From: an uncultured Candidatus Saccharibacteria bacterium
GTDB taxonomy: Bacteria > Patescibacteriota > Minisyncoccia > Phycocordibacterales > CAYSCM01
Length of the DNA stretch: 64,000 nucleotides
Direction of reading: 5' to 3'
Assembly (NCBI GenBank): GCA_964429815.1
Contig: CAYSCM010000001.1
Span: 32,001 to 96,000 of the forward strand
This document shows, in pieces, positions 1 to 64,000 of this stretch. Below the pieces are notes generated by a model. The model was not told the DNA's origin. It made no database searches and worked only from the letters and a program-made list of their open reading frames with translations. Positions within the stretch are counted from its first letter, which is position 1; each line of letters begins with the position of its first letter. The translations under genes were made by a program, and so were the position numbers.

Positions 1-268
1 TTCCCCGCGCGCGAGCGTACGTGAGTGGGACGTTGTTGGAGCCCGAACCGTTGCGGGCAATGGTTTTGAGGTTGACCATCCGTGCAAGCGCATCGACAGT
101 GAGAATCTCGTGCCCAAGAAGAAGGGCGACGACCCTCTCAGGCTCCGCAAGTGCGCCTGGATTTCTTTCGTGAAGAACTTCGAGACCCGCATCCTTGGCG
201 AGAGTCTGGAAATCCTTTTTGCCCGCATAGGTTCCGGGCGTTACGACAAGAACATTTTCTTTCTGCAT
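1..268 (-). CDS. D-isomer-specific 2-hydroxyacid dehydrogenase-like protein, N-terminal part (gene continues beyond window start)
   Basis: ATG at 268..266 preceded by AAGGAG. Translation MQKENVLVVTPGTYAGKKDF...NLKTIARNGSGSNNV resembles the N-terminal substrate domain of D-2-hydroxyacid/phosphoglycerate dehydrogenases. Absent from the ORF track because there is no in-window stop. Confidence 0.4.
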   Translation of the reverse strand, partial: MQKENVLVVTPGTYAGKKDFQTLAKDAGLEVLHERNPGALAEPERVVALLLGHEILTVDALARMVNLKTIARNGSGSNNVPLTYARARG

Positions 269-386
269 GCCCTTCTCCTTCTTTCGTGGCCAACTCATGG
301 GGCCCCTCGCAGTTGTTCGGGTTTGAGACGTGCAAAATCCTGGGCCATACTACTTACCGCTTGTCAAATAGTCAACTCCCCGATCT

Positions 387-419
387 ATAAAAAGTTAAGA
401 GCGGTCCGAAGACCGCTCT
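387..419 (-). terminator. rho-independent terminator after the KdsC-like gene
   Basis: AGAGCGGTC-CGAA-GACCGCTCT hairpin at 398..419. It is preceded on the plus strand by an A-run (387..397), which is a T-run on the minus strand. Confidence 0.5.
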
Positions 420-440
420 CGTAGGGCAGAAATCCGCAGG

Positions 441-1028
441 TTAGCCGTAGGGCAGCTCAAAGGGATCCTTCTTGTGGACGACTTCGACCAGGAAGTTCGC
501 GAGGTCGCGAATCGCACCCTCGCCGCCTGGCCGGATGCTCACGAAGTGGCAAATCCTCTTGATGGCCTCCTCGCCGGAGATCGGCGCTGCCGAAAAGTGC
601 ACGGCCTTGAGCATCGCGACATCGACAAGGTCGTCGCCCATGGCCCCGCATTGATTAAGTGTTCCCCCGTGTTTGGCGAGCCATTCCTTGAGCGTCTCGA
701 GCTTCTTGGGCCCGCCGCACCCTTCGAAAAGGTCGATGGGGGGCCAGGCACCGCTTTTGCAGGAAGGGAGATTGTTCAGCCGCTCTACGAGCGCGCGGAC
801 ACCGGCTGCGTTATCATCCTTCTCGTTGGTGATGACGCACAGGCGGATGCCGAGCGCCCGCATAAGAGAGAGCCCCTGGCCGTCGTAGTACGTGCGGATT
901 TTGGGTTTGAATTTCACGCCCCCGATCTCGACGCCTTCCCACACGGTGTTTGGAAAAAGGCATCCGTCGGAATCAAACGCGAAGAAAGAGACTTCGCGGG
1001 CACGTTCGAGTACTTCGGTGGACCACAT
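441..1028 (-). CDS. HAD-IIIA phosphatase, KdsC family (3-deoxy-ulosonate phosphate phosphatase-like)
   Basis: FAFDSDGCL (DxDG), GDDLVDVAMLK and GGEGAIRDL motifs typical of KdsC. AGGAGG lies 7 nt upstream of the ATG at 1028. The track ORF extends to 1082, but that start lacks an RBS. Confidence 0.7.
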   Translation of the reverse strand: MWSTEVLERAREVSFFAFDSDGCLFPNTVWEGVEIGGVKFKPKIRTYYDGQGLSLMRALGIRLCVITNEKDDNAAGVRALVERLNNLPSCKSGAWPPIDLFEGCGGPKKLETLKEWLAKHGGTLNQCGAMGDDLVDVAMLKAVHFSAAPISGEEAIKRICHFVSIRPGGEGAIRDLANFLVEVVHKKDPFELPYG

Positions 1029-1160
1029 GGTCCCTCCTGTTTGTTTGTTGGCTACTGTTTGGCCGGACGCATTCTGACACATCCATTTTATTTGTCAATA
1101 TTCTTCCAGGCTGTCTGGCAATAGAAACCCGTGCTAAGCTTCGCGAGTAACAAACGCGCT

Positions 1161-1697
1161 ATGGACCACCTTAGTCCAGAACTTAGGAAGAAATTCTCGC
1201 AGGTACAGTTTCTCGCGCTCGACTTCGACGGCATTTTCACCACGGGCCACGTGTACGTGCGCCAAGATGGAGAAGAAAGCGTTAAGTGCGACCGGCGCGA
1301 CGGCTTTGGGATTGAGCTTCTGCGCCGAGCCGGAGCCGTTAAAGCTTGCATCATCTCGCGAGAGCCAAACCCCGTCGTGACGGCGCGCGCAAAAAAGCTC
1401 CAACTCCCGGTGTGGCAAGGGATCGAGCGCGGAGGAGGAAAGCTCGAGGTACTCAAAGCTCACGTGGCCGAGCTCGGCATTGCGCTTGAGAACGTCGCAT
1501 ACATGGGGGATGACCTCATCGACATTGCGGTGCTACGAAGCGTCGGACTCCCTATCAGCGTCCCGAACGCCCATCCGAAAGCGCAGAGAGAGGCCCTCTA
1601 CGTCACCAGAGCAGGCGGCGGGGACGGAGCGATCCGTGAGGTCGCCGAGCTTCTCTTGCTAAGCAAAGGTTTCGACCTCGAGGAGCTCTCCCGTTAG
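1161..1697 (+). CDS. HAD-IIIA phosphatase, KdsC family (second divergent paralogue)
   Basis: LALDFDGIF, GDDLIDIAVLRSVGLP and GGDGAIREVAELLL align along the whole length with KdsC. Alternative GTG start at 1131. Divergently oriented to the first paralogue. Confidence 0.65.
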   Translation: MDHLSPELRKKFSQVQFLALDFDGIFTTGHVYVRQDGEESVKCDRRDGFGIELLRRAGAVKACIISREPNPVVTARAKKLQLPVWQGIERGGGKLEVLKAHVAELGIALENVAYMGDDLIDIAVLRSVGLPISVPNAHPKAQREALYVTRAGGGDGAIREVAELLLLSKGFDLEELSR

Positions 1698-1737
1698 CCC
1701 AGTGACCCTTTATATGCGTGGTATGGTTATCTCACCT

Positions 1738-2454
1738 ATGAAAAACGATGTCGTGCTAGTGATCCCGGCTCGCGGTGGAAGCAAGGGAGTGCCGCGGAAA
1801 AATATCCGCCCGCTCTATGGAAAGCCCTTGGTTGCCTACACCATTGAAGCGGCGCTTTCCTCAGGAGCCATTAGCCGCGTTATTGTCTCGACCGATGATC
1901 AAGAGATTGGAGCAGTGGCAGAAAAATTTGGTGCGGAGTATCTTGACCGACCGAAAGAAATTTCCGGTGATAAGGTGACACTCGAGCCGGTGATTAAACA
2001 CGCTCTTGCGGCGCTAAAAGAAAAGGAAAACTACGTACCCACCTACATTGCCTGCATTCAGCCGACTTCCCCACTCCTTAGTGGAGATGTTATACGACGT
2101 TGTGTGGAAAAACTTACAAAAGAAAATTTTGATTCATGCATTACTGCGTTTTTGCCTGACACCTACGAATGGAAGTGGAGTCCAATCGTCAAAGACGGTA
2201 AAGAAGTCGGCTTCGAACCTGAACGACCTGTTATGAAGCGCGTGGTGCGGCAAGATTTGCCCAAGGTTTACCACGAGAACGGCGCCTTTTACGTCACCAA
2301 GACCTCACTTTTTAACGAAATCGGCCATCGCTGGGGAGGCAAGATGGCGATCGTTGAGATGACGCAGTTGAATTCTATACAAGTCGATAGCGAAGACCAA
2401 TTCTGGTTTATTGAACAGATCCTCCGCAAGCGCGAAAAAGACAACAAATCGTAG
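1738..2454 (+). CDS. CMP-nonulosonic acid synthetase (acylneuraminate cytidylyltransferase, NeuA/PseF/LegF family)
   Basis: The N-terminal VLVIPARGGSKGVPRKN motif is diagnostic of the NeuA-type cytidylyltransferase family. The track ORF starts at GTG 1702. ATG 1738 gives the canonical MK-x4-IPARGGSKG N-terminus. Confidence 0.7.
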   Translation: MKNDVVLVIPARGGSKGVPRKNIRPLYGKPLVAYTIEAALSSGAISRVIVSTDDQEIGAVAEKFGAEYLDRPKEISGDKVTLEPVIKHALAALKEKENYVPTYIACIQPTSPLLSGDVIRRCVEKLTKENFDSCITAFLPDTYEWKWSPIVKDGKEVGFEPERPVMKRVVRQDLPKVYHENGAFYVTKTSLFNEIGHRWGGKMAIVEMTQLNSIQVDSEDQFWFIEQILRKREKDNKS

Positions 2455-2511
2455 CCGCAGTCACTAGACAAATCATCGATTTTCTGGTCTATTGACACCA
2501 GTAACAGATCG

Positions 2512-2544
2512 CCCTCTAAAAATGTTTAGAGGGTAGGCTCTTTT
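2512..2544 (+). terminator. possible weak terminator hairpin between the cytidylyltransferase and radical SAM genes
   Basis: CCCTCTAAA-AATG-TTTAGAGGG 9-bp stem followed by TAGGCTCTTTT. A TTGACA at 2489..2494 overlaps it. Confidence 0.3.
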
Positions 2545-2564
2545 ACAGTTTACAGGAGGAACCA

Positions 2565-4307
2565 ATGACTCTCGAGCTCAGGGACTTTGTCCCGAAGAAG
2601 GCCCTCGGGCTCCATCCCGCCGACGTTGTCGCTGGGATTCCCTGGGGAGGACTCTCCGGTATGCGGGTGTGTTTCATCAACATGCCACTGCGGGAGTCCG
2701 CGAAGCCAAATACCCCGCCGCAAGGTCCCGGCCTTATGGCGGCCCGTCTTATGCAGTATGGCGCTGACGTCTCGATTATCGACCTCAACGGCTACCGTAT
2801 CGATGACGAAGAAGCGCACAAGCGCGGACTCGTCAATGGCCGACACGTCTCCCACAATGAGGCGCGTCAGCTCATCGAGGCGACTTTCCACAAGTTCGGC
2901 GAACCGCACGTGATTGGCCTTTCGGGGAAAATCACGACGTTGCGCTGGCAGGAGTGGACCGCCAAGACGTGTCGTTCGCTCGCTCCAGAGGCGTTTCTCA
3001 TCTCCGGCGGTGGGCTCGCGACCGAGTTCAAAGAAGGACTCTTCAGCTGGGTGCCGCAGCTCGACGCGGTCGGCCACTCGGAAGGCGACGACATCATGGT
3101 CGCCTGCGTGAATGACGTTCGCAAGAGCGGAGGCAAGCGCGAGCGCATGACCGACTCGCCCTACTACGTGGGCGAAATCGGCGGACGCCACCGCTTCCTC
3201 TATGCGGGCGATCGACCAAGGGACCTCGATGCGCTACCGTTTGCTGCGCTCGAACTTCTCGAAGAAGACGTCTTTGGCAATCGCATACTCGACGAGTACA
3301 TCGCGACCCCCGTATGGGGACTCGCGGCGAACAACTCGTCGGCGGCACCTTTCGAGATGAGGAAGTCTCTCACGACCGTCTCCTCTCGCGGCTGTCCGTA
3401 TGCCTGCGCGTTCTGCTTCCGTGGAGCGCAAGGCGAGCAAAAGTGGGGGATCCGCTCCCCCGAGAACCTGCGAGCCGAAGCCGAGTGGATGATTCGGAAG
3501 TATGGCGTGGATTTCATCGGGTTTCCCGATGACAACTTTGCCGTAAGCGTCAAGCGCTGCCAATCGCTTCCGGAGGCCTTTGACGGGCTCTCGTTTCGTT
3601 GGGGCACGCATACGCGCCTTGACGAATGCACGCTCGATCGGATCGTGCCCATGGCGAAAGCTGGGTGCATCTATATCGGCGTCGGTGCCGAATCGGCCTC
3701 GAAACACACCCTCTACCGCATGAAAAAGGGCGGACACATCGTCCGCAAGGACGGCGTGGAGCGTCTCACGAAATGGAACGGGTTCGAATTTCCGACAACG
3801 ATGATCGAGGGGATTCGAAATTGCCGAGACGTGGGTATCCACGTGAACGCGACCTGGATCATGGGATACCCAGGGGAAACCTTGGAGGACCTCAAGACCT
3901 CGGTTGCTTTCATTTCCTGGCAACAGGAGCACTACACCAAGGGATTGGTGCCCGGCACGCCGGAGTATCAAAATGCCTCGGCGTCGGTGAATCGACGCAT
4001 GTTCACGGCGACGTGGTATCCGGGGACCACCATGGTGGAAGCCCCCGAAGCCACGAAACCGCGGGAGCTCCTCGGCGAGCACTTCGGGATTCGTTTCGTC
4101 GAGAAAGGAAGCGGGCATGCACACAAGTTCGTCCCCGTTCCCGACGACGCAATGAAAGCCTATGTGCTGGAACTCGATGACGCGACTAAGATCCTCCACG
4201 GATCCGACGGAGCGCCCATCAACTACTCGGACATGCCGGAGGAGGTCTTCCTCGAGGCCCGTAGTCACATCGATTCGGGTCAAACGGAAAAGATCCTGTC
4301 GATGTAA
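2565..4307 (+). CDS. B12-binding (class B) radical SAM enzyme, probable radical methyltransferase acting on a sugar
   Basis: N-terminal cobalamin-binding-like domain (MRVCFINMPL...ADVSIIDLNGYRI). CxxxCxxC cluster in SSRGCPYACAFCF. AGGAGG 6 nt upstream of the ATG. Confidence 0.75.
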   Translation: MTLELRDFVPKKALGLHPADVVAGIPWGGLSGMRVCFINMPLRESAKPNTPPQGPGLMAARLMQYGADVSIIDLNGYRIDDEEAHKRGLVNGRHVSHNEARQLIEATFHKFGEPHVIGLSGKITTLRWQEWTAKTCRSLAPEAFLISGGGLATEFKEGLFSWVPQLDAVGHSEGDDIMVACVNDVRKSGGKRERMTDSPYYVGEIGGRHRFLYAGDRPRDLDALPFAALELLEEDVFGNRILDEYIATPVWGLAANNSSAAPFEMRKSLTTVSSRGCPYACAFCFRGAQGEQKWGIRSPENLRAEAEWMIRKYGVDFIGFPDDNFAVSVKRCQSLPEAFDGLSFRWGTHTRLDECTLDRIVPMAKAGCIYIGVGAESASKHTLYRMKKGGHIVRKDGVERLTKWNGFEFPTTMIEGIRNCRDVGIHVNATWIMGYPGETLEDLKTSVAFISWQQEHYTKGLVPGTPEYQNASASVNRRMFTATWYPGTTMVEAPEATKPRELLGEHFGIRFVEKGSGHAHKFVPVPDDAMKAYVLELDDATKILHGSDGAPINYSDMPEEVFLEARSHIDSGQTEKILSM

Positions 4308-4324
4308 TCCAGTTCTCTCACTCA

Positions 4325-4358
4325 GGGACCGCAGCAATGCGGTCCTTTTTTATTTTTA
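4325..4358 (+). terminator. rho-independent terminator
   Basis: GGACCGCA-GCAA-TGCGGTCC hairpin followed by TTTTTTATTTTTA. Confidence 0.7.
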
Positions 4359-4431
4359 TGGTCGTTCGCATCCTCATCCTGACCAATCATCGTGCTTTTT
4401 GATGTGAGCGTGCTTTAGGTATAGTGGAGCG

Positions 4432-5394
4432 ATGAAGATAGTACGGTGGTCCATACCCAAGCACCTCGATCTGTCGATTGAGATTTCCGGTAGAGAACAT
4501 ATGGCACAGGGAGAAAAGATGGGGTCTACGAAAGCCTTGGATGTCCTGCGCGGAATAACCTTCAGCGGCTCAGCGCCGGCGATACAGTTTGCCGATGTCG
4601 AGTCTTTATTTTCCTTTGTAGAAAAAAAATTTTTACATAAGACATTTGCGGGAGTCGGCATCGAAGTCGGCGCGGGGCCGATGATATTTAGCTCGCTCCT
4701 TACGCGCTCACGACCAAACATTCAACAGATGTATGGAATCGAACTAAGTGGCGGTATCGTAGAATTCATTGCCCCGGGAGTGGTTGATGAATTGCTGGGA
4801 CCCAAGAGTGAAAAGGTAGTCGGGGTCATCGGCAGTTTCGACGCGATGGAGCTTACAAGCGAGAGTGTCGATTTTGTTCTTGATTTTATGTCGCTTCACC
4901 ATGCGACCGACCTCGGAGAGGCGTTCGCCGAATGCTACCGGGTGCTAAAACCAGGCGGCTTCGTTGTTCTTTTTGACAAGGCTCGCCCCGATTCCTTCAC
5001 CTCTCAAGACCTGGAGGGATTGCTCAATACCGAGTACAGCGATGAAGAGAAAAAACGCTTTGGGGTGCCTTCCGGCGAACACTTTACACGCCGGATGAAC
5101 GGGGAAAAAGAATACCGGCTTAAAGATTGGTCGGCGGGGGCCTTAGAGGCCGGTTTCCCGACCCTTATGCATTGGCGACTCGCGCGCACCAACGTGCCGG
5201 GTATCTCAGGATTGTACCGACGTTTGCTTTCTCATGTGCCGCTACGCACCCAGATGGCTACTACCGCTATTGCACAAAGCGTACTGGGCAGCGGCTCAAG
5301 AGTGAAGTTTTCACAAAAAAATTTGGTGTACTCGCGGTACGTGAACCCCTTCCCCCGCGAGATCTCGCTCATGATCGCGCACAAGGCTTACTAA
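4432..5394 (+). CDS. class I SAM-dependent methyltransferase
   Basis: GIEVGAGPM glycine-rich motif I and LKPGGFVVL motif. Start uncertain: ATG 4432 sits 7 nt after a TATAGT hexamer, and an internal ATG at 4519 follows GGGAGA. Confidence 0.6.
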   Translation: MKIVRWSIPKHLDLSIEISGREHMAQGEKMGSTKALDVLRGITFSGSAPAIQFADVESLFSFVEKKFLHKTFAGVGIEVGAGPMIFSSLLTRSRPNIQQMYGIELSGGIVEFIAPGVVDELLGPKSEKVVGVIGSFDAMELTSESVDFVLDFMSLHHATDLGEAFAECYRVLKPGGFVVLFDKARPDSFTSQDLEGLLNTEYSDEEKKRFGVPSGEHFTRRMNGEKEYRLKDWSAGALEAGFPTLMHWRLARTNVPGISGLYRRLLSHVPLRTQMATTAIAQSVLGSGSRVKFSQKNLVYSRYVNPFPREISLMIAHKAY

Positions 5395-6299
5395 CTTCTC
5401 CACGCGCTCAGGTCGCGCCCGGTAAATGCCTCGAGTTTTTGCAGTTCGGGTTCATAGCGAGCGCGGAGGGCTTCTTTGAGCTTCGGGTCGAGCGTCCCGT
5501 AGCTAGCTTCCCCGGTCCCCGCCCTCGTGTCGATGGAGCGCACTACTTTTTGGTGGAGCGGCGTTTTGCGGAAGAGGGAGAGGAGGGGCTCTCCGAATGG
5601 CAGGGCTTTGAGTAGCTTCCGCGCCCTGAGCGCGTGTCTGCGCAAGAGTGTCGCTCCGGCGGAATTTATGGTCGTGGCGAGCGAGGGCGGCACGAACGAG
5701 GCATCGACGCCGATGAAAGAAAAGATATCTCTCATATATTTTTTTGGGTCGGCACGCATATCGTCATAGAACGTAATGAGTATCTGGTCGCGGGAAAATA
5801 CCTTGAGATAATTTTCGAGGTGCTTCATATAGAAGCTCTCCTCGATAAACGACGGTTTAGTTTTAATAATTTCCTCAAGGGTTGGGAGCTCATGTGCGCC
5901 CTTTAGCTTCGTGTACATGTAGTGGGAAAAAAAGCGCTCCGTAGGGTTTCGCAATACCGCAATGATCTTCGCTTTAGGAAAATGTGTACGGAGGCGCTCC
6001 GGCACCTCGGGTGCGTGAATATAGATAGGAGTGACTTCTCCGTATACCCTCTTCCCTACACAGTGACCAAAATGTTCAAAATACCCTTCGAGAGCGCCGT
6101 TGTATTTTGTTTTCCCCACCAAATCAGTGCGCCAGAAACTTTGCGTCGTGTTAAAAAAGTTGAGCTCTTTGGGTTCGGAAACACAGACCTCGGGGTGCTC
6201 TTTGAGACATTGGTGGAGCCAGGTGGTGCCCGTCCGCTCCGGACCAATCACGAAGAAATCAATGGAAAAAGGCTTTGCTGTAGATGAAATGGTACTCAT
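5391..6299 (-). CDS. sulfotransferase family protein (PAPS-dependent)
   Basis: 5'-PSB-like motif FFVIGPERTGTTWLHQ and 3'-PB-like motif RNPTERFFSHY. Confidence 0.65.
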   Translation of the reverse strand: MSTISSTAKPFSIDFFVIGPERTGTTWLHQCLKEHPEVCVSEPKELNFFNTTQSFWRTDLVGKTKYNGALEGYFEHFGHCVGKRVYGEVTPIYIHAPEVPERLRTHFPKAKIIAVLRNPTERFFSHYMYTKLKGAHELPTLEEIIKTKPSFIEESFYMKHLENYLKVFSRDQILITFYDDMRADPKKYMRDIFSFIGVDASFVPPSLATTINSAGATLLRRHALRARKLLKALPFGEPLLSLFRKTPLHQKVVRSIDTRAGTGEASYGTLDPKLKEALRARYEPELQKLEAFTGRDLSAWRS

Positions 6300-6931
6300 G
6301 AGGCCGTCGGGATGGATTCCTTGTCGCGGTTTGAGAAAAACAGGTAGTCGACGATGGCGTGGAAGAAAACCGCGTGAAGCGCCTCAACGGGACCGTAGGC
6401 ACCTTTTCCTGTCTCAATGATTATCTTGTGGTGACAGAGGCTCTTCGCTTTGCCTCCGTCAAAACCAAGAACGCCTATCGCCGTGCCGCCCTTAGCGCAT
6501 ATGTACTCGATCGCGCGAAGCACATTGGGGGAATTGCCACTTGCGGAAATGACGATGAGCACATCGTCGGGACGAAAAATGTGCTTAAGCTGGTCCGCAA
6601 AAACGTTCTCGTAGCCGACATCGTTCCCGAGCGCCGTCACGGCGGCGATATTGTTGAGCGCGTGAATACGAAACGGCTTTTCTTCCGTACCACCCCCGTT
6701 CGTGGTGAGATCGGCCGCAAAGTGAGCCGCCATGGCAGCGCTCCCCCCGTTGCCGGCGATGTAGATCGTAGAGCCCCTCTCCCGGGCCTTTTGAAGCACG
6801 TCGATAATCTCCTCGACCGCTTTGGAATCTACGGCGGAAGCAAGCTCGAAGGCATGCGCAAGATACCCTTCCATAAATTCGGGTACCGATCCTTTTGTCT
6901 TTTGATAGATGGTATCGACGTGTCCTCTCAT
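6296..6931 (-). CDS. gmhA: D-sedoheptulose-7-phosphate isomerase (SIS domain)
   Basis: IYIAGNGGSAAMAAHFAADL matches the GmhA SIS signature. 4-nt overlap with the upstream sulfotransferase gene. Confidence 0.7.
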   Translation of the reverse strand: MRGHVDTIYQKTKGSVPEFMEGYLAHAFELASAVDSKAVEEIIDVLQKARERGSTIYIAGNGGSAAMAAHFAADLTTNGGGTEEKPFRIHALNNIAAVTALGNDVGYENVFADQLKHIFRPDDVLIVISASGNSPNVLRAIEYICAKGGTAIGVLGFDGGKAKSLCHHKIIIETGKGAYGPVEALHAVFFHAIVDYLFFSNRDKESIPTAS

Positions 6932-7932
6932 AGCGTTGTGAGCACCCCGCGGATGAGCTTCCCTTCCTCGAGGTCTTTGAGGGCGGCTCCTATCTCGTCG
7001 AAGGAATACTCTTTCGTAAGTAACTTATCCAAGCACATGACCTTCGGGTTTTCAACGTATTCACGCGCGTAGCGAGGAATGTCGCGGTCGAGCTCGCTCT
7101 CTCCGCCCCAGGTGCCGTAAAGCTTTTTGCCCTTGATGAGCCCGAAAGGGTTGATCGATATGGTTTCCCCGGGCGCAAGGTTTCCTGCAATAACGACGGT
7201 CCCGGCGTCCTTGACCGCGCGGTAGGCGCTCTCCATGGCGCCCTTGTTTCCCGAACACTCGACGGCCACATCGAAATCCTTTCCCTGAAACTCTTCGGCA
7301 GAGATCGCTTCATCGACGCCGAGCTCCTTTTTCGCATGCGCGAGCTTCCACGGAACGACGTCGATCGCGGTAACGTGAGCACCCTTCATGACGGCTCGAA
7401 TGAGTGCACTCGCTCCGATCCCCCCGATGCCGAATATAACCACTCGTTTGCCGTTGAGGTCTCCTAGGCGGTCGATGATACCCATGCCGGTCGGCACCGC
7501 GCACCCAAGAAGTGCCGCAATCGCGGGCTCCACCCCTTTTGACACCTTGGTGACACGATTCTCTGAGACGACCGCAAGCTCGGTAAACGTCGCCACGGAG
7601 CCACCGTTTACCTTCCCTTCTTTGCTTTGATACGTCGGCACCGGAGCGGATATACCCTCTCCAAGGATCCAACTTGCAACCACATAATCTCCGCTCCTTA
7701 CTTTCTGCACGCCTTCTCCGGCCGCGACCACCTCCGCTGCGGCTTCATGTCCCAATAAGTGGGGAATATATTCCGCTCCTTTCCTGCCGCGGATTTCATT
7801 GAGTTGGCTGTGGCAAAGTCCTGTCGCTAGCACTTTAATAAGTACCTGCCCCTTTTGAAGGGAGGGAACCTCAAGCTCCTCGATGGAGAGCGGTCCACCG
7901 ACGACGCGGAGTACTGCAGCGCGCGTTTTCAT
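6928..7932 (-). CDS. zinc-dependent medium-chain alcohol dehydrogenase/reductase
   Basis: GLCHSQ...GHEAAAEV zinc-ligand region and GIGGIGASALIRA Rossmann motif. ATG at 7932 (MKTRAAVL), the typical ADH N-terminus. Confidence 0.65.
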   Translation of the reverse strand: MKTRAAVLRVVGGPLSIEELEVPSLQKGQVLIKVLATGLCHSQLNEIRGRKGAEYIPHLLGHEAAAEVVAAGEGVQKVRSGDYVVASWILGEGISAPVPTYQSKEGKVNGGSVATFTELAVVSENRVTKVSKGVEPAIAALLGCAVPTGMGIIDRLGDLNGKRVVIFGIGGIGASALIRAVMKGAHVTAIDVVPWKLAHAKKELGVDEAISAEEFQGKDFDVAVECSGNKGAMESAYRAVKDAGTVVIAGNLAPGETISINPFGLIKGKKLYGTWGGESELDRDIPRYAREYVENPKVMCLDKLLTKEYSFDEIGAALKDLEEGKLIRGVLTTL

Positions 7933-7933
7933 G

Positions 7934-8587
7934 CTAGGGGATAAACCAGTAGTAGTCACCCGTGTAGCCGACCTCGGCGAAGAGTTTTTTCCAATCATCG
8001 ACAGATAGGATGGTCTTTGCAGTAAGATTCCACTTCATCATGCGATCCTTCTCTTCTTCATGGTGGTAGGCGTCGACGGTAATGAACGAGTGTTTTCCTT
8101 TCACACGCTCAATCTCTCGAAGAGCCTCTTTACACTCAGGCAGTGGTAGGTTGTGAATGGTGTTAATCGAAATCACGAGATCGTAGGATTTATCCGCAAA
8201 TTGACTAAGATTTCTTGCATCTCCAACCGATACTGCGCCCGCAATTGAGGGCATGGCATTTTCGATAGCGTAGGAGGAAACATCAATACCGCGAACCACC
8301 ATGTGGGGAAGCCAATAGAGAAAATCATTAAGCATAAATCCCTTAGCACACCCGACATCAAGTACCGAAGAGTTGTTGTTGAGTCCGTAGTAATTTATGA
8401 AATCCCGAACCACCGGTACCCACCTCCCATCATAGCGGAAGCCGCCGTAGCCCTGATCCCTGGTGCCATCAAAAAACTCCCTGCCAAACTTTCGGGCAGT
8501 AGCAACATCCTCAGGAGACTTTTGTCCTCGAGCTTCAATGTTGCGTTTGGCTTTTGGATATTTCGAAAGAAGATCGATTTCTGCCAT
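7934..8587 (-). CDS. class I SAM-dependent methyltransferase
   Basis: VLDVGCAKG motif I and DLVISINTIHNLP motif. Confidence 0.6.
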   Translation of the reverse strand: MAEIDLLSKYPKAKRNIEARGQKSPEDVATARKFGREFFDGTRDQGYGGFRYDGRWVPVVRDFINYYGLNNNSSVLDVGCAKGFMLNDFLYWLPHMVVRGIDVSSYAIENAMPSIAGAVSVGDARNLSQFADKSYDLVISINTIHNLPLPECKEALREIERVKGKHSFITVDAYHHEEEKDRMMKWNLTAKTILSVDDWKKLFAEVGYTGDYYWFIP

Positions 8588-8596
8588 AGTGGTTGG

Positions 8597-10366
8597 TTAT
8601 TTTTTTTCGGGAAGAAGCTTAACCATCATGTTGTCATTGAACTCTTTTCTTGCAAGTAGCGGCTCGGGATCCTCGAGCGGCCGACCGAACTTTACCTGCG
8701 GGATTACGCGGTGCTTCGGGTTAATCTCGATGTTACAAAACACAGGCCCCCTCATCGCGAGCACCTTCTTAACTCCCCCGCTCAACTCGCGGTTCTTCTT
8801 GATCGTAATGGTTTTGAAGCCAAAGGAGGAAGCAATTTTGGCAAAGTCTGGGAACGCAAGTCCTCCCCCTTCCGAAGACGCAAGATACGCCGAATTAAAC
8901 CACTGATCTTGAGTCTGCTGTATCATACTGTAGCCGTGGTTATTCAATACAAAAATCTTGATCGGAAGTTTGTGCTTGAGAAGGGTACTTAACTCTTGCA
9001 AATTCATTTGGAGTGAACCATCTCCGGTTACACAAATAATTGATTTCTTGTTAAGCGCCAGGCTTACCCCAATGCTCGCCGGCAAAGCCCACCCCATCGC
9101 GGTGTTGTTCCAATCGTGGTAAAGACGCTGACCTTTCTTGAAGGAAAATCCCTGCATCATCCATGCGACCGTGCAGCCGGTATCAATGACCATTACTTCG
9201 TTCTGACGCGTGTAGCGAGAGAGCTCCTCAACAAATACATACGGATTGACCCCTTTCTCTTTGTAGTACGCGGGTGGGCACATGGGATATTTTTTCTTCC
9301 ATGCGGCAATACGTCTAAGCCAGGGTGAGATGTCGTTTTTTGGCAAACGTGCGGCGTGCTTTTGAAATGCCTTCAGCAGCTCTTTTGCGTCACCGGAGAT
9401 ACGCACATCGACTTTCAGGCCAAATTTTTTAAACTTCTTAAGTTCGTAGGGGTCAATATCGATGACTATCTTTTTTGCCTCTCGCGCAAACGTGTTGGGA
9501 GGACTACCCGTCGATTTGGTATCAAGACGGCTTCCGATTGAGAGGATCATGTCAGCGTTCTGGACGGCAAAATTGGCAAACCGCGTGCCGTGAGTGCCAA
9601 AGGTGCCGATGCGAAGTGGATGACTCTCTGGCAGGAGATCCCCTGCCCCCCATGTGAGTGCCGCAGGAAAGCCGAGTGTTTCCAAAAGTGAGATGGCCTC
9701 TTTTTCGGCCCCCGCGAGGTGGATTCCCCACCCAAACACAACGACGGGGCGCTTCGCCTGCCGTAGATAGTTTATGCTTCGAGCTACATCAACCGGCGCT
9801 TTCTTCTTCTCGACGGAGGGTGTAAACGAGGGAAGCTCTCCTGGATTAATTTCTCTGCGCTGAATGTCGTCGGGAATATCGAGCACTACGGGTCCTGGCC
9901 TACCACTTCGCGCCAGAAAGATCGCTTTCTCAAGCTCGTAGCGTATGCGCCTCTCATCGGTGATGAGTATCGCGTACTTAGTGATAGGACGATACATTTC
10001 GACCGTTGCCGTTTCTTGAAAACCCACTTGCCGCACGTTGGTATGACCTTTCATCCTAAAGGTGGCTACTTGGCCGGTAATAAATATGACGGGTACCGAA
10101 TCGTAGTAGGCGGAGCACACTCCCGTGATCATGTTCGTAGCACCTGGCCCTGAGGTGGACATCGCTACACCGAGGCCACCCGTGGCCCTCGCGTACCCGT
10201 CGGCAGCCATTGCCCCCGCTTGCTCGTGTCCTGGACAGATGACCTCCATTCCCCCCGTGCGCGCCACCGAATGAATAAGGTGAAGGGATGCTCCGCCGGA
10301 GATGGCAAAGACATGCTTCACCCCTTCTTTGCGGAGAACCTGTGCTACGTAGTCGGTGAGCTTCAT
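8597..10366 (-). CDS. thiamine-diphosphate-dependent enzyme, acetolactate-synthase large-subunit-like (candidate sugar C-branching enzyme, YerE-like)
   Basis: N-terminal TPP pyrimidine-binding domain (AISGGASLHLIH...GPGATNMITG). Central domain. C-terminal TPP-binding GDGSLQMNLQELST...NNHGY motif. Confidence 0.7.
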   Translation of the reverse strand: MKLTDYVAQVLRKEGVKHVFAISGGASLHLIHSVARTGGMEVICPGHEQAGAMAADGYARATGGLGVAMSTSGPGATNMITGVCSAYYDSVPVIFITGQVATFRMKGHTNVRQVGFQETATVEMYRPITKYAILITDERRIRYELEKAIFLARSGRPGPVVLDIPDDIQRREINPGELPSFTPSVEKKKAPVDVARSINYLRQAKRPVVVFGWGIHLAGAEKEAISLLETLGFPAALTWGAGDLLPESHPLRIGTFGTHGTRFANFAVQNADMILSIGSRLDTKSTGSPPNTFAREAKKIVIDIDPYELKKFKKFGLKVDVRISGDAKELLKAFQKHAARLPKNDISPWLRRIAAWKKKYPMCPPAYYKEKGVNPYVFVEELSRYTRQNEVMVIDTGCTVAWMMQGFSFKKGQRLYHDWNNTAMGWALPASIGVSLALNKKSIICVTGDGSLQMNLQELSTLLKHKLPIKIFVLNNHGYSMIQQTQDQWFNSAYLASSEGGGLAFPDFAKIASSFGFKTITIKKNRELSGGVKKVLAMRGPVFCNIEINPKHRVIPQVKFGRPLEDPEPLLARKEFNDNMMVKLLPEKK

Positions 10367-10370
10367 GGCG

Positions 10371-11228
10371 CTACCAGGGCATCTGCTCCTTAACGCTTAT
10401 AAAGAGTGTCCCGTCACGGTAGCTCTCGGGCATATCGCCGGCTTTTGTGACAAGTCCCCACCCTATCTTCTGCGAGAACAAATTGACGCCGGAGCCTGTA
10501 AAGTGCTTGAAAATGTGCTTGGCATTCTCCGCGGTCCCAACCTCGACCAGGCCGTCACAGCTCTCCCAATCGGAAGCTTCGGTCGAGAGGAGTACTTCCT
10601 TCTCGTGCCCTTCGACGTCCATTTTGATGAGATCAGCGCCGGCGAGAATCGGCCCGAACGCTTCGAGCTCCACGGAGAACATTTCCCGATCCCCGTAGAC
10701 GTCGTGCTTTGCTCCCGAGAGGTGACTCCCCGTAGTGTTGCCGAGCACTCGGGTAAAATCTGCTGAACCCGAGCGACTTGAGACGGCGCTGTTGTGAAGG
10801 CTGGCAGAATTACATCCGTTACGCGCAAGATTTTTTTTGAGGATATCGAAATGAACCGGATCGGGCTCGTAGGAGGAAACCTTAAAACCACAACGACAAA
10901 GGATAATCGAGTGAAGTCCAATATTTGCTCCGAGGTCTACAACGCTCGTATAGCGATTGCGATTGCGCCAGTAAAAACTGAAAATAACGAGTTCATTGAG
11001 GTCAAAGAGATTCCGCGAATCGACATTACCCATGTTGTGGTATGGAAACGAGATATCTCCAAATGGCGGAAAGTGGACCGACTCTTTTGAATCAACGGGA
11101 AAGAGCCTCTCCACTTCCTTCCGAGCTTTGGCGGCACGTTCTTTGAATGGCGCGCTTGTCGGAGTATGAGAGGGTAATTCCTGCGGGAGCGTGGCAAAGA
11201 TATTCTCCAAAAAAGCCGAGGATTCCAT
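10371..11228 (-). CDS. FkbM-family methyltransferase
   Basis: VVDLGANIGLHS and IKMDVEGHE motifs characteristic of the FkbM family. Confidence 0.6.
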   Translation of the reverse strand: MESSAFLENIFATLPQELPSHTPTSAPFKERAAKARKEVERLFPVDSKESVHFPPFGDISFPYHNMGNVDSRNLFDLNELVIFSFYWRNRNRYTSVVDLGANIGLHSIILCRCGFKVSSYEPDPVHFDILKKNLARNGCNSASLHNSAVSSRSGSADFTRVLGNTTGSHLSGAKHDVYGDREMFSVELEAFGPILAGADLIKMDVEGHEKEVLLSTEASDWESCDGLVEVGTAENAKHIFKHFTGSGVNLFSQKIGWGLVTKAGDMPESYRDGTLFISVKEQMPW

Positions 11229-11244
11229 GACGGGAGATACCCTA

Positions 11245-12042
11245 TCAGATTTTTCGTAATTTTAATAGCTCGGGGTCACGCGCGAGCGTTTTTGAAAAGC
11301 GCGCGCTCCCCCACGCGTCATAGACAACGTGTACATCTCTTCCCCCGACTACCTTTTTTGCTGACCCAATGACCCAGTCGAGACAGTCGAGAACTCGCTC
11401 CATGGGTATAAAGTCCCCGCGCGCTAGCTTTTTCCTTGTTCGAGCATACGTATCGCCCGCGCGCCTGCCGGCGGTGATAGTCTCCTGATGGATTTTGCTG
11501 CGCACCCAACCGGGGCCTATGGTGACGAAGCGAGCATCGTTCAGCTCCGCGTCGAGGATTTCAAACATTTTTATGGTCGCTATCTTTGAAACGGTATACG
11601 CCGAGAAATTGCGTGGTGCGTTGTTCGTCCCCCCACCAGAAAATGAAATTATGCAGGGTTTTTTGGATTTCGAACGTCTGGGCAGAAGTCCGTGGATGAT
11701 GCCCATGTGAGAAAGAAAATTGAGGCGAATTGATTTTTCCCAGTCTCCGAAAGAAACGCGTTGAAAAGCTCCTATGGGCGTAAGGGTCGCCGGAGCCAGT
11801 ACAAGAACGTCCCAGGCCACCGCGAGGCTCCGCAACGTACGTAGCGCCCTATGTACAGAGGCAGGTCGAGCGACGTCACAGTGTATAAGGTGTGCGCCAA
11901 GTTTTTGCAATCCTTCTGTGGTGTGGCTGCCGGTTCTATACGTGCCGAAAACCGCCCAGCCGCGGTTTAAGTATCTTCGAGCTATGGCGGTGCCGATATC
12001 GCTTGAAATGCCGACGATGATTATTGAGCCAGTTTTTTTCAT
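11245..12042 (-). CDS. short-chain dehydrogenase/reductase (SDR)
   Basis: N-terminal IIIVGISSDIGTAI glycine-rich motif and YTVSK (YxxxK) catalytic motif. Confidence 0.6.
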   Translation of the reverse strand: MKKTGSIIIVGISSDIGTAIARRYLNRGWAVFGTYRTGSHTTEGLQKLGAHLIHCDVARPASVHRALRTLRSLAVAWDVLVLAPATLTPIGAFQRVSFGDWEKSIRLNFLSHMGIIHGLLPRRSKSKKPCIISFSGGGTNNAPRNFSAYTVSKIATIKMFEILDAELNDARFVTIGPGWVRSKIHQETITAGRRAGDTYARTRKKLARGDFIPMERVLDCLDWVIGSAKKVVGGRDVHVVYDAWGSARFSKTLARDPELLKLRKI

Positions 12043-12215
12043 GACGCGCTCTTTTGGTTGATGACGCTCGCGTTTTTCACGAATATGCCTATACTACACT
12101 ACTGCGCCACCGCAGGTTTCCAACCTACAAAACGCAGTGGAAAAGAAAAATTAATGGGTACGGTGAATTACAACGGGTCGAAACTTGACCCGTCTCTGGT
12201 AGAGTTGTACAGAAC

Positions 12216-13496
12216 ATGCGCCAAAAATTGAGCACCCTTGTCGAAAAACTGACGGTCGCGACCGGCATAAACTTTTCCTACCTCCTGCGCGGAGGGTCCT
12301 GGGCGTTTTCCGAGCAGGTGGTTACCAACGCCATCTCCCTCCTCCAGGCCATCGCGTTTGCCAACCTTATCTCTCCGCAGACGTATGGAGTGTTTAGTGT
12401 CGTGCAATCGTGGATAGGCATTCTCGTTACGTTCGCGCTCGGGAGCCTTCCAAACGCGCTTATAAAAAGCGTTGCGGAAGGCAACGACGGGGAGCTCAAA
12501 CGCGGATTTCTCCTCAAGCTTAAGTATGCTCCCCTTGCCTCTCTGCTCGGGCTCGGATTCTCCTTCTACTATCTATTTATAGGGAACAATACGACCCTCG
12601 CTTACTCGTTTCTCATTGCTTCGTTTTGCATGCCGCTTTACGTAGCGCTTCCGCAGGTCACGTTCTTCCTGTTCGCCAAGGGAGCATTTCTCGATAAGTT
12701 CATCGTGCAAGTGAGCGTTAGTCTTGCTTCGCTGGCAGGAATGACTATTTCAATGCTCTATTTCGGTTCTGTTCCATACCTGATGCTCGCCTACTTCATT
12801 CCACCGATCATCGTGAACGGCATCTTTTTTTGGCGCACGCTGCGCACCAAGGTTCATAATGCCAAGACCGGCGCGAACACGGAGCGGTTTGCGCTCCACC
12901 TTACGGGCATGAGTCTTCTTGGTTCGATAACCAAAAACATCGACCAACTCCTCATGTTCCACTTCAGCGGCGCAGTTCAGCTCGCGGTATATAAATTTGC
13001 CTTGATTCCCATACGAAAGCTGGAGACCTTTTTCCAGATCATCCTCGATCTGCTCCTCCCGCGATTTGCCAAGAGAGAGTACCGCGAGATTTACCAGGGG
13101 TTCGACAGAAAGCTCCTCCTTTCAGGCGCTTTTTCGTTGACGGTCGTGGCTGTTTATTTTTTCAGCATCCCCTACCTCTACAAGCTCTTTTTCCCGAAAT
13201 ACACCGACGCGGTGATATACTCGCGACTCCTTTCCCTGCTGTTTTTGTTTGGCCCTCTCTCATACGTTCAGCAGCTTTGGCTTGCGAAGGCGGAAACTAA
13301 ACGTCTCTATTTTTTAAAAATTCTCGGTGATTCCACCCGGATCTCACTTCATGTCGCGCTTATTCCCGTATTTGGGATCGCCGGTGCAGTGGGAAGCCGG
13401 ATGGTCGCATCCTCCTTTGTCAGCACCGCGGCATTCATTTTATTTTTGAAGGATAGGAGACGGTACGGTAAAGGCTCGAAGCGCCAATCGCAGTAA
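12216..13496 (+). CDS. polysaccharide/oligosaccharide flippase (Wzx-like MOP superfamily membrane protein)
   Basis: 426 aa, about 12 predicted hydrophobic helices, with Wzx-like topology and length. The only plus-strand gene in this part of the locus. Confidence 0.55.
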   Translation: MRQKLSTLVEKLTVATGINFSYLLRGGSWAFSEQVVTNAISLLQAIAFANLISPQTYGVFSVVQSWIGILVTFALGSLPNALIKSVAEGNDGELKRGFLLKLKYAPLASLLGLGFSFYYLFIGNNTTLAYSFLIASFCMPLYVALPQVTFFLFAKGAFLDKFIVQVSVSLASLAGMTISMLYFGSVPYLMLAYFIPPIIVNGIFFWRTLRTKVHNAKTGANTERFALHLTGMSLLGSITKNIDQLLMFHFSGAVQLAVYKFALIPIRKLETFFQIILDLLLPRFAKREYREIYQGFDRKLLLSGAFSLTVVAVYFFSIPYLYKLFFPKYTDAVIYSRLLSLLFLFGPLSYVQQLWLAKAETKRLYFLKILGDSTRISLHVALIPVFGIAGAVGSRMVASSFVSTAAFILFLKDRRRYGKGSKRQSQ

Positions 13497-13508
13497 AAAA
13501 CCTTACTA

Positions 13509-14732
13509 TCACGCGCTCCCGCGGGGAGCGAGGGTGTGCGGCCAGGTAAGTACGCCAAGATCTGCCTCCTCGATGTTCTCTTTCCATTTTCGCATATCCG
13601 AAACCGAGATAAGATGTGCAAATTCCTTTTTCAGGGTTTCGAGTGTTTCCTGTTCCCAGGAAACTTTCTGAAATGCTTGTCGTTGCCACGGAAACGAGTC
13701 ACCTTCCTTGAGCCAGCTGTAGTTGTTGGCGACGTCGGGCATCACGAAACTGGACGCAAAGTACGCTATATCATCCCGCAAAAAGGCCCACGAGAGAGGG
13801 CCACTCGAGACGCACAGGTAAAAGAGCGCGCGCTGTACTAGGGCTAGATCCTGCTCGCTGTTCGTCCCATAGTCTTTGGTAAAGATAACGTTTGGCCCGC
13901 GCAGCGCTTCATTGATCTCGGCTCCCCTGCCTAAAATAATGAAGGTGCACTCGGGATACTGCTTCGAACAGTACCTAAAAAATTCTCGCCAGACTTTCGG
14001 TTTAGCGTTTCGGTGCGAGGCAAAAAAGGGATTGCTGCGCAGGCTGACCGCTACGGCGTATCCAGGCGCATGTTTTTTGATAAATGCTCGTGCCCACGCA
14101 TCAGTGAGGGCGGGTATCTTCAGCTTCGGTAGAGATCCGTACCGCTCGTAGAATTCCTTGAAAAACAAGTAGCCACGACGGTAGGGAGAATTGCTATTTA
14201 CGTAGTCAAAAAGAGATGGGGTGAGGATATACTTTCCCCGGCGCTCAGCGAGAAAAGACTCGAATTCATCCCTGGAATCGAAAATGTGGACCGACCCCAA
14301 CTTTGGATTGGTACGCAAAACAGGAAAAATCTCAATGAAGTGGAGCGGGACATTTTCTTTGGTGATCCAACCCGCATATTTAGAATGTCGACTAGGTCTT
14401 TCTCTGTCGTATACAAAAGCGTAGTCGATCTTTTCAACTTCATGGATGTGGGCCTCGCATAGCGTCCTGATCTGGTGCTCGATCAGTATCCCAAATGAGA
14501 CATCGGTGGTGAGAAAATCATTAATGCCCAGAATCCTTCGATCATTTCGCTCGTGGCGACGCAGAACGTAGCGGGCATAGCGCATCGAACCAACAATGCC
14601 TCGACGATACCAACGTTCATACACGCGATACGTCAAAAAATTGACTGCGACATCAAAGGCGGGTACCAAAAAGGGGGGCAGCATTTTTCGAAAATGCACA
14701 ACCGCAGGTTTCTTGTTGAGTGCGCGCAACAT
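13509..14732 (-). CDS. hypothetical protein; C-terminal half weakly GT9 (heptosyltransferase)-like
   Basis: LFYLCVSSGPLSWAFL resembles the GT9 donor-site motif (DSGPMHLAAA). No N-terminal match. Embedded next to ADP-heptose genes. Confidence 0.35.
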   Translation of the reverse strand: MLRALNKKPAVVHFRKMLPPFLVPAFDVAVNFLTYRVYERWYRRGIVGSMRYARYVLRRHERNDRRILGINDFLTTDVSFGILIEHQIRTLCEAHIHEVEKIDYAFVYDRERPSRHSKYAGWITKENVPLHFIEIFPVLRTNPKLGSVHIFDSRDEFESFLAERRGKYILTPSLFDYVNSNSPYRRGYLFFKEFYERYGSLPKLKIPALTDAWARAFIKKHAPGYAVAVSLRSNPFFASHRNAKPKVWREFFRYCSKQYPECTFIILGRGAEINEALRGPNVIFTKDYGTNSEQDLALVQRALFYLCVSSGPLSWAFLRDDIAYFASSFVMPDVANNYSWLKEGDSFPWQRQAFQKVSWEQETLETLKKEFAHLISVSDMRKWKENIEEADLGVLTWPHTLAPRGSA

Positions 14733-14733
14733 G

Positions 14734-15231
14734 TTAGCGTCGGTAGGTTGAATTTTTTTTGATTGCCGTAATGATATCGCGTGTGCTTAATTTTTTGTCT
14801 TTCGTAAAGGTAATCCTGCAACCCACCTTCTGAGCGCTTTGTATTTCCTCTGCGAAATCTTTATTCGGCGGGATACCGCGGTAATCGGGACCGCGCACAT
14901 ACAGGTCCGGCTTGAGAGCACGTATGAATCTTGATCCATTGTTAGCATCATTAATGAACACGAAATCAACCGGGCGAAGCTGCGAGAGCATGTAGGCCCG
15001 CATATGCTCGGTGAACACCGGGCGGCCGATACCTTTTTGTCTTCGTACCTGTTTATCACTTGCGATCGCAACCACGAGCACATCACAGAGGCGCTTTGCG
15101 GATTCAAAATGCATCGCATGCCCGGGGTGGAGCAGATCATAGTTGCCGTTACAAAAACCGATGATCTTCCCCTCCTTTTTACGTCGAGCAAGTATGGGAC
15201 GAAGCTGCTGAAAGGAGATGATGCGTGCCAT
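14734..15231 (-). CDS. D-glycero-beta-D-manno-heptose-1-phosphate adenylyltransferase (HldE/RfaE domain II-like cytidylyltransferase fold)
   Basis: GFCNGNYDLLHPGH nucleotidyltransferase HxGH motif. About 165 aa, as in stand-alone RfaE-II. Confidence 0.65.
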   Translation of the reverse strand: MARIISFQQLRPILARRKKEGKIIGFCNGNYDLLHPGHAMHFESAKRLCDVLVVAIASDKQVRRQKGIGRPVFTEHMRAYMLSQLRPVDFVFINDANNGSRFIRALKPDLYVRGPDYRGIPPNKDFAEEIQSAQKVGCRITFTKDKKLSTRDIITAIKKNSTYRR

Positions 15232-15233
15232 AG

Positions 15234-16238
15234 CTACGGCTGATGGATATACTCGCGTGGATACTTTTTAAGTACATCCCACGACTCAGTGAGCCAAGAG
15301 ATAACTTCCTCAACCCCTCGCTCGAGCGGAATGCGCGGTTTCCACCCAAGAGCCTTCGCGGTCCCTCCAAACGAAAGCGCATAGACCTTATCCTGTCCAG
15401 GACGACCTTCACTCACTTTGGCGACTTCATTGAAACGAACCCCCATCTTGCGACACACGAGCTCAACGACGCCTCGAATGGAGCTCTGAGTGTGTGTCGA
15501 AAAATGATACACGCCACCAGACTTCCCTTTCTGGATCACGAGCTCAATACCGCGACATACATCCTCGATGTGTATGAAGCTACGCTTGATGGTGCCCCCT
15601 TGGTGAAGCGAGAGTTTAGTACCAACAAGGACCGAGAGGACCGTTTTTGGGATTACTTTGAAGAGCTGCTGATGCGCTCCATAGACATTCGCCGAGCGCA
15701 CAAAGCACACCGGAAAACCCTTGGTCTTATGGAGCGCGATGAGGAAGAGATCCCCTGCTCCCTTTGAGGCGGCGTAGGGCGTCGTCGGATTAAAGTAGGT
15801 AAGCGTCTCGGGGCCGCTGTATGAACCGTAAATTTCCGGCGTCGATATTTGTATGTACTTTTTTAAATAGGCCGTGTCTTTGAGGTGATCCGCGAGAGCA
15901 ACAATACCCAAGCAGTTGGTTCTAAACCAATCAAGCGGTTTTTTCCAACTAGCCTCAACGATGCCTTGGGCCGCGAAATTCACGACTATGTCAGGACGCT
16001 CGCTATCAAGGAGAGCGGCAAGTTTTTTTACATCTTTGTTTACGTCGAGCTTATGGAAACGATAGCGGCGCGCGGAGGGTTTTTTCCCTTTGTAGAGGTA
16101 GGGCAAAAATTCAGGCTCCTTCTCAGATGAGCGACTAATACCGATGACTATGTAATTTGTTTTCCGAAGCAGGTAATCGACGAGGTGTCCTCCCGAAAAA
16201 GAATTACTCCCGATGATAGCTATTTTTTTCAGAGCCAT
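15234..16238 (-). CDS. NAD-dependent NDP-sugar epimerase/dehydratase (extended SDR)
   Basis: IIGSNSFSGGHL Rossmann motif and YAASK catalytic motif. Confidence 0.6.
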   Translation of the reverse strand: MALKKIAIIGSNSFSGGHLVDYLLRKTNYIVIGISRSSEKEPEFLPYLYKGKKPSARRYRFHKLDVNKDVKKLAALLDSERPDIVVNFAAQGIVEASWKKPLDWFRTNCLGIVALADHLKDTAYLKKYIQISTPEIYGSYSGPETLTYFNPTTPYAASKGAGDLFLIALHKTKGFPVCFVRSANVYGAHQQLFKVIPKTVLSVLVGTKLSLHQGGTIKRSFIHIEDVCRGIELVIQKGKSGGVYHFSTHTQSSIRGVVELVCRKMGVRFNEVAKVSEGRPGQDKVYALSFGGTAKALGWKPRIPLERGVEEVISWLTESWDVLKKYPREYIHQP

Positions 16239-16249
16239 GTGAGCAAAGT

Positions 16250-17317
16250 TTAAAACGGACCGGTAAAACGCTTATCGGGCACATCGAGCGGCGTCGTGCG
16301 TTTCTTCTCTTCCGCTGCGACGAGCGACTCTAATTTTTTTGTATCCCCCTCAACCATAGAGACCACCATTCTGGCCATATCGATATAGCGCGGGTAGTAC
16401 TCATTGGCAAGCGCAGGCGTTGATGGGCTTGGCAGATCCGGCGCGGTAAGCCGGCGAGGGTTGGTCCGTAGACTGATTGTCGAATCCTCCGCGACTTGTG
16501 TGATTATCTCTCCCGCGACCCCGAAGCTGCGATGCCCGAGATCGGCCACAAGCAGCCGTCCTGTTTTTTTGACTGAGCGTGCTATTGTCTCGGTATCAAG
16601 AGGTTTAAGACTTCGCACATCGACGACCTCGGCGCTCACGCCAACCTTTTGGAGTAACTCCTGCGCACGCAGAGCCTCGTAGGTGAAGTAGGACGTTGTT
16701 ACAAGGGAAACATCGCTTCCCCGGCGCATTATACGAGCCTTGCCGATGGGCACCCTATAGTGACCCTCGGGAACATCTTCAGCAAGATCATGGAGCCATC
16801 GATGATCGATATATATGACCGGATTATCGTCCTCAATCGCGGCGAGCATCAGTCCCTTGGCATCGGAGGGGGTCGCGGGCATCACTACCTTGAGCCCGGG
16901 GATGTGCGCATAGAGGGCTTGGAGATTTTGTGAATGCTGCGGGCCCTGCCCCCATCCCATGCCGATGGTCATTTTCACCGTAAGGGGTACCGATTGCGCT
17001 CCGTTGTACATGTACGACCATTTCGCCGCATTGTTGATCACCTGCTCGATCGCAAGAAGGCTGAAGTCAACTCTCTGGTGCGTTAGGACTGGGCGCATCC
17101 CATTTACCGCCGCACCGATGCAGATCCCGGTTACCGCGAGCTCAGAAGTTGGCATATCAAGTACTCGTTTTGCGCCATGTTTTTTCTGAAGTCCCGTCGT
17201 CGTGCCAAAAATTCCCTTTGGATCAGGGACACCCAATCCTATAAGGAACACCGACTTGTCTTTAGCCAGAGCAAGATCAAATGCTTCTCGTATTGCTTGC
17301 GAATATGTTTTACGCAT
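16250..17317 (-). CDS. TPP-dependent 2-oxoacid dehydrogenase E1 component, beta subunit-like (transketolase-like C-terminal domains)
   Basis: E1-beta-like pyrimidine-binding and C-terminal transketolase domains. ATG 17317 overlaps the upstream alpha-subunit stop by 8 nt (ATGCGTAA), implying translational coupling. The track ORF extends to 17401. Confidence 0.7.
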   Translation of the reverse strand: MRKTYSQAIREAFDLALAKDKSVFLIGLGVPDPKGIFGTTTGLQKKHGAKRVLDMPTSELAVTGICIGAAVNGMRPVLTHQRVDFSLLAIEQVINNAAKWSYMYNGAQSVPLTVKMTIGMGWGQGPQHSQNLQALYAHIPGLKVVMPATPSDAKGLMLAAIEDDNPVIYIDHRWLHDLAEDVPEGHYRVPIGKARIMRRGSDVSLVTTSYFTYEALRAQELLQKVGVSAEVVDVRSLKPLDTETIARSVKKTGRLLVADLGHRSFGVAGEIITQVAEDSTISLRTNPRRLTAPDLPSPSTPALANEYYPRYIDMARMVVSMVEGDTKKLESLVAAEEKKRTTPLDVPDKRFTGPF

Positions 17318-18269
17318 AGAGGTGTTCGGCAAGAGCTTCCCTCTTTGGAAACGGGCTCTTTTCGGCAAAACGGAATGCTCCATCAACCTGTCGAATCGCA
17401 TCGTTTCGGATTTTTTCGATGAGGTCGCTAGAAAGCACCTCTTTCTTCAGGAGCTCACGCTCGAACATCGCGACAGGATCCTTCTTCTTCCACACGGCAA
17501 CCTCCTTCGGATCACGGTACCCAAGCTCGTCATCAAAATTTGGGCCGCAGTGCTCACGGTAGCGGTAGGTCGAAAATTCCAAAAAAACTGGACCCGAACG
17601 GACGGCTTTTCTGGCTTTTGTTGCGGCAGCGAGAACGGTCGAAACATCGTTACCATCGTGGCGCGACGCAGGAATGCCGTGCCCTTTGGCAAGCGCGTAG
17701 ATGGGGCGTTTAGGTTGGCGCTCAGAGAGATGTGTGTACACCGAGAAGCGGTTATCTTCGCACACAAATACAATGGGTAGTTTGTGGAGCGCCGCAAAAT
17801 TGAGACTTTCATGGAAAGCCCCCTCCTCGACGGTACCATCCCCAAAAAACGAAACGATGACGCGGTTTTCCTTCCGGAGCTTCGCTGCAAACGCCGCTCC
17901 CGTTGCAATCGGAATGCTGTTGCCGACGATGGGTGTGGCCCCGCCAAAACCGGCCTTGAGATCAATGAGGTGCATGGAGCCGCCCTTGCCACCGCAGCAG
18001 CCCGTAGCTTTGCCATAGAGCTCAGCCATCATCGCATTGAGGTTGCCGCCTTTAGCGAGGTAATGAGCGTGACAGCGATGGGTACTATACACGAGATCCT
18101 CTGCCGTGAGCGCCGCGCACACCCCAACCGCAACGGCCTCTTGGCCGATCGAGAGGTGGACGGGACAGCGCATCTTTCCTTCGCTATAGCGACGAGCTAT
18201 CGTCTCTTCCGTCGTGCGTATGAGAATGAGCTTGCGGTAGAGCGATAGGAGTGCTTCATTTTTCTTCAT
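17310..18269 (-). CDS. TPP-dependent 2-oxoacid dehydrogenase E1 component, alpha subunit-like
   Basis: GDG...EG TPP-binding motif region (SFFGDGTVEEGAFHESLNFAAL) and PIVFVCEDN motif typical of E1 alpha. No E2 or E3 genes in the window. Confidence 0.7.
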   Translation of the reverse strand: MKKNEALLSLYRKLILIRTTEETIARRYSEGKMRCPVHLSIGQEAVAVGVCAALTAEDLVYSTHRCHAHYLAKGGNLNAMMAELYGKATGCCGGKGGSMHLIDLKAGFGGATPIVGNSIPIATGAAFAAKLRKENRVIVSFFGDGTVEEGAFHESLNFAALHKLPIVFVCEDNRFSVYTHLSERQPKRPIYALAKGHGIPASRHDGNDVSTVLAAATKARKAVRSGPVFLEFSTYRYREHCGPNFDDELGYRDPKEVAVWKKKDPVAMFERELLKKEVLSSDLIEKIRNDAIRQVDGAFRFAEKSPFPKREALAEHLYA

Positions 18270-18270
18270 G

Positions 18271-19248
18271 CTACGTAAGCCCTAGCTTCTGCATCATCTT
18301 GACGTTGTGGTAGAGAGGATTGTTGAGACCGTCTGTTATGTCGCCCCGTTCGTATGCTGCCTTTATAGAGCGCACTGCCTCGGGGATATCAAACTGGGCC
18401 TTAAAGCCGAGTACACGCTCTATCTTGTCGGCATTGAGCTTGTAGGAGCGGTTATCGACGATCGAAGCCGATACCTTGATCGAAACTGCGGGGTCGTTGA
18501 GAACATCCTTGATGAGTTTCCCCGTATCGAGCACCGAAATATTCCAGAACCCGGTATTGAAGACTTCGCGATGAATTTTCTCCTGCGGAGCTGCGAGGAG
18601 CGTCTCGTAAATACGCACCATGTCGCGGATATTTATATGGGGTCGCAACTGGCTCCCGCCGAAGATGGTTATTTTCTTGTTTACGAGCGCATGCATGGTA
18701 AGTAAGTTCACGGTGAGGTCAAGTCGCAAACGCGTCGCGTAACCACACACCGTGCCCGGACGCACCGTCACGTAGTTGAGGTTGGTACCCTCAAGAACCT
18801 TTTCACACTCGAGCTTGTACTTGCCGTAATCCGTGATCGGCCTTCCCACCCTCTCCTCGGTCACTTCCCCCTCTTGGATACCATAGGTGCTCGCGGAGCT
18901 TGCGTAGATAAACCGACCGATGTCGTTTTCCTTCGCCGCATCGATGACGTTGAAGAACGCGTCGTAGTTGATCGATTTCCCGAGCGTTGGGTCGAGCTCG
19001 AAGCTCGGGTCGTTCGACACGCACGCAAGGTGAATGAGGGAATCGCAGCCTTTGGCCGACTCGATTAACTTTTTTCGGTCACGGATATCTCCCCGGATCT
19101 CAGTGAGGTTTTTCTGCTTGATGCCGGAAAAAACATCGCCGTAGAGATAGAGGTCGTACACAACGACGCTATGGCCCGCTTCGAGAAGTTTCGGAACGAG
19201 AGCGCTGCCGACGTATCCCGCTCCGCCTGTGATGAAGATCTTGGTCAT
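18271..19248 (-). CDS. NAD-dependent NDP-sugar epimerase/dehydratase
   Basis: ITGGAGYVGSAL Rossmann motif and YGKYK catalytic motif. Confidence 0.6.
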   Translation of the reverse strand: MTKIFITGGAGYVGSALVPKLLEAGHSVVVYDLYLYGDVFSGIKQKNLTEIRGDIRDRKKLIESAKGCDSLIHLACVSNDPSFELDPTLGKSINYDAFFNVIDAAKENDIGRFIYASSASTYGIQEGEVTEERVGRPITDYGKYKLECEKVLEGTNLNYVTVRPGTVCGYATRLRLDLTVNLLTMHALVNKKITIFGGSQLRPHINIRDMVRIYETLLAAPQEKIHREVFNTGFWNISVLDTGKLIKDVLNDPAVSIKVSASIVDNRSYKLNADKIERVLGFKAQFDIPEAVRSIKAAYERGDITDGLNNPLYHNVKMMQKLGLT

Positions 19249-19250
19249 AG

Positions 19251-20309
19251 TTATGCGAGAAGTTCGCTTATAAAATCTTTGAGTTCCGCTTTCTTGATAG
19301 GTCTCTTATTGCCCACTATGCCTATCGCAAGTGCTCCGACTGCATTGCCGATAAAGCCGACCACGTCGAGCGGCACCCGGTTATGTACCAACGGGGCCGT
19401 CAGGGCCAGGAAAGCATCTCCCGCCCCCATTCGGTCGGTAAACGAGCTCCTCATCGTGGGGGCGTTCGTGATCTTCCCCCGATTATATAGGTAACAACCC
19501 ATGGGCCCTCCGGTCACAATGAAGTTTTTGTACCGGAGCTTGGTGGCGACGTTTCGCATGACGCTTATTAGGTCGTGATTGCGCTCGCGCGCCTCGAGCC
19601 GGAGCTCTCGCTCATCGGCGCAAACATAGTCGGCTTTTGGAAATACCGAAAGGGTATGAAACCCCATATTACCCGCGTTCGCCTGGGCCGTAAGGGCCAA
19701 AAAGGGTGAACGCTGCATAAGCTCCTTACGGCTCGCCCGGTCGAGCATGCCGTGCCCGAAATCACCGCAGATGACCAGATCGTGGGACTTGAAGAGCTTG
19801 CGAAGTGTCCGGACGACCTCCGCGCTCTCGCTTGCGCTCGGAGACTTGTCGCTCATAACGTAAAACTCGAGGAGTTTCTGAAGCGGTACCTCTTCCATAA
19901 ACCGCTTCTTCATGATGGTGGGAGCGCTCTTTTTGTAGAAAAAGACTGGCTTGACGTTTTTCGGGAGCGAGCGGCGAACGAATGCTTCTTGGGAATTTTC
20001 CTCGCCGAGCATGGCAAAAAGCGTCACCTCCTTGCAAAAGCTCGCGAGATGGTTGGCGATGGCGATGGACCCTCCGGCGTAGAGCTCTTTTTTTATTTCT
20101 TTGAGCGCGACGATGGGTTCCTTAGCGGACTTTCCAATGGACCTTCCGAACGTATATTCGTCGAGAATAGCCTCGCCCACCACGAGGACTCGCGTGTCTT
20201 TCATCGCTTCGAGCACATCAAAAAGGTACTCTTTCGAATACCTCTTCTTGAAACGCATCAGGTACGAATTCCAGTCGGTGCTAAGATTCTCTTTCATGGA
20301 TTCCGACAT
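19251..20309 (-). CDS. D-glycero-beta-D-manno-heptose-7-phosphate kinase (PfkB family, HldE/RfaE domain I-like)
   Basis: VLVVGEAILDEY N-terminal PfkB motif and GAGDAFLA C-terminal motif. ATG 20309 (MSESMKENL) chosen. The track ORF extends 101 codons further upstream with no homology. Confidence 0.65.
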   Translation of the reverse strand: MSESMKENLSTDWNSYLMRFKKRYSKEYLFDVLEAMKDTRVLVVGEAILDEYTFGRSIGKSAKEPIVALKEIKKELYAGGSIAIANHLASFCKEVTLFAMLGEENSQEAFVRRSLPKNVKPVFFYKKSAPTIMKKRFMEEVPLQKLLEFYVMSDKSPSASESAEVVRTLRKLFKSHDLVICGDFGHGMLDRASRKELMQRSPFLALTAQANAGNMGFHTLSVFPKADYVCADERELRLEARERNHDLISVMRNVATKLRYKNFIVTGGPMGCYLYNRGKITNAPTMRSSFTDRMGAGDAFLALTAPLVHNRVPLDVVGFIGNAVGALAIGIVGNKRPIKKAELKDFISELLA

Positions 20310-20353
20310 GGTACCTGATGGGTGGGAAAAGAAAAGCCGCGAAAAGCTTCCTC

Positions 20354-21724
20354 CTAGGAAATAAAACTGAGCACAGCGGAAGCGATGTGAGAGGCCGACA
20401 TTCCGTCGAATTTCCAGCAGTAGCGATCTTTGAAAACTTTGCGCCGGTCGCTGTGAATCTCGGGGTGCGCAAGGTAGATGTTGATCCATTTCGCAAGTTC
20501 TCCCTTGGAGCCCACGAGAGCGGTCGAGCCGATGGAGAGCCAGGAAACTTGATTTTCCTCCAATCTCCAGCGCCTCACGAGGCTGCGCAGGAACGGTACC
20601 TTTGTTTCCCACCCGTCGAAATTGATGGTGATGAGCGGTTTATCGAAAATAGAAGAATCGATGATGATGGAAGAGATGGTATTGATGACCAGCGAGCTCC
20701 AGTAGAGTGAATCGTAAATGTGTTGAAAGAAGCTCATGTCGAGTTCCCCCTCTCGCTTGTCACGCTCAAGGTCATTGAGCTTGGCGGGGCCTGGAATATC
20801 AATAATAAAGTGCTCGTCTGGTGTGAATTTGGAGAGGTCGACGGGGAGGAACGGGTGGAGCCGAACCAAAATTTGCAAATCGTCGGGGATTTTCTTCTCC
20901 GCAAAGAGGTCTTTGAGGATCTGGCAGGTCTGCCAGTCGGTGTCGATGAAAAAATGTCCGGCGGGCGCGAAGAGGACGAGGCGTTTCTTCGGGTCAGCGC
21001 CGATTTTCTTAAAAAATTCTTCACGCGGGGTCGGCTGCATGGTGAGGTACTTTTCAAACTGCGGGACACCTGATAGCACGATCGTGGTCTCTTTGATGTG
21101 GTGGTAGCGCACCATATCCTCTTTCATGACCTCGTTATGGACGATGAGCCGATCCGGCACGAAGCGAGCATAGCTACGGGACGTCGTATTGTCCCACGAA
21201 CGCACCATCGCGACCGTTCTCACCCCGCGTGCTTTGGCATTTTTGAGAAGGAAGAGGTCCGAGTGATTAAAAAGGTCGGTCGCGAACACGACGCTGGGCC
21301 GATATGTCTCAACATATCGATTGAACGTGTCCTGATTATTGAGCCTATAGTCGAGAAAACGCAGGAATTTCTTGACTGGCGTGATCGGAGCGAACAGGGC
21401 CGTGAAGAGAAGCGACGTATAGTACTTCGGCCAGTTACCCGTCTTCGTCCGCGCCTCGAGTTTATGGATCCACATGACGTTCGTGTCGAGGAGCCACTCG
21501 GCCAGTCTTTGGAACAGCCGGTTGCGGAAACTGGTTACGTTCTTTCCAAGTTCCACCCCCTCGACAATGACGCCCGGGTAGCGTATTTTAAAATATTCCT
21601 CCTGGGGTTTTGCAACAAAAAGGACGACCCGCGCCTCCTTGGTGAGAAGATCGAGCACTCCCGTGTTGAGGATATTTTTTGTTATAAACGGATGAAAATC
21701 CGTAATGAAAACCGTCGGCTTCAT
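20354..21724 (-). CDS. hypothetical transferase (possible GT-B-like glycosyl- or glycerophospho-transferase; family unresolved)
   Basis: 456 aa soluble protein inside the glycan locus. Placement and size fit TagF/KpsS-type transferases, but no motif could be matched by eye. Confidence 0.3.
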   Translation of the reverse strand: MKPTVFITDFHPFITKNILNTGVLDLLTKEARVVLFVAKPQEEYFKIRYPGVIVEGVELGKNVTSFRNRLFQRLAEWLLDTNVMWIHKLEARTKTGNWPKYYTSLLFTALFAPITPVKKFLRFLDYRLNNQDTFNRYVETYRPSVVFATDLFNHSDLFLLKNAKARGVRTVAMVRSWDNTTSRSYARFVPDRLIVHNEVMKEDMVRYHHIKETTIVLSGVPQFEKYLTMQPTPREEFFKKIGADPKKRLVLFAPAGHFFIDTDWQTCQILKDLFAEKKIPDDLQILVRLHPFLPVDLSKFTPDEHFIIDIPGPAKLNDLERDKREGELDMSFFQHIYDSLYWSSLVINTISSIIIDSSIFDKPLITINFDGWETKVPFLRSLVRRWRLEENQVSWLSIGSTALVGSKGELAKWINIYLAHPEIHSDRRKVFKDRYCWKFDGMSASHIASAVLSFIS

Positions 21725-22821
21725 TGAAATAGAGACTTCACCGAGGCAATCACGTGGTCCGACTCAGTTTTCGTAAGTGACGGATAGAGCGGTAGTGCGA
21801 TCATGCCGAAGCCACGCCGCTCGGCGTTGGGGAAGTCCCCTTTTTTGTACGCATATTTTTCCACGTAGTAAGGTTCGAGTGGGATGGGATCGTGATTGAC
21901 TCCGGTCTCCACTCCTAAGGCAGAAAGTTTTTTGCGCAGCTCATCCCGATCGTTCGGATCGACATACATCGCAAAGACATCGTACGCGTGCCGAACATTC
22001 TTATTTCGTCTTGGAAAGGAGACGCCTTGGATGCCGACAAACGCCCTCTCATAGACCTCATACCACTTTTTGCGCTTTTTCCACTGGGCCTCAATACGCG
22101 CGAGTTGGGGAATAAGCATGGCGGCCTGGAATGAGGTCAGAGGGTAACGATAGCCCAGGTAGAGCATACGACGATTACCCTCTCTTTTTTCCATCCCACT
22201 GTCACAAAAAACCCGTACCTTGCGGCACAGCTCAGCGTCGTTGGAGACCATAGCCCCCCCTTGCCCGCTCGTGATGTTTTTTGCCGCATGGAAACTGAAG
22301 AAGGCCGCCGCGGTGAGCTGTCCAGGGCGGATCCCCTCAAAATCACTCTCGAGTGCATGCGCGGCGTCCTCGATGACAAGAAGATTGTGCTTTTTTGCGA
22401 TCTGTGCGAGCCGCTTGATATCGACCATGTTGCCGTAGTAGTGGACCGGTACGATAGCCTTTGTTTTTACGGTTACAGCTGCCTCAATTTTGGCGAGGTC
22501 GATGAGCGATGTGTCTGGATCGACATCAACAAATACTGGTTTCGCACCGGTGTATTCGATGGCGTTTGCAGTCTGGACCGCAGAGAGGGCCGACGTGATA
22601 ACTTCATCTCCTGATCCGACACCAAGGGATGCCAGGGTCGCATGGAGCGCCGCAGTGCCACTTCCCACGACCGCGGTGTCTTTCGCCCCAAGGTATGCCG
22701 CCAAGTCTCCTTCAAGCTCCTTGGAAACCGGCCCGTATGTAAGCCATCCCGATTTCATCGCTTCGGTGGCTCGTTGTATGTCAGCCTTCTTAATTTCGGG
22801 TTTTAGAAATTCTACCTTCAT
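21721..22821 (-). CDS. DegT/DnrJ/EryC1/StrS-family PLP-dependent sugar aminotransferase
   Basis: FSFHAAKNITSGQGG contains the conserved PLP-lysine. Family-typical N-terminal region. 4-nt overlap with the downstream gene. Confidence 0.75.
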   Translation of the reverse strand: MKVEFLKPEIKKADIQRATEAMKSGWLTYGPVSKELEGDLAAYLGAKDTAVVGSGTAALHATLASLGVGSGDEVITSALSAVQTANAIEYTGAKPVFVDVDPDTSLIDLAKIEAAVTVKTKAIVPVHYYGNMVDIKRLAQIAKKHNLLVIEDAAHALESDFEGIRPGQLTAAAFFSFHAAKNITSGQGGAMVSNDAELCRKVRVFCDSGMEKREGNRRMLYLGYRYPLTSFQAAMLIPQLARIEAQWKKRKKWYEVYERAFVGIQGVSFPRRNKNVRHAYDVFAMYVDPNDRDELRKKLSALGVETGVNHDPIPLEPYYVEKYAYKKGDFPNAERRGFGMIALPLYPSLTKTESDHVIASVKSLFQ

Positions 22822-23537
22822 CTCGTGAAGACAAGCATTTTGTATTTCGACTTCGTGGCGCCGACCATGCGATACAGCGAATCCAAAAACAAGGTGAGCG
22901 TGTATACAAACCAGTTTTTACCTAAATGAAAGAAAAGAAAACTATCGATGAAGTTGACATGGCGCAGTTCTGAGAGCGTGGCACCCACAGCCTCAAACTT
23001 AGCCTTAATCTCCGGCAGGGTTTCGACCTCCTTGTAAGACAACCCTTTCTGGAACGAAGGTACGCTCTCAGGTATGTACTCAAGCAATAGAATTTTGCTC
23101 CCCTTTTTCATGCCAGCTATTCCTTCAAAAAAGGCCAGCCTGGCTTCCGCCGAGAGGTGGACATATACGGTCGTAGTGTATACCACGTCGGCCTTCTTGA
23201 TAGCCTCGACAACTTCCGGTCGTGGTAATGGTTTTGGAACGAAGGATGTTTGCGGCAGGGTTCCGCGTATCCTCTGCACAATTTCGATATTGAACGGGAA
23301 ATCAAAACCCGTGAAGTGCGCGTTTGGCGCCAGTCTGTGAATCGCCTCAAGGTACTCGCCTACGCCGCACCCGACATCTACAACTTCCCTTGCTCCGGCA
23401 AAGTCACGGCGAGAGAAGGCGCCCGTGCGAATGTGGTAGGCGTACCGGTCTTGCCAAACATTATGATAGTGGCAGGGATTGTGGCCTTTTTTTGTTTGTT
23501 CGAGCCAATAGTCTTCTGTGCCGTTCGTATCAAGCAT
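22818..23537 (-). CDS. class I SAM-dependent methyltransferase
   Basis: VVDVGCGVGEY motif I. Confidence 0.55.
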   Translation of the reverse strand: MLDTNGTEDYWLEQTKKGHNPCHYHNVWQDRYAYHIRTGAFSRRDFAGAREVVDVGCGVGEYLEAIHRLAPNAHFTGFDFPFNIEIVQRIRGTLPQTSFVPKPLPRPEVVEAIKKADVVYTTTVYVHLSAEARLAFFEGIAGMKKGSKILLLEYIPESVPSFQKGLSYKEVETLPEIKAKFEAVGATLSELRHVNFIDSFLFFHLGKNWFVYTLTLFLDSLYRMVGATKSKYKMLVFTR

Positions 23538-24669
23538 GGGTGAGTATCGATTCGTATGCGCCTATGTACAGCTCCCCAATTCTATCCCAGCTGTGTTTTT
23601 TCGCTTCCTCTTTTCCATGCCGTGACATTTCCTCGCGAAGCGCGGGGTTCCCTACGATCTTTCGAATGGCGTCCGCGAGTTCTTTCACTGAATCCTGCGG
23701 CACCAAAAATCCATTGTAGCCGTTTTTTATCACATACTCAGAACCAAACCCGTTGGTACTCACGATAGGAGCCCCCAGTGAATGGGCTTCGTAGTAGACC
23801 ATGGGGAATCCTTCGAATGATCCTTCGATCGTCTGTGCCGCCAGCACGAAAAGAGTACAAGTGCTGTAAAGCTCAAGGAGCTTCTCGTCACTCACGCGCC
23901 CGAGAATATGGACCTGGTCTTCAAGCTTGAGCTCTTTCACAAGGGCCTTCAGCTCTTGTGCAAAAACATCGGTATCATGATAACTTCCCGCGATCTTATA
24001 TTCGAGCTCAGGAAATTCATCGCGAAGCAAATTGAGCGCGCGGACCACATAATTAGTACCCTTGCGCGGTTTGAGGCCTCCGACGGTCAGGAGAAATGGT
24101 TTCTTGGAAGCGGGGTAGCTTTTGATACCAATGAATTTGGATGGATCGACACCGAAGGGCACAAAGTGCCATCGATTGCCGAGCTTTACTGCTCGCTCGA
24201 TGCGCTCAATATTTTGCTTTGACCCGGTCGCGATGTAAGCGGCGTGGTCGTACATAAAGCGCATTACGATGCGCTTAATTCGCTGCCGCATGGTGTTTCC
24301 CGTCGGAACCACGCAGTAGGTCCCAGCAAGGGTGATAATGAATGGCTTACCTAGCACCCATGCCGCAAACGCCGCGCCTGGGCCGAGCGGCTCTATAAGC
24401 GCATGGATCACATCGCAATCTCGTAAATAACGAAAACACATAAAGGCGGTGTGGATCTGGTTCTTGAGTCCGAAACTCAAGTGATTCTTGGACAGGACGT
24501 TTTTTATTTCGTAGTTGACCAGATCATTTTCTGCCTTCTTCGAGGAAAGTACCACCACATTGTGGTAGCGCGCGACCCCACCAACAATGCCCTTCGAAAG
24601 CGTGTCCCAGCCGCCGTGGTAGGAAATCGAGGAGGTCACGTAGCCGATTTTGAGCCGCTTCATTGCCAT
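23530..24669 (-). CDS. glycosyltransferase family 4 (GT-B, retaining)
   Basis: C-terminal EGFPMVYYEAHSLGAPIVST (E-x7-E-like) motif and typical GT4 length. Confidence 0.7.
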   Translation of the reverse strand: MAMKRLKIGYVTSSISYHGGWDTLSKGIVGGVARYHNVVVLSSKKAENDLVNYEIKNVLSKNHLSFGLKNQIHTAFMCFRYLRDCDVIHALIEPLGPGAAFAAWVLGKPFIITLAGTYCVVPTGNTMRQRIKRIVMRFMYDHAAYIATGSKQNIERIERAVKLGNRWHFVPFGVDPSKFIGIKSYPASKKPFLLTVGGLKPRKGTNYVVRALNLLRDEFPELEYKIAGSYHDTDVFAQELKALVKELKLEDQVHILGRVSDEKLLELYSTCTLFVLAAQTIEGSFEGFPMVYYEAHSLGAPIVSTNGFGSEYVIKNGYNGFLVPQDSVKELADAIRKIVGNPALREEMSRHGKEEAKKHSWDRIGELYIGAYESILTHA

Positions 24670-24713
24670 ACGCTAGCAGATAAGCCAATAAATACGAACT
24701 GGATGATGGATAG

Positions 24714-24742
24714 TTGACTATTGCAGATAATCGTGCTACAAT
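24714..24742 (+). promoter_or_regulatory. sigma-70-type promoter TTGACT-N17-TACAAT
   Basis: Near-consensus hexamers with a 17-nt spacer, followed by GAGGAGG and an ATG at 24775. Confidence 0.5.
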
Positions 24743-24774
24743 TTTGCCCGGTCTACAAAGCCGAGGAGGCACAC

Positions 24775-25362
24775 ATGCCGAAGTTCTTTCCTGCCCGCCC
24801 CGACCCGGAGCCGCCGGTCTTTTTCGAAGGCGGCGATGGCGTCCGCAAGGGATGGAGCCGGCCGTTCCTTGATGACGCTGAATACCTCACTGCCCTCAAC
24901 AAGCTCCTGATCGTCTGTTCGGACGTCTTATGGGTGAGGCCGGAATCGCAAGAGCTCTGGCTCACCTGGCGCAAGGTGCACAGCACGAAAGGCCCGTGGA
25001 TGTTCGGCGGGCGTCAGCTGCGCGGGGAAACGCCGCGCGAAGCGGCCGTGAGGAAACTCTCACGGGAGGTCGGTACCGACGTCGGGCCGGATGAACTCTC
25101 GTACCTGGCGACGCTCGTGTGGCTCTCCGAATTTCGTCAACAAGAACCCCAGGGCGCCGGCTGCCATTTCATCCTGTTCCACTACTGCTGGCAGCCACAG
25201 GACGAGCTGGTCGCTTCGAAGCAGGCAAAGCTCGACCCGGCCGAGTACGATCTCGAGCACGGCATCAAAGCCTACGGCTTGGCCGACATCGAAGCGCTCG
25301 ACGGGAAACTCTGGCCGCAACGCCAGCTTCTCATCGATCACTGGCGTCGCTGCTTCGGCTAG
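24775..25362 (+). CDS. Nudix hydrolase, GDP-mannose mannosyl hydrolase-like
   Basis: Degenerate Nudix box GGRQLRGETPREAAVRKLSREVG. Sits in a gmd-containing locus like E. coli wcaH/gmm. The track ORF starts at TTG 24721, inside the promoter, so ATG 24775 is preferred. Confidence 0.6.
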   Translation: MPKFFPARPDPEPPVFFEGGDGVRKGWSRPFLDDAEYLTALNKLLIVCSDVLWVRPESQELWLTWRKVHSTKGPWMFGGRQLRGETPREAAVRKLSREVGTDVGPDELSYLATLVWLSEFRQQEPQGAGCHFILFHYCWQPQDELVASKQAKLDPAEYDLEHGIKAYGLADIEALDGKLWPQRQLLIDHWRRCFG

Positions 25363-25393
25363 TAGACGTCCGCTCTCGTTCTTAACACTTTCG

Positions 25394-25423
25394 GCCGCAC
25401 CCACAGGGTGCGGCTGATTTTTC
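25394..25423 (+). terminator. rho-independent terminator (copy 1 of a repeated hairpin)
   Basis: GCCGCACCC-ACA-GGGTGCGGC followed by TGATTTTTC. Confidence 0.65.
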
Positions 25424-25452
25424 TTGACTATTTAAAATAGTGTGATATTATC
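25424..25452 (+). promoter_or_regulatory. sigma-70-type promoter TTGACT-N17-TATTAT
   Basis: Directly abuts the upstream terminator. Followed by AGGAGAGGA and an ATG at 25483. Confidence 0.5.
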
Positions 25453-25482
25453 TTCCTAGACTAGAAATTTCAGGAGAGGAAC

Positions 25483-25977
25483 ATGAGCGTGGATAGACTA
25501 CTAATCTCCAAAGAAACAAAAACCCATGAATGGTATCTTCAAAAAAAAGCCCGCGCCGCAGGCGAAACGGGCTATGATCTCTTCTTCAGCAGACTGCAGC
25601 CGTCGGACTTCAGTTTTGTCCTAGAGAAAGAGGCGGGCCGAGTCCTAATTGTAGGGACGAATTCTCAAATTCGCAATTTTTTTGCGGACCAAGAAAAAAT
25701 CCTTCGCGAGGTCTGCACAAGACGTGCCATAGCAAATCCGACGTTCATGGCCGCTGCCTCAACCAACTGGTTCTGGCAAAAATTCTTCAACTATGGAAAT
25801 TTTTTGGACAACCATCCCGAGGGAGCGACCCTTCCCGCGTTGGTTATTGCCTCGGGCGACATCCGCCACTACGACGACTGGGGTCGCGGCACCACTATCG
25901 ACAAGATCGATACGTGGCTCTCTGGCCATTGCGAGCGCTTCGGTGTACCGATTGAGTACATCAAAAGCGCCAATTAA
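25483..25977 (+). CDS. hypothetical protein (164 aa), stand-alone transcription unit
   Basis: Has its own strong promoter and RBS, and is bracketed by two near-identical terminator hairpins. No recognisable domain. Confidence 0.55.
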   Translation: MSVDRLLISKETKTHEWYLQKKARAAGETGYDLFFSRLQPSDFSFVLEKEAGRVLIVGTNSQIRNFFADQEKILREVCTRRAIANPTFMAAASTNWFWQKFFNYGNFLDNHPEGATLPALVIASGDIRHYDDWGRGTTIDKIDTWLSGHCERFGVPIEYIKSAN

Positions 25978-25986
25978 TTAAGACTT

Positions 25987-26019
25987 CGGCCGCACCCATA
26001 GGGTGCGGCCGATTTTTAC
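25987..26019. terminator. bidirectional rho-independent terminator (copy 2 of the repeated hairpin)
   Basis: CGGCCGCACCC-ATA-GGGTGCGGCCG followed by ATTTTTAC. Lies between convergent genes. Confidence 0.65.
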
Positions 26020-26996
26020 TTTCCGGGATTTTTTTCGTACCAGGCGATTGTTTTTTTGAGGCCATCTCGTAGTGCCGTCACCGCTTCCCAGCCGGTATCG
26101 CGTTTTATTTTTGAGACGTCCGGAACACGTCGCTTCACGCTTCCCGTGGGACCTGGTTTGCGTTCAATAACGTTCGGCCTCCATCCGGCACGTTCGAACA
26201 AGACTTCGACGAGTTCCCCGATGTTAGTCTCGACGCTCGTACCGATATGATACGTCTCCCCGTCCGTTTTAGAACTTTCCATTACCGCCTGCATCGCCTC
26301 GACCGCATCATCAATGTAGCAAAATGAGCGCGTCTCATCGGCGCCGTAGAGGGCGAACGGATCTTCGCGTCGCTCGATGCGCCCCAACACATCGGGAATC
26401 ACGTGGTGGCCGGAGCGGGGTCCGTAGAAATTATGGGGGCGTACAACGACCGTGCGAAGTCCATACTGTTTTGCATAACTGTTGAAGAGTAGTTCTCCTA
26501 TCAACTTAGTACCGGCATACGACCACCGGGGATTACGAGGGTCAGCGATGACAAGCGGGACATTTTCAAGCGTAGGCAGCGGCAAGATGCCGAAGGCTTC
26601 AAGGGCACCGGCATATGCCTCGTTCGACGAGGTAAAAAGTATTTTTGACCCCTTCTTGTTCTTCTTAAACCACTCGAGCGCATGGACATTAAGAAGAAGG
26701 GCGGAGCGGAGAATTTCCGCAGGTATCTCATAAAAAAGCTTGGTCGAGTTAATGGCGGCTAGATGGTAGACGTCGTCAAAATCGAAGCCGAGCTTCTCCC
26801 AAGCTCTTGCTTGCGTGAGGTCGCACTGTAGGAACACAACTCCCCTCTCCTTAGTGAGAGCCCGGAACTCTTCGTCATGCTGCCCGAGCGCAAAGTTATC
26901 TACCAGGGTGAGCTCGTACCCAGCACCCTGTAATCGCTTAGCTAGGTGGTAGCCGACAAATCCTGCTGCCCCGGTTATCAAAACTCTTTTTGCCAT
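26016..26996 (-). CDS. NAD-dependent NDP-sugar epimerase/dehydratase
   Basis: VLITGAAGFVGYHL Rossmann motif and YAGTK catalytic motif. ATG 26996 chosen. The track ORF extends to 27080. Confidence 0.6.
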   Translation of the reverse strand: MAKRVLITGAAGFVGYHLAKRLQGAGYELTLVDNFALGQHDEEFRALTKERGVVFLQCDLTQARAWEKLGFDFDDVYHLAAINSTKLFYEIPAEILRSALLLNVHALEWFKKNKKGSKILFTSSNEAYAGALEAFGILPLPTLENVPLVIADPRNPRWSYAGTKLIGELLFNSYAKQYGLRTVVVRPHNFYGPRSGHHVIPDVLGRIERREDPFALYGADETRSFCYIDDAVEAMQAVMESSKTDGETYHIGTSVETNIGELVEVLFERAGWRPNVIERKPGPTGSVKRRVPDVSKIKRDTGWEAVTALRDGLKKTIAWYEKNPGK

Positions 26997-27907
26997 GATA
27001 GTCTTCGCTTTATCGCGATCCGAAGAGCCTTGAGCGCTTCCCGACCGGAAACGATCGGCCTTGGCCACTCCGAGAACCATTCAGGAAGGATAGGGAACCG
27101 CTTCTCCGCTCTGAGTTGCACGTTATTTGCCTTGATGGCTCCGCCGAGAAGTTCCATGCTCTTCCCCGCTCGGCCGTGCGCATAGAAAAAGGCGCGCATA
27201 TCTTTCGGCAGACAATGCCCGCCGAAGGCTTTGCCATAGCGGAGGTACGGCTTTCGTTCGAACAAAAAATTGACGACGTTCTCTATTTTGGAGAGCTCCT
27301 TTTGGCTGGTCGGGGTTCCCATCGCGTTACCGAATTCATTCACGAATGCGATACGCATGGCATTCCAGACATTCGACAAATATTTTATGTACGATGCTTC
27401 TTCGGGGGTGCCTGCGAAAGATTTCACCGAACGTTTACGCCACTCATCGAGAAAGCTCGGTTTCTTTTTCCCGGTGCGTGCGCCAACGACGAAGTAGTAC
27501 GGATTGAGGCATTCCTCTACCGCCTTCTTTTCGTGCAAAAATTCAGGAACATAGAAATCAAATGCGAGTTTATCCAGTGATTGTGGTATGACGGTAGAGC
27601 GTAGTATGACCGTCCCCTTCGCTCCCTTCAGGGTCTCAAGGGCTTTTTCTATCGGGGAAACATCCTGAATGCCTTCTTCGGATACGCGATCGCCCACACA
27701 GACCACGTACACGGTGTTCGGGCCATCGTGTTCACGTGCGTGCGAGAGAGAAGCGATTTCCGAGCATTCTTTCTGATATTTTGGGACGTATTTGAGCGAA
27801 GTCTCTGCCACGTCATAGCAAAAAACCGGATATCTCATGATCCGCAGCGAGATGGCATTTGCTTGGCCGACCCAACCGTATCCAACGATGACAATCGTCT
27901 CCTTCAT
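26978..27907 (-). CDS. UDP-glucose/GDP-mannose dehydrogenase-family protein, short (lacks the usual C-terminal domain)
   Basis: N-terminal IVGYGWVGQ NAD-binding motif. Catalytic-cysteine region GGHCLPKD. Only 309 aa. Overlaps the downstream epimerase start by 19 nt. Confidence 0.55.
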   Translation of the reverse strand: MKETIVIVGYGWVGQANAISLRIMRYPVFCYDVAETSLKYVPKYQKECSEIASLSHAREHDGPNTVYVVCVGDRVSEEGIQDVSPIEKALETLKGAKGTVILRSTVIPQSLDKLAFDFYVPEFLHEKKAVEECLNPYYFVVGARTGKKKPSFLDEWRKRSVKSFAGTPEEASYIKYLSNVWNAMRIAFVNEFGNAMGTPTSQKELSKIENVVNFLFERKPYLRYGKAFGGHCLPKDMRAFFYAHGRAGKSMELLGGAIKANNVQLRAEKRFPILPEWFSEWPRPIVSGREALKALRIAIKRRLSWQKEF

Positions 27908-27936
27908 GGCGAAAAACTATAACATAAAAATGGCCT

Positions 27937-29073
27937 TTAGGTAACGGCCCGAAGGGACTCGAGAATGAGGCGCGCCCGCGCTTCCCAGCTGTAGCGTTTC
28001 GCGAGTTCGCGAGCGACCCGACCTCGATCCACAAATTTGCCCCGAAGTCCTTCGAGCACCGTTTTCAAAAGAATTTCCCCATCGCCAGCGGGAACGAATG
28101 CCGCCTCCCGGTCGGAGAGAATTTCCCGCACCGAGGGAAGATCCGTCGTGACAATAGGAATTCCGCTCGCCATGTAGCTGAACATTTTAAGCGGTGACAT
28201 AAACTTGGCGTAGTGTTCCGTGTTTGGATAGTTCATGACGTGCACGTTGGCGGCTCGGAAATAACCGACCATGTCCTTTTGTGATGGAGTAGCATTAATA
28301 TGAAATTGACTATCTCGAAGACCGGCAGAGTGTGCCATATCGATCGCACGAGCCCTATCGACCTGCGACATACCAGCAAGAAGTAAATACGCGTTTGGTT
28401 CCTCATGGAGTAGTTTCGGAAACAGACGTATAAGCTCCTCGACGCCCTTGCCCCTTCCCATGGTGTGGAGTGCCCCTACATACCCGACCACCTTCGCTTC
28501 GGAGGGGATGCCGTTGCCCCGACGCCACACTCCTACATCAAACGGCTCACGGTAGGGTCGCACATCGACTCCATCGTGAGCTACCACGATCTTCCCAGGA
28601 TCCACCCCTTCGCTCTTCAGAAGCTCTGCGTGTGCTCCCGTGATGGCAACAATGAGCCGAGCACGTTGAAATAGAATTCGAGCGAATCGATTCAGTTTTT
28701 TGGTGTGAACTTCCCACACTACCCTCCCCGTTTTTGCGACAAGAGAAAGCGCCACCTCATCACGACCGTAGATGATATCCGCTCTCGAACTGCGAGCGTA
28801 GAGGTACGAAGCGAAAGCAAACGTTACCACCTGTACGAAAAAGCCAGCGCTCCCGAATCGCACGAGGTCGAGCGAGAAAAGCCTTACGATGCGAAACTGC
28901 GTGCGCACATCATAAAACTCAAACGGATCGACAGCAAGCCGACCGAAGCGCCACGGTACTGCGAGAATCACCTCATGGCCTTCACGGGCAAAGGCCTCGC
29001 ACATCTTCACGACCTGGAGGCCATGCGCCTTCTCGGTCGGCAGTCGGATGTTGGCGACGTAGAGGATTTTCAT
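27937..29073 (-). CDS. glycosyltransferase family 4
   Basis: GT4 architecture. The N-terminus MKILYVANIRLPTEKAHG is typical. Confidence 0.65.
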   Translation of the reverse strand: MKILYVANIRLPTEKAHGLQVVKMCEAFAREGHEVILAVPWRFGRLAVDPFEFYDVRTQFRIVRLFSLDLVRFGSAGFFVQVVTFAFASYLYARSSRADIIYGRDEVALSLVAKTGRVVWEVHTKKLNRFARILFQRARLIVAITGAHAELLKSEGVDPGKIVVAHDGVDVRPYREPFDVGVWRRGNGIPSEAKVVGYVGALHTMGRGKGVEELIRLFPKLLHEEPNAYLLLAGMSQVDRARAIDMAHSAGLRDSQFHINATPSQKDMVGYFRAANVHVMNYPNTEHYAKFMSPLKMFSYMASGIPIVTTDLPSVREILSDREAAFVPAGDGEILLKTVLEGLRGKFVDRGRVARELAKRYSWEARARLILESLRAVT

Positions 29074-29876
29074 AGACTCCTGCGACGCTTATAGAGAAAA
29101 TTGAGCCAGCCGAACGCTAGGTTAAATGCGAGCTGCCGTGTCCACGAAAGATTCTCCTTCCAGGACTCATCGAGCTCTATTTTCTCACTCGCTTCCCCCT
29201 TCATACGGTTGCCACTTATTTGATGATGCGGAAAGGCCCGAAAAGAGAGCATGGCGGGTTCGTAGGAGAGGCCGACCGCTTCCAAGATGCGGGCGAGGGA
29301 TTCCTGCGGATGCGCAACAAGCTCCTCATAGCGCAAGAACAGGTAGCGCGCTTTGACCCTCCTGCGCAGAAGCTCGACTTTGGCGTTCATGAAAAACCAG
29401 CGCGAGAGCGAGAACCACACATGGGCTCCATATTTACGCAGATAGGATGAAAATACCCCGCGCCCGTCTCGCACTACGTGCACGATTACGGGGTCGGGGA
29501 GCGCCCGGCACATGAGTTCGGTATAGTCAGCGTTCTTTGATGAGTCGACAACGACCGAGGCCCCCTTGGTAGCGGCAGCCTTGGTATAGATGGTACGGAC
29601 ACGTTCTCGGTACTGCGCGATGTCGACCGCCTTCCCTGTCTTGGCGTAACGATAATTTTTTGAGCCGAATAGAAAACCGCTTTTGCTTCGGGCTACGTCA
29701 AAGAGTTCCCCTTTCGGGAGAATGTCCCGCCAAAAAGGGTCACTGGTGGGGTCCGAATCCTCCGAGACGAGCTCGCCGATGCCGATGACTTTCGAATGTG
29801 AGTCGAGAAGAAGGTCCAGGAGTGTTGAGCCACTGTGCCCACTTCCGAGGATAAAGAGTACTTGGGGGATTCGCAT
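29070..29876 (-). CDS. sulfotransferase family protein (second, PAPS-dependent)
   Basis: FILGSGHSGSTLL (5'-PSB) and VVRDGRGVFSS (3'-PB) motifs. First ATG at 29876. The track start at 29924 is TTG. Confidence 0.6.
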   Translation of the reverse strand: MRIPQVLFILGSGHSGSTLLDLLLDSHSKVIGIGELVSEDSDPTSDPFWRDILPKGELFDVARSKSGFLFGSKNYRYAKTGKAVDIAQYRERVRTIYTKAAATKGASVVVDSSKNADYTELMCRALPDPVIVHVVRDGRGVFSSYLRKYGAHVWFSLSRWFFMNAKVELLRRRVKARYLFLRYEELVAHPQESLARILEAVGLSYEPAMLSFRAFPHHQISGNRMKGEASEKIELDESWKENLSWTRQLAFNLAFGWLNFLYKRRRSL

Positions 29877-29960
29877 GAGAGTGAGTGTTACACGTAAACT
29901 AAATCGACATCGGGAAAGTTGCAATGAGGAGCCTGCGTTTTACTTGTGGCGCTGAGGGGA

Positions 29961-29966
29961 TATAAT
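29961..29966 (+). promoter_or_regulatory. -10 hexamer TATAAT 8 nt upstream of an ATG (near-leaderless transcript likely)
   Basis: TATAAT at 29961..29966 and ATG at 29975. Weak -35 candidates upstream. Confidence 0.35.
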
Positions 29967-29974
29967 CCTTACCT

Positions 29975-31243
29975 ATGGACGACCGGGAACGTAGGGTGTG
30001 CCGTATATCCGGCGAGCCTCTCACCGAACTTTTCACACTCGGCGAACTTTACATTTCCGATTTCATCCCGCGAGAGGGAAAGCCCCGTATGAAAAACAAG
30101 GTTGAACTTAAGCTTATGCTTGCACCAAAATCCGGTTTGGTACAGCTCGCGCACACCGCCCCTTTCGATGAGATGTACGGCGAGTATTGGTACCGCTCGG
30201 GCACCAATGAGACCATGCGTCGGGAGCTTAAGGACATCGCAGATTCCGCTTCAAGACTTATGCGACTTGCGAAGGGAGACGTGGTAATTGACATCGGCTG
30301 TAATGACGGGACGCTTTTGAGTTTCCTGGGCACCGAGGTCGTCCGCATAGGCTTTGACCCCGCACGCGGAGACTATCCCGAGCTTGCAAAAAAACATGCA
30401 GACCTTGTCGTGACCGACTACTTCACCTGCGCTGCGTTCAAAAAATCGAGCTTTGGCAAGCAAAGGGCTAAGGTTATCACATCGATCGCGATGTTTTATG
30501 ACCTCGAGAAGCCCGATGAGTTCGTTGCGGATATTGCCGAGGCTCTCGACGATGAAGGACTTTGGATAATACAGATGAGCTACACTCCGCTCATGCTCAA
30601 GCAGTTGGCCTTTGACAACATCTGCCACGAGCACCTTGAGTACTATACGCTCCATTCGCTCCAGTACCTCCTCGCGAAGCATGGGCTCAAGGTCGTTGAC
30701 TGTCAGCTCAATGACGTCAATGGAGGGAGTTTCAGGATCTATATCCGCAAGGAGAAAGCTACTCCCGCCACATTTGCGACCGCGCCATACCGTTATGTAG
30801 CGCAATTCCGGGTCGATTCCATACTCGCGTATGAGAAAACCCTCAACCTAACCGACCCGAAGACCTACCTCGACTTTTTCGAACACGCGAAACGATTGAA
30901 AAAAGAAACCGTCGACTTTATCGTATCCGAAAAGAAAAAGGGTAAGAAGATCTGGGCGTATGGGGCCTCCACCAAGGGCAATACACTCCTGCAGTGGTTC
31001 GGTCTCAATGAGACCCACATCGACGGCATAGCGGAGCGCTCTCCGGCAAAGTTCGGGCTCAAGACAGTGGGCAGTAATATCCCAATTTATTCAGAAGAGG
31101 AGATGCGGGCCGCAAAGCCCGATTACCTTTTGGTCCTGCCGTGGCACTTTATCGAAGAGTTCGTGCGGCGAGAACAGGCGTTCCTCAACGGCGGCGGGAA
31201 ATTCATAGTTCCCTGCCCGAAGTTCGAAATAGTTGGCGCCTAG
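29975..31243 (+). CDS. NDP-hexose C-methyltransferase (TylC3/NovU-type sugar C-methyltransferase)
   Basis: SAM-binding VIDIGCNDG motif. Conserved C-terminal C-methyltransferase domain (IWAYGASTKGNTLL...PDYLLVLPWHF...GGKFIVPCP). Confidence 0.7.
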   Translation: MDDRERRVCRISGEPLTELFTLGELYISDFIPREGKPRMKNKVELKLMLAPKSGLVQLAHTAPFDEMYGEYWYRSGTNETMRRELKDIADSASRLMRLAKGDVVIDIGCNDGTLLSFLGTEVVRIGFDPARGDYPELAKKHADLVVTDYFTCAAFKKSSFGKQRAKVITSIAMFYDLEKPDEFVADIAEALDDEGLWIIQMSYTPLMLKQLAFDNICHEHLEYYTLHSLQYLLAKHGLKVVDCQLNDVNGGSFRIYIRKEKATPATFATAPYRYVAQFRVDSILAYEKTLNLTDPKTYLDFFEHAKRLKKETVDFIVSEKKKGKKIWAYGASTKGNTLLQWFGLNETHIDGIAERSPAKFGLKTVGSNIPIYSEEEMRAAKPDYLLVLPWHFIEEFVRREQAFLNGGGKFIVPCPKFEIVGA

Positions 31244-31246
31244 TCG

Positions 31247-32251
31247 TTATTCCCTCCTCTGAGCCGCCTCTACCATTTCTTCGACTAGTTCCTTGAAGGA
31301 AATCTTTGGCTCCCATTCGAGCTCCTCAGCAATTTTTGCGTTGTCTCCACGGCGCGGATACATTTCCGCAGGGCGATAGAACTCGCTCGCCACGCGCACA
31401 CGCACAGTACCGGACGGGTCCACTCCGACCTCATATTGCCCTTCCGCTTTCCACGCGATATCCATACCAAGACGTTTCGCAGCTATTTCGATAAACTCCC
31501 GTACGGTATGGGCCCTGCCAGAGGCTATGACGTAGGACTCCGCCCTATCGTGCTGCAGGGTCTTCCAAACGGCTTGGACGACGTCTCTGGCGTGTGACCA
31601 ATCGCGCCTCACATCGAGATTCCCTATCCGCAACTCCTGCTCTTTCCCCAGAGAAATGCGCGCGAGCGTCGTCGCTATTTTTTGGGTCACGAATTCCCTT
31701 CCACGACGAGGACTCTCGTGATTAAAAAGAATTCCAGACACGGAAAAAATATGGTGGTCACGCCGATATGCCTCGATAAGGTTATGCGCAGCTGTTTTTC
31801 CGACGCCGTAGGGGTTGCAGGGCCGAAAGGGCGTATTCTCATTTTGCGGGCTTTCTGACGCTTCGCCGTACATTTCTGCCGATGATGCTTGGAACAGTCT
31901 CGATCCAGGCAAAAATTCTCGCATCGCCTCGAGGATAGTGAGGGGAACGAACGCAGTGCTCTCAAGGGTTTTGCGCGGGTTCTCCCAGGGGTTTGCCACC
32001 GTGCTCACCGAGGCAAGATTATATATTTCATCGGGACAGACGACTTTGAGCTGTTCGCGTAAAAAGTGAGAGTCGGTCACATCCCCTGCGGAGAGCGCGA
32101 CCCCGGTAACGTCTTTAAGATTTTCCTTCGTCGAACCTGCGCGTTCAATGCCGAACACCCGATATCCCTTTTGAAGCAAAAGTTCGGCCAAGTAGGAACC
32201 GTCTTGGCCGCCGATCCCCGTGATAAGGGCTGTTGTTGCCTTCTCTCTCAT
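31247..32251 (-). CDS. gmd: GDP-mannose 4,6-dehydratase
   Basis: LITGIGGQDGSYLAELLL, YGVGK and GILFNHESPRRG are hallmark Gmd motifs. Confidence 0.8.
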   Translation of the reverse strand: MREKATTALITGIGGQDGSYLAELLLQKGYRVFGIERAGSTKENLKDVTGVALSAGDVTDSHFLREQLKVVCPDEIYNLASVSTVANPWENPRKTLESTAFVPLTILEAMREFLPGSRLFQASSAEMYGEASESPQNENTPFRPCNPYGVGKTAAHNLIEAYRRDHHIFSVSGILFNHESPRRGREFVTQKIATTLARISLGKEQELRIGNLDVRRDWSHARDVVQAVWKTLQHDRAESYVIASGRAHTVREFIEIAAKRLGMDIAWKAEGQYEVGVDPSGTVRVRVASEFYRPAEMYPRRGDNAKIAEELEWEPKISFKELVEEMVEAAQRRE

Positions 32252-33283
32252 CTATTCATCTCCCCCCTTCTTATGGCCCGCGATAAGTCGTAGGTCCGAT
32301 TCAACCATCATCTCTACGAGATCTTGAAACGATACCTTCGGCTTCCACCCCAATTCCCGCAGGGCTTTGGTGGAATCGCCCTCAAGAGCCTCAACCTCCT
32401 GTGGTCGGAAGAAGCGCGAATTGACTTCGATGATACATTTTCCGTGCTGATCGTATCCCTTTTCTTCGAGTCCCTTCCCCCTCCACGTAATGTCGATCCC
32501 AAGCGCATGACACACCGCTGCGACAAGATCTCTCACGGTGTGGGACTTTCCTGTGGCGATAACATAATTCGAGGGTCGCGCAGGCTGGAGCATCATCCAC
32601 ATCGCCTCGACGTAATCTCCCGCAAAGCCCCAATCGCGTTTGGCCCCAAGGTTCCCTAGCCTTACTTTTTCCTGAAGTCCAAGTTTGATTTTCACCAATG
32701 AGTGGGTAAGTTTGCGTGTCACGAAGTGCTTGCCGCGGCGAGGACTTTCATGGTTGAACAATATTCCGGAGACAGCGTACTTACCTTCTTTTTGCCAGGC
32801 ACTCACAAGCTCATGTGAATGCAGTTTCGAGACCGCATACGGGCTTACTGGCTGAAATGGGCTCGCCTCGCTCTGCGGTGGCGGGGTGCTGCCGAACATT
32901 TCGCTAGTCGAAGCCTGATACACTTTCACTTTCGGGTTGCGACGGAATGCTTCAGTGCCAAGGCGTTCGAGGCCTTTGAAGTTTATATCGTCGGTCTCAT
33001 CGGGACAGAGAAACGAAACACCGACATGCGATTGTGCCGCAAGATTGTAGATCTCATCAGGTTTGGCTTCCTCAAGCGCTCGCACGATGGTCGGCATGTC
33101 GCGCATATTCCCATACATGAGATCGATCTCACCCTTGATATAGAGATCCTCTATCCGCACGAAAGGGTCCGTGCTGGTGCGGCGCATAAATCCGAATACT
33201 CGGTACCCTTTTCGTATCAGAAGCTCAGCCAGGTAGGAACCGTCCTGCCCCGTGATGCCTGTTATAAGAGCCCGTTTTTGCAT
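32252..33283 (-). CDS. gmd: GDP-mannose 4,6-dehydratase paralogue (tandem second copy)
   Basis: LITGITGQDGSYLAELLI, YAVSK and GILFNHESPRRG. Shares many residues with the neighbouring copy. Confidence 0.75.
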   Translation of the reverse strand: MQKRALITGITGQDGSYLAELLIRKGYRVFGFMRRTSTDPFVRIEDLYIKGEIDLMYGNMRDMPTIVRALEEAKPDEIYNLAAQSHVGVSFLCPDETDDINFKGLERLGTEAFRRNPKVKVYQASTSEMFGSTPPPQSEASPFQPVSPYAVSKLHSHELVSAWQKEGKYAVSGILFNHESPRRGKHFVTRKLTHSLVKIKLGLQEKVRLGNLGAKRDWGFAGDYVEAMWMMLQPARPSNYVIATGKSHTVRDLVAAVCHALGIDITWRGKGLEEKGYDQHGKCIIEVNSRFFRPQEVEALEGDSTKALRELGWKPKVSFQDLVEMMVESDLRLIAGHKKGGDE

Positions 33284-33291
33284 AGGGAAAA

Positions 33292-34515
33292 CTATACACT
33301 AGCGAGCGCCTCCCTGATAACTTCCTCCACCCGTTCACGGGAAAACAAGCTCTGCGAACACGCAACCGCCGCACGGGACATGGCCGCACGGACGGCGACA
33401 TTGCGTAGCGTTGAAAGCGCGGAGAGATACTCCTTAGCCGTCTCGGCATAGAACACTTCCTTCCCGTTTTCGAAGGGATAACCGACCGTACTGTACTTGG
33501 ACGTTATGAGCGGGACGCCACGCACCAGGGGTTCGAACACTTTTCCCTGCATGCCGACGCGCTTCGGGGATGGGACTAGGGCGATATCCATCGAACGCAC
33601 GTAGGTCGGAAATTCTTCGGAGGGGATGAAGCCGTCGTGGATGATCGTTTTTCCGTCGATATATTTCCGAAAATAATCGGGGAGTCGTGTGCCGGAGATA
33701 TGGAGCTCGTAGGCACCTGGAGAAGATCTTGCAAGTTCTGGCATGATGCGCCCCAGAATGAACTGAAGTGCCTTGCGGTTGTGGGATATGGCGTAGGAAG
33801 ATCCCAAAAAGAGCACCCGCAGCGGTTTCATCTCGCGAATAGGGTGAGATTCCCCTATGAGAGCGGGAAGCCATCGAAGCGGCAGCACTTCGACTTTCCG
33901 TGCTCCTAGACGCGCGTAGGCGGCTGCGTCGTTGGGATTGAGCGCTAGGATAAGTGTACTTTTTTTAGAGACCAGCCACTCGCTCATGAGTTTTATGAGA
34001 TAGCGTGGAATAGTTAGAAGCGAACGTTCGTGTTCCTCGAGGAAATGACGTGCTTCGAAATTTATCGATCGCGTTATTATCGGGATTCCGCGCGAACGAA
34101 CTTCTCCATAGAGTGGCCACAGATAGGTGTAGTCGAACCAAACAACGTCCGGCTGAAATGTGTTGAGTTCTTCCGCCAGTACCCTCCTCGTCAGCGGGTC
34201 ACTATACTCAAACGCCGCCCCGTCCCAAAGCCGCGGATCGATGAGACGCCGCAGGAAGCGCCCGAGACGCTCCTGGGTCGACCTCTCTCGGGCGAACGAG
34301 TAGGTGACTGGCCGTATTGGAATTCCCCACGTCCTCTGCGCTTCCTCCACCGCGCTCCTATCCGAAGGGACGACCATGACGATGACCCGCACCCTGCAGC
34401 CAAGCTTTTGGAGAAGCTTGATGCCCATGCCCCGATCAAGTTCATCGGCTCCCTGCATGGAAAAGGGGGTGCGAGGCGTTACCACCAGCACTTTCTTGCC
34501 GCGGATCCCTTCCAT
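33292..34515 (-). CDS. glycosyltransferase family 4
   Basis: GT-B/GT4-like organisation. C-terminal E...E region FEPLVRGVPLITS. Confidence 0.6.
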   Translation of the reverse strand: MEGIRGKKVLVVTPRTPFSMQGADELDRGMGIKLLQKLGCRVRVIVMVVPSDRSAVEEAQRTWGIPIRPVTYSFARERSTQERLGRFLRRLIDPRLWDGAAFEYSDPLTRRVLAEELNTFQPDVVWFDYTYLWPLYGEVRSRGIPIITRSINFEARHFLEEHERSLLTIPRYLIKLMSEWLVSKKSTLILALNPNDAAAYARLGARKVEVLPLRWLPALIGESHPIREMKPLRVLFLGSSYAISHNRKALQFILGRIMPELARSSPGAYELHISGTRLPDYFRKYIDGKTIIHDGFIPSEEFPTYVRSMDIALVPSPKRVGMQGKVFEPLVRGVPLITSKYSTVGYPFENGKEVFYAETAKEYLSALSTLRNVAVRAAMSRAAVACSQSLFSRERVEEVIREALASV

Positions 34516-34516
34516 G

Positions 34517-36331
34517 TTAGGTTTTTATGGAAAATGCTTTCGCCCACAGCTGGAACACCAGGAGACTCCACAGGCTTTGGAGATGATATCCGCCTTGCTG
34601 GTGGTCCTTGCGAAGCCGTTCTATCTCATGCCAGTTAAAAAGGCTTTTTGTTTCGACGTAAAATGATGGAGAAAGTACCTCCCTGGCAAATGCTGCGACG
34701 TCGGGACGACGCAGCCACTTTGCGGCTGGAGAAAACCACCCCCTTTTTTCCTGGCTGAGGAGAAACTCCGGCACATGACCGCGGAGCGCCTCTTTGTAGA
34801 GTATTTTTTTATCAAACGACGAAATGAGATCGCTCTGGGATAATCGATCCGCGAAGGAAAGAAGCTCCAGGTCGAGGAGCGGCACGCGCACCTCAAGCCC
34901 CGCGGCCATCCCCATCTTATCGGTACGCAGTAGCGCCTCATCGACAAGCCAATTCTTTCTGTCGACGGCCATGAACTGTTTTTCAAATGACTTCTCTACC
35001 GTCGGGAATCTGTTGCTCAGATATTCGAGGACGGGCTCACTATTGTTGTCACCTTTTTCAAGAATCGCTTGCACAGTATCCTCCGTTTGCAACATGAACC
35101 ACGCGAAACGCTCTCCTCCCTCTTCTGTCGACAGGGGTTTTAGTTTTTTATTGAGCAACCCGAGCTTTGAAAATAGCGGAATGCGACGAAGTAAACTTAG
35201 CTGATGTGATTTGCGATAACGCTCATATCCACCAAAGAGTTCATCGCCCCCGTCACCTGCGAGAGCTACTGCAACCTGCGGTTTTGTGAATTCCGCAAGT
35301 TTGAGCATAGAAAGCGACGTCGGATTCCAGTTTGGATCATCGAGATGCCAAACCGCCTTTTCGAGATAGGGGATAACCTCTGTGGCGGAAAAGAGGACAC
35401 TATGATGTTCAACACCAAACTGTGCCGCAGCGCGCTTGGCAAGTTCAAGATCTGCATTGAATTTTTCTTTTTGCTCTCCCTCCTCAAGTTCAAACCCTAC
35501 GCTAAACGTTTTCAGTTTGTGTCCCGTCTCAAAGAGAGCTGCCAGGATAGCATTTGAATCTAGGCCTCCCGAAAGATAGAGCCCTACTGGGCGATCAGAA
35601 ACAAGTTGGCGACTTACGCCCCCCTTCAACACTTCCCATAGCTTGTGCGCGCGGTCTGTTCGGTCCGCTGGCAGGAAAATCTCTCTCTCATACGCTTGGT
35701 ATGTGCTAAGTGATATTTCGCCACGACGGTACTTGAGCACCTGACCTGGTTGAATACGAGATATGCTCTCAAACATTGTCGTGGGTCCTGGCGTATAGAG
35801 AAATCGGAAATAGAGATTGAGCGAATCGCGATTAAGTTTTCGAGTAATTCCCGTTTCGAGGAGCGCCTTGATCTCCGAAGAAAAAAAGAGCTCGTTATCC
35901 TTTTCTAGATAGTAAAGAGGCTTGATGCCGACCGGGTCGCGCACGAGATAGAGAGTTTCTTCTCTCTCGTCCCAGAGCGCAAAAGCAAACATGCCATTGA
36001 AACGTGAGAGGCAGTCAACTCCCCATCTCTCCCACGCCGCCAAGATAACTTCGGTATCGCTCTCGCTCCGAAAGGGGTAGGCCGGCAATTCTTTCTTGAT
36101 ATCGCGGTAGTTGTAGAGTTCTCCGTTGTAGGTAATGGTGAATCGCCCGTCGTGGCTTGCCATCGGCTGTTTGCCACCCTCGGAGAGGTCAATGATAGCG
36201 AGGCGATTGTGCCCCAAGGTTACTTTCCCAGCCCAAAGCCCCGTGCCGTCGGGGCCCCGGTGGTTGGTTTCTTTATTCATCCGCTCAACAAGAGCGGAGT
36301 GACTTCCCGTACATCCGTTAATGCCGCACAT
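34517..36331 (-). CDS. asnB: asparagine synthetase (glutamine-hydrolysing)-family amidotransferase, likely glycan amidation (WbpS-like)
   Basis: N-terminal MCGI nucleophile cysteine. SGGLDS PP-loop ATP pyrophosphatase motif. 604 aa. Confidence 0.75.
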   Translation of the reverse strand: MCGINGCTGSHSALVERMNKETNHRGPDGTGLWAGKVTLGHNRLAIIDLSEGGKQPMASHDGRFTITYNGELYNYRDIKKELPAYPFRSESDTEVILAAWERWGVDCLSRFNGMFAFALWDEREETLYLVRDPVGIKPLYYLEKDNELFFSSEIKALLETGITRKLNRDSLNLYFRFLYTPGPTTMFESISRIQPGQVLKYRRGEISLSTYQAYEREIFLPADRTDRAHKLWEVLKGGVSRQLVSDRPVGLYLSGGLDSNAILAALFETGHKLKTFSVGFELEEGEQKEKFNADLELAKRAAAQFGVEHHSVLFSATEVIPYLEKAVWHLDDPNWNPTSLSMLKLAEFTKPQVAVALAGDGGDELFGGYERYRKSHQLSLLRRIPLFSKLGLLNKKLKPLSTEEGGERFAWFMLQTEDTVQAILEKGDNNSEPVLEYLSNRFPTVEKSFEKQFMAVDRKNWLVDEALLRTDKMGMAAGLEVRVPLLDLELLSFADRLSQSDLISSFDKKILYKEALRGHVPEFLLSQEKRGWFSPAAKWLRRPDVAAFAREVLSPSFYVETKSLFNWHEIERLRKDHQQGGYHLQSLWSLLVFQLWAKAFSIKT

Positions 36332-37373
36332 GTTCGATAAGTATAGTCGAAATCGTTTTTACGATGGCTTTGGTGCTGAAGCGCTCTCCCGCCACACGCG
36401 AGAGGTACGCTCCGATCTGGGGGCGGTCGACCGACTCGACGAGCGCACGTATTCGCTCCGCGAGCGCTATGGGGTCGCGTTCGGGAAAGGTGAGACGCGA
36501 GGCGTACTGCCCAAAGTATCCGCTAAACGCGACATTGCTCACGATGGGAGGTGTTCCCGCGGCCATGGATTCGATGACGGCTTTATCGAGGCCGCCGGGC
36601 GGGGTCATATTGACGGAAACGCTCGCCCGACAGTACCACACGGGAAGTCCCTCGTTGGGAATGGAGCCTATAAAACGGACGGTCTTCCCTAGTCCGCGTT
36701 CTTCGACGAGCCTGAGAAGCTTTTTTTCATATGCGCGATCGCTTTCGTGGACCGGAGCTCCAATGAACGTGACGCTGAACCTCTCCTTCCAGTGACGCTT
36801 TAAGATCTCTGCCGCCTCGATGAGCGTATCGCAGTTCTTGATGGGCGTGATACGCCCGACGCTTATGACGGCACGCTCCTCACGCGCAGAGCTCTCGCAG
36901 GCAAAGCGCCCCACCTCGATGCCATGCCCGAGAATGTGAAGTTTCCGCGACGGCAACCGAAAGCTGTAGCGCGATGCGGTTAAGACCGCGTGGCTGAAAA
37001 GATGCGCTACGTAGAGCTTGAGGTTCACCTGCCGATGCGTATACCATAATCCGACCCGCTTTCCCATAAGGCGCCAGGGTATGCCGCCCAAGACGACATA
37101 CTCGGGATTCATGTGAACGAGTACGACGTCGTACGGACGACGGATGGAAAAAATATATTGATAGAAACGCCACAGGTACGTGAGCCTCCCGGCACCTTCC
37201 TCCTTCCCCAGCGAGCGCACATGGACGTTCTCGGGTAGTGTAGCTCCTCCGCGTTCAAGACAGATGACCTCGACGGCCGTAAAGTGCCGTGCGAATTCCT
37301 GCAACCACGATATGACGTACGCTAGAAGATCGTCGTCTTCGTCAATTTTCTGGGTAATAAAGAGGAGTCGCAT
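36318..37373 (-). CDS. glycosyltransferase family 4
   Basis: GT4-like. 14-nt overlap with asnB. Confidence 0.65.
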   Translation of the reverse strand: MRLLFITQKIDEDDDLLAYVISWLQEFARHFTAVEVICLERGGATLPENVHVRSLGKEEGAGRLTYLWRFYQYIFSIRRPYDVVLVHMNPEYVVLGGIPWRLMGKRVGLWYTHRQVNLKLYVAHLFSHAVLTASRYSFRLPSRKLHILGHGIEVGRFACESSAREERAVISVGRITPIKNCDTLIEAAEILKRHWKERFSVTFIGAPVHESDRAYEKKLLRLVEERGLGKTVRFIGSIPNEGLPVWYCRASVSVNMTPPGGLDKAVIESMAAGTPPIVSNVAFSGYFGQYASRLTFPERDPIALAERIRALVESVDRPQIGAYLSRVAGERFSTKAIVKTISTILIEHVRH

Positions 37374-37374
37374 G

Positions 37375-38478
37375 TCAGTTCGTGAGAAGGTCGATATAGC
37401 GCTTCAGGTATTCCTTCTTGGTTGCCGCAAAGCCGGTGAGGCCGAGAACGAAATCCCCTGCCGTCGCCCTGCCATCTTTAATGGTCTCTCGCAGTGCGTC
37501 AGCGAACTCATTTATTGAGCGGCCTGCGACGATGGCGGAGCGTGCGCCGAGATTGTAGAGCTCCCGGGCTACGCCTACATCGGTCGACACGAAAGGGCAC
37601 CCGAGTGCCGCGGCTTCGACAAGCGCGAGTCCGTAGCCGTCATAAGCGCTGGTGAAAAGGAGGGCATCCGCGCTTTTATAGAGGCCGCCGAGATTCTCTC
37701 TCCAGCCCATGAATACAACTCTGTCGGAAATACCGAGGTTTTTTGCCCGAAACTCCAAATGTGCCCGGTCACTTCCATCTCCGGCAATACAAAGCCCTAC
37801 CCCTTTCGGCTGCAAGGCTATAACATCAATGGCCAGAGCGATGCCTTTTTCTTTCTCAAGCCGAGCCGCAACAAGCACGTGCTTGCGAAATTGCGGGTAC
37901 ATTTTCTTGAGATCACTACCTTCTTCTTCCCAGAGTTTTTTGAGATCCGTAAATATCGGCAGTACGTGGACGGGAGCTTTCAGGCGGAGGGGCCGTAGCG
38001 AGTCGACTATGCGTTTGCTGACGACGCGTATTGAGTTGGTTTTGGGTAAAAGTATCGTGCCGATGAACACTCGCAGGCGATTGAGCATCGAGAGCGAAGC
38101 AAAATAGGGGCTCAAAAAATCAGTATGGATCTGCGCCTGGAAGCGTGCGCGATGATACCGAGCCAGCCGCCAACCGACGAGCCCCGTCTCGAAGGGGTCT
38201 TGCGTGCTCACGACCGAGACACCCTTGATTTTTTTGCCGATGCGGTAGGCGCCCAACAGGTACAAGAGTCTGTGGCATGCACTCGTCGGATACAGGAAGA
38301 GATTTTCCTCTGCCACAGCAGCAAACCCGTGTCTTTTTGTCGAAAACACGATGACGTGAAGCTCGCTTCCTTTGTGCCTATGTGTTTCGAGCGCGTGAGC
38401 ATACTCCCGCAGGCGCTGCCGCACGGCGGAGCGCTCGTCGAATGCCTTTCGGTCTGTTGATACCATGAGCACCTTCAT
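37375..38478 (-). CDS. glycosyltransferase family 4
   Basis: GT4-like. C-terminal EAAALGCPFVSTDVG. Confidence 0.65.
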   Translation of the reverse strand: MKVLMVSTDRKAFDERSAVRQRLREYAHALETHRHKGSELHVIVFSTKRHGFAAVAEENLFLYPTSACHRLLYLLGAYRIGKKIKGVSVVSTQDPFETGLVGWRLARYHRARFQAQIHTDFLSPYFASLSMLNRLRVFIGTILLPKTNSIRVVSKRIVDSLRPLRLKAPVHVLPIFTDLKKLWEEEGSDLKKMYPQFRKHVLVAARLEKEKGIALAIDVIALQPKGVGLCIAGDGSDRAHLEFRAKNLGISDRVVFMGWRENLGGLYKSADALLFTSAYDGYGLALVEAAALGCPFVSTDVGVARELYNLGARSAIVAGRSINEFADALRETIKDGRATAGDFVLGLTGFAATKKEYLKRYIDLLTN

Positions 38479-39587
38479 ACGTTTTTCTTCAAGAATTCCT
38501 CCACAGCCTCAACCATCTTCGCTTCAGAAAATTTGGCAAGCGAGCGCCTCCCTGCCGCGGAAAGTTTCCCCGCAAGTGAGCGCTCCCCGAGCACCCGGAG
38601 CATCGCGGTCTCCAGGGCTTTCCGATTGTTGTAGGGCACAAGAAGTCCGTTTTTGCCATCCTCGATGACTTCCGGGTTACCACCAACTTTGGTCGTCACG
38701 ATCGGAGTGCCGACGGCAAGGACTTCGAGAAGTTGGTGCGAGAGCCCTTCGTAGCCGGTATTGAGAACAAAAAGGTCCGCCGCTTTGATGTAGCGCAGGA
38801 GAACGTCGCGCTCGAGATTTCCTGCCAGAACGACATTCTCCTCGAGGCCTTTCGTTTCAATGAGCGTCTCAAGAGCTCCTCGCTGTGGCCCGTCCCCGGC
38901 AATCATGAGCTTCACGTTGGGGAATTTTTTACGTAGCGTCGGCACGGCCGAGATGAGGGTCTCAAAACCCTTCCAGGGTACGAGGCGCCCTGCGGACATG
39001 ACAAAAACCCCGTCGAACTGGAGTATCCCGCGCAGTACGTCGCGCCTCCCGGAGACCGCAATATCTTCAACGGCGCTTAAAATGACCTCGATTTTTTTTG
39101 CTTCGATCCCCCACTTCCCTATGACTTTCTTGAAATAGGCGCTCGGCACGATGATGCGCCGCGCCTTGCGGGCGACGTAGCGCTCGACGAAGACGAAGAG
39201 ACGGACAAGCGGGTGCGTTTGTCCCTGCTTTACGAAATCGTCGAGAAGTTCGGTGACACCGAATCGGTTCATGCCCTGCTCCCACGCGAAATCCCCCGCG
39301 ACGCGTAAGAGGAAGGTCTTTTTTCGAAACGAGGCGACGAGTGCAGCCGGGAACCCCACGGAAACGGGGTCGAGGGCGAGAATGGCGTCACAGCTCTCCG
39401 AGAGCTTCCACAGGAGGGCTAGGTACACGAGGTGGCGTACTCCGGGCGGAAACTTCCGGACCTTCCCAAAGTAGGCGACGGAAATTTCGATGCCGCGGCC
39501 GGGGAGGTGTGTGATGAGGCTTTTGGCAAAAGTAGCCGGCCCGCCGACATCAGGGGGGAGAAGCGGGGTCGCTAGCAAGAGCCGCAT
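38475..39587 (-). CDS. glycosyltransferase family 4
   Basis: ATG 39587 gives MRLLLATPLLPPDVGG, a typical GT4 N-terminus. C-terminal EVLAVGTPIVTT. Alternative ATG at 39611. Confidence 0.65.
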   Translation of the reverse strand: MRLLLATPLLPPDVGGPATFAKSLITHLPGRGIEISVAYFGKVRKFPPGVRHLVYLALLWKLSESCDAILALDPVSVGFPAALVASFRKKTFLLRVAGDFAWEQGMNRFGVTELLDDFVKQGQTHPLVRLFVFVERYVARKARRIIVPSAYFKKVIGKWGIEAKKIEVILSAVEDIAVSGRRDVLRGILQFDGVFVMSAGRLVPWKGFETLISAVPTLRKKFPNVKLMIAGDGPQRGALETLIETKGLEENVVLAGNLERDVLLRYIKAADLFVLNTGYEGLSHQLLEVLAVGTPIVTTKVGGNPEVIEDGKNGLLVPYNNRKALETAMLRVLGERSLAGKLSAAGRRSLAKFSEAKMVEAVEEFLKKNV

Positions 39588-39620
39588 AGGAGTAGTATAA
39601 CGGCAAACCATGGCTCTCGG

Positions 39621-40829
39621 TCAGCGCGAAAGGAGCGGCATAAATACCCTTTCGCGCATACCGGCAGCGACGAGGCTCCAGTCATATTTTTCAAACACGA
39701 GCTTGCGAGCATACTTGACGACTCCCGAGACCTTCTCGGGACCGGCAAGAATATCTTCGACCGCCGCGACGATATCGCTCGGAGAGTCTTTATCGACGGC
39801 CCACCCGGTGGTCGGTTTGTCGGGGTTTCGTTTCGCATCAAACAGGAAGTCCGCAATGCCCCCTTCCTGGGTCCCAATGACGGGAATTCCTGCTGCCATA
39901 GCTTCGATGAATGAATTTCCCATGCCCTCCGAGCGGCTCGGGCGGATGAAAATATCGCACGCTTTGAGATACTTCGGCATCTCGTCATGAGAGAGCTGGC
40001 CGAGGAATTTCACCCGCCTCTCGACCCCAAGCTCCCGCGCAAGGGCCTTTAGTTTTATCTCGTCGGGCCCGACGCCAAAGACGACGAAATGGACACTCTG
40101 TGGAAGGCCGCGCTGTGCGCGTATGACGTCGTCGACAGCGTTTTTGTGGACAAGCCGGGAAGTCGTCACCAGAAAAACATCGCCCTCTTTCTTGCCGAGG
40201 AGCGTCTTCACCGTTTCCATCTCCTCGGGCGGATAGGAGGCCGAGAAACGTTTGGTATCAACGGCGTTCGGGATGATTTCAAGGCGCCCCTTGAAACCTC
40301 GTCGGCGCGCCCAGGAGCCTAAGAACGTGGAGATCGCTTGGATAGTGTCGGCCGTCGTGAAGGCGCGAGAAAAAAGTGGCCATACCGGGCGAGCCAGGCG
40401 TTCGATATGCTCCGGTGGATCACCTTCTTGGAGGGTGAGAATAAACGGGACCTTGGGGTGGAACCACTTGAAAAGCGCCGCGGGGATGCCACATGAGTGC
40501 GCCATCATTGCCCAGATAGCATCGAAGTGATACCTCCGGTGAAGCGAGAGGGCCTTCCAGGCCGCAAGAAACTGAAAGAGATGCTTATTGTAGTGGAGGG
40601 GAAATCGCTTAAGGTCTGCCATCGTGGGGTTCGGACGCGCAGGCCCAATGCGATGGACATACACATTTCCTATTTTTTCTTCCTTGGGAAGGGAGGAGTC
40701 GAATCTCAGGCACACCATGTGAAGTTCAATTTCAGATGTAGCAATGCGATCAGTAATTTCTTTGATAGCCACCTCTGCCCCGCCCACGTGCGGGTAATAG
40801 GTCAGGGAAAAAATGAGTATTCGTTTCAT
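39621..40829 (-). CDS. glycosyltransferase family 4
   Basis: ATG 40829 gives MKRILIFSLTYYPHVGGAE. ATGA overlap with the upstream epimerase. C-terminal EAMAAGIPVIGT. Confidence 0.65.
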   Translation of the reverse strand: MKRILIFSLTYYPHVGGAEVAIKEITDRIATSEIELHMVCLRFDSSLPKEEKIGNVYVHRIGPARPNPTMADLKRFPLHYNKHLFQFLAAWKALSLHRRYHFDAIWAMMAHSCGIPAALFKWFHPKVPFILTLQEGDPPEHIERLARPVWPLFSRAFTTADTIQAISTFLGSWARRRGFKGRLEIIPNAVDTKRFSASYPPEEMETVKTLLGKKEGDVFLVTTSRLVHKNAVDDVIRAQRGLPQSVHFVVFGVGPDEIKLKALARELGVERRVKFLGQLSHDEMPKYLKACDIFIRPSRSEGMGNSFIEAMAAGIPVIGTQEGGIADFLFDAKRNPDKPTTGWAVDKDSPSDIVAAVEDILAGPEKVSGVVKYARKLVFEKYDWSLVAAGMRERVFMPLLSR

Positions 40830-41689
40830 GTGCGCCGCGCTTCCTTGATGTATTCCTCGACGGACTTGGTTATCTTCCACCCGATGGATTCCGACCTACT
40901 GGTATCGATCGCGGAGCTCATACGATTCCCTGCACGCTCGGGAAGCATTTTAATTTCAGTGCCAAACAGTTTCGCAATGTCGAGGATGGAATATTCACGC
41001 ACATCCCCCAAACCATAGTCATCGCCCTCCCCCCTTTCCCCAACAATCACAAGTCCCTCGACAATGTCGTGCACGTGGGTAAAGTTGCGTTTTTGGGTGC
41101 CGGGAGACACGACCGTAAGGGGTTCCCCCGCAAGATATTTTTGTCGGAAGATTTCTATGACCGTACCGTACGCCCCCGCACGTTCACGCGGCCCATACAC
41201 GTTGTAAAAATAGGTGATCGCGTACGGGACGCCAAACCACACGCCGTAGTTATGAACCAGGTCCGTATTGCTTGCCTTACACCACGCATAGGGGCTCTGG
41301 TGCCTCCCAAGCCCATCATCAGCAAATTTTGTGGACGATCCGGCGTAGACGAGTTTTGATCCACGGTTTCGACAGAACTCCACCACCCCAAATGTTCCAA
41401 GTACATTGAGGTCCCATACCAGTGAAGGCTCGTCAAAGCTCTTTTCGACACGGGAATACTCCCCGAGGTGATATACAACATCAGGTTTCTCCGGTATGTG
41501 CGTGTCGATATCTTTGGTATGCCCCTCGCGATAGGTGACTCCAGGGACGTGATTTTCCCTCGAGCCGGTGAAATAGTTATCGAGGGATATGACCTTATGC
41601 CCATCTTTCGCGAGACGTTCACATAAGTGTGAGCCTATGAAACCGGCTCCGCCGGTCACTAGGATGAGTTTTTGTATAGCCAAAGCCAT
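40826..41689 (-). CDS. NAD-dependent NDP-sugar epimerase/dehydratase (UDP-xylose-synthase-like size)
   Basis: ILVTGGAGFIGSHL Rossmann motif and YAWCK catalytic motif. Confidence 0.6.
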   Translation of the reverse strand: MALAIQKLILVTGGAGFIGSHLCERLAKDGHKVISLDNYFTGSRENHVPGVTYREGHTKDIDTHIPEKPDVVYHLGEYSRVEKSFDEPSLVWDLNVLGTFGVVEFCRNRGSKLVYAGSSTKFADDGLGRHQSPYAWCKASNTDLVHNYGVWFGVPYAITYFYNVYGPRERAGAYGTVIEIFRQKYLAGEPLTVVSPGTQKRNFTHVHDIVEGLVIVGERGEGDDYGLGDVREYSILDIAKLFGTEIKMLPERAGNRMSSAIDTSRSESIGWKITKSVEEYIKEARRT

Positions 41690-41718
41690 GGAAGTTAAGC
41701 CTACGGTAGCGATTCTCT

Positions 41719-42498
41719 TTATTCAATGATCTCGTACTCGGCCGCTTCGGCTGACACTGAAATGCTCGAGTCGTGTTTTCGGCGCGCAAGGTATACAGCG
41801 CCTGCGCCGAGCGCTAGCACGGTGCCGAGCGCGAGCCACCACAGGTACGGGGAGTGTTGTTCCTCCCCAGTAGCCACGAACCCCGGCTTCGGGGTCAGTG
41901 CGCTCTCTACAACGCCCGGGGGTGGCTCGAGGTTGGCGGGCTTTCGCGACGCTTTTTGTGTAATCACATTTGGGGAAGAAGGAGCGGTTTTTGCTGTCGG
42001 GATATCGGCTTGCGCGAGTGCCCGACCTGGAGAAGGTTTCGCGGCGATGAAGCCTCCGAGGGTGCGTGAGAGCGAAAGTCCGTCCCCTGCCGCGCCAAGC
42101 GCGTGTGTGTACGTGACCGAATCGAGCGTCGAGCTTCCGCTCAAAAGCGCGATTGTTTCGCCGGTATTCGAGAGCGAAAACGAGCTATCAAAAAGCGCCC
42201 CGGTGTAAGATGGGTTGTCGGCCAAAAATTTCGCCGGATCGGCGGCGATGACCGCATACACCCCCGAAGCCAGAACAGACGTACCGGACGCTTTGAGAGT
42301 GTGTCTGACTCCACCCTCGAGCAGCCTGAGGGTCGTAAGGTCGACGGGTCCGCCTCCCCCGTTGTATACCTCGATCCACTCGCGGCCATCATCGGCACCA
42401 GGGAGGTCATAGAGCACCTCGCTGATAGAGACCTGCGCGAAAAGCGGTAGTGGAGCGACGAGGAGCCCGATAAGCGCGCTAGTTCGAGTCATCAGCAA
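41719..42498 (-). CDS. secreted lamin-tail-domain (LTD) protein with signal peptide and C-terminal membrane anchor
   Basis: N-terminal signal-like segment. ISEVLYDLPGADDGREWIEVYN LTD core. S/T/P-rich linker and a C-terminal hydrophobic helix. Confidence 0.5.
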   Translation of the reverse strand: MLMTRTSALIGLLVAPLPLFAQVSISEVLYDLPGADDGREWIEVYNGGGGPVDLTTLRLLEGGVRHTLKASGTSVLASGVYAVIAADPAKFLADNPSYTGALFDSSFSLSNTGETIALLSGSSTLDSVTYTHALGAAGDGLSLSRTLGGFIAAKPSPGRALAQADIPTAKTAPSSPNVITQKASRKPANLEPPPGVVESALTPKPGFVATGEEQHSPYLWWLALGTVLALGAGAVYLARRKHDSSISVSAEAAEYEIIE

Positions 42499-44260
42499 GC
42501 ATTTTTCGAAGCTCTTCGGGTGAGGGTTCGCCCGTATGCTGTTGTGTCGGAGTCGCTTCGTTGGTCAATTCTTTCGATGATTCCCCCTTTCGTTCCTCCT
42601 GGGCTCGAGCGCGCTCAGCCATAGCCTTTGCGAGTGCATCGCGCAGTGCATTGTTTTGTTTCGGAGTCTCCGGCTGCGCCTGCTCCCTTTTATCTTTCTT
42701 TTCGAGCTCTTTCCCGGCCACCTGGCGTAGCGTCTCGCGAAGTTTCGCAAGATGGTCTCCTGTCGACTGCTGCGGGCGAGAAGATATCTGTGAAGGAACT
42801 CCCGTGGAAGGAGGAGGTGCTCTTCTCTCCTCACGGCGGGTATCAGCTCCGCGCTCAGGGCGCGCTTCAGCATTACGATGTTCGCGGGGACGAGATCCCC
42901 CGTTGCGGTCTCGGGAGGAAACGCCCGCTCCGGCAGGAGCCGTCGATGGTCGCAGGGGTTCCACCGGTTCATGCCACTTGGCAATATCCCGCTCGACATC
43001 AGCACGTGGGCGAGCAAATTGCTGGCGCGACATCGCAAGGATTTCTTGCTTAAAGGAGCGCGTGGGTGCCTCAATTGGCGGAAGAGTTACGGCAGAAAAG
43101 GGCGGCGAGCCGACGCCGTCGATCATGAGTGAGAGGTATATCTGGCGAAGACCAAGGTTGACGATATCCTCTGCAGTAAATTTTGGCGCAAAAACTTTCT
43201 CCAGGAGCTCCGCATCGAGTGGACCCACTCGAAAGGCGATAGTGGTGCCAACGTTGCCAAACACCGCATCGCGCACCTCCTCTTCCATTTGTTCCACATA
43301 TTGATGTGCGATGGTGAGGGAGAGCCTATATTTGCGGGCCTCGGCAAGAATATCCGCAAAGGATGCATTCGCAAACGACTGAAACTCGTCTACGTAAAAA
43401 TAGAGACTGGGGAGTTTGGCCTGTGTTGCGGCGGAAGTATCTGCGCGGCTCATGGCGGCCAAATAGATGCGCGTGGTGAGCATAGAACCAAGAAGTGCTG
43501 TGTTTGTCTCCCCCACTAAGCCCTTGGAGAGATTCATGATGATGATTTTTTTCTCATCCATCAATTTACGCAAGTCAAAAGAAGATTTGGACTGTCCGAT
43601 GATGTTGCGAATAAGGGGGTTGGAGCTGTACTGCCCCACCTTGTTCTGAATTGCAGGGGTTGCTTCTGCTGCGAAGCGCTCAGTGTACTTGGCAAATTCA
43701 TTGACCCAAAACGCTTTCACTGATGGGTCGGAAATGTTAGCGACAACTCGATCTCGATAGGGTTTATCCGAGAGCATGCGGTTCACCGCAAGGAGCGTTG
43801 TGTCTGGATATTCCAAAAGTGCCAAGAGTGTATTGGTAAGGATGTATTCCATGCGGGCGCTCCAGGTGTCTGGGCCCCACACTTTTTTAAAGGCACTCAT
43901 AAGTCCCGAGGCGACGAAGTGTCTTCGCGCTGGACCCACATCTTCCATCACGTTGAAGGCCACCGGGTAGTCGGTATCAAACGGCGCGAAATAGAGCACG
44001 TCTTTCACACGCTCGGCCGGAATATAGTCGAGAAGTTTTTCAGCCGTGCCACCGTGCGGATCGATAAAGGCAAGTCCCTCACCATTCATAATGTCCTGGA
44101 TGGCCATGTTCTCGAGAAGAGTCGACTTACCCATGCCCGTTTTACCGATGACATAGACGTGCCGTGAGCGGTCTTTGGCTTTGATGCCAAAGGGGGTGCG
44201 CTTGCCGCGTGAGTCGGTAACAGCAAAATACGTTATCCTCTCGTCGGGATTCATCTTCAT
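42479..44260 (-). CDS. VirD4/TraG/TraD-like type IV coupling-protein-type ATPase (orphan) with a long charged low-complexity C-terminal tail
   Basis: Walker A VYVIGKTGMGKSTLLENM. HerA/TraG-like central domain. Disordered R/E/K/P-rich C-terminal 200 aa. Start moved to ATG 44260 because a minus-strand terminator occupies 44291..44320. Confidence 0.6.
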   Translation of the reverse strand: MKMNPDERITYFAVTDSRGKRTPFGIKAKDRSRHVYVIGKTGMGKSTLLENMAIQDIMNGEGLAFIDPHGGTAEKLLDYIPAERVKDVLYFAPFDTDYPVAFNVMEDVGPARRHFVASGLMSAFKKVWGPDTWSARMEYILTNTLLALLEYPDTTLLAVNRMLSDKPYRDRVVANISDPSVKAFWVNEFAKYTERFAAEATPAIQNKVGQYSSNPLIRNIIGQSKSSFDLRKLMDEKKIIIMNLSKGLVGETNTALLGSMLTTRIYLAAMSRADTSAATQAKLPSLYFYVDEFQSFANASFADILAEARKYRLSLTIAHQYVEQMEEEVRDAVFGNVGTTIAFRVGPLDAELLEKVFAPKFTAEDIVNLGLRQIYLSLMIDGVGSPPFSAVTLPPIEAPTRSFKQEILAMSRQQFARPRADVERDIAKWHEPVEPLRPSTAPAGAGVSSRDRNGGSRPREHRNAEARPERGADTRREERRAPPPSTGVPSQISSRPQQSTGDHLAKLRETLRQVAGKELEKKDKREQAQPETPKQNNALRDALAKAMAERARAQEERKGESSKELTNEATPTQQHTGEPSPEELRKMLADDSN

Positions 44261-44290
44261 GAGTATAGCAATTTTGCCGCCATCGCGATG

Positions 44291-44320
44291 CAAAAAGCCC
44301 CGCACTCTTTTGCGGGGCTT
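44291..44320 (-). terminator. rho-independent terminator (minus strand)
   Basis: AGCCCCGCA / TGCGGGGCT stem with a T-run on the minus strand. Confidence 0.6.
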
Positions 44321-44338
44321 CCAGGTGTACGGCTTCGA

Positions 44339-44554
44339 TCAATGAACGCTGACCGGCTCGAGATCGTGGCTTTTCACGGCCTGGAACGCTGTGTCACGGT
44401 CGCTGATGATCGCGAGTTGGGTCCCGTCTGCCGCGTGGACGGAGAATGCGCGCTCACCATTTTCAACGACCGGCTTGATGTAGGCCACCCTATTTAGCAT
44501 CCACACCTGCCACTCAGCCTGCGTCAGGGGCCTGTAGATGGTGTCGGTTTTCAT
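44339..44554 (-). CDS. small hypothetical protein (71 aa)
   Basis: GAGGTG 6 nt upstream of the ATG. Followed by the terminator at 44291..44320. Confidence 0.45.
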   Translation of the reverse strand: MKTDTIYRPLTQAEWQVWMLNRVAYIKPVVENGERAFSVHAADGTQLAIISDRDTAFQAVKSHDLEPVSVH

Positions 44555-44600
44555 GGCACACCTCGTCGTCGCTACCTTCAGTAGACCAGATATCCGATTT

Positions 44601-44612
44601 CACGCAATTGCG
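44601..44612. promoter_or_regulatory. perfect 12-bp palindrome ACGCAATTGCGT (possible operator)
   Basis: Lies in the 65-nt spacer between the hydrolase gene end and the small gene start. Confidence 0.25.
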
Positions 44613-44619
44613 TTACGCA

Positions 44620-45975
44620 CTACTGTGCCGCTGTCGTCGAAGCCGCTGGTTCACGCGCCAACACCGTGCGCAAGCTCGTGTACTTGTTCGCGGCATCCCA
44701 GATGAGGTACGAGTTCAGGCCGGAGTCGAGGTTTGCTTGTATCTGCTCCTTCACCATGTCAGGCGTGTAGGTGACGGGGTAGTCAAACGATTGGAGCCAG
44801 GGGCGAATGATGGAAGCGGGATAGGCCGGCTTTGAGTACAGACCGCTCGCCAATTCCCTGGTCGTCGTGGGAGTCGTCGTCCCCGCCACTTCCACGGTTT
44901 TCATGATGGGCGTGTAGGCCATCGAAAAGAGCTCGGTGGTGGTCGCCATCGCCCGTGCGACTGCCGAGTCGAGAGAGACTCTAACCACCTTGTACGGGTC
45001 CGAGTTGACGTTTTTAAGTCCAACAAAGCCGCTGTTGTAGTGGGAAGGGTAGACCATTGGGTCTATGAAGTCGAAGTAGGGCATCGCGCGCTCGAGAACC
45101 TGTCCGATACCGAGGTCGTCGACGTGGACCGTCACATAGCCGAAGAGATCGGCGGACATAACGGCGCCGATCTGCTTTACGTGAGCGTGCAAATATTGGA
45201 AAAACTCCTCGAGCGCCTGCGCCTTGGTCTTCCCCTCGTCGAGCATATAAACCGCATCCGCCATAGGACCATCCGAGGGGAAGCGAATGTAATCGAAGTT
45301 AAGCTCGTCGAAGCCCATCTCCTCGTACGAGACTTTGCTCAGTTCGACGATGTAGTCCCAAAACGGTTTCGCGCCGACGTCGACAAACGAGAGTCCTCCA
45401 TAGTTTTTCCAAATCCCTCCCTTTTTGCTTTGCACCGCGAGATCGGGATGCTCCTTCGTGTAGGTGGGGTCTTGGAAGACAGTAATGCGGCCGATGACGT
45501 AAATGCCCTTGTCGTGCAGGTTTTTAACGAACGACTTCATGTCGGCCGCACCGCACGCTTTCGAGACATTATCCCGGAGGAGTGAGCTATCGGTCGGAAA
45601 GGCGATGCCGCCGGAGTAGTCCTTTATGTCAATGACGATTGCGTTGAGTTCGGTCCTGTCGATGAGCCCCAGAAGGTCTTTGCGGAACGAGGGCGTACCC
45701 GCCGCGCACTGGCTCATGTAGATGGCCTTCACGGGGTCCGGGGTCGGCACATGGGTGATCGAGGGGTGTTGCACGATGGTGGTCGTGGCCGCCGAGGTCG
45801 AGCTGGCGAGCGTGGCATTGTGATAAGACGTTTCAATAGCGGCCGGAATGCCGAAAAAGGCCGCCGCGGCCACGCCGGAGAGAAGAAGCCCAAGATAGGC
45901 TCCCCGGATAAGCCCCAAGGGCTGTTTTTTAGGAGCGCGCATCGACGCCAGGGCGTTCACGCATCGCGCTGTCAC
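44620..45975 (-). CDS. putative glycoside hydrolase-like TIM-barrel protein with N-terminal membrane anchor (DUF4015-like)
   Basis: N-terminal TM helix. Ser/Thr-rich linker, then a domain with acidic motifs (DFIDPMVYPSHY, GFDELNFDYIRFP). GTG 45975 is preceded by AGGAGG. Confidence 0.45.
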   Translation of the reverse strand: MTARCVNALASMRAPKKQPLGLIRGAYLGLLLSGVAAAAFFGIPAAIETSYHNATLASSTSAATTTIVQHPSITHVPTPDPVKAIYMSQCAAGTPSFRKDLLGLIDRTELNAIVIDIKDYSGGIAFPTDSSLLRDNVSKACGAADMKSFVKNLHDKGIYVIGRITVFQDPTYTKEHPDLAVQSKKGGIWKNYGGLSFVDVGAKPFWDYIVELSKVSYEEMGFDELNFDYIRFPSDGPMADAVYMLDEGKTKAQALEEFFQYLHAHVKQIGAVMSADLFGYVTVHVDDLGIGQVLERAMPYFDFIDPMVYPSHYNSGFVGLKNVNSDPYKVVRVSLDSAVARAMATTTELFSMAYTPIMKTVEVAGTTTPTTTRELASGLYSKPAYPASIIRPWLQSFDYPVTYTPDMVKEQIQANLDSGLNSYLIWDAANKYTSLRTVLAREPAASTTAAQ

Positions 45976-46129
45976 GACTGCGTCCCTCCTGCCGCAAGGC
46001 GAACGCGAGGGCGGCTACCAGTAATCCGAAGAGCACGTAGAGCGGGGTCTTCCAGGGGGTCGGAACGCCCACGAACGGCAAGAGAGCGACGAGGAGAGCG
46101 AACAGAATGATGGTGGCATGTTTGGACAT
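45929..46129 (-). CDS. small two-helix membrane protein (hypothetical)
   Basis: Hydrophobic 66 aa from ATG 46129. TATACT hexamer 7 nt upstream of the ATG. Confidence 0.3.
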   Translation of the reverse strand: MSKHATIILFALLVALLPFVGVPTPWKTPLYVLFGLLVAALAFALRQEGRSRDSAMRERPGVDARS

Positions 46130-46243
46130 GCGCACAGTATACCCTATAAGCACTGACCTAAGCGGGAACGAAGGTTCATTCCTGCATTTCACCCAAACCA
46201 GAGGGTCTTGAAGGGTCTGGAGGGGTTAGTGCTTGGGTATACC

Positions 46244-46927
46244 CTATGTACCTTCGACCATGACGACGAATTCACCCCGCACCGTATCGGGATTTTCCGC
46301 AAAGTGGGATTCGATCTCCGAAACGGTGCCCACCAGCGTCTCCTCGTACACCTTGGTGAGCTCGCGCGCGACCGCAATGCGCCGGGTTGGCGGGAGATGC
46401 GCCCTGAGCGACGCGAGGGTTTTCATAATGCGGTGCGGGGATTCATAGAAGACAACGACGCGAGATGAAGCGGCTATTTCCCTAAAGAGGGTTTCTCTCC
46501 CTTTTTTGTGGGGCAAAAAACCCAAGAAAGTAAATTCAGATACCGGAAATCCAGACGTTGAGAGAGCCGCAATCGCCGCGTTTGGTCCCGGAATGGCAAT
46601 AATTTTTACCTCAGGGAGCTTTTCGCGGATAAGAGCAACGAGACGAGAGCCTGGATCTGAAATTCCTGGAGTTCCTGCATCCGAAACAAGTGCCGCGCTC
46701 TTTTCCTCCGTGAGGGCGTCGAGAATTTCTCCGTGGCGTTTATCGGAGGCATGCGCGTTATAAGAAAGCATAGGCTTTTTGAGACCATATTCGTGGAGAA
46801 GCTTGCCGGTCACTCGTGTGTCTTCGCATACGACAATATCGACCTCAGAGAGTACTCGCAGCGCCCGCGAGGTAATATCCTCGAGATTACCGATGGGGGT
46901 CGCGACGATGTAGAGCATGACGGCCAT
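46244..46927 (-). CDS. rsmI: 16S rRNA (cytidine1402-2'-O)-methyltransferase
   Basis: The tetrapyrrole-methylase-fold N-terminus LYIVATPIGNLEDIT and overall length match RsmI. Confidence 0.75.
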   Translation of the reverse strand: MAVMLYIVATPIGNLEDITSRALRVLSEVDIVVCEDTRVTGKLLHEYGLKKPMLSYNAHASDKRHGEILDALTEEKSAALVSDAGTPGISDPGSRLVALIREKLPEVKIIAIPGPNAAIAALSTSGFPVSEFTFLGFLPHKKGRETLFREIAASSRVVVFYESPHRIMKTLASLRAHLPPTRRIAVARELTKVYEETLVGTVSEIESHFAENPDTVRGEFVVMVEGT

Positions 46928-47006
46928 GGCATGAACCTACCACAATTTGCCGAAGCTCGGAAAAGGGGTTTAATGGGTAACGGAACGGTGCAAAAAGGAG
47001 TTCGCA

Positions 47007-47231
47007 ATGCCGAGAAAAAAGCTCGAGGACATGCTTAATGCCACTGCGGAAGATTGGGCGAAGATCCCCCCCGATCCGGATGGACGCCGTATGGTATCCG
47101 TATCCGGCCCTCTCGAGGGGGATCTTCTCAGCGCCGCTCATGCCGCGCTTCATCACGGCGTCGGTCTCAAAGCCAGGACGAAAGAGGCAAAACTCTCTAT
47201 GCATGAGAACGTGTCCGAGCAGGACAAATAA
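47007..47231 (+). CDS. small hypothetical protein (74 aa)
   Basis: AAAGGAG 7 nt upstream of the ATG. Followed by the terminator at 47245..47276. Confidence 0.45.
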   Translation: MPRKKLEDMLNATAEDWAKIPPDPDGRRMVSVSGPLEGDLLSAAHAALHHGVGLKARTKEAKLSMHENVSEQDK

Positions 47232-47244
47232 CGCCTGCGCCCCA

Positions 47245-47276
47245 GGACGCCCGCCACAAACGGGCGTCTATTTTTT
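47245..47276 (+). terminator. rho-independent terminator
   Basis: GACGCCCG-CCACAAA-CGGGCGTC followed by TATTTTTTT. Confidence 0.65.
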
Positions 47277-47810
47277 TGGAAAAATCGCCATACGGCGCCA
47301 GTCCAGAAAGAATGCCGGGAGAGGAACAAAATAGTTTTTGAGAGCATCCTTCTCCGAACCGGCGGGGTCGTGATAGAAAAAACCTGCGATTTCCCCGCCC
47401 TCACCCTCTCGAACCCCCACTAAAAGTACCTGATGGAATTTACGTTGATCCCAGAGGCGTAGTTGTGTCGAAATTATAACAGGATTCCCTATCTTAATGG
47501 CATTGCGAATCTGTGTGATATCGCGCTCGGACATCTGCTCTTTTCGCTCACATCCAAAACCAAATCTTTGTATAAGCGAGACCGAATAGTCATGTATCCA
47601 CCCCGAATCGCCGTAGCCTCCTTCCCTCATACCCCGTGCAATGAGTTCATCGAGACTCGGCAATTTTGCACCAAAGTACGCAAGCGCCATGTATACACAG
47701 GTCATCCCGCAGGAAAAAATACGTGAGTCAGGATTTTTGACGTCACGATACTGGGAATAGTAGGGAACTTCGAGAATCGTATCCGTGAAGGTTATCTGTC
47801 GGGTCATCAT
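47268..47810 (-). CDS. papain-like cysteine peptidase, C39-like domain protein
   Basis: Putative catalytic Cys in FSCGMTCVYMA with a downstream His. About 180 aa, as in stand-alone C39-like proteins. Confidence 0.5.
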   Translation of the reverse strand: MMTRQITFTDTILEVPYYSQYRDVKNPDSRIFSCGMTCVYMALAYFGAKLPSLDELIARGMREGGYGDSGWIHDYSVSLIQRFGFGCERKEQMSERDITQIRNAIKIGNPVIISTQLRLWDQRKFHQVLLVGVREGEGGEIAGFFYHDPAGSEKDALKNYFVPLPAFFLDWRRMAIFPKK

Positions 47811-47817
47811 GGTTGTA

Positions 47818-48282
47818 TTACGAAGTTAGAAATGGGTGGATATAAATAGCTGCCACCTTACGAACAGGATTACCCTCCGCCTGTGCCGCGTAATGTAGAG
47901 GATGTTCAATCGGGATGCGATATTCGAAACGGCTGCTGACGGCGGTCTTTTCGTTGAGCACAAAACCGTTGTGCTCATGCATTTCCTCATCTCTCTGTTT
48001 TATTTTTTCCCAAAGAACGACAGCTCCAGGGACTGGTTTATCCGTTGTGGTCCATCCTGATGCTTCCATATCCCGTGTCGTGCCCGAGACTGTGGCATGA
48101 ACTTCCTTAAGCAACTTGAAGTGGTACAGGATTGAAGAAACAAAATAAGCGCAAGAAACATCACCGTCGCGCAAGATGTCCTCCTTCTTGCCATCCACCT
48201 CCGCATAAAGAGTGCGAAAAAGGTTCGAACCGACCGAGTTGCGGATCATCGCGAGGTAGGTGTCCTTCAATAAAAATTTCAT
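47818..48282 (-). CDS. hypothetical protein, possible second papain-like (Cys-His) fold
   Basis: GDVSCAYFVSSI candidate nucleophile plus downstream HEHNGF. Tandem with the C39-like gene. Confidence 0.35.
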   Translation of the reverse strand: MKFLLKDTYLAMIRNSVGSNLFRTLYAEVDGKKEDILRDGDVSCAYFVSSILYHFKLLKEVHATVSGTTRDMEASGWTTTDKPVPGAVVLWEKIKQRDEEMHEHNGFVLNEKTAVSSRFEYRIPIEHPLHYAAQAEGNPVRKVAAIYIHPFLTS

Positions 48283-48308
48283 TTCCCGATACTACTTTAT
48301 TTTACTGA

Positions 48309-48392
48309 GGTGGGCGAGGGGAGAGTTGAACTCCCAATCCTTGCGGAATACGCTTCTGAGGCGTACGTGTATACCAATTCCACCACTCGCCC
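48309..48392 (-). tRNA. tRNA-Leu (anticodon CAG), class II with long variable arm
   Basis: Minus-strand read GGGCGAG...TACGC-CTCAGAA-GCGTA...GGGAGTTCAACTCTCCC-CTCGCCC-ACC. Good acceptor, anticodon and T arms. Confidence 0.75.
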
Positions 48393-48544
48393 GTCTGTTC
48401 CATCCTACTCAAATATGAAAACGGGTCTAGCCGACATCAGACCGCGTGGGTCTCATTTAAAGGCGCCATCAATCCGATTTAAGCCTTCGACACACTGTTC
48501 TGTCAGCCGACTGGCGAGGGGCGGAAAAGCTGTACCGTCCTGTG

Positions 48545-48616
48545 TGCGAGTGGAAGGAATCGAACCTTCGACCTCTGTCTTATCAGGACAGCGTTCTACC
48601 ACTGAACTACACTCGC
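48545..48616 (-). tRNA. tRNA-Ile (anticodon GAU)
   Basis: Minus-strand read GCGAGTG-TA-GTTCAGTGGTAGAAC-G-CTGTC-CTGATAA-GACAG-...GAAGGTTCGATTCCTTC-CACTCGC-A. CCA not encoded. Confidence 0.75.
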
Positions 48617-48923
48617 AATGAGGTGGATACTAGCAAGAGAGCGCCTCCCTATCAACAGCTCCCCCTTCATGCGGGGTGCGTTTGGTCGGTACAATGATGG
48701 TGGTTCCAGTAGAAAGGAGAGAACCTTTGTGCGGTTGGTCACGACGTACACTCAAACGGGATCGCGGTCGTAGCCGAGAAATTCGGTCAAAGCCCATCCA
48801 GGAGGAGCTTTCCCTGCTCACCCCGAATGTCTCACGTGTCCTTCCCGAAGCCACAGTCGCTCCACCGGCGAGTCGCTCCGCGCGGCTCCCCTCACAGCAG
48901 CGACTCGCTGAGCTCTATGCCGC

Positions 48924-48975
48924 AAGGAGGTGATCCAGTCGCGTAAGAGCCCTACCAAGGCGCTTACGACTACCG
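48924..48975 (-). other. orphan 16S rRNA 3'-terminal-like segment (h45-like hairpin plus exact CTGGATCACCTCCTT)
   Basis: Minus-strand read GTAGTCGTAAGCGCCTTGGTAGGGCTCTTACGCGACTGGATCACCTCCTT. An exact 15-mer of the universal 16S 3' end, lying 1.6 kb downstream of the 16S body. Confidence 0.55.
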
Positions 48976-49028
48976 TTTTCGAACGTTCTTTCTTTCAAGC
49001 GCGCCGCGTTAGCGGCGCGCTTTCTATT

Positions 49029-49057
49029 CAAAAAAAGACCCGCTCTCAGAGCGGGTC
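49029..49057 (-). terminator. rho-independent terminator after the three small membrane-protein genes
   Basis: GACCCGCTC-TCA-GAGCGGGTC with an A7 run on the plus strand, which is T7 on the minus strand. Confidence 0.6.
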
Positions 49058-49069
49058 AGGTACGGGGGG

Positions 49070-49477
49070 TTATGCATCGTCGCGGTGACATAGCCGCAGG
49101 AGCGCACTAACGATGAGGACAGCTCCGAGGACGACCGGGGTGAACGCGGCGTTGAGTTCCCTATGGATGCCTAACCGGAGACCAATGAAGGTGACGACGA
49201 GGCCACCGAAGAACAGGATCGCGCTTTTCTCCACGTACGGGCTCCAGATTCGACAGAGGATGCCGCGCCATCCTCCCGTCATGAGAGCGGAAGCTACCAC
49301 CCCCAAGCTGTAGGAGGGAAAAGAATCCGTTTCCCGAACGAGGGCGTGGACGAAAAGCATGAGCCCGAGGAGAAAGACAAACGTGCCGAGTCCGATGATA
49401 AGCCGAGCCACGATGGACTCGCGAAGAACGCGAGGACGACTCCAATCGTGAAAAAGCTTGGTGGAGCGTTGAGACAT
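49070..49477 (-). CDS. small integral membrane protein (about 4 TM helices), hypothetical
   Basis: ATG 49477 is preceded by AAGGAGG at 8-nt spacing. The track ORF begins at GTG 49510. Hydrophobic throughout. Confidence 0.45.
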   Translation of the reverse strand: MSQRSTKLFHDWSRPRVLRESIVARLIIGLGTFVFLLGLMLFVHALVRETDSFPSYSLGVVASALMTGGWRGILCRIWSPYVEKSAILFFGGLVVTFIGLRLGIHRELNAAFTPVVLGAVLIVSALLRLCHRDDA

Positions 49478-49561
49478 GGATGGACCCTCCTTCTTTCGTC
49501 GTGATACCACTCTTCCTGAGCCGCCGCAACCTGTGGAAAACCGTTACGCAAGAAGGCCGCC

Positions 49562-49771
49562 CTACGGGCGGCCTTGCGGCTTTTTCTCGGCGCGACAGAT
49601 AAAGACGCACAGTATCATAAGCGCGATCGCGATGATGATAAAGAGCGTCCCCGCCGGCAGCGCATGAACAGGTTTTCCGCGTTGGATGATGCCGCCGATG
49701 AGCGCGGCAAAGCCGGCACCGGCAAGAACGAGCGCGAAGAAAGCCGTTGTGAGATTCGCTGCCTTTTTCAT
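49562..49771 (-). CDS. small membrane protein (2 TM), hypothetical
   Basis: ATG 49771 is preceded by GAGG. 69 aa with two hydrophobic helices. Confidence 0.4.
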   Translation of the reverse strand: MKKAANLTTAFFALVLAGAGFAALIGGIIQRGKPVHALPAGTLFIIIAIALMILCVFICRAEKKPQGRP

Positions 49772-49996
49772 GGGAGCCTCACGAGCGGTCCGTGGAAGTA
49801 GAGAAACACGTCGAGCGCCAAACTGAAAAAGAACAGGCTTAGCAGGATACGTTTCTTCCCGCTTGGGCCCGAGAACGCCTTGATGGGATGCATGCTAGCC
49901 CTCCCTGGTACCTTGGCACATCCTAGCTAAAGAGGCATGCCGGCGCAATCTAAGAAGAGCGCCGCCGGTGGTGCCGGCGGCGTCGTGTCCCCACGA

Positions 49997-50251
49997 TCAA
50001 GGGAAGGTTCGGTCGATGAACGAGCCGAAGTAGCCGACGCCGAAGCCGAGTCCGAGGTACTGGAGCGGTCGGAGCGGTGCCTCGAGCATGTTGACGGCAG
50101 CGTAGGCGCCGAGCATCCAGGCTATACCTACCGTGAGCGCCCCGGCGGCCACGCCGGTCGCAACGTCACGGTACCAAGAGGCCTGAGCGTCCCACATGTG
50201 GTCGAGGCGCTCGAGTCCAGTGCGATAGTTCCGTAGGGTTCCGTCGGGCAT
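49997..50251 (-). CDS. small membrane protein with glycine-zipper helices, hypothetical
   Basis: ATG 50251 is preceded by AAAGGAGG at 5-nt spacing. 84 aa. Confidence 0.45.
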   Translation of the reverse strand: MPDGTLRNYRTGLERLDHMWDAQASWYRDVATGVAAGALTVGIAWMLGAYAAVNMLEAPLRPLQYLGLGFGVGYFGSFIDRTFP

Positions 50252-50325
50252 AGGAACCTCCTTTCCTTTCCCGTCCCTGTTCTACCGAAGTTTTGCGCTC
50301 TACACAATGGCTTCCTCCCCATGCG

Positions 50326-50355
50326 CAAAAAAGCCCCTTATAAGGGGCTTTTTTG
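50326..50355. terminator. bidirectional rho-independent terminator at the end of the 16S transcription unit
   Basis: 20-nt perfect palindrome AAGCCCCTTA/TAAGGGGCTT flanked by an A6 run and a T6 run. Confidence 0.7.
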
Positions 50356-50359
50356 CGTT

Positions 50360-50388
50360 GGTACCAGAGTCTCTTTTGTTCCGTTCAA
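50360..50388 (-). other. 3' half of the 16S precursor processing stem
   Basis: Reverse-complementary, 27 of 29 nt, to 51987..52015 upstream of the 16S 5' end. Classic RNase III stem geometry. Confidence 0.6.
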
Positions 50389-50528
50389 TATACCAGTACG
50401 CATTTCTGGAAAGCGAGCAGACTTTAAAGACATACTGCTATGGTCTACTTCCGTACTCGATCGAGATACAGAATATCGACCGGATAAGTCTTACCTTCCG
50501 AAGAAGGAGACAGTTCCGATTGGAATTA

Positions 50529-51973
<1,445 letters not shown>

Positions 51974-51986
51974 AGCTAAGAATTCG

Positions 51987-52015
51987 TTGAACGGAACAAA
52001 AGAGAGGCTGGTACC
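51987..52015 (-). other. 5' half of the 16S precursor processing stem
   Basis: Complementary to 50360..50388. Confidence 0.6.
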
Positions 52016-52230
52016 TCCTTCTTGATTCCTTTTACCCGTCCGAGCCGCAAAGCGGTTAGGATTAGGGTTTTTTGATCAGACTACACCGCCCTGGTTGGCG
52101 GCTAATCTAGTTGAACAGATTTTGTCTGCTCGCACATAACGTTCTTTGATTATCAATGATCACTACCTCATTGGCCGTTCGCCTCAAGCGGATTAGGCCG
52201 AAACAAAAACCTGCCCAAGGCAGTGCAGAC

Positions 52231-52258
52231 AGTATACGCAGAATTTGATGGGTGTCAA
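52231..52258 (-). promoter_or_regulatory. sigma-70-type rRNA promoter TTGACA-N16-TATACT (minus strand)
   Basis: Minus-strand TTGACA at 52258..52253 and TATACT at 52236..52231, about 260 nt upstream of the 16S 5' end. Confidence 0.5.
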
Positions 52259-52386
52259 ATGAAGGTCGCTCGCACACATCTTTTTGGAAACACGCATAAA
52301 ATAGGGCTTATTTTTGCTCCGCTCGCGCCGTCGCTCTGTGCGAGGTTTCCAAAAAGAGAATGCTCGCTCAAACAGGAAATGTAAAA

Positions 52387-52989
52387 TCAGATTGCGCCAC
52401 TCTGTGGAGGTTTTTTATTGAGATGTTGCCCAAAGAACGCCAGAGCTGTGATCGTTGTGTTGGCAAAAATCAAATAAATCGGATAAATCAGGTTAGCAAT
52501 ATCGAATTTTGTAGTCGAGACGGCAGCTAGAATTGCAGCGACGGCAATCATTGCCCACCCGAGAACGTTTTCTGAATAGGGCTCTCGATATGTCTTGGCT
52601 ATTGTCGGAATAGTCGAAATCAGGTCAGCCAGTACCGCTAGAATGAGCGCTACGAGAGGTTGTTTTGTAATTTGCCACAAACCTATAGCGATTATTGCTA
52701 GAGCAAAACAAGTATAATCAAGTGCCCCGTATTTTCTGTACCCATAACCAGACAAAGCAACAACAAGAATAAGCGCAGTGTTAAAAGTTGTTGTTATCAA
52801 GATTATGATGGACCACGATGCGCCGGCACTGAACTGAGCGGCTATGGCAATAATTTGTAGCGTGGTCCAAAGAACAAATGAAATTATATTTGGCCGAGTC
52901 GTACCCTTTATCATGCTTCTGACATAGGGGAAAACAGAGGCAATCTGGATTATTCCAGCAATAATTCCAACTACCGCATGCCAATCCAT
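52387..52989 (-). CDS. integral membrane protein (about 6 TM), hypothetical
   Basis: ATG 52989 (MDWHAVVGIIAGIIQ...) lies 2 nt after the secF stop. The track ORF 52387..53211 includes an unlikely basic N-terminal extension that overlaps secF. Confidence 0.5.
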   Translation of the reverse strand: MDWHAVVGIIAGIIQIASVFPYVRSMIKGTTRPNIISFVLWTTLQIIAIAAQFSAGASWSIIILITTTFNTALILVVALSGYGYRKYGALDYTCFALAIIAIGLWQITKQPLVALILAVLADLISTIPTIAKTYREPYSENVLGWAMIAVAAILAAVSTTKFDIANLIYPIYLIFANTTITALAFFGQHLNKKPPQSGAI

Positions 52990-52990
52990 C

Positions 52991-53893
52991 TTATTTCTTC
53001 TGCCAGCGCTCGATGGTGACGAGAAGTGGCGAGCCGAGGAAAATTGAGGAGTAGGTACCAGCGGCAATACCAATGAGAAGGGCAAGGGCGAAATTTTTGG
53101 TCGCCTCCGCGCCGAAAAAGTAAAGCGCGAGGAGCGAGAGGAGCACGGAGAGCGAGGTGTTGATCGAGCGATTAAAGGTCTGCGCAATACTCTTCCCAAC
53201 CGTAGTCCCAAACTCTTCCCGAATTCCCTGCTGGTGATTCACGCGGAGATTTTCACGCACGCGGTCGAAGACGACGATGGTATCGTGGACCGAAAAACCG
53301 AGCACCACGAGAAGCGCAGTGACAAAGAGCGTATCCACCTCAAACCCGGCATAGTGTCCGAGTATCGCAAATACCCCCGTTGGAATGATGACGTTATGGA
53401 TAAGCCCCACAATGGCGACCAATCCATACTTCCACGATGAAACAGGCTGCGACACCTTGCGAAACGCGAACGCGATGAAGAGGAGGATGGCCACGATGAC
53501 GAGCGCGACCGCGATCGTCGACTTGGTGCGAAGTTCCGAGCCGATCGTGGGGCCGATAGAGTTGTGCTGCTCACTCGTGATCTTCGCCGTCCCCCCGAGA
53601 GAAAGGGCGTTGAGAACTGCCACACGCTCTGGCTCTTGGAGATCTCGCGAACGAAGGATGTAACCATCGACTCCTGTGGGGCGCAGCGAGTAGGTTCCGA
53701 GCGTGAGAGTATTTAATTTACCCTCAGCCGCGGTTTTATCGGGCACTTGTCCCGCGTAGTGGACCTCTGTGAGAGCCCCGCCGGTAAAATCAATGCCGAG
53801 CTGAAGTCCAAAGAAAACAATCGCAAGGAGAGAGAGCCCCACCAGGACGGCGGAGAGGGCGTAGAAGAGTTTTCGATAAGTGATGACGAACAT
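52991..53893 (-). CDS. secF: protein translocase subunit SecF
   Basis: Six-TM SecF topology with a conserved N-terminal periplasmic domain (GIDFTGG). Confidence 0.8.
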   Translation of the reverse strand: MFVITYRKLFYALSAVLVGLSLLAIVFFGLQLGIDFTGGALTEVHYAGQVPDKTAAEGKLNTLTLGTYSLRPTGVDGYILRSRDLQEPERVAVLNALSLGGTAKITSEQHNSIGPTIGSELRTKSTIAVALVIVAILLFIAFAFRKVSQPVSSWKYGLVAIVGLIHNVIIPTGVFAILGHYAGFEVDTLFVTALLVVLGFSVHDTIVVFDRVRENLRVNHQQGIREEFGTTVGKSIAQTFNRSINTSLSVLLSLLALYFFGAEATKNFALALLIGIAAGTYSSIFLGSPLLVTIERWQKK

Positions 53894-53895
53894 AG

Positions 53896-55245
53896 CTAGA
53901 ATTTGAACCCGTTACCAAAGAGTGCTCGCACTGCGCCCTTGTTTTCCCGGTGAAGAAGGCCGAGCGCATAAAGGAAGGTACGGCTTATAGAGACCGCGGT
54001 AAACATCGAGACGAGGACCCCGACCCCGAAGACAAGCGCAAAACCTTTAATAACCGCTGTGCCGCCAAGCCAGTAGAGGATAAAGGCGGTAATGATGGAA
54101 GAAATATTTGAGTCGCGGATTGAAGGCCACGCACGCGCAAAGCCTTCACGGATGGCTTCACCGAGCTTGTGTCCACGATTGAGCTCCTCTTTCATACGCT
54201 CGAATATGAGAATGTTCGCGTCAACCGCCATACCGACAGAGAGAATGAATCCTGCGATGCCGGCCGCAGTGAGCGTCACCGGGATGATCTTAAAGAGCGC
54301 GAGCATCATGACGACGTACATTCCGAGCGCCAGAATAGAGATGAGGCCGGGGAGGCGGTACCACAGGAGCATGAAGAGGGCGACGGCAAGGAAGCCGAGT
54401 TCGCCCGCATAGACACTCTTAGCTGCTGCCGCTTCTCCGAGCGAGGCACCGATCGTTTGAGTCCCGATAAGGGAAATGGGTACAGGGAGCGCGCCGAAAT
54501 TGAGGCTCTGCACAAGATCGCGCGCCTCGGTCGGCGTAAAGTTCCCGGAAATCGTCGCTTTACCACCAGTGATGGCCTCGCGGATGACTGGGGTCGATAT
54601 CGGTACGCCGTCGAGGAAAATGCCCAGTACGCCGCCTACATGCTCGCGCGTAATCTTTTCAAAAAGCGCCGAACCTTCCGCATTGAATTCGATCGACACG
54701 ATCGGTTGATTAATGTTCGCGCCACCCTGCCCTGTCCCGAAATTGAGCGTTGCGCGGGAGAAGAGGCGCCCGGTGAGGCCGGTGTCCGTGAAGGCCGAGT
54801 TGACGTCGAAAGTTTTGGCCTCTGAGGAGCCCGGCTCCGGTATCTTCGCGTCCGGCTTCATGAGCTTGAACTCAAGGAGAGGCGTCTTGCCGATGGCGAA
54901 AATCGCGGCGTTTACGTCCGTGACGCCAGGAAGCTCGACGATGAGGCGGTTCTCGGAGACGCCGGAGAGCGCGCTTGCGCGCTCCACCTGCACGAGAGGC
55001 TCCGAGACACCGAAAGCATTTACACGGCTCTCAATGACGGTGCGCAGCACTTCCATCGATGGTCCAATGTCGCCGGAAGCAACCTTTTTGGTGTCGGCTT
55101 TGTAGACGAGATGCGACCCGCCCGAGAGGTCGAGGCCGAGCTTAAAGGCGAAGCGCCCCGGGGAAAGCTGGGAGTGATAGACGAAGTAGCCGACCGCAAT
55201 CCCTGCGATGAGTATTAAAATGGCACTGACGCGCTGCCATACCAT
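53896..55245 (-). CDS. secD: protein translocase subunit SecD
   Basis: SecD periplasmic-domain and TM-bundle motifs. Immediately upstream of secF. Start ambiguous between GTG 55281 and ATG 55245. Confidence 0.75.
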   Translation of the reverse strand: MVWQRVSAILILIAGIAVGYFVYHSQLSPGRFAFKLGLDLSGGSHLVYKADTKKVASGDIGPSMEVLRTVIESRVNAFGVSEPLVQVERASALSGVSENRLIVELPGVTDVNAAIFAIGKTPLLEFKLMKPDAKIPEPGSSEAKTFDVNSAFTDTGLTGRLFSRATLNFGTGQGGANINQPIVSIEFNAEGSALFEKITREHVGGVLGIFLDGVPISTPVIREAITGGKATISGNFTPTEARDLVQSLNFGALPVPISLIGTQTIGASLGEAAAAKSVYAGELGFLAVALFMLLWYRLPGLISILALGMYVVMMLALFKIIPVTLTAAGIAGFILSVGMAVDANILIFERMKEELNRGHKLGEAIREGFARAWPSIRDSNISSIITAFILYWLGGTAVIKGFALVFGVGVLVSMFTAVSISRTFLYALGLLHRENKGAVRALFGNGFKF

Positions 55246-55286
55246 GGGGGTGAGCTTAGCAGAAAACCCTACCGTATGCACTACTG

Positions 55287-56210
55287 CTACAGGAGCTCCT
55301 GGGTTTGTGTGAGACCTTCGATAAGCGTATGTCGAGGCACGTATCCGAGAATCTTTTTTGCCTTAGATATATCGGCAAAGCTGTGTGGGATATCTCCAGG
55401 GCGAGAGGGCGCAAAATGAGGCTCGATAGAGGTTCCAAGCACGGTGTTGATGGTCGCCACAAGTTCGCGAAGGTTCGTCCGCTCCAGCCCCCCCACATTG
55501 AAAACCTCGCCCGCGATACCCTCTTTCTCTGCCGCCAAGATATTTGCAGCCACGGCGTCGGAGACGTAGGTGAACGAGCGGGAAGCTGACCCATCGCCAT
55601 AAATAGTCGGCCGTTCCCCGGCCTTCATAAGTTTAATGAATTTGGGAATTACCGCGGAATACTCTGAATTCGGATCCTGCCGCGGCCCATAGATATTAAA
55701 ATAGCGTAGGGAGACAGTTTCGAGCCCGAAAAGCGAATAAAATTGTTTTGCGTACACCTCCCCGAGATATTTCTGCGCAGCATAGGGAGAAAGAGGATTG
55801 GGAGGCAAATCTTCGACCTGCGGTAGCACGGGCGTGTCGCCATAGTAGGAACTTGATGCGGCATACACCACTCGCTGGACGCCCGTGTCGCGGGCCGCGA
55901 GAAGTACCTGGAGCGTTCCCGTCGCATTCGCCTCATGCGAGGTAAGCGGGTCCCGTACGCTCTTGGGAACGGACGGTACCGCTGCCTGGTGGAACACAAC
56001 ATTAGCGCCCGAGAAAACGCGGGCGAGAGCGCCGAGGTCGAGAATGCTCGCCGGTATGAATTCGATACGGTCGGCAACACCTTTAAGATTTTCTGCACTA
56101 CCTGTTGATACGTCATCGACCACTCTGACGGTATACCCGCGCAACAGAAGCTCTTCAACGAGATGCGAACCAATGAATCCCGCACCTCCTGTTACCACAG
56201 CTCTTTTCAT
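55287..56210 (-). CDS. NAD-dependent UDP-sugar 4-epimerase-family protein
   Basis: AVVTGGAGFIGSHL and YAAQK motifs. ATG 56210 (MKRAVVTGGAGF). Confidence 0.65.
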   Translation of the reverse strand: MKRAVVTGGAGFIGSHLVEELLLRGYTVRVVDDVSTGSAENLKGVADRIEFIPASILDLGALARVFSGANVVFHQAAVPSVPKSVRDPLTSHEANATGTLQVLLAARDTGVQRVVYAASSSYYGDTPVLPQVEDLPPNPLSPYAAQKYLGEVYAKQFYSLFGLETVSLRYFNIYGPRQDPNSEYSAVIPKFIKLMKAGERPTIYGDGSASRSFTYVSDAVAANILAAEKEGIAGEVFNVGGLERTNLRELVATINTVLGTSIEPHFAPSRPGDIPHSFADISKAKKILGYVPRHTLIEGLTQTQELL

Positions 56211-56236
56211 GGTAGGTGTAACGACCTTCATGCGGC

Positions 56237-57571
56237 CTACGTTCCACTTCTCGAGAGAAGTGCGCGTACGGTCTTAAGGGCAATGTGGAAATCAAGCACG
56301 AGTGAGCGGTGTTTTACGTAGTACAAGTCGTAGGAGAGTTTCCGCGCTGTTTTTTCAACGTCAACGACACCCCGGGGGGCATCGTAGTCATTGATCTGTG
56401 CCCAGCCGGAGAGACCTGGCTTCACCAGGTGTCGGGCGTTGTAGAGAGGTAATTCTTTTTCGTAGGCCCTAACCAACGTGGGGATCTCCGGACGAGGCCC
56501 GATGAGAGAGAGCTCACCCCGTAAGACATTCAAGAGCTGGGGAAACTCGTCGATACGTGATTTGCGCAGTACTTTTCCCGCCTCCGTGATACGGTTTTTC
56601 TTGTGAAGCTCAGGATCGCCGTGATCATCAAAGAGCCAAGAGCGGAATTTCATGAGCTCAAAAGAGCGGTTATTCTGTCCGACCCTCTCCTGAGATATAA
56701 AAAGCGGCCCCGAGGAAGTTACTCTCAGTGCGATCGCGCCTCCAAAGCAAAATGGGAGCGCGATGACACCCGCAATGAGTGCCACCACGATGTCCATCGC
56801 ACGCTTGAGCGCGTCATACGCACTATGCCGATCGCGAATTTCTTCAGTGAGAAGCTTGGTTTCGTCGATGAGTGTAAGCGGCACACGCTGAAAGAGGTCC
56901 TCAAAGAGCGTCGCAGTATCGATAAAACGCGTACCCTCGAACACTAACGCGGAAAAATCGCGCGCGTACGGGGAAAGTTTCTCGTGGTGCGCATCGAATA
57001 CAATGACCCGAGGCCTTTCTTGGCGCGCACGCGCGAGAATTTTTTTTGCATCGAAGGCGCTCGCGGAGATTTTGTCTTTAAGGATGATGCCGTGTCGTGG
57101 ATTATGTGTGAGCTCATGCGCTATCGCATCTATCTCCTTTCCCTCCCCAATGAGATACGCTGTCACAGGTACCCGAGGTCGAAGCTTCGGGACAATGAGA
57201 AGTCGCCAGAAAAGAATACTCCCCACAGATACACCGAGGTAGATGAGAAGTGTCGTCTTCGGAGCAATACCAAACCAAGGAGCAAAGAAAAAGAACAAGG
57301 CGGCAATGATGACATTCGCGACTTGGGCCTGGACAATCGCTAGCGGCATGCGCTCAACCACCGCGAGAGTGCGACGCTCGTAGAGCTCAAGAATGAAAAA
57401 AACCCCTATCCAAACGAGAAAGAGGAACGAAAACGGCACAAGATGTTGCAGGAAAACGGCTCCGGTCGGAAACGAAAAGGTCCTCAAATAGAGGGATAGC
57501 CATAGGGACGCGACAAAACAAAAAACGTCTCCGAGGAGGAGCACGAAGGTGCCGGTGTGCCGAAGCCGCAT
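56237..57571 (-). CDS. undecaprenyl-phosphate sugar phosphotransferase (initiating polyprenyl-phosphate glycosyl-1-phosphate transferase, WbaP/PssY-type)
   Basis: N-terminal TM helices plus the C-terminal Bac_transf domain PLFISQERVGQNNRSFELMKFRSM-like motif. ATG 57571. The track start at 57586 is TTG. Confidence 0.7.
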   Translation of the reverse strand: MRLRHTGTFVLLLGDVFCFVASLWLSLYLRTFSFPTGAVFLQHLVPFSFLFLVWIGVFFILELYERRTLAVVERMPLAIVQAQVANVIIAALFFFFAPWFGIAPKTTLLIYLGVSVGSILFWRLLIVPKLRPRVPVTAYLIGEGKEIDAIAHELTHNPRHGIILKDKISASAFDAKKILARARQERPRVIVFDAHHEKLSPYARDFSALVFEGTRFIDTATLFEDLFQRVPLTLIDETKLLTEEIRDRHSAYDALKRAMDIVVALIAGVIALPFCFGGAIALRVTSSGPLFISQERVGQNNRSFELMKFRSWLFDDHGDPELHKKNRITEAGKVLRKSRIDEFPQLLNVLRGELSLIGPRPEIPTLVRAYEKELPLYNARHLVKPGLSGWAQINDYDAPRGVVDVEKTARKLSYDLYYVKHRSLVLDFHIALKTVRALLSRSGT

Positions 57572-57649
57572 GGTCACACCATACAACGATTTAGCTCTTA
57601 CACAAGTTACCTATGTGGAGCGCTACCTCGTGGTAGCCTTTTATAAACT

Positions 57650-58762
57650 ATGAAGGTTCTCTATGTCATCACAAAAGGTAATTTTGGAGGCGCCCAGCGC
57701 TACGTGTTTGAGTTGGCGGTTGAAGCAAAACGTCGAGGGCATGATGTGACTGTCGTTTACGGGGAGCCCGGCGTATTGATCAAGAAGCTAGCAGGGGCCT
57801 ACATACGGACAATTTCCCTTTCTACTCTTCAGAGAAACATCAATCCCCTCAAAGAGATCGGGAGTTTCATTCGCCTTGTGTCCCTCATACATTCATTACA
57901 TCCTGATGTGGTCCATCTCAATAGCGCCAAAGCCGGAGGACTCGGCGCCCTCGCCGCTCGCGTGATGGCAGTACCACGAATTGTTTTCACTGTTCATGGC
58001 TGGCCCTTTAACGAAGAACGGCTATGGGTTGACAACATGGTCCGGGCTTTGTTGCAGTGGCTTACGGTGATGCTAACGCATGTAAGCATTGTCGTTGCAG
58101 AGAGCGACAAAAAGCAGGTCGCTCACTGGCCCTTTGTGCAGAAGAAAATAGTGTGCATTCATAATGGCGTTGGCACCATAGATTTTCTTGAAAGGAGCAC
58201 CTCGCGCGCAAACCTTTTATCTACGCACGTCGAGAAATTCTGGATCGGAGCACATACCGAAAACAAAAATAAGGGCATCGACTTTCTTTTGAAAGCCTAT
58301 GCGCGCGCCCGGGAAAAACTTTCTTCCGCGATCATCGTACTTTTCGGCACAGGGCCGGAAGAGTCCAATCTTAAACGCCTCACACGGGAGTTAGGGATCG
58401 AGGATAAGGTTTTTTTTCTTGGATTTTTAGATAATGCACGAGCGTACCTTAAAGCTTTCGATGTTTACACCATTCCCTCCCGTAAAGAAGGATTGCCGTA
58501 TTCACTCCTCGAGGCCGGCGCGGCGGGACTCCCGGTCGTTGCGAGCCGGGTGGGAGGCATCCCCGAAGCAGTAACCGACACGCAAAGTGGTTTTCTCACA
58601 GCCCCTGGCGATGTAGTACTTCTTTCAGCCAGGCTCGCAGAGCTCATAGAAAGCGAACCGCTGCGCGAAAAATTTGGACAGGCCTTGCGAGCGAAAGTTG
58701 AAAAAGAATTCTCTCTTTCTCACGTGTTTGAAAAAACATTTGCTCTCTACTCACACCCCTAG
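57650..58762 (+). CDS. glycosyltransferase family 4
   Basis: GT4 architecture. C-terminal EAGAAGLPVVAS E-x7-E region. Divergent from the phosphotransferase gene. Confidence 0.65.
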   Translation: MKVLYVITKGNFGGAQRYVFELAVEAKRRGHDVTVVYGEPGVLIKKLAGAYIRTISLSTLQRNINPLKEIGSFIRLVSLIHSLHPDVVHLNSAKAGGLGALAARVMAVPRIVFTVHGWPFNEERLWVDNMVRALLQWLTVMLTHVSIVVAESDKKQVAHWPFVQKKIVCIHNGVGTIDFLERSTSRANLLSTHVEKFWIGAHTENKNKGIDFLLKAYARAREKLSSAIIVLFGTGPEESNLKRLTRELGIEDKVFFLGFLDNARAYLKAFDVYTIPSRKEGLPYSLLEAGAAGLPVVASRVGGIPEAVTDTQSGFLTAPGDVVLLSARLAELIESEPLREKFGQALRAKVEKEFSLSHVFEKTFALYSHP

Positions 58763-59902
58763 AAACTCTTTCCCGATATCGTCGCGGTGGAAGGCCCTGC
58801 TGTAGGCTCGCTGTCCCATCAAAATGCCGAGCCCCATATACTCGGTGAGGAGGTGTGAGCCGCCGTAGCTCATGAAGGGAATGGTGATGCCGGTCACCGG
58901 CAAGAGCCCGATGTTGAAACCGATGTGAATGATGAGGTGACTCAAGAAGTACACCGCAAGGCCAGCTGCAAATAAGGTCTCAAAATTACTCTCCCCGTGC
59001 ATAGCGGTCGCGATGATACGCCACAAAATAATCCCGTAGAGGATAAAGAGCAGAAGAACGCCAACAAATCCCCACTCTTCGGCGAACGCTGCGAAGATAA
59101 AGTCCGTTTGATACTCAGGGAGAAACTGCAGCCGGCTCTGGGTTCCGTAACCAACCCCCTTCCCCACAAGCCGTCCCGAGCCGACCGCGATCGTGGACTG
59201 GTAGGCATTGTAGCCGGCGCCGCGAATGTCGGTGAGGGGGTGAATGAACGTGAGGACGCGCTGCTTCTGGTATGGCCGGAGTGCAAAGAGCCACATGCCC
59301 GCCGCTATCACGGCCGCGACCAGAAAGACCGTGAGAAGATGACGAAGCGATATCCCCGCAACGAGGACCATCCCGAGCCATATGGTGCCGATGATGATGG
59401 CCGAACCGAGATCAGGCTGGAGAAAGATGAGGACGAAAGGAACGAGCGTATACGCGCCAGAGAGGAGGATGTGCCGGATGTGTGCTATTTCCACATGCCG
59501 ACGCGAAAAATACTTGGCGAGGACTATGATGAGCACGAGCTTCATCGGGTCGGCGGGTTGCAGCGCGAATGAACCGAAGTTGAAGCGAGCCTGAGCGCCC
59601 TTAGCGATGGAGCCGAACACGAAAATGAGGAAGAGCAGCGCGATGGCCGCGACGTAGAGCGACGCGATAACGGAGGTGCGCCGCAGGAAGTGATAGTCGA
59701 AGAGTGCGAAAATGAAAAAGCTCGCAAGCGCGAGCGCTATCCAGACAAGCTGTTTGTTGAAGAAGTAATTCTCCGCCCCGAAGGAATTCATCGTAAAGAG
59801 GCCTGCCGCGAGGATGGGGAGCGTCGAGAGGAGGAGCACCCAGTCGATACTCTGCCGTATGTTCGTGAAAAAACGGCGTCCTCGGGCGATGGTAGCGGCC
59901 AT
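58751..59902 (-). CDS. SEDS-family peptidoglycan glycosyltransferase (RodA/FtsW)
   Basis: 10-TM SEDS topology with a conserved C-terminal region (GVGYGTQS...PFMSYGGS). ATG 59902 follows the upstream stop by 2 nt. Confidence 0.75.
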   Translation of the reverse strand: MAATIARGRRFFTNIRQSIDWVLLLSTLPILAAGLFTMNSFGAENYFFNKQLVWIALALASFFIFALFDYHFLRRTSVIASLYVAAIALLFLIFVFGSIAKGAQARFNFGSFALQPADPMKLVLIIVLAKYFSRRHVEIAHIRHILLSGAYTLVPFVLIFLQPDLGSAIIIGTIWLGMVLVAGISLRHLLTVFLVAAVIAAGMWLFALRPYQKQRVLTFIHPLTDIRGAGYNAYQSTIAVGSGRLVGKGVGYGTQSRLQFLPEYQTDFIFAAFAEEWGFVGVLLLFILYGIILWRIIATAMHGESNFETLFAAGLAVYFLSHLIIHIGFNIGLLPVTGITIPFMSYGGSHLLTEYMGLGILMGQRAYSRAFHRDDIGKEFLGV

Positions 59903-59904
59903 GA

Positions 59905-60666
59905 TCAGAGAGGCCTGACCCGGACCTTCACATCGACCGTAGTCGAGGTCGCTGTAAACGGACGAGGCCACGTGAAGGTGAGCGTGTTACTCCCCTGCGC
60001 AGGGAGCTCTCTCACGACCGTGCGGGACGCCGCCATTGCATTGCCGTTTTCGTTGAAGATAACCGCGGTCGCCTCGATGCTTTGTATCGGCCGAAGTGAG
60101 GTGTTGCTGATGGTCACCGTGAGCTTGGGAGAGGCGCCCGCCTCGGAAAGTCCTCGCTCCCCTATCAAAATACTTTTAGCAGGATCGTCGGCTAGGGTGA
60201 AATTTTGTACGGGCGAAAATTCGAAGAAGGTGCGCGAGGGGGTTCGATTCCCCGTCGTTATGCCCGGTTCAACGATGACGTTAACCTGGCCTGGCGAGAG
60301 GAATGTGGTCCCCTTACGCTCCACGACGAGGATGTTTCCCTCATCGTAGAGCTTGAAATCGTAGGGAAAGGAGAGAACAGCACCGCTCTCATTGGGATTG
60401 TTGACGTAGGCGATCGCCGTCCACACCCCCGGCGTTACCTCGACGGAGCGTGCCCACATGACCGTGGCTGGGGATGTTTTGAAGGGGCAGATTTTCTTGC
60501 AAGCGCCACCGCAGTCAATTCCCTCTTCCCTGCCATCTTGTCTGCCGTCGGAGCAGGTCGGCGCCGTGGAGAGGAGTGAGTACGCGATACCCCCAAAAAG
60601 AAGCAGAAGAACGAGTAGTATGCCGCTTACGTAGAGGCCCTTGCGGCGATTAGCCCAGGCTGACAT
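59905..60666 (-). CDS. membrane-anchored extracytoplasmic protein, hypothetical
   Basis: N-terminal signal anchor (LYVSGILLVLLLLFGG). Cys-rich segment, then a beta-rich domain. ATG 60666 chosen because the track start at 60699 lies inside the terminator hairpin. Confidence 0.4.
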   Translation of the reverse strand: MSAWANRRKGLYVSGILLVLLLLFGGIAYSLLSTAPTCSDGRQDGREEGIDCGGACKKICPFKTSPATVMWARSVEVTPGVWTAIAYVNNPNESGAVLSFPYDFKLYDEGNILVVERKGTTFLSPGQVNVIVEPGITTGNRTPSRTFFEFSPVQNFTLADDPAKSILIGERGLSEAGASPKLTVTISNTSLRPIQSIEATAVIFNENGNAMAASRTVVRELPAQGSNTLTFTWPRPFTATSTTVDVKVRVRPL

Positions 60667-60683
60667 GGGAAGAATAGTAACAC

Positions 60684-60716
60684 GAAAAAAACACCTCACT
60701 TTGAGGTGTTTTTTTG
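60684..60716. terminator. bidirectional rho-independent terminator ending the 23S-5S transcription unit
   Basis: A7-ACACCTCA-CTT-TGAGGTGT-T7. Confidence 0.7.
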
Positions 60717-60730
60717 ACTTTTAAATCCCC

Positions 60731-60840
60731 TAACCTGGCGGCTACCTACTCTCCCCTTGCGAGTACCTAGCGGCGTAGCGGGCTGAAAGCGAGGGTTCGC
60801 AGCTTTCAGAGCCGCAGGCCTGTTCGAGGCCGAGGCGGGG
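60731..60840 (-). pseudogene. divergent 5S rRNA-like copy (possible 5S paralogue or pseudogene)
   Basis: The first 37 nt (60731..60767) are identical to the 3' part of the true 5S (60914..60950). The next ~30 nt (TAGCGGCGTAGCGGGCTGAAAGCGAGGGTTCG) still parallel the true 5S interior (ATCGGCGCTAGCGGGCTTAACGGCCGTGTTCG), and the last ~40 nt diverge without a convincing helix-I partner. Confidence 0.4.
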
Positions 60841-60875
60841 TCACGCATAAAATGCAGCAGCATTTTATGCGTGAC
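60840..60875. repeat. perfect 16-bp stem hairpin GTCACGCATAAAATGC-AGCA-GCATTTTATGCGTGAC
   Basis: Lies between the 5S-like copy and the 5S gene. Confidence 0.5.
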
Positions 60876-60914
60876 TAACGGCATGTCCCGTCCAAAATGT
60901 TAGTTAGAAACTAT

Positions 60915-61022
60915 AACCTGGCGGCTACCTACTCTCCCCTTGCGAGTACCATCGGCGCTAGCGGGCTTAACGGCCGTGTTCGGAATGAGAACGGGTGTTT
61001 CCCCGCCGCCAAACCACCAGAT
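60915..61022 (-). rRNA. rrf: 5S ribosomal RNA
   Basis: Minus-strand read UCUGGUGGUUUGGCGGCGGGGAAACACCCGUUCUCAUUCCGAACACGGCCGUUAAGCCCGCUAGCGCCGAUGGUACUCGCAAGGGGAGAGUAGGUAGCCGCCAGGU. Helix I and loop C/E conserved. Flanked by the inverted repeat CCGTCCAAAATGT / ACATTTTGGACGG, which forms a processing stem. Confidence 0.85.
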
Positions 61023-61074
61023 TATAAATTCCAACTATTTTCGATCTCTAAGTGTGACATTTTGGACGGATTCT

Positions 61075-61119
61075 CGGAATGAGAACGGGTGTTTCCCCGC
61101 CGCCAAACCACCAGATTAT
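61075..61119 (-). repeat. 45-nt duplicate of the 5S rRNA 5' portion
   Basis: Identical to 60981..61025. Confidence 0.6.
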
Positions 61120-61459
61120 GAGATTCAAAAAGTCGGGTTCGGCAGCCGACTTCCTCGATAGGATGAGGAAGATCGGCTGCCGCCCGCGCAAGGACGTGAG
61201 CAGTTGAGCGGGGCGCTCCTCCCGAGCGGCCACCATTCCCATCGCAGTGCTAAAGCGCTTCTTAGAATGGTCGCGGAGGGCGACACCATTCCAGCTCCGC
61301 AAAGGGTCCGTGCACGCTTCTTTCCCACGTCCGAAAAGCGAAAACAAAGAACTTAACGTTTCGAAGCGTCCGAAATCCGGGTAGATTTCGGCCACCAGTA
61401 AAACGTCAAGCGGGTTAAAAAAGTAACGAAAATCATATTCAATCAATTGCGACATGCAG

Positions 61460-64000
<2,541 letters not shown>

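What the first reader, a model, noticed from the sequence alone, without database searches (positions are those of the whole stretch)
8597..18269. Three TPP-dependent enzymes (ALS-like plus E1 alpha/beta pair) embedded in a glycan locus: candidate two-carbon C-branched sugar biosynthesis
The locus holds an acetolactate-synthase-large-subunit-like protein (8597..10366) and a translationally coupled pyruvate-dehydrogenase-E1 alpha/beta-like pair (16250..18269). They sit among NDP-sugar dehydratases/epimerases, a flippase and glycosyltransferases, with no E2 or E3 partners. Established precedents for such enzymes in sugar pathways are YerE in yersiniose A formation and E1-like pairs such as AviB1/AviB2 in eurekanate. 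Both transfer a C2 unit from pyruvate onto a 4-keto-NDP-sugar. Having both types in one locus suggests one or two distinct acyloin-type branching steps. That would be unusual for a putative CPR-like organism.
Basis: partly seen in the sequence, partly recalled or inferred. Interest (0 to 1): 0.7.

Follow-up and report, generated by a model that had tools for sequence, protein, structure and literature searches.

The report
Two thiamine enzymes branching a heptose
A cell-surface sugar locus of a probable candidate-phyla-radiation bacterium carries a conserved gene cassette, found in more than 15 phyla, that pairs two kinds of thiamine-dependent carbon-carbon bond-forming enzyme with a heptose-activation pathway, which predicts an undescribed, heavily branched and methylated higher-carbon sugar.

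Summary
Window 8597-10366(-) encodes a three-domain ThDP enzyme, and 17310-18269(-) and 16250-17317(-) encode an overlapping E1 alpha/beta pair. All sit in a ~40 kb glycan locus with no E2, lipoate ligase or AHAS small subunit.

None of the three is housekeeping: each scores below NCBIfam's ilvB and pdhA/B cut-offs. In a small NJ tree the ALS-like protein groups with the ketone-accepting YerE-like carboligases JanthE and PpYerE (bootstrap 96-100), not with AHAS.

The co-location is not peculiar to this genome. It is a conserved cassette in at least 80 species representatives, including archaea. Its parts are:
- GmhA-like isomerase
- HldE-like kinase and nucleotidyltransferase
- Cj1427-like C4-dehydrogenase
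- atypical RmlB-like SDR
- E1 alpha/beta
- YerE-like enzyme
- two methyltransferases
- two reductases

The cassette has two separable modules: heptose plus E1, and YerE-like plus methyltransferase and reductases.

Best reading: an NDP-heptose is oxidised to a 4-ketosugar, C-acylated by E1 alpha/beta from pyruvate, C-acylated again by the YerE-like enzyme, then reduced and methylated. No step has biochemical support, and the product is unknown. The enzyme kinds are known; the acceptor type and the pairing appear new.

The parts
8597..10366 (-). YerE/JanthE-like ThDP carboligase (the 'ALS-like' protein), 589 aa
   Evidence: TPP_enzyme_N/M/C. TIGR00118 448.8 bits, below the 538.35 cut-off. Best PDB match JanthE 8rph at 373 bits and 35% identity, then 5ahk at 310 and plant AHAS at ~300. 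NJ clade with JanthE at 100% and with PpYerE at 96%. AHAS Trp574 is Thr485 and Arg377 is Lys284.
7934..8587 (-). Class I SAM methyltransferase, the tightest partner of the YerE-like enzyme
   Evidence: Present in 40 of 43 fully flanked loci. Fused to the C-terminus of the YerE-like enzyme in P0029 and P0047, 58% identity.
6928..7932 (-). Zn-dependent MDR alcohol dehydrogenase, candidate branch ketoreductase
   Evidence: ADH_N and ADH_zinc_N. Present in 26 of 43 loci. PDB matches are generic class III ADHs only.
10371..11228 (-). FkbM-family methyltransferase
   Evidence: TIGR01444 78.5 bits, above its cut-off. Present in 26 of 43 loci, usually immediately upstream of the YerE-like gene.
11245..12042 (-). 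Classical short-chain dehydrogenase, candidate branch ketoreductase
   Evidence: adh_short. Present in 36 of 43 loci.
17310..18269 (-). Stand-alone E1 alpha subunit (ThDP-binding)
   Evidence: E1_dh 2.7e-68. TIGR03182 326 bits, below the 394 cut-off. GDG...EDN motif. 52% identity to the Azospirillum glycan-cluster E1 alpha and 44% to E2-linked E1 alphas.
16250..17317 (-). Stand-alone E1 beta subunit with a conserved C-terminal tail ...DVPDKRFTGPF
   Evidence: Transket_pyr and Transketolase_C. PRK09212 280 bits, below 321. 8-nt overlap with the alpha gene. Tail motif hDVP(D/G)xxFxGPF in 43 of the 51 aligned orthologs, absent from E2-linked E1 betas.
18271..19248 (-). Extended SDR most similar to Cj1427 (NDP-heptose C4-dehydrogenase), proposed maker of the ketone acceptor
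   Evidence: Best PDB match 6vo6/6vo8, 126 bits over the full length. Co-occurs with the E1 pair in 28 of 34 loci against 0 of 9 without it. L-2-hydroxyglutarate oxidase genes lie in related loci.
15234..16238 (-). Atypical RmlB-like extended SDR (dehydratase, epimerase or reductase; unresolved)
   Evidence: GDP_Man_Dehyd/Epimerase. Best PDB matches are dTDP-glucose 4,6-dehydratases at 141 bits. Family-invariant STPE replaces STDE, the glycine motif is GSNSFSG, and most orthologs have YxxxR.
14734..15231 (-). HldE-domain-II-like nucleotidyltransferase
   Evidence: rfaE_dom_II 112 bits, below the 181.5 cut-off; TagD only 37 bits. In most orthologs it is fused N-terminally to the PfkB kinase.
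19251..20297 (-). HldE-domain-I-like PfkB sugar kinase
   Evidence: rfaE_dom_I 101 bits, below the 345 cut-off. Gene call of 348 aa.
6296..6931 (-). GmhA-like SIS ketose/aldose-phosphate isomerase
   Evidence: TIGR00441 94.8 bits, below the 209 cut-off. SIS genes occur in at least 32 related loci.
21721..22821 (-). DegT-type sugar aminotransferase (accessory)
   Evidence: DegT_DnrJ_EryC1 3.6e-106. Conserved in the CPR versions and next to the E1 pair in Azospirillum and Solidesulfovibrio.
12216..13496 (+). Wzx-type flippase
   Evidence: Polysacc_synt; 6 predicted TM segments.
13509..14732 (-). Soluble 407-aa protein with no family match, function unknown
   Evidence: No Pfam or NCBIfam hit and no TM segment. 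Conserved at 45% identity in the Saccharibacteria and Nomurabacteria cassettes.
20354..21724 (-). Glyphos_transf / BFO_1060-like transferase (accessory, CPR versions)
   Evidence: PF04464, NF046086. 66-68% identity in L003 and L049.

Best explanation
The locus encodes a pathway for an unknown, multiply C-branched and methylated higher-carbon sugar built on an NDP-heptose. Every step below is inferred from homology, phylogeny and gene co-occurrence. None has been demonstrated.

1. The GmhA-like isomerase, the PfkB kinase, the HldE-type nucleotidyltransferase and a phosphatase encoded elsewhere (or one of the flanking HAD genes) make an NDP-heptose, probably ADP-heptose, or a close analogue.
2. 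The Cj1427-like SDR oxidises C4 to give an NDP-4-ketoheptose. 2-oxoglutarate probably re-oxidises the bound NADH.
3. The stand-alone E1 alpha/beta pair decarboxylates pyruvate on ThDP and adds the hydroxyethylidene carbanion to that ketone. This gives a 4-C-acetyl tertiary alcohol, as proposed for AviB1/B2 and Pau11/12 and shown in vitro for KbDH.
4. The YerE/JanthE-clade enzyme decarboxylates a second 2-oxoacid of unknown length. It adds the acyl anion to a ketone of the same sugar, either the new acetyl carbonyl or another ring ketone perhaps made by the atypical RmlB-like SDR.
5. The short-chain dehydrogenase and the Zn-ADH reduce the resulting side-chain ketones, the role YerF plays in yersiniose synthesis.
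6. The 217-aa and FkbM methyltransferases methylate the product.
7. DegT, the glycosyltransferases and Wzx then modify, transfer and export it.
For: - The three ThDP genes are not housekeeping. They score below curated cut-offs, and there is no E2, lipoate ligase or IlvN/H in the window or in 91 related loci.
- E2-linked E1 pairs are only 39-44% identical and lack the E1 beta tail.
- The ALS-like protein clusters with JanthE (100%) and PpYerE (96%) and apart from AHAS. It shares Thr with JanthE at the AHAS Trp574 position.
- JanthE itself sits in a ddhABC + reductase + aldolase cluster of the erwiniose type and accepts ketones in vitro.
- The cassette is conserved across phyla. In 43 flanked loci the counts are MT217 40, SDR 36, E1 beta 35, E1 alpha 34, and NT, RmlB-like, HSD and PfkB 30-31 each.
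- A gene fusion links the YerE-like enzyme to MT217.
- Presence of the E1 pair tracks the Cj1427-like SDR, 28 of 34 against 0 of 9.
- The heptose + E1 module exists without the YerE-like module on cultured-organism plasmids. The YerE-like module exists without the heptose + E1 module.
- L-2-hydroxyglutarate oxidase genes lie in 5 cassette loci and in the Solidesulfovibrio cluster. This fits the 2-oxoglutarate/L-2-hydroxyglutarate ping-pong of Cj1427.
- Literature precedents: YerE, ErwE, AviB1/B2, Pau11/12 and KbDH.
Against: - There is no biochemical or glycan-structure evidence for any member of the cassette.
- The isomerase, kinase and nucleotidyltransferase score far below the GmhA/HldE equivalog cut-offs. 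In fused orthologs the domain order is the reverse of HldE. The activated sugar may therefore not be a heptose.
- No GmhB-type phosphatase belongs to the conserved core.
- The RmlB-like protein has an unorthodox active site and no assigned role.
- I could not compare the E1 pair with AviB1/B2, Pau11/12 or KbDH sequences.
- The closest actinomycete E1 pair I found lies beside a condensation-domain protein and an ACP, not beside sugar genes. A stand-alone E1 of this clade is therefore not automatically a sugar brancher.
- The identification of PDB 6vo6 as Cj1427, and of 5ahk as PpYerE, rests on my memory.
- The co-occurrence counts are not phylogenetically independent.
Confidence: 0.58

Rival explanations
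1. Only one ThDP system branches the sugar. The other makes or trims a small-molecule unit, for example an acyloin or 2-oxoacid-derived side chain that is attached later. Alternatively the two modules serve two different sugars of the same glycan.
For: The two modules are separable. Heptose + E1 occurs without the YerE-like gene in Azospirillum and Solidesulfovibrio. YerE-like + methyltransferase occurs without E1 or heptose genes in 9 of 43 loci. Some cassette loci also carry ddhA/ddhB-like CDP-hexose genes that could supply a separate acceptor.
Against: In about 80% of flanked loci both modules are interleaved in one operon-like block. No acyltransferase or ligase that would attach a free side chain belongs to the conserved core. 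Both families have direct sugar-ketone precedents.
Confidence: 0.2
2. The ThDP enzymes act upstream of activation. They extend or build the carbon skeleton of a ketose phosphate, in a DXS- or transketolase-like way. That ketose phosphate is then isomerised by the SIS protein, phosphorylated and nucleotidylated, analogous to the octose pathway of lincomycin.
For: The SIS protein, kinase and nucleotidyltransferase are only distant relatives of GmhA and HldE, and fused orthologs have reversed domain order, so the substrate may be a non-heptose. E1 alpha/beta belongs to the transketolase/DXS superfamily (weak DXS and transketolase hits).
Against: A pyruvate-derived 1-deoxyketose cannot be a substrate for a GmhA-type aldose-ketose isomerase. 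The E1 pair correlates best with the Cj1427-like NDP-sugar C4-dehydrogenase. The YerE-like clade is known for ketone acceptors on NDP-sugars.
Confidence: 0.12
3. The genes are an acetoin/2,3-butanediol-type module (acetolactate synthase, butanediol dehydrogenase-like SDR, acetoin-dehydrogenase E1) that happens to lie in the glycan locus.
For: The SDR gives a weak hit to meso-2,3-butanediol dehydrogenase (42.8 bits against a cut-off of 270). Acetoin dehydrogenase E1 belongs to the same alpha/beta superfamily.
Against: There is no acetolactate decarboxylase and no E2 or E3. The genes are tightly and repeatedly linked to heptose-type genes across phyla. The ALS-like protein is in the YerE-like clade, not the catabolic ALS clade.
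Confidence: 0.03
4. The genes are housekeeping ilvB and pdhAB, whose partner subunits are encoded elsewhere.
For: The top NCBIfam names are acetolactate synthase large subunit and PDH E1 alpha/beta.
Against: All scores are below the curated cut-offs (448.8 < 538.35; 326.1 < 393.85; 280 < 321). AHAS specificity residues are changed. IlvN/H and E2 are absent from the window and from 91 syntenic loci. The genes sit in an operon with glycan genes, and that arrangement is conserved from CPR to archaea.
Confidence: 0.02

Closest known systems
YerE-like ThDP carboligases: YerE (yersiniose A), ErwE (erwiniose), PpYerE, JanthE
   Same: Three-domain decarboxylase-type ThDP fold with a catalytic Glu and the GDG-X24-NN motif. 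Sister to the JanthE family in the tree, with PpYerE next. Encoded in a surface-glycan locus next to keto-sugar-forming SDRs and reductases. Lacks the AHAS Trp574 equivalent, as JanthE does.
   Different: Only 35% identical to JanthE and 33% to PpYerE. It has the canonical GDG rather than JanthE's CDG motif. The context is heptose-type (GmhA/HldE/Cj1427-like) rather than ddhABC 3,6-dideoxyhexose. It is constantly paired, and sometimes fused, with a 217-aa methyltransferase, and usually co-located with an E1 alpha/beta pair. Donor and acceptor are unknown.
Sugar-branching alpha-ketoacid-dehydrogenase-2 (E1 alpha/beta) enzymes: AviB1/AviB2, Pau11/Pau12, KbDH-alpha/beta, the aldgamycin enzyme
   Same: A heteromeric E1 alpha/beta without E2 or E3, encoded among NDP-sugar genes next to an enzyme that makes a 4-ketosugar. 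ThDP-binding and catalytic residues are intact.
   Different: According to the 2025 review, the known examples are in actinomycete antibiotic clusters and act on deoxyhexose or pentose ketosugars. This one is in cell-surface glycan loci of many phyla with a heptose-type pathway, and its E1 beta has a conserved C-terminal FxGPF tail. I could not test sequence relatedness to AviB1/B2.
Campylobacter jejuni capsular heptose modification pathway (Cj1427 C4-dehydrogenase and partners)
   Same: A GmhA / kinase / nucleotidyltransferase route to an NDP-heptose followed by a Cj1427-like SDR (best PDB match, full-length alignment). L-2-hydroxyglutarate oxidase in related loci fits the 2-oxoglutarate-dependent recycling of Cj1427.
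   Different: The activation enzymes are of the PfkB/HldE (ADP-heptose) type, not the GHMP/GDP type. C. jejuni follows oxidation with epimerases and C4-reductases, whereas here it is followed by two ThDP carboligases.
Biosynthetic acetohydroxyacid synthase (IlvB/IlvI/IlvG) and the PDH, BCKDH or acetoin-dehydrogenase E1
   Same: Same superfamilies, the same cofactor motifs, and the best-scoring named HMMs.
   Different: Scores fall below the equivalog cut-offs. There is no regulatory subunit and no E2 or E3. The clades are separate.

Membership tests
YerE-like ketone-accepting ThDP carboligases | Decarboxylase-type three-domain ThDP fold with a catalytic Glu and the GDG-X(24-27)-NN Mg/ThDP motif | tested here: met
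   Pfam N, M and C domains. Glu48 and G448-D449-G450...N475-N476 are invariant in 17 family members.
YerE-like ketone-accepting ThDP carboligases | Groups phylogenetically with characterised YerE-like enzymes rather than with AHAS | tested here: met
   NJ tree, 23 sequences, 100 bootstraps: with the JanthE family 100%, plus PpYerE 96%, AHAS clade separate at 82%. The taxon sample is small, uses a distance method, and contains no YerE or ErwE sequence.
YerE-like ketone-accepting ThDP carboligases | Encoded next to genes that make an NDP-ketosugar acceptor and a branch reductase | tested here: met
   Cj1427-like and RmlB-like SDRs, a kinase/nucleotidyltransferase, an SDR and a Zn-ADH lie in the same operons and are conserved. 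The acceptor pathway differs from ddhABC.
YerE-like ketone-accepting ThDP carboligases | Catalyses addition of a 2-oxoacid-derived acyl anion to a ketosugar | not testable with these tools
   Needs an enzyme assay.
Biosynthetic acetohydroxyacid synthase large subunit (IlvB/I/G) | Reaches the curated equivalog score | tested here: not met
   TIGR00118 448.8 bits against a cut-off of 538.35. All other AHAS equivalogs are also far below their cut-offs.
Biosynthetic acetohydroxyacid synthase large subunit (IlvB/I/G) | Regulatory small subunit adjacent, and acceptor-site Trp574/Arg377 (A. thaliana numbering) conserved | tested here: not met
   No IlvN/IlvH homolog in the window or in 91 loci. Trp574 is Thr485 and Arg377 is Lys284. 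The residue roles come from my knowledge of AHAS.
Sugar-branching E1 alpha/beta (alpha-KADH2: AviB1/B2, Pau11/12, KbDH) | E1 alpha plus E1 beta with intact ThDP and catalytic residues and no E2 or E3 partner | tested here: met
   E2-linked pairs on plasmids provide the contrast.
Sugar-branching E1 alpha/beta (alpha-KADH2: AviB1/B2, Pau11/12, KbDH) | Embedded in an NDP-sugar pathway that supplies a ketosugar | tested here: met
   The pair lies directly between the Cj1427-like SDR and the RmlB-like SDR. Co-occurrence with the SDR is 28 of 34 against 0 of 9.
Sugar-branching E1 alpha/beta (alpha-KADH2: AviB1/B2, Pau11/12, KbDH) | Sequence clade shared with AviB1/B2, Pau11/12 or KbDH | not tested
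   No sequence of these proteins was obtainable with the tools.
Pyruvate dehydrogenase complex E1 alpha/beta | Reaches the equivalog scores and is encoded with E2 (and E3) | tested here: not met
   326.1 < 393.85 for alpha and 280 < 321 for beta. No E2 was found.
Cj1427-type NDP-heptose C4-dehydrogenase | Closest characterised relative is Cj1427, and a 2-oxoglutarate/L-2-hydroxyglutarate recycling context is present | tested here: inconclusive
   The best PDB match is 6vo6/6vo8 at 126 bits over the full length; that this entry is Cj1427 is from my memory. lhgO genes lie in 5 related cassette loci and in pDMC1, but not in this window.
HldE (heptose-7-P kinase / heptose-1-P adenylyltransferase) and GmhA | Equivalog-level similarity and the HldE domain order (kinase N-terminal) | tested here: not met
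   Scores are 101 against 345, 112 against 181.5 and 94.8 against 209. In fused orthologs the nucleotidyltransferase is N-terminal. These families are still the best-scoring named ones, so 'works like' remains plausible.
dTDP-glucose 4,6-dehydratase (RmlB) | Catalytic Thr-Asp-Glu and Tyr-x-x-x-Lys | tested here: not met
   STPE is invariant in 41 orthologs. YxxxK is present in the window protein but is YxxxR in most orthologs. TIGR01181 188.7 bits is below the 365 cut-off.

The most novel reading that the evidence does not exclude
The cassette makes a previously undescribed class of bacterial and archaeal surface sugar. An NDP-heptose would receive two successive ThDP-dependent acyloin additions, first from the E1 alpha/beta pair and then from the YerE-like enzyme acting on the ketone created by the first addition. 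The result would be a doubly branched, O- or C-methylated sugar of at least 11 carbons. It would be made in organisms from CPR and Omnitrophota to Planctomycetota, Cyanobacteria and methanogens. The conserved FxGPF C-terminus of E1 beta would be a new structural element that substitutes for E2 docking.
Probability: 0.3. Interest if true: 0.8.

Novelty: new variant of a known kind. Interest (0 to 1): 0.62.

Why it matters
The 2025 review describes YerE-like enzymes as working in Gram-negative LPS and E1-type branchers as working in actinomycete antibiotics. If the model holds, the two known ThDP routes to C-branched sugars are instead routinely combined in one pathway. That pathway works on a heptose-type scaffold and is spread across much of uncultivated bacterial diversity and some archaea.

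This would define a new family of higher-carbon surface sugars, which are potential antigens, phage receptors or envelope stabilisers in CPR bacteria. It would also supply a large, diverse set of ketone-accepting carboligases for making chiral tertiary alcohols, a current aim in biocatalysis.

The question is directly testable, because the full cassette or the E1 module occurs in cultured strains: Pseudocolwellia agarivorans QM50, Phormidium sp. FACHB-1136, Azospirillum oryzae KACC 14407 and Solidesulfovibrio magneticus RS-1.

Tried and rejected
- **Housekeeping ilvB/pdhAB.** Rejected on curated cut-offs, the missing partner subunits and the conserved glycan synteny.
- **Phosphonate or sulfonate head-group chemistry** (phosphonopyruvate or sulfopyruvate decarboxylase, Xsc). 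Considered because of the cytidylyltransferase, the Glyphos_transf, the Zn-ADH and the sulfotransferases. Rejected because the protein has the full N/M/C architecture and is closest to AHAS and YerE-like enzymes, because Xsc models score much lower (264 against 449 bits), and because no PEP mutase appeared among the ORFs scanned.
- **A CMP-ulosonic acid pathway as the role of the ThDP enzymes.** CTP_transf_3 and Hydrolase_3 flank the cassette only in the CPR versions and a few others (4 of 43 loci), and no NeuB or KdsA is in the window. I treat this as a lineage-specific add-on.
- **PDB sequence searches for MT217, the Zn-ADH and the short SDR.** They gave only generic matches or none.
- **Literature searches** for a cassette combining YerE-like and E1 enzymes, or for a C-branched heptose. 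Nothing relevant turned up.
- **The two key 2024 Angewandte papers** (JanthE discovery; in-silico survey of YerE-like and alpha-KADH2 clusters) and the Cj1427 structure paper are not held. I cannot exclude that the survey already lists such clusters.
- **Cluster look-up of the window proteins.** It returned no names or accessions.
- **The closest actinomycete E1 pair** (Streptomyces griseofuscus pSGRIFU1, 54% identity). It lies beside a condensation-domain protein, an ACP and ketosynthases, not sugar genes, so it does not serve as a sugar-branching precedent.

Full report
**1.

The minus-strand ORF 8597-10366 (589 aa) carries all three domains of the pyruvate-oxidase/decarboxylase ThDP family, with E-values of 1e-34 to 1e-39. 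ORF 17310-18269 (319 aa) is an E1_dh alpha subunit (2.7e-68). The next ORF has the Transket_pyr and Transketolase_C domains of an E1 beta subunit.

The beta gene starts at 17317, not at the longest-ORF start 17401.

Cofactor and catalytic residues are present:
- ALS-like protein: Glu48 and GDG-X24-NN.
- E1 alpha: GDG...EDN.
- E1 beta: the ThDP-activating Glu (PTSE) and the QHSQ His.

The surroundings are a very large glycan locus, roughly 1-41.7 kb. It holds extended SDRs, Wzx, many GT4s, DegT, sulfotransferases, methyltransferases and an asparagine-synthase-like amidotransferase.

tblastn with two E2 proteins, a lipoate ligase, IlvN and IlvH found nothing in the window or in 91 related loci totalling 1.66 Mb.

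**2. The three genes are not housekeeping**

All three fall below NCBIfam's curated equivalog thresholds:

| Protein | Model | Score (bits) | Cut-off (bits) |
|---|---|---|---|
| ALS-like | TIGR00118 (AHAS large subunit) | 448.8 | 538.35 |
| E1 alpha | PDH E1 alpha (TIGR03182) | 326.1 | 393.85 |
| E1 beta | PDH E1 beta (PRK09212) | 280 | 321 |

The best solved relative of the ALS-like protein is not an AHAS. It is 8rph (373 bits), which the literature identifies as JanthE. JanthE is a YerE-like enzyme that couples 2-oxoacids to ketones to give tertiary alcohols. The next match is 5ahk (310 bits), which from my memory is PpYerE. Plant AHAS follows at about 300 bits.

I fetched the JanthE gene context. 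It lies between ddhA/B/C-like genes and a reductase, an acetaldehyde dehydrogenase and an HMGL-type aldolase. This is the erwiniose-type branching cluster described by Steitz et al..

I built a neighbour-joining tree of 23 sequences over 589 columns with 100 bootstraps:
- The window's family is sister to the JanthE family (100%).
- PpYerE joins that group (96%).
- E. coli IlvI, E. coli IlvB and Arabidopsis AHAS form a separate clade (82%).

Two AHAS acceptor-site residues are changed. Trp574 is Thr485, as in JanthE, and Arg377 is Lys284. The roles of these residues come from my own knowledge of AHAS.

For the E1 pair, tblastn against plasmids gave useful contrasts:
- E1 pairs followed directly by an E2 and a lipoate ligase or equivalent (Desulfotalea, Rhizobium) are 39-44% identical to the window proteins.
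- Stand-alone pairs in glycan clusters are 43-52% identical to the window proteins (Azospirillum about 50%; Solidesulfovibrio 43% for alpha and 49% for beta).

**3. The co-location is a conserved cassette, not a peculiarity of this genome**

The ALS-like protein has at least 120 database clusters at 59-69% identity from many phyla. A scan of one genome per GTDB species found 527 relatives. The best 80 are 48-67% identical. They come from:
- Saccharibacteria, Omnitrophota, Planctomycetota, Elusimicrobiota, Chloroflexota, Nitrospirota, Desulfobacterota, Verrucomicrobiota, Acidobacteriota, Cyanobacteria (Prochlorococcus, Phormidium) and Proteobacteria (Pseudocolwellia agarivorans, Tistlia, Marinibaculum).
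- Archaea: Methanoregula and Woesearchaeota.

I searched the window's proteins against these loci. Counts of window homologs in the 43 loci with at least 8 kb on both sides:

| Window protein | Loci with a homolog (of 43) |
|---|---|
| 217-aa methyltransferase | 40 |
| short SDR | 36 |
| E1 beta | 35 |
| E1 alpha | 34 |
| nucleotidyltransferase | 31 |
| RmlB-like SDR | 31 |
| Cj1427-like SDR | 30 |
| PfkB kinase | 30 |
| Zn-ADH | 26 |
| FkbM methyltransferase | 26 |
| SIS isomerase | 21 (divergent SIS genes occur in more loci) |

Other points from the comparison:
- The closest relatives are Saccharibacteria and Nomurabacteria contigs that share the entire locus architecture at 45-75% identity.
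- Other recurrent neighbours are further SAM methyltransferases, B12-radical-SAM enzymes and GT2s. None is an E2, E3 or branched-chain amino-acid gene.
- In some organisms the YerE-like enzyme is fused to the 217-aa methyltransferase. In P0029, residues 628-844 are 58% identical to the window's separate protein.

**4. The cassette has two modules**

Presence of the E1 pair tracks the heptose-type genes. These counts are not phylogenetically independent.

| Gene | With E1 pair (34 loci) | Without E1 pair (9 loci) | Fisher p |
|---|---|---|---|
| Cj1427-like SDR | 28 | 0 | 9e-6 |
| PfkB kinase | 28 | 1 | - |
| nucleotidyltransferase | 29 | 2 | - |

Each module also occurs alone:
- Heptose + E1 without any YerE-like gene. 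This occurs on a plasmid of Azospirillum oryzae KACC 14407 (SDR, SDR, fused NT-PfkB, SIS, SDR, E1 alpha, E1 beta, two DegT, radical SAM, NUDIX, GT4s). A variant occurs on pDMC1 of Solidesulfovibrio magneticus RS-1.
- YerE-like enzyme plus methyltransferase(s) and SDR without E1 or heptose genes, in nine flanked loci.

**5. What the acceptor is likely to be**

The SIS protein, the kinase and the nucleotidyltransferase match GmhA and the two halves of HldE better than any other named family, but far below cut-off. In the fused orthologs the nucleotidyltransferase is N-terminal and the kinase C-terminal, the reverse of HldE.

The SDR immediately upstream of E1 alpha aligns over its full length with PDB 6vo6/6vo8 (126 bits). 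From memory I identify that entry as C. jejuni Cj1427. [quoted passage not shown]

Independent support comes from L-2-hydroxyglutarate oxidase genes. They lie in the Solidesulfovibrio cluster and in five of the ALS-type cassette loci, but not in this window.

The second extended SDR resembles dTDP-glucose 4,6-dehydratases, but its active site is unorthodox:
- a family-invariant STPE instead of STDE;
- a GSNSFSG glycine motif;
- YxxxR rather than YxxxK in most orthologs.

Its role is unresolved. It could be a dehydratase using Glu alone, an epimerase, a reductase, or the maker of a second ketone.

**6. Proposed mechanism**

Every step is inferred; none is shown.
1. An NDP-heptose is made.
2. 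It is oxidised to the 4-ketosugar.
3. E1 alpha/beta adds a pyruvate-derived C2 unit to give a 4-C-acetyl tertiary alcohol. The precedents are AviB1/B2, Pau11/12 and KbDH.
4. The YerE-like enzyme performs a second acyloin-type addition with a 2-oxoacid of unknown length. The acceptor is either the newly formed acetyl ketone or another ring ketone.
5. The two reductases play the YerF role.
6. The two methyltransferases cap hydroxyls or methylate carbon.

The matched numbers (two carboligases, two reductases, two methyltransferases) and the fusion of the YerE-like enzyme with its methyltransferase fit this scheme but do not prove it.

The rivals, detailed in their own section, are:
- only one enzyme acts on the sugar, or the two modules serve two different sugars;
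- the ThDP enzymes build the skeleton before activation;
- an acetoin-type module lies in the locus by chance;
- the genes are housekeeping.

**7. Comparison with what is known, and novelty**

Both enzyme kinds are known sugar branchers. A 2025 review assigns YerE-like enzymes to LPS sugars built on 3,6-dideoxy-4-ketohexoses. It assigns E1-type (alpha-KADH2) enzymes to actinomycete antibiotics.

I found no description of a cluster that combines the two, nor of a C-branched heptose. The 2024 in-silico survey cited in that review is not held, so it may already list such clusters.

I therefore rate this a new variant of a known kind. The chemistry types are known. The acceptor pathway, the pairing, and the wide, largely uncultivated distribution are new.

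Its claim that the arrangement is unusual for a CPR organism should be replaced: the cassette is widespread and CPR genomes carry it too.

**8. Caveats**

- There is no biochemistry and no glycan structure for any member of the cassette.
- The E1 pair could not be compared with AviB1/B2-type sequences.
- The closest actinomycete homolog is in a non-sugar cluster.
- The tree is small and distance-based.
- Two PDB identities (6vo6 as Cj1427, 5ahk as PpYerE) rest on my memory.

Noticed in passing
window 16250-16354 (C-terminus of E1 beta); same position in L003, L005, L049, L081, L084, L089 and others: The stand-alone E1 beta proteins carry a ~30-residue C-terminal extension ending in a conserved motif, hDVP(D/G)xxFxGPF-COOH (window: LDVPDKRFTGPF). 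It is present in 43 of the 51 aligned cassette orthologs and in Azospirillum. The Streptomyces pSGRIFU1 E1 beta ends in a similar ...FAGPY. The motif is absent from E2-linked E1 betas and from a lower-identity cassette variant (L022, L045, L047, L067, Solidesulfovibrio). Its function is unknown.
   Followed up: partly
L005 3656-5197, L013 13770-15332, L012 1778-3289, L089 8783-10318: In most orthologous cassettes the HldE-like nucleotidyltransferase and PfkB kinase are fused in the order NT then kinase, the reverse of canonical HldE. In the window they are separate genes 4 kb apart (14734-15231 and 19251-20297).
   Followed up: partly
L091 22377-23579; L026, L070, L047, L041, L036: L-2-hydroxyglutarate oxidase (lhgO) genes sit inside several heptose/E1 glycan clusters. 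This would recycle the L-2-hydroxyglutarate produced by a Cj1427-type ping-pong dehydrogenase. No lhgO is in the window.
   Followed up: partly
window 50519-51980 (16S), 60916-61021 (5S), 61464-64000 (23S, cut by the window end), 48309-48616 (tRNA-Leu, tRNA-Ile): The rRNA genes are unlinked. All are on the minus strand, with 23S-5S about 9 kb upstream of the 16S. SecD/F, a Bac_transf sugar transferase, a GT4 and FtsW/RodA lie between them. Together with the Saccharibacteria-like cassette, this fits a CPR/Patescibacteria origin.
   Followed up: no
window 29975-33283: A second, independent C-branching route may be present. It consists of an NDP-hexose C-methyltransferase (Methyltransf_14 plus the Zn-binding Methyltransf_13 domain, 29975-31243) next to two tandem GDP-mannose 4,6-dehydratase paralogs (31247-32251 and 32252-33283).
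   Followed up: no
window 5391-6299 and 29070-29924: Two sulfotransferase genes lie in the glycan locus, and the Nomurabacteria locus has one too. This suggests a sulfated surface glycan in these CPR bacteria.
   Followed up: no
window 1131-5394, 13509-14732 and 20354-22821: A lineage-specific add-on is shared with the Saccharibacteria (L049) and Nomurabacteria (L003) loci but is rare elsewhere. It comprises a Hydrolase_3 phosphatase, a CTP_transf_3 (CMP-sugar synthetase type), a BFO_1060/Glyphos_transf-like transferase, DegT and a soluble 407-aa protein with no family match. The window and L049, but not L003, also have a 580-aa radical SAM protein. No NeuB or KdsA was seen.
   Followed up: partly
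window 15234-16238: The RmlB-like SDR family has invariant STPE (not STDE), a GSNSFSG dinucleotide motif, and YxxxR in most orthologs (YxxxK in the window). It appears to be an uncharacterised subfamily of extended SDRs.
   Followed up: partly
window 41719-44305: Directly downstream of the glycan locus are a lamin-tail-domain (LTD) protein and a TraG/TrwB-like type IV coupling ATPase.
   Followed up: no
L090 11986-17516 (Streptomyces griseofuscus pSGRIFU1): A stand-alone E1 alpha/beta pair, 54% and 47% identical to the window's, sits next to a 1103-aa condensation-domain protein, an ACP, a PPTase and ketosynthases. This may be an E1 that hands its acyl group to a condensation-domain/ACP system instead of an E2.
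   Followed up: no

What the first reader, a model, noticed from the sequence alone, without database searches (positions are those of the whole stretch)
25394..26019. Single hypothetical gene with strong promoter, bracketed by two near-identical terminator hairpins, inserted in the middle of the glycan locus
The hairpins GCCGCACCCACAGGGTGCGGC (25394..25414) and CGGCCGCACCCATAGGGTGCGGCCG (25987..26011) are almost the same sequence. Between them sit a TTGACT-17-TATTAT promoter, an AGGAGAGGA RBS and a 164-aa ORF with no recognisable domain. This looks like an insulated, probably highly expressed, single-gene cassette that splits the two halves of the locus. The duplicated hairpin suggests either a genome-wide REP-like terminator element or acquisition as a cassette.
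Basis: seen in the sequence. Interest (0 to 1): 0.55.

Follow-up and report, generated by a model that had tools for sequence, protein, structure and literature searches.

The report
Stand-alone gene inserted at duplicated terminator
A small self-contained gene (own promoter, own ribosome site) has been dropped exactly onto the transcription terminator between two converging sugar-pathway genes, copying that terminator to both sides; the gene is real and belongs to a rare uncharacterised protein family, but what it does is still unknown.

Summary
Two 12-bp-stem, 3-nt-loop, U-tailed hairpins bracket a promoter, a ribosome-binding site and a 164-aa ORF. The repeat is longer than reported: 44 nt (25382-25425 vs 25978-26021, 40 of 45 aligned columns identical). 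It occurs nowhere else in the 64-kb window. About ten other strong terminators there are unrelated, so a REP-like family is not supported locally. The bare 21-nt core is a generic GC stem found in more than 119 unrelated genomes.

A distant relative (L124) has the orthologous NUDIX, epimerase and dehydrogenase genes in the same order without the ORF. The 552-nt unit (25426-25977) is therefore best read as an insertion at a bidirectional terminator that duplicated about 44 nt of target.

The ORF is a real gene. Its codon usage is native, and 23 distant homologues exist, all unnamed. AlphaFold with their alignment gives pLDDT 91 for a generic Rossmann/flavodoxin-like fold with no specific structural match.

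Homologues are stand-alone genes, most examined with a near-consensus promoter, in varied contexts. Four of 12 contexts are envelope or sugar loci. One homologue (L131) sits at a different position in the same module. One (L132) is also bracketed by a duplicated terminator (31 of 33 nt).

Verdict: a moron-like chromosomal cassette of moderate interest. Protein function and insertion mechanism remain open.

The parts
24775..25362 (+). NUDIX hydrolase gene (195 aa; the longest ORF starts at 24721). It is the upstream neighbour, has its own promoter TTGACT-17-TACAAT at 24714-24742, and is part of the conserved sugar module.
   Evidence: Pfam PF00293, E 1e-9. Promoter scan. Homologues of 44-48% identity; in L124 the homologue (48%) lies next to orthologues of the window's epimerase and dehydrogenase.
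25382..25425 (+). Direct-repeat copy 1 (44 nt), containing terminator hairpin 1 (stem 25391-25417, loop ACA, one G.U pair, then TTTTT). It terminates NUDIX and insulates the cassette promoter. Its last two T's form the start of the -35 hexamer.
25424..25451 (+). Sigma-70-type promoter: TTGACT, 16-nt spacer, TGaTATTAT (extended -10). The 13-nt palindrome CTATTTAAAATAG (25428-25440) spans the last two bases of the -35 hexamer and the spacer.
   Evidence: 10 of 12 matches, TG present; sequence.
25426..25977 (+). Unique inserted segment between the two repeat copies (552 nt): most of the promoter, a 5'UTR of about 25 nt, the SD AGGAG (25472-25476) and the ORF through its stop codon, with no spare 3' sequence.
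   Evidence: Boundaries from the alignment; length. The segment is absent from the orthologous module in L124.
25483..25977 (+). 164-aa ORF: a soluble 18.8-kDa protein of an uncharacterised family. Family motifs are RVLVxGT, FWxxFFG..FLD, LPALIxxTGxMRNY and GGET..V..RL.EIA..W.IPI; the window copy is a divergent member (IRHY, RGTT).
   Evidence: Native codon usage: log-likelihood ratio 0.19 in frame versus -0.40 and -0.38 out of frame, with window genes at 0.24+-0.06. 23 homologues at E 3e-9 to 7e-4. Alignment A1. AF2 pLDDT 91.2, pTM 0.86. No TM segment, pI 6.9.
25978..26021 (+). Direct-repeat copy 2 (44 nt), containing terminator hairpin 2 (stem 25986-26012, perfect 12 bp, loop ATA, then TTTTT). 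It terminates the ORF and, read on the - strand, lies 3 nt after the epimerase stop codon (26016-26018). It is the presumed original bidirectional terminator.
   Evidence: (-27.4 kcal/mol on +, -26.4 on -).
26016..26996 (-). SDR epimerase/dehydratase gene (326 aa), convergent with the ORF. It is the last gene of a minus-strand operon that continues with the UDPG_MGDP_dh-like gene at 26978-27907.
   Evidence: Pfam PF01370 and PF16363. 56% identity to the L124 orthologue and 74% to the L131 orthologue.

Best explanation
**Ancestral state (inferred).** The NUDIX gene (+) and the epimerase/dehydrogenase operon (-) converged on one compact bidirectional intrinsic terminator, in an intergenic region of about 57 nt.

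**Insertion (inferred).** A 552-nt autonomous expression unit was inserted at that terminator. The unit consists of a near-consensus sigma-70 promoter, a short 5'UTR with a strong SD, and a 164-aa ORF ending at its stop codon. About 44 nt of target, the whole hairpin plus its T-tract, was duplicated onto both sides.

**How it would work now (inferred from the anatomy).**
- Copy 1 stops NUDIX transcripts just before the new promoter. Its C-to-T change leaves a G.U pair, so the stem stays intact on the + strand only.
- Copy 2 stops the new gene and still serves the convergent epimerase operon.
- The gene would therefore be expressed independently of the surrounding glycan genes, as a phage 'moron' is.

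**The product.** It is a genuine soluble protein with a Rossmann/flavodoxin-like alpha/beta core. It belongs to a sparse, fast-diverging family seen so far almost only in uncultivated bacteria; one member is annotated Candidatus Saccharibacteria. Family members are typically stand-alone genes, most examined with a near-consensus promoter, in varied neighbourhoods. They recur in nucleotide-sugar and cell-wall loci. My best guess is an accessory, non-essential cytoplasmic factor linked to envelope-sugar metabolism.

**Shown versus inferred.**
- Shown: the anatomy, the repeat, the real gene family, the fold confidence, and the absence of the gene from an orthologous module.
- Inferred: the direction of the event (insertion), duplication at the moment of insertion, terminator and promoter function, and any biochemical role.
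For: - **Repeat.** It is 44 nt, 40 of 45 aligned columns identical, and extends beyond the hairpin on both sides. These are the only two copies in 64 kb. Other terminators in the window are unrelated.
- **Empty site.** Removing one copy plus the insert reconstructs a compact convergent terminator site.
- **Synteny.** L124 has NUDIX(+), epimerase(-) and dehydrogenase(-) at 48, 56 and 56% identity, adjacent, with a single terminator region and no ORF.
- **Different position in a closer relative.** In L131 (epimerase 74%, dehydrogenase 54% identical) a family member lies between the dehydrogenase and the epimerase. This points to independent placement of the unit.
- **Second bracketed example.** In L132 a homologue (28% identity by BLASTP) is bracketed by a 33-nt duplicated terminator, 31 of 33 nt identical, with an unrelated hairpin sequence.
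- **Background rate.** About 0.3% of 655 control genes have such flanking repeats.
- **Real gene.** Codon statistics, 23 homologues, conserved motifs, AF2 pLDDT 91.
- **Expression signals.**
- **Family promoters.** A near-consensus TTGAC[AT] -35 with a -10-like hexamer 16-17 nt downstream is present in W, L130, L131, L132, L140 and L141; it is weaker or not evident in L127, L128, L133, L135 and L136.
Against: - **Distant comparator.** The nearest genome lacking the ORF is only 48-56% identical, so loss in that lineage cannot be excluded.
- **No known mechanism.** I know of no described mechanism that gives a 33-45-nt target duplication spanning a terminator. No terminal inverted repeats and no recombinase were found.
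- **No foreign signature.** The ORF's GC (50.6%) and codon usage are native, so there is no compositional sign of recent horizontal transfer.
- **Age.** The two repeat copies differ at 5 of 45 columns, so the event is not very recent.
- **Weak statistics.** The window was chosen for this feature. The chance that at least one of about 9 other lineages shows a flanking duplication is roughly 3-9%.
- **Incomplete genome.** The rest of the genome could not be scanned for more copies.
Confidence: 0.6

Rival explanations
1. The hairpin belongs to a dispersed, REP-like family of near-identical terminators in this genome. The ORF was placed between two such copies, or moved there by homologous recombination between copies: a circle carrying one copy integrates at another. 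On this reading the flanking repeat is not a target duplication.
For: - Some genomes do carry families of similar intergenic palindromes flanking genes. Examples seen here are the Hymenobacter locus L028 and the PaaX_M gene in L127.
- The 21-nt core recurs as a terminator stem in many bacteria.
- The native composition of the ORF fits an intragenomic origin.
Against: - There is no third copy in 64 kb even at 3 mismatches.
- About 10 other strong terminators in the window are unrelated.
- The similarity includes non-hairpin flanks specific to this site, which overlap the epimerase stop codon.
- The core's occurrences elsewhere have different flanks and are about as frequent as expected for a GC-rich palindrome in high-GC genomes.
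Confidence: 0.15
2. The promoter+ORF unit is itself a minimal mobile element. Its protein is a new kind of structure-specific integrase that targets intrinsic-terminator hairpins and cuts on both sides of the stem, so that repair duplicates the whole terminator. This would be analogous to repeat duplication by Cas1-Cas2.
For: - Two unrelated lineages (W and L132) show a family member bracketed by a duplicated local terminator with different hairpin sequences.
- Two related lineages carry family members at different positions in the same module.
- The family has variable contexts and always occurs as a compact unit.
- The N-terminal TxLWxW helix weakly resembles an HTH recognition helix (E 0.57).
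Against: - The gene is single-copy in this genome: the only hit below E 1e-10 is the protein itself.
- There are no terminal inverted repeats.
- No invariant acidic or nucleophilic catalytic constellation is present; the invariant residues are F97, P118 and R128, besides M1.
- 8 of 10 testable lineages show no flanking duplication.
- The statistical support is weak.
Confidence: 0.08
3. The ORF is an old resident of the module that was lost in the L124 lineage. The terminator was duplicated secondarily, for example by a small tandem duplication or slippage, and retained because it insulates the ORF promoter from NUDIX read-through.
For: - Native codon usage and GC.
- A homologue is also linked to the same module in L131.
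- The repeat copies have diverged at 5 of 45 columns.
Against: - It needs two events, and a copy of the terminator placed 596 nt away rather than in tandem.
- The family gene is at a different position in L131, and its protein is only 27% identical, against 54-74% for the flanking genes.
- The insert ends exactly at the stop codon and starts within the -35 hexamer, which looks like a junction.
Confidence: 0.12
4. The ORF is spurious. The region would then be a non-coding spacer or small-RNA locus between two terminators.
For: - No curated family matches.
- The word-indexed search found only the protein itself.
Against: - The exhaustive HMMER search found 23 homologues with shared motifs.
- Codon usage is frame-specific.
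- AF2 gives pLDDT 91 with the family alignment.
- A strong SD sits at the correct spacing.
- No Rfam family reaches threshold.
Confidence: 0.02

Closest known systems
Phage 'morons' (autonomous extra genes in prophages; definition in PMC3714127)
   Same: - A single gene with a sigma-70-type promoter on one side and a factor-independent terminator on the other.
- It interrupts a region that is contiguous in relatives.
- It is expressed independently of its neighbours.
   Different: - It lies in a chromosomal nucleotide-sugar locus, not a prophage.
- There is no PHROG match, and the one viral-contig scan, with a family motif that the window protein itself lacks, found no relative.
- There is no deviant GC.
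- It is bracketed by a duplicated copy of the host terminator, which is not part of the moron definition.
REP/BIME-type dispersed extragenic palindromes and uptake-sequence terminators (own knowledge)
   Same: A GC-rich palindrome in extragenic position, doubling as a terminator, present in more than one near-identical copy.
   Different: - Only two copies occur in 64 kb, and they are adjacent.
- The other terminators are unrelated.
- The arm 9-mer is not over-represented.
Integron gene cassettes / attC clusters (CALIN) (own knowledge)
   Same: A short single-ORF unit of about 600 nt of unknown function, bounded by similar palindromic sites.
   Different: - The hairpins are perfect 12-bp stems with U-tracts, that is, intrinsic terminators.
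- There are no RYYYAAC / GTTRRRY core sites and no extrahelical bases (sequence).
- The cassette has its own promoter.
- Only one cassette is present.
- No integrase gene was looked for or seen in the ten neighbouring genes that were scanned.
IS200/IS605 elements and REP-associated tyrosine transposases (RAYTs) (own knowledge)
   Same: A unit of about 600-700 nt with one ORF of about 150-190 aa, flanked by hairpins.
   Different: - There is no Y1/HUH transposase domain (Pfam).
- There is no HUH motif in the sequence.
- The hairpins are direct, not inverted, copies, and include the host gene's stop codon.
Target-repeat duplication by Cas1-Cas2 or casposases (own knowledge)
   Same: Insertion accompanied by duplication of a long target segment (tens of nt), often palindromic.
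   Different: No cas genes, CRISPR array or Cas1-like fold are present. This is an analogy for how a staggered cut around a hairpin could duplicate it, not a homology claim.

Membership tests
Intrinsic (factor-independent) terminator | GC-rich stem-loop immediately followed by a U-tract on the transcribed strand | tested here: met
   Both copies have a 12-bp stem, a 3-nt loop and TTTTT. Fold energies are -24.2 and -27.4 kcal/mol, z-scores -8.0 and -6.5.
Intrinsic (factor-independent) terminator | Actually stops transcription in vivo | not testable with these tools
   No transcriptome or Term-seq data are available.
Moron (phage autonomous gene unit) | Sigma-70-like promoter on one side and a factor-independent terminator on the other | tested here: met
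   definition from PMC3714127.
Moron (phage autonomous gene unit) | Interrupts a region that is contiguous in related genomes | tested here: met
   L124 has NUDIX -> <- epimerase <- dehydrogenase adjacent. The relative is distant, at 48-56% identity.
Moron (phage autonomous gene unit) | Resides in a phage or prophage genome | tested here: not met
   The neighbours are glycan-biosynthesis genes. There is no PHROG hit, and the one viral-contig scan, with a family motif, found no relative.
Moron (phage autonomous gene unit) | G+C content different from its surroundings (frequent, not obligatory) | tested here: not met
   ORF GC is 50.6% against 50-57% for the window's genes, and codon usage is native.
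REP/BIME-like dispersed palindrome | Many near-identical copies dispersed through the genome | tested here: inconclusive
   There is no third copy in the 64-kb window.
Integron cassette / attC | attC site with R''/L''/L'/R' boxes (RYYYAAC ... GTTRRRY) and extrahelical bases | tested here: not met
   Inspection of both repeats: perfect stems and no core sites.
Integron cassette / attC | Integron integrase (intI) and attI nearby | not tested
   Only the ten genes at 21.7-31.2 kb were scanned against Pfam. None is a recombinase.
IS200/IS605 or RAYT | Y1 HUH transposase (PF01797) encoded between the hairpins | tested here: not met
   No Pfam hit at E<=0.01, and no HUH motif in the translation.
Uncharacterised alpha/beta family defined here (alignment A1) | Significant sequence similarity over most of the length, with shared motifs | tested here: met
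   phmmer E-values of 3e-9 to 7e-4 to 23 representatives. Invariant F97, P118 and R128. Several family motifs are degenerate in the window copy (MRNY->IRHY, GGET->RGTT).
CheY-like receiver / Rossmann-like domains (best fold matches) | Specific structural match with the family's catalytic or phospho-acceptor residues | tested here: not met

The most novel reading that the evidence does not exclude
The 164-aa protein family marks a previously undescribed kind of minimal mobile gene unit (promoter + one ORF, about 550-730 nt). It would land on intrinsic-terminator hairpins and duplicate the entire terminator (33-45 nt), so every insertion arrives pre-insulated. The encoded alpha/beta protein, which has no specific structural relative, would be the structure-specific integrase, or would recruit one.
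Probability: 0.08. Interest if true: 0.85.

Novelty: new variant of a known kind. Interest (0 to 1): 0.45.

Why it matters
- **How genes enter operon-dense loci.** If the reading is right, a terminator at a convergent junction can act as a safe landing pad, and duplicating it insulates the newcomer on both sides at once. That is a natural version of the insulated expression cassette used in synthetic biology.
- **A family worth naming.** It puts a rare, unnamed protein family with a confidently predicted fold on the map. The family recurs next to nucleotide-sugar and cell-wall genes in poorly known, probably candidate-phylum bacteria, where accessory envelope functions are largely unexplored.
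- **A testable question.** A second, independent terminator-bracketed homologue raises the question of whether terminator duplication is a mechanistic signature rather than an accident.

Tried and rejected
- **Genome-wide scan with the 21-nt core.** It returned more than 119 hits in unrelated, mostly high-GC genomes with different flanks. This is a generic stem and says nothing about this genome.
- **Word-indexed protein search.** It found only the protein itself. Only the exhaustive HMMER search found relatives. A profile search through the word index recovered just 3 proteins.
- **Single-sequence AlphaFold.** pLDDT was 46.6, so the model was useless. It was replaced by the alignment-based model.
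- **Fold and profile searches.** They gave only generic alpha/beta matches. The afdb50 library was unavailable.
- **L129's 54-nt, 100% identical flanking repeat.** I first took this as strong support. It follows an N10 scaffold gap and is an assembly artefact. The gap-free L132 shows the real 33-nt repeat with 31 of 33 nt identical.
- **The 16-nt exact repeat in L130.** It is a repeated ribosome-site leader before two downstream small ORFs, not a flanking duplication.
- **Shared 5'UTR motif between W and L131, TAG.CTA.AAATTTCAG.** It is not significant after multiple comparisons.
- **Antisense hairpin+T8 inside the ORF (25549-25563, - strand).** The fold is not better than shuffles, z -1.4.
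- **Rfam.** No RNA family reaches threshold in the region.
- **Organism identity.** It could not be established. 16S probe-site checks show only a highly divergent lineage.

Full report
**1. The observation**

The hairpin pattern GCCGCACCC-N3-GGGTGCGGC matches only at 25394-25414 and 25989-26009 at up to 2 mismatches. None is expected in 100 dinucleotide shuffles.

The full stems are 25391-25417 and 25986-26012. Each has 12 pairs and a 3-nt loop and is followed by TTTTT. As RNA on the + strand they fold at -24.2 and -27.4 kcal/mol, with z-scores of -8.0 and -6.5. The terminator scan ranks them as the two best sites in 20-32 kb.

- The promoter is TTGACT (25424-25429), a 16-nt spacer (not 17), then TATTAT (25446-25451) preceded by TGn. 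It scores 10 of 12.
- AGGAG lies 6 nt before the ATG at 25483.
- The ORF is 25483-25977, 164 aa.
- Two independent Logan assemblies are 100% identical to the window across the region, so the repeat is not an assembly artefact.

**2. The repeat is a local 44-nt duplication, not a visible dispersed element**

Alignment of the two sites extends the similarity beyond the stems. The segments are 25382-25425 (TTAACACTTTCGG...GATTTTT-CTT) and 25978-26021 (TTAAGAC-TTCGG...GATTTTTACTT), with 40 identical columns of 45. The flank-to-flank score is 59, against a shuffle maximum of 32.

Nothing else in the 64-kb window resembles it, even at 3 mismatches on a 14-base core. A home-made terminator scan finds about ten other strong hairpin+T-tract sites in the window, all with unrelated sequences. 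The 9-mer arm is not over-represented.

The core is therefore a generic GC-rich terminator stem, and that scan says nothing about this genome. The rest of the source genome could not be reached, so a dispersed family is unlikely but not excluded.

**3. The cassette is an insertion into a conserved three-gene module**

The neighbours were identified with Pfam:
- a GT4 glycosyltransferase on the - strand;
- a NUDIX hydrolase (+, 24775-25362) with its own promoter;
- the ORF (+);
- then, converging on the - strand, an SDR epimerase/dehydratase (26016-26996) and a UDPG_MGDP_dh-like gene (26978-27907).

NUDIX homologues are at most 48% identical, so the organism has no close sequenced relatives.

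In L124 the NUDIX (48%), epimerase (56%) and dehydrogenase (56%) orthologues lie in the same order and orientation. Only a 94-nt terminator-containing spacer separates NUDIX from the epimerase. Deleting one repeat copy plus the 552-nt unique segment (25426-25977) from the window restores just such a compact site. In it, the hairpin lies 3 nt from the epimerase stop codon.

The unique segment begins inside the -35 hexamer and ends exactly at the ORF's stop codon. It is a bare promoter+UTR+ORF unit that relies on the duplicated host terminator. The differences inside the hairpin are one loop base and one C-to-T change that keeps a G.U pair on the + strand. Copy 1 is weaker on the - strand (-20.2 against -26.4 kcal/mol). 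This fits copy 1 now serving only the + strand and copy 2 remaining bidirectional.

**4. The ORF is a real gene of an uncharacterised family**

- **Codon usage.** It is native and frame-specific: 0.19 bits per codon in frame against -0.40 and -0.38 out of frame. The window's genes average 0.24+-0.06. GC is 50.6%.
- **Curated libraries.** They give nothing, and the word-indexed search found only the protein itself.
- **Exhaustive search.** HMMER against 1.84 billion representatives found 23 relatives at E 3e-9 to 7e-4, with 26-45% identity over matched stretches and lengths of 148-458 aa, plus one 2,022-aa protein matched only over a short stretch; 21 of them (148-236 aa) were aligned in A1.
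- **Shared motifs.** RVLVxGT, FWxxFFG..FLD, LPALIxxTGxMRNY and GGET..V..RL.EIA..W.IPI. Apart from the start methionine, F97, P118 and R128 are invariant.
- **Annotation.** No member matches Pfam or NCBIfam. Sources call them 'hypothetical protein'. One is from Candidatus Saccharibacteria.
- **Structure.** With this alignment AlphaFold gives pLDDT 91.2 and pTM 0.86. The single sequence gave 46.6.
- **Properties.** The protein is soluble, 18.8 kDa, pI 6.9, with no paralogue in the window.

No biochemical function can be assigned.

**5. What the homologues' loci show**

Thirteen loci were examined: the window and L127-L141 (L129 and L132 are one lineage).

Members are compact stand-alone genes. 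A near-consensus TTGAC[AT] -35 with a -10-like hexamer 16-17 nt downstream, plus a strong SD, is present in W, L130, L131, L132, L140 and L141; it is weaker or not evident in L127, L128, L133, L135 and L136. Neighbourhoods vary:

| Locus | Neighbourhood of the family gene |
|---|---|
| L127 | DHFR / ThyA |
| L130 | gyrase / GDPD |
| L132 | IF3 and small ORFs |
| L136 | PIN |
| L135 | SMC_N |
| L133 | Fic |
| L141 | Mur ligase / FemAB |
| L140 | a different sugar locus with epimerases and a NUDIX |

In L131 the family gene (only 27% identical to the window's) lies between orthologues of the window's own dehydrogenase (54%) and epimerase (74%), on the opposite strand. There it splits a pair that is tightly coupled in the window and in L124.

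So four of 12 contexts are envelope or sugar loci. Two related lineages carry divergent members at different positions in the same module. This argues for repeated placement, or relocation, of the unit together with some functional tie to such loci.

**6. A second terminator-bracketed member**

In L132 (gap-free; same species as L129) the family gene is preceded by CCGACGACTCTCCCGAGCCGCCGGTTTTTTTAT (1387-1419). It is followed by CCGGCGACTCTCGCGAGCCGCCGGTTTTTTTAT (2151-2183). The two are identical at 31 of 33 positions. The score is 56, against a shuffle maximum of 29. As in the window, the downstream copy is the better hairpin, at -17.2 against -8.4 kcal/mol. The hairpin sequence is unrelated to the window's.

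L129's 54-nt perfect copy after an N10 gap is an assembly artefact.

In a control of 655 genes from all DNA fetched, only the window ORF and two genes in a Hymenobacter repeat array reach score 50, a rate of about 0.3%. Eight other family lineages show no flanking repeat. The window was selected for this feature, so the chance of seeing it again in about nine lineages is roughly 3-9%. That is suggestive, not proof.

**7. Interpretation**

The best-supported reading (about 0.6) is a moron-like autonomous gene unit inserted at a bidirectional terminator, with duplication of about 44 nt of target. It meets the architectural criteria for morons given in PMC3714127 but fails two others:
- it is not in a phage;
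- it has no deviant composition.

It therefore works like a moron without being one.

The rivals are:
- a dispersed REP-like terminator family (0.15);
- an old resident gene with a secondary terminator duplication (0.12);
- a self-mobilising terminator-targeting element (0.08);
- a spurious ORF (0.02).

Integron attC and IS200/RAYT readings fail on defining features.

No known mechanism that I can name produces 33-45-nt target duplications spanning a hairpin. Repeat duplication by Cas1-Cas2 is only an analogy.

**8. Verdict**

This is a new variant of a known kind: an insulated single-gene insertion. Interest is moderate, at 0.45. It rests on the clean terminator duplication, the recurrence of the architecture in a distant homologue, and an unnamed protein family with a confident fold tied loosely to envelope-sugar loci in very poorly known bacteria.

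Noticed in passing
window 50519-51980 (16S, -), 60916-61021 (5S, -), 61464-64000 (23S, -), tRNA-Ile 48544-48616 and tRNA-Leu 48309-48392: The rRNA genes are unlinked: about 9 kb of protein-coding genes separate 23S-5S from 16S. The 16S has non-canonical 'universal' sites. The 515F site reads GTGCCAGCAGAAGCGGTAA, the 338 site ACATCTACGGATGGCTGC, and the 907 site ..GGAATAGACGG. This points to a very divergent, possibly candidate-phylum (CPR-like) organism that standard primers would miss.
   Followed up: partly
window 60731-60799 vs 60914-60982; 60980-61034 vs 61074-61128: Partial duplications of the 5S rRNA gene (81% and 93% identical) flank the intact 5S. This is another case of short local duplication in this genome.
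   Followed up: no
window 24775-25362: The NUDIX gene is compositionally odd: GC 63% and GC3 78%, against about 52% and 60% for the surrounding genes. Its homologue in L122 is likewise 62% in a 46% locus, but the one in L124 is not (47% against 45%).
   Followed up: partly
window 25428-25440: The 13-nt palindrome CTATTTAAAATAG spans the last two bases of the -35 hexamer and the spacer of the cassette promoter, and could be an operator. AT-rich palindromes also sit in the promoter spacers of the homologues in L132 (AAAACAaatcTGTTTT) and L141 (CTTTTAAAAG).
   Followed up: no
window 25549-25563 (- strand): A hairpin plus T8 lies antisense inside the 5' part of the ORF. It could catch read-through from the convergent epimerase operon. 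Its fold is not better than shuffles (z -1.4), so it may be chance.
   Followed up: yes
L131 617-1269: In a relative (epimerase 74% identical) the family gene, with its promoter and a strong bidirectional hairpin, sits between the dehydrogenase and epimerase genes on the opposite strand. It breaks a gene pair that overlaps or abuts in the window and in L124.
   Followed up: partly
L127 3801-4388 and flanks: An unrelated gene (PaaX_M domain) is flanked by two similar palindromic terminator-like sequences (CAAAC.AAAA..GGCCGATCGGCC..TTTT.G.TTGT). Terminator-like repeats flanking single genes therefore occur elsewhere too.
   Followed up: no
L028 about 3380-5810 (Hymenobacter glacialis): Copies of a dispersed intergenic element of about 95 nt lie between successive genes. 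These were the only control genes with strong flanking repeats.
   Followed up: no
L129 3015-3078: The public scaffold has an N10 gap followed by a 54-nt exact copy of upstream sequence. Comparison with L132 shows this is a mis-filled repeat, not the true downstream sequence.
   Followed up: yes
L130 2783-2798 and 3227-3242: An exact 16-nt leader GGCCGAGAAAGGACTG precedes each of two small ORFs (130 aa and about 62 aa) that follow the family gene in a Saccharibacteria genome. So the family gene is not always monocistronic.
   Followed up: no
window 31247-32251 and 32252-33283: Two tandem paralogous SDR epimerase genes; an 80-nt stretch is 74% identical (repeat finder family D1).
   Followed up: no

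What the first reader, a model, noticed from the sequence alone, without database searches (positions are those of the whole stretch)
29070..29876. Sulfotransferase no. 2, divergently transcribed from the sugar C-methyltransferase gene
This is a second, unrelated sulfotransferase-family sequence (GSGHSGSTLL / RDGRGV motifs), about 23 kb from the first. Two distinct sulfotransferases suggest sulfation at two positions or on two sugars. The shared 100-bp divergent promoter region with the TylC3-like gene (29877..29974) hints at co-regulation of methylation and sulfation.
Basis: partly seen in the sequence, partly recalled or inferred. Interest (0 to 1): 0.5.

Follow-up and report, generated by a model that had tools for sequence, protein, structure and literature searches.

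The report
His-loop glycan sulfotransferase in a CPR bacterium
The gene is a real sulfotransferase sitting first in a four-gene sugar-building operon of an uncultured ultra-small (CPR) bacterium, ordinary in fold but carrying a histidine where all characterised sulfotransferases have a catalytic lysine or arginine, and its pairing with the neighbouring methyltransferase looks accidental.

Summary

It is only distantly related to sulfotransferase 1 at 5391..6299 (22% identity), not unrelated.

It is the first gene of a translationally coupled operon: ST, GT4, UDP-sugar-dehydrogenase-like, epimerase. A hairpin at 25986..26012 closes the operon.

The head-to-head arrangement with the TylC3-like C-methyltransferase is real (98 bp) but not conserved. 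Only 1 of 84 related loci has such a neighbour. The closest relative reads AsnB-ST-GT4-dehydrogenase, so a 4.6-kb block was inserted here. Co-regulation is unsupported.

The 5'-phosphosulfate loop reads GSGHSGST. His replaces the defining Lys/Arg in 110 of 120 homologues. The 3'-phosphate motif, the Glu base candidate and the fold are kept.

In five CPR relatives the homologue lies within about 1 kb of a fused ATP-sulfurylase/APS-kinase. Two of these also carry a CysQ-like phosphatase. This argues for PAPS use. No PAPS genes lie in this window.

Verdict: a probable PAPS-dependent glycan O-sulfotransferase of a large, uncharacterised His-loop clade, of moderate interest.

The parts
29070..29876 (-). 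Sulfotransferase 2 CDS, 268 aa, soluble, no signal peptide or TM segment
29823..29846 (-). 5'-phosphosulfate-binding (PSB) loop GSGHSGST, residues 11-18. His14 takes the place of the canonical catalytic Lys/Arg.
   Evidence: His14 aligns to the Arg of PRSGST/PRSGTT in CurM ST, OLS ST and TPST. Among 120 homologues position 14 is H 110, R 5, K 3, Y 2.
29772..29774 (-). Glu35, candidate catalytic base
   Evidence: Glu in 118 of 120 homologues. It aligns to the Glu of 'PPEL' in CurM and OLS ST.
29535..29546 (-). DSSK motif, residues 111-114. The Lys lies two residues later than in CurM 'VDKSP'.
   Evidence: D111 in 118/120 and K114 in 112/120. Profile alignment to 4gbm and 4gox.
29445..29471 (-). 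3'-phosphate-binding motif RDGRGVFSS, residues 136-144 (Arg136, Ser144)
   Evidence: R136 in 119/120 and S144 in 109/120. It aligns to TPST 'VRDGRASVHS'.
29202..29228 (-). Clade-specific C-terminal motif HHQISGNRM, residues 217-225 (Gly222 and Asn223 nearly invariant). Role unknown.
   Evidence: G222 in 119/120 and N223 in 117/120.
29877..29974 (.). 98-bp spacer between the divergent start codons
   Evidence: Sequence. Only one consensus promoter-like site, on the + strand.
29939..29966 (+). Promoter-like site TTTACT-16-TATAAT (10 of 12) for the C-methyltransferase. The -10 element ends 8 nt before the ATG, so the mRNA would be nearly leaderless.
   Evidence: Not above chance: 3 sites found against 3.4 +/- 2.0 in shuffles.
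29975..31243 (+). NDP-hexose 3-C-methyltransferase (TylC3/TcaB9/MtmC-like), divergent neighbour
   Evidence: PF08484 155.8 bits. PDB 4rv9 E 1.8e-46 and TcaB9 E 1e-32.
27937..29073 (-). GT4 glycosyltransferase. Its ATG overlaps the ST stop codon (ATGA) and follows an AGGAG.
   Evidence: Sequence. PF00534, PF13439. The same ST-GT4 overlap occurs in L086 and L003.
26978..27907 (-). UDP-glucose/GDP-mannose dehydrogenase-like protein, 309 aa, N-terminal and central domains only
   Evidence: PF00984, PF03721. 73% identical to the gene downstream of GT4 in L086.
26016..26996 (-). NAD-dependent sugar epimerase/dehydratase, last gene of the operon. The likely start is MAKRVLITG.
   Evidence: PF01370 150 bits. 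Alternative start.
25986..26012 (.). 12-bp, GC-rich hairpin between convergent genes, the likely terminator of the ST operon
31247..34515 (-). Two GDP-mannose-4,6-dehydratase paralogues plus a glycosyltransferase. Together with the C-methyltransferase they form the block inserted between AsnB and ST.
   Evidence: Pfam. Synteny with L086 and L003.
34517..36331 (-). AsnB-like glutamine amidotransferase, the ancestral upstream neighbour of the ST
   Evidence: PF00733 238 bits. 48% identical to the gene directly upstream of the ST in L086.
5391..6299 (-). Sulfotransferase 1, with canonical PSB loop GPERTGTT
   Evidence: PF00685 80.2 bits. 22% identity to ST2. PDB 3rnl E 3e-30, NST and 3-OST about 1e-11.

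Best explanation
The gene encodes a cytoplasmic, PAPS-dependent O-sulfotransferase. It decorates a sugar of the cell-surface glycan made by this 45-kb cluster, most likely on the residue or intermediate handled by the GT4 glycosyltransferase to which it is translationally coupled.

Shown:
- the sulfotransferase fold;
- an intact 3'-phosphate motif (Arg136, Ser144);
- an intact glycine/Ser/Thr 5'-phosphosulfate loop;
- a conserved Glu35 at the position of the Glu that follows the PSB loop in CurM/OLS sulfotransferases;
- the operon structure ST-GT4-dehydrogenase-like-epimerase.

Inferred:
- PAPS is the donor.
- His14, standing where Lys/Arg normally contacts the bridging oxygen of the leaving phosphate, does the same job as a protonated imidazole.
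- Lys114 (DSSK) substitutes for the Lys that sits two residues earlier in CurM/OLS sulfotransferases.
- The acceptor is a lipid-linked oligosaccharide, sulfated on the cytoplasmic face before Wzx flipping.

The divergent C-methyltransferase is a neighbour by insertion, not a demonstrated partner.
For: Family and fold:
- PF13469 79.3 bits against a cutoff of 27.
- A profile of 40 homologues hits OLS ST at 1.5e-20, CurM ST at 8.7e-20 and TPSTs at about 1e-13.
- The AF2 model has pLDDT 94.6 and pTM 0.92.
- The first 27 Foldseek hits are all sulfotransferases.

Conserved residues among 120 homologues: G16 and T18 120/120, E35 118, D111 118, K114 112, R136 119, S144 109.

His14 is exchanged for R (5) or K (3) in a few members. 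A Sinorhizobium pSymB member of the same clade has GYGRSGST. This argues that His is functionally equivalent to Lys/Arg.

Donor:
- In CPR relatives the His-type ST lies beside or within about 1 kb of a fused ATP-sulfurylase/APS kinase: L005, L008, L009, L010, L013.
- A CysQ-like PAP phosphatase is nearby in L005, L009 and L006.
- L042 carries a fused ATP-sulfurylase/APS kinase and L017 an APS kinase, each with a CysQ-like gene.
- An APS kinase and a conserved 3'-phosphate motif only make sense with PAPS.

Acceptor:
- The ST stop and GT4 start overlap (ATGA) behind an AGGAG.
- The same ST-GT4 coupling occurs in L086 and L003. GT4 genes are the commonest neighbours, in 22 loci.
- Wzx and Wzy_C flank the ST module in L009 and L010.
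- The window holds Wzx (12216..13496) and an initiating sugar transferase (56237..57586).
Against: - The defining PSB Lys/Arg is absent. No solved or characterised sulfotransferase found here has His at that position (review PMC11625862).
- No ATP sulfurylase, APS kinase or CysQ lies in the 64-kb window.
- I could not inspect the rest of the 501,704-bp contig. A search with a CPR PAPS synthase showed no listed hit on a contig of that length.
- The nearest structural relatives (TPST, CurM/OLS ST) do not sulfate sugars.
- No biochemical data exist for any member of the clade, and the acceptor sugar is unknown.
Confidence: 0.68

Rival explanations
1. It is an active PAPS-dependent sulfotransferase, but the acceptor is not a glycan. 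It could be a protein or peptide tyrosine (as for TPST), a lipid or a small metabolite.
Against: The gene is translationally coupled to a GT4. Neighbourhoods in every related locus examined consist of glycan genes: GT4, Wzx, Wzy_C, sugar epimerases, AsnB. No precursor-peptide or PKS gene was seen nearby.
Confidence: 0.12
2. The His-for-Lys/Arg change marks a different chemistry. The possibilities are a non-catalytic PAP(S)-binding protein, use of another donor, or a covalent sulfo-histidine (ping-pong) intermediate like that of PAPS-independent aryl sulfotransferases (the latter mechanism is recalled from memory).
For: The defining PSB Lys/Arg is missing and His is conserved in 110 of 120 homologues. 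The Lys of the 'VDK' strand is also displaced, to DSSK. No PAPS genes lie in the window.
Against: - All other PAPS-contacting motifs are conserved under strong selection, so loss of function is unlikely.
- R or K replaces His in 8 of 120 members and in the Sinorhizobium homologue. That would not be tolerated if His were a nucleophile.
- APS kinase and CysQ adjacency in relatives points to PAPS turnover.
Confidence: 0.08
3. One reading: the sulfotransferase and the C-methyltransferase share a bidirectional promoter and are co-regulated because they modify the same sugar.
For: The two genes are head to head with a 98-bp spacer. A 10-of-12 sigma-70-like site lies in the spacer. Both belong to one glycan cluster.
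Against: - The adjacency is seen in 1 of 84 related loci.
- The closest relative has AsnB directly upstream of the ST on the same strand.
- The promoter-like site faces only the methyltransferase, and such sites are no more frequent than in shuffles.
- The best minus-strand candidate found by eye, TTGCAA-17-TAGTTT, matches 7 of 12.
Confidence: 0.1

Closest known systems
Tyrosylprotein sulfotransferases TPST1/TPST2 (PDB 5wri, 3ap1/3ap3)
   Different: TPSTs have Arg in the PSB loop (PRSGTT) where this protein has His. TPSTs are Golgi membrane-anchored enzymes acting on acidic peptides (established knowledge). This is a 268-aa soluble bacterial protein in a glycan operon. Identity is 16-19%.
CurM and OLS 'activating' sulfotransferase domains (PDB 4gbm, 4gox)
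   Different: They are domains inside polyketide synthase modules and sulfate a beta-hydroxyacyl-ACP (established knowledge). They have PRSGST, VDKSP and LVRHPYS where this clade has GHSGST, VDSSK and LVRDGRG.
Rhizobial glycan sulfotransferases NodH, NoeE, LpsS/KpsS
   Same: These are bacterial PAPS-dependent sulfotransferases acting on sugars of Nod factors, LPS or capsule. NodH is filed under PF13469 with an Arg-x-Gly PSB (PMC11625862). An uncharacterised Sinorhizobium meliloti pSymB ORF (L089 5641..6579) belongs to the same clade as this protein, sharing DSSK, RDGRG, GNR and the CxCG insert.
   Different: The match to the NoeE model is 29.1 bits against a cutoff of 500 and covers only residues 170-212. 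The pSymB homologue has Arg, not His, in the loop. None of the characterised enzymes was shown here to be a close relative.
Sulfotransferase 1 of this window and the heparan-sulfate NST/3-OST type (PF00685)
   Same: Same superfamily and same cluster. Both are presumed to sulfate the same glycan.
   Different: Identity is 22%. ST1 has the canonical GPERTGTT loop, and its solved relatives are 3rnl, NST and 3-OST. ST2 reaches only 22.5 bits on PF00685, over 40 residues.
Cyanobacterial synechan sulfotransferases (xss cluster, PMC8205485)
   Same: A Wzx/Wzy-type bacterial cluster containing sulfotransferases for a sulfated extracellular polysaccharide. His-loop homologues occur in Synechococcus and Gloeocapsopsis genomes.
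   Different: I did not compare sequences with XssA or XssE. No homologue was found on a cyanobacterial plasmid in PLSDB.

Membership tests
Pfam PF13469 Sulfotransfer_3 | Whole-protein HMM score above the gathering threshold | tested here: met
   79.3 bits against a cutoff of 27, E 6.5e-22, residues 7-207 against profile positions 2-216 of 216.
PAPS-dependent sulfotransferase superfamily | Sulfotransferase alpha/beta fold with a central parallel sheet | tested here: met
PAPS-dependent sulfotransferase superfamily | Catalytic Lys or Arg in the 5'-phosphosulfate-binding loop (PMC11625862) | tested here: not met
   His14 aligns to the Arg of CurM, OLS and TPST. His is present in 110 of 120 homologues, with R/K in 8. 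The rest of the loop (G13, G16, S17, T18) is conserved.
PAPS-dependent sulfotransferase superfamily | 3'-phosphate-binding strand-turn-helix with Arg and a helix Ser | tested here: met
   R136 in 119/120 and S144 in 109/120. RDGRGVFSS aligns to TPST RDGRASVHS.
PAPS-dependent sulfotransferase superfamily | Catalytic base (His or Glu) near the acceptor site | tested here: inconclusive
   Glu35 is present in 118/120 homologues and aligns to the Glu of CurM and OLS 'PPEL'.
PAPS-dependent sulfotransferase superfamily | Uses PAPS as sulfuryl donor | not testable with these tools
   Indirect evidence only. A fused ATP-sulfurylase/APS kinase, CysQ-like genes or both lie next to or near homologues in L005, L008, L009, L010, L013, L006, L017 and L042.
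TPST / CurM-OLS sulfotransferase clade | Lys immediately after the Asp/Asn of the central strand (CurM/OLS 'VDKSP') | tested here: not met
   The aligned position is Ser112. Lys lies two residues later, as DSSK, in 112/120 homologues.
CurM/OLS activating sulfotransferase | Domain embedded in a PKS module next to ACP and thioesterase | tested here: not met
   It is a stand-alone 268-aa protein whose neighbours are glycan genes.
Pfam PF00685 Sulfotransfer_1 (NST/3-OST/cytosolic type) | Full-length HMM match | tested here: not met
   22.5 bits against a cutoff of 22, but only residues 168-207 match.
NoeE (NCBIfam NF052394) | Equivalog score of at least 500 bits | tested here: not met
   29.1 bits, residues 170-212 only.
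NDP-hexose 3-C-methyltransferase (TylC3/TcaB9), for the neighbouring gene | Zn-binding N-domain, SAM methyltransferase domain and C-methyltransferase C-domain | tested here: met
   PF08484 155.8 bits and PF13489 55.8 bits. PF08421 scores 30.3 bits, just under its cutoff of 31.3. PDB 4rv9 E 1.8e-46 and TcaB9 E 1e-32, full length.

The most novel reading that the evidence does not exclude
Ultra-small CPR/Patescibacteria bacteria coat themselves with multiply sulfated (and methylated) surface glycans. These would be made by a large, uncharacterised sulfotransferase clade that uses His instead of Lys/Arg in the PAPS loop and is fed by a dedicated ATP-sulfurylase/APS-kinase/CysQ module. If so, the sat/cysC genes that surveys of CPR genomes have read as 'sulfate reduction' (PMC7906910) would serve sulfation of the cell surface. 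That could bear on how these episymbionts attach to hosts.
Probability: 0.45. Interest if true: 0.55.

Novelty: new variant of a known kind. Interest (0 to 1): 0.38.

Why it matters
Sulfated polysaccharides are considered rare in bacteria, and few bacterial glycan sulfotransferases have been characterised (PMC11625862, PMC8205485).

This gene belongs to a clade of about 4,800 clusters at 50% identity with E<=1e-30. The clade breaks the textbook rule that the PAPS loop carries a catalytic Lys/Arg. A single enzymology experiment could show whether His does the same job.

In CPR bacteria the clade sits beside PAPS-making and PAP-recycling genes inside surface-glycan clusters. This gives a concrete, testable alternative reading of the sat/cysC genes reported in these tiny genomes. 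It also points to sulfated surfaces in organisms that live attached to other cells.

For this locus alone the result is mostly a corrected annotation. The operon partner is the GT4, not the methyltransferase.

Tried and rejected
1. Looking for PAPS synthesis in the same genome. No ATP sulfurylase, APS kinase or CysQ appeared in the window by Pfam or by a profile of 40 CPR PAPS synthases. A database search with the Kaiserbacteria PAPS synthase listed only 120 of 8000 hits, none on a 501,704-bp contig. The question stays open.

2. Naming the organism. Exact look-ups of 12 window proteins returned no names or accessions. The GTDB-representative scan did not return the window genome. Placement in CPR rests on the named homologues and the unlinked rRNA genes.

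3. Literature. Full-text searches for the motif strings, and for sulfotransferase together with CPR or Patescibacteria, found nothing relevant. One query was malformed.

4. The PLSDB plasmid search found a Sinorhizobium pSymB homologue, but the record carries no annotation there.

5. The AlphaFold-database fold library was not available. Model coordinates were not exposed, so I could not measure distances from His14, Glu35 or Lys114 to a docked PAPS.

6. The TTG start at 29924 was rejected because no homologue has that N-terminal extension.

8. The promoter scan gives no significant signal for either gene.
Full report
**Observation**

The minus-strand ORF 29070..29876 is real. It runs from an ATG at 29876 to a TGA at 29070-29072 and encodes 268 aa. 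A longer TTG-initiated version (29924) is listed mechanically. All homologues start at the M-(R/K)-(I/V)-x-V-x-F-I-L-G of the ATG start, so I use 29876.

GSGHSGST is residues 11-18 and RDGRGVFSS is residues 136-144.

GC3 (0.62) matches the neighbouring genes. The protein has no hydrophobic segment (maximum 19-aa Kyte-Doolittle mean 1.43). It is therefore a soluble cytoplasmic protein.

**Family**

Pfam PF13469 Sulfotransfer_3 scores 79.3 bits against a gathering score of 27, covering nearly the whole profile.

- A single-sequence search of the PDB finds CurM ST and TPST2.
- A profile of 40 homologues finds the OLS and CurM sulfotransferase domains at 1.5e-20 and 8.7e-20, and the TPSTs at about 1e-13.
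- An AlphaFold model built on that alignment is confident (pLDDT 94.6, pTM 0.92).
- The first 27 Foldseek matches in the PDB are all sulfotransferases.

The non-sulfotransferase P-loop reading is rejected.

**Relation to sulfotransferase 1**

ST1 is 5391..6299 (-), 22.8 kb away. It scores 80.2 bits on PF00685 and has the canonical loop GPERTGTT. Its solved relatives are 3rnl and the heparan-sulfate NST and 3-OST enzymes.

ST1 and ST2 align at 22% identity, E 7e-4. They are distant members of one superfamily from different subfamilies. 'Distinct' is right; 'unrelated' is not.

**Operon and neighbours**

The ST stop codon and the start of the GT4 glycosyltransferase 27937..29073 overlap as ATGA. 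An AGGAG lies just upstream. Downstream follow:

- a UDP-glucose/GDP-mannose-dehydrogenase-like gene (26978..27907) that has only the N-terminal and central domains;
- an NAD-dependent epimerase/dehydratase (26016..about 26996);
- a 12-bp GC-rich hairpin at 25986..26012, which lies between this operon and the convergent gene 25483..25977.

The ST is therefore the first gene of a four-gene unit.

The whole window from about 400 to 41,700 is one large surface-glycan cluster. It contains many GT4s, Wzx, sugar dehydratases, aminotransferase, several methyltransferases, a radical-SAM enzyme, TPP and E1-type enzymes, TagD/TagF-like genes and AsnB. An initiating sugar transferase lies further on at 56237..57586.

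**The divergent C-methyltransferase**

The gene 29975..31243 (+) is indeed a TylC3/TcaB9/MtmC-type NDP-hexose 3-C-methyltransferase. It is head to head with the ST across 98 bp. The pairing, however, is not conserved.

- Among 84 related loci with up to 10 kb of flank, a C-methyltransferase homologue occurs in one. GT4 homologues occur in 22.
- In the closest relative (62% identity, L086) the order is AsnB-ST-GT4-dehydrogenase-like, all on one strand with overlapping ends. L003 has AsnB-ST-GT4-GT4-epimerase.
- In the window the AsnB homologue is at 34517..36331. A glycosyltransferase, two GDP-mannose-dehydratase paralogues and the C-methyltransferase (29975..34515) have therefore been inserted between AsnB and the ST.
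- The consensus scan finds one promoter-like site in the spacer, TTTACT-16-TATAAT on the + strand. Its -10 ends 8 nt before the methyltransferase ATG. It finds none on the minus strand, and the number of sites in the region equals that in shuffles.

Co-regulation is therefore neither shown nor suggested by conservation.

**The unusual feature**

In every solved relative the residue two positions before the invariant Gly of the 5'-phosphosulfate loop is Arg or Lys: PRSGST in CurM and OLS, PRSGTT in the TPSTs. The HMMER alignments place His14 there. A recent review states that the working definition of a sulfotransferase rests on the conserved PSB lysine/arginine, the PB-helix serine and the sheet architecture (PMC11625862).

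His is not an accident of this sequence.

- Among the 120 best homologues position 14 is H 110, R 5, K 3, Y 2.
- Among 126 further cluster representatives it is H 100 and R 8. Sixteen did not match the search pattern, and the two F calls are probably pattern mis-hits.
- The rest of the PAPS site is strongly conserved: G16 and T18 120/120, R136 119, S144 109.
- A Glu (118/120) sits where CurM and OLS have the Glu of PPEL. It lies 21 residues after position 14, the same spacing as R78-E99 in TPST2 (those numbers are from memory).
- The Lys that follows the central-strand Asp in CurM/OLS (VDKSP) is Ser here, with a Lys two residues later (DSSK, 112/120).
- A Sinorhizobium meliloti pSymB ORF shares all the clade motifs (CxCG insert, DSSK, RDGRG, GNR, DETW) but has GYGRSGST.

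Occasional reversion to R/K within an otherwise identical active site suggests that His14 plays the same electrostatic or proton-donor role. It argues against His acting as a nucleophile.

**Donor**

I could not test PAPS use directly. Gene neighbourhoods of relatives are informative.

- In a Kaiserbacteria genome the 41%-identical homologue is followed immediately by a fused PUA-ATP-sulfurylase-APS-kinase and an inositol-monophosphatase-family (CysQ-like) gene.
- A profile of CPR PAPS synthases run over all fetched loci finds the fusion beside or within about 1 kb of the His-type ST in five CPR loci: L005, L008, L009, L010, L013. It also finds it in one proteobacterial locus (L042), and an APS kinase in a Woesearchaeota locus (L017).
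- CysQ-like genes occur in L005, L009, L006, L017 and L042.
- In L009 and L010 the ST-PAPS synthase pair (followed by CysQ in L009) is flanked by a Wzx flippase, and in L010 also by a Wzy_C/O-antigen-ligase protein.
- Three more ST homologues share their longest-contig length with a PAPS synthase hit (38321, 8535, 20166).

An APS kinase, a PAP phosphatase and a conserved 3'-phosphate motif are what a PAPS-dependent enzyme needs. None of these genes is in the window. I could not read the remainder of the 501,704-bp contig.

**Taxonomy and distribution**

- Named close homologues come from Candidatus Magasanikbacteria, Kaiserbacteria and Paceibacterota.
- The window has 23S-5S and 16S genes separated by 9 kb of protein genes.
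- All 12 window proteins looked up are singletons at 90% identity, and the records give them no name.
- The His-loop clade is broad. 173 of 179 pattern matches in GTDB species representatives are relatives, including cultured Synechococcus, Rubrivivax, Lewinella and Mesonia.
- An exhaustive profile search counts 4,843 clusters at 50% identity with E<=1e-30.
- Related CPR clusters carry two or three sulfotransferases of different subfamilies side by side.
- I found no paper on sulfotransferases or sulfated glycans in CPR bacteria. Genome surveys read CPR sat/cysC as sulfate reduction (PMC7906910 and PMC9698310).

**Verdict**

The gene is best read as a PAPS-dependent glycan O-sulfotransferase coupled to a GT4 (confidence about 0.68).

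The proposed link to the C-methyltransferase is not supported. What is new is the clade-wide His in the catalytic loop, together with the recurrent ST-PAPS synthase-CysQ module in CPR glycan clusters. It is a variant of a known enzyme kind rather than a new kind, and the interest is moderate.

Noticed in passing
window 50519..51980, 60916..61021, 61464..64000 (all minus strand): The rRNA genes are unlinked and in unusual order. 23S and 5S come first. About 9 kb of protein genes follow (FtsW/RodA, GT4, sugar transferase, epimerase, SecD, SecF), and then 16S. The 16S match spans 1462 nt for 1533 model positions.
   Followed up: partly
window 48617..50518: A 1.9-kb stretch lies between 16S and tRNA-Ile(GAT)/tRNA-Leu(CAG), with no Rfam family above threshold. 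It holds only small ORFs, some of which look like membrane proteins from their sequence (49070..49510, 146 aa; 49562..49771, 69 aa).
   Followed up: partly
loci L005, L008, L009, L010, L013 (CPR genomes): The His-loop sulfotransferase lies beside or within about 1 kb of a fused ATP-sulfurylase/APS kinase. In L005 and L009 a CysQ-like phosphatase follows. L009 and L010 are flanked by a Wzx flippase, and L010 also by Wzy_C. This suggests that CPR sat/cysC genes, read in the literature as sulfate reduction, supply PAPS for glycan sulfation.
   Followed up: partly
alignment A1; homologues P0004-P0120: 76 of 120 homologues carry a CxCG-x(3-8)-C-xx-W insertion right after the candidate catalytic Glu, possibly a metal-binding knuckle. 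The window protein and its nearest relatives (P0002, P0003, P0006, P0010, P0014) lack it but keep the Trp.
   Followed up: partly
window 29975..34515: A block made of the C-methyltransferase, two tandem GDP-mannose-4,6-dehydratase paralogues and a glycosyltransferase looks like an insertion between AsnB and the ST, relative to L086 and L003.
   Followed up: yes
window 8597..10366, 16250..18269, 2565..4307: The cluster holds an acetolactate-synthase-like TPP enzyme, a split E1 alpha/beta (transketolase-like) pair and a 580-aa radical-SAM protein. Together with the C-methyltransferase these hint at branched-chain or otherwise heavily modified sugars.
   Followed up: no
window 14734..15231 and 20354..21724: A TagD-like cytidylyltransferase and a TagF-like CDP-glycerol glycerophosphotransferase are present. 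They suggest a teichoic-acid-like glycerophosphate element in the glycan of this organism.
   Followed up: no
window 26978..27907: The UDP-glucose/GDP-mannose-dehydrogenase-like protein is short (309 aa). It matches only the N-terminal and central domains, with no C-terminal UDP-binding domain hit. It is 73% identical over the 106 aligned residues to its cut-off counterpart in L086.
   Followed up: no
window 41719..44305: A lamin-tail-domain protein and a TraG/TrwB-like type IV coupling ATPase sit at the edge of the glycan cluster.
   Followed up: no
window 52387..53211: This listed 274-aa ORF has GC3 0.42 and an Arg/Ser/Pro-rich translation. It overlaps secF and lies close upstream of the 16S gene. 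It is probably not a gene.
   Followed up: no
protein P0249: A 1298-aa representative matches the sulfotransferase profile in 7 stretches. It may be a multi-domain or tandemly repeated sulfotransferase.
   Followed up: no
locus L089 5641..6579 (Sinorhizobium meliloti 1021 pSymB, NC_003078.1 about 803 kb): This 312-aa ORF, unannotated in PLSDB, belongs to the same clade but has Arg in the loop (GYGRSGST). An ORF I did not scan lies next to it. It is a culturable, genetically tractable organism in which the clade could be studied.
   Followed up: partly
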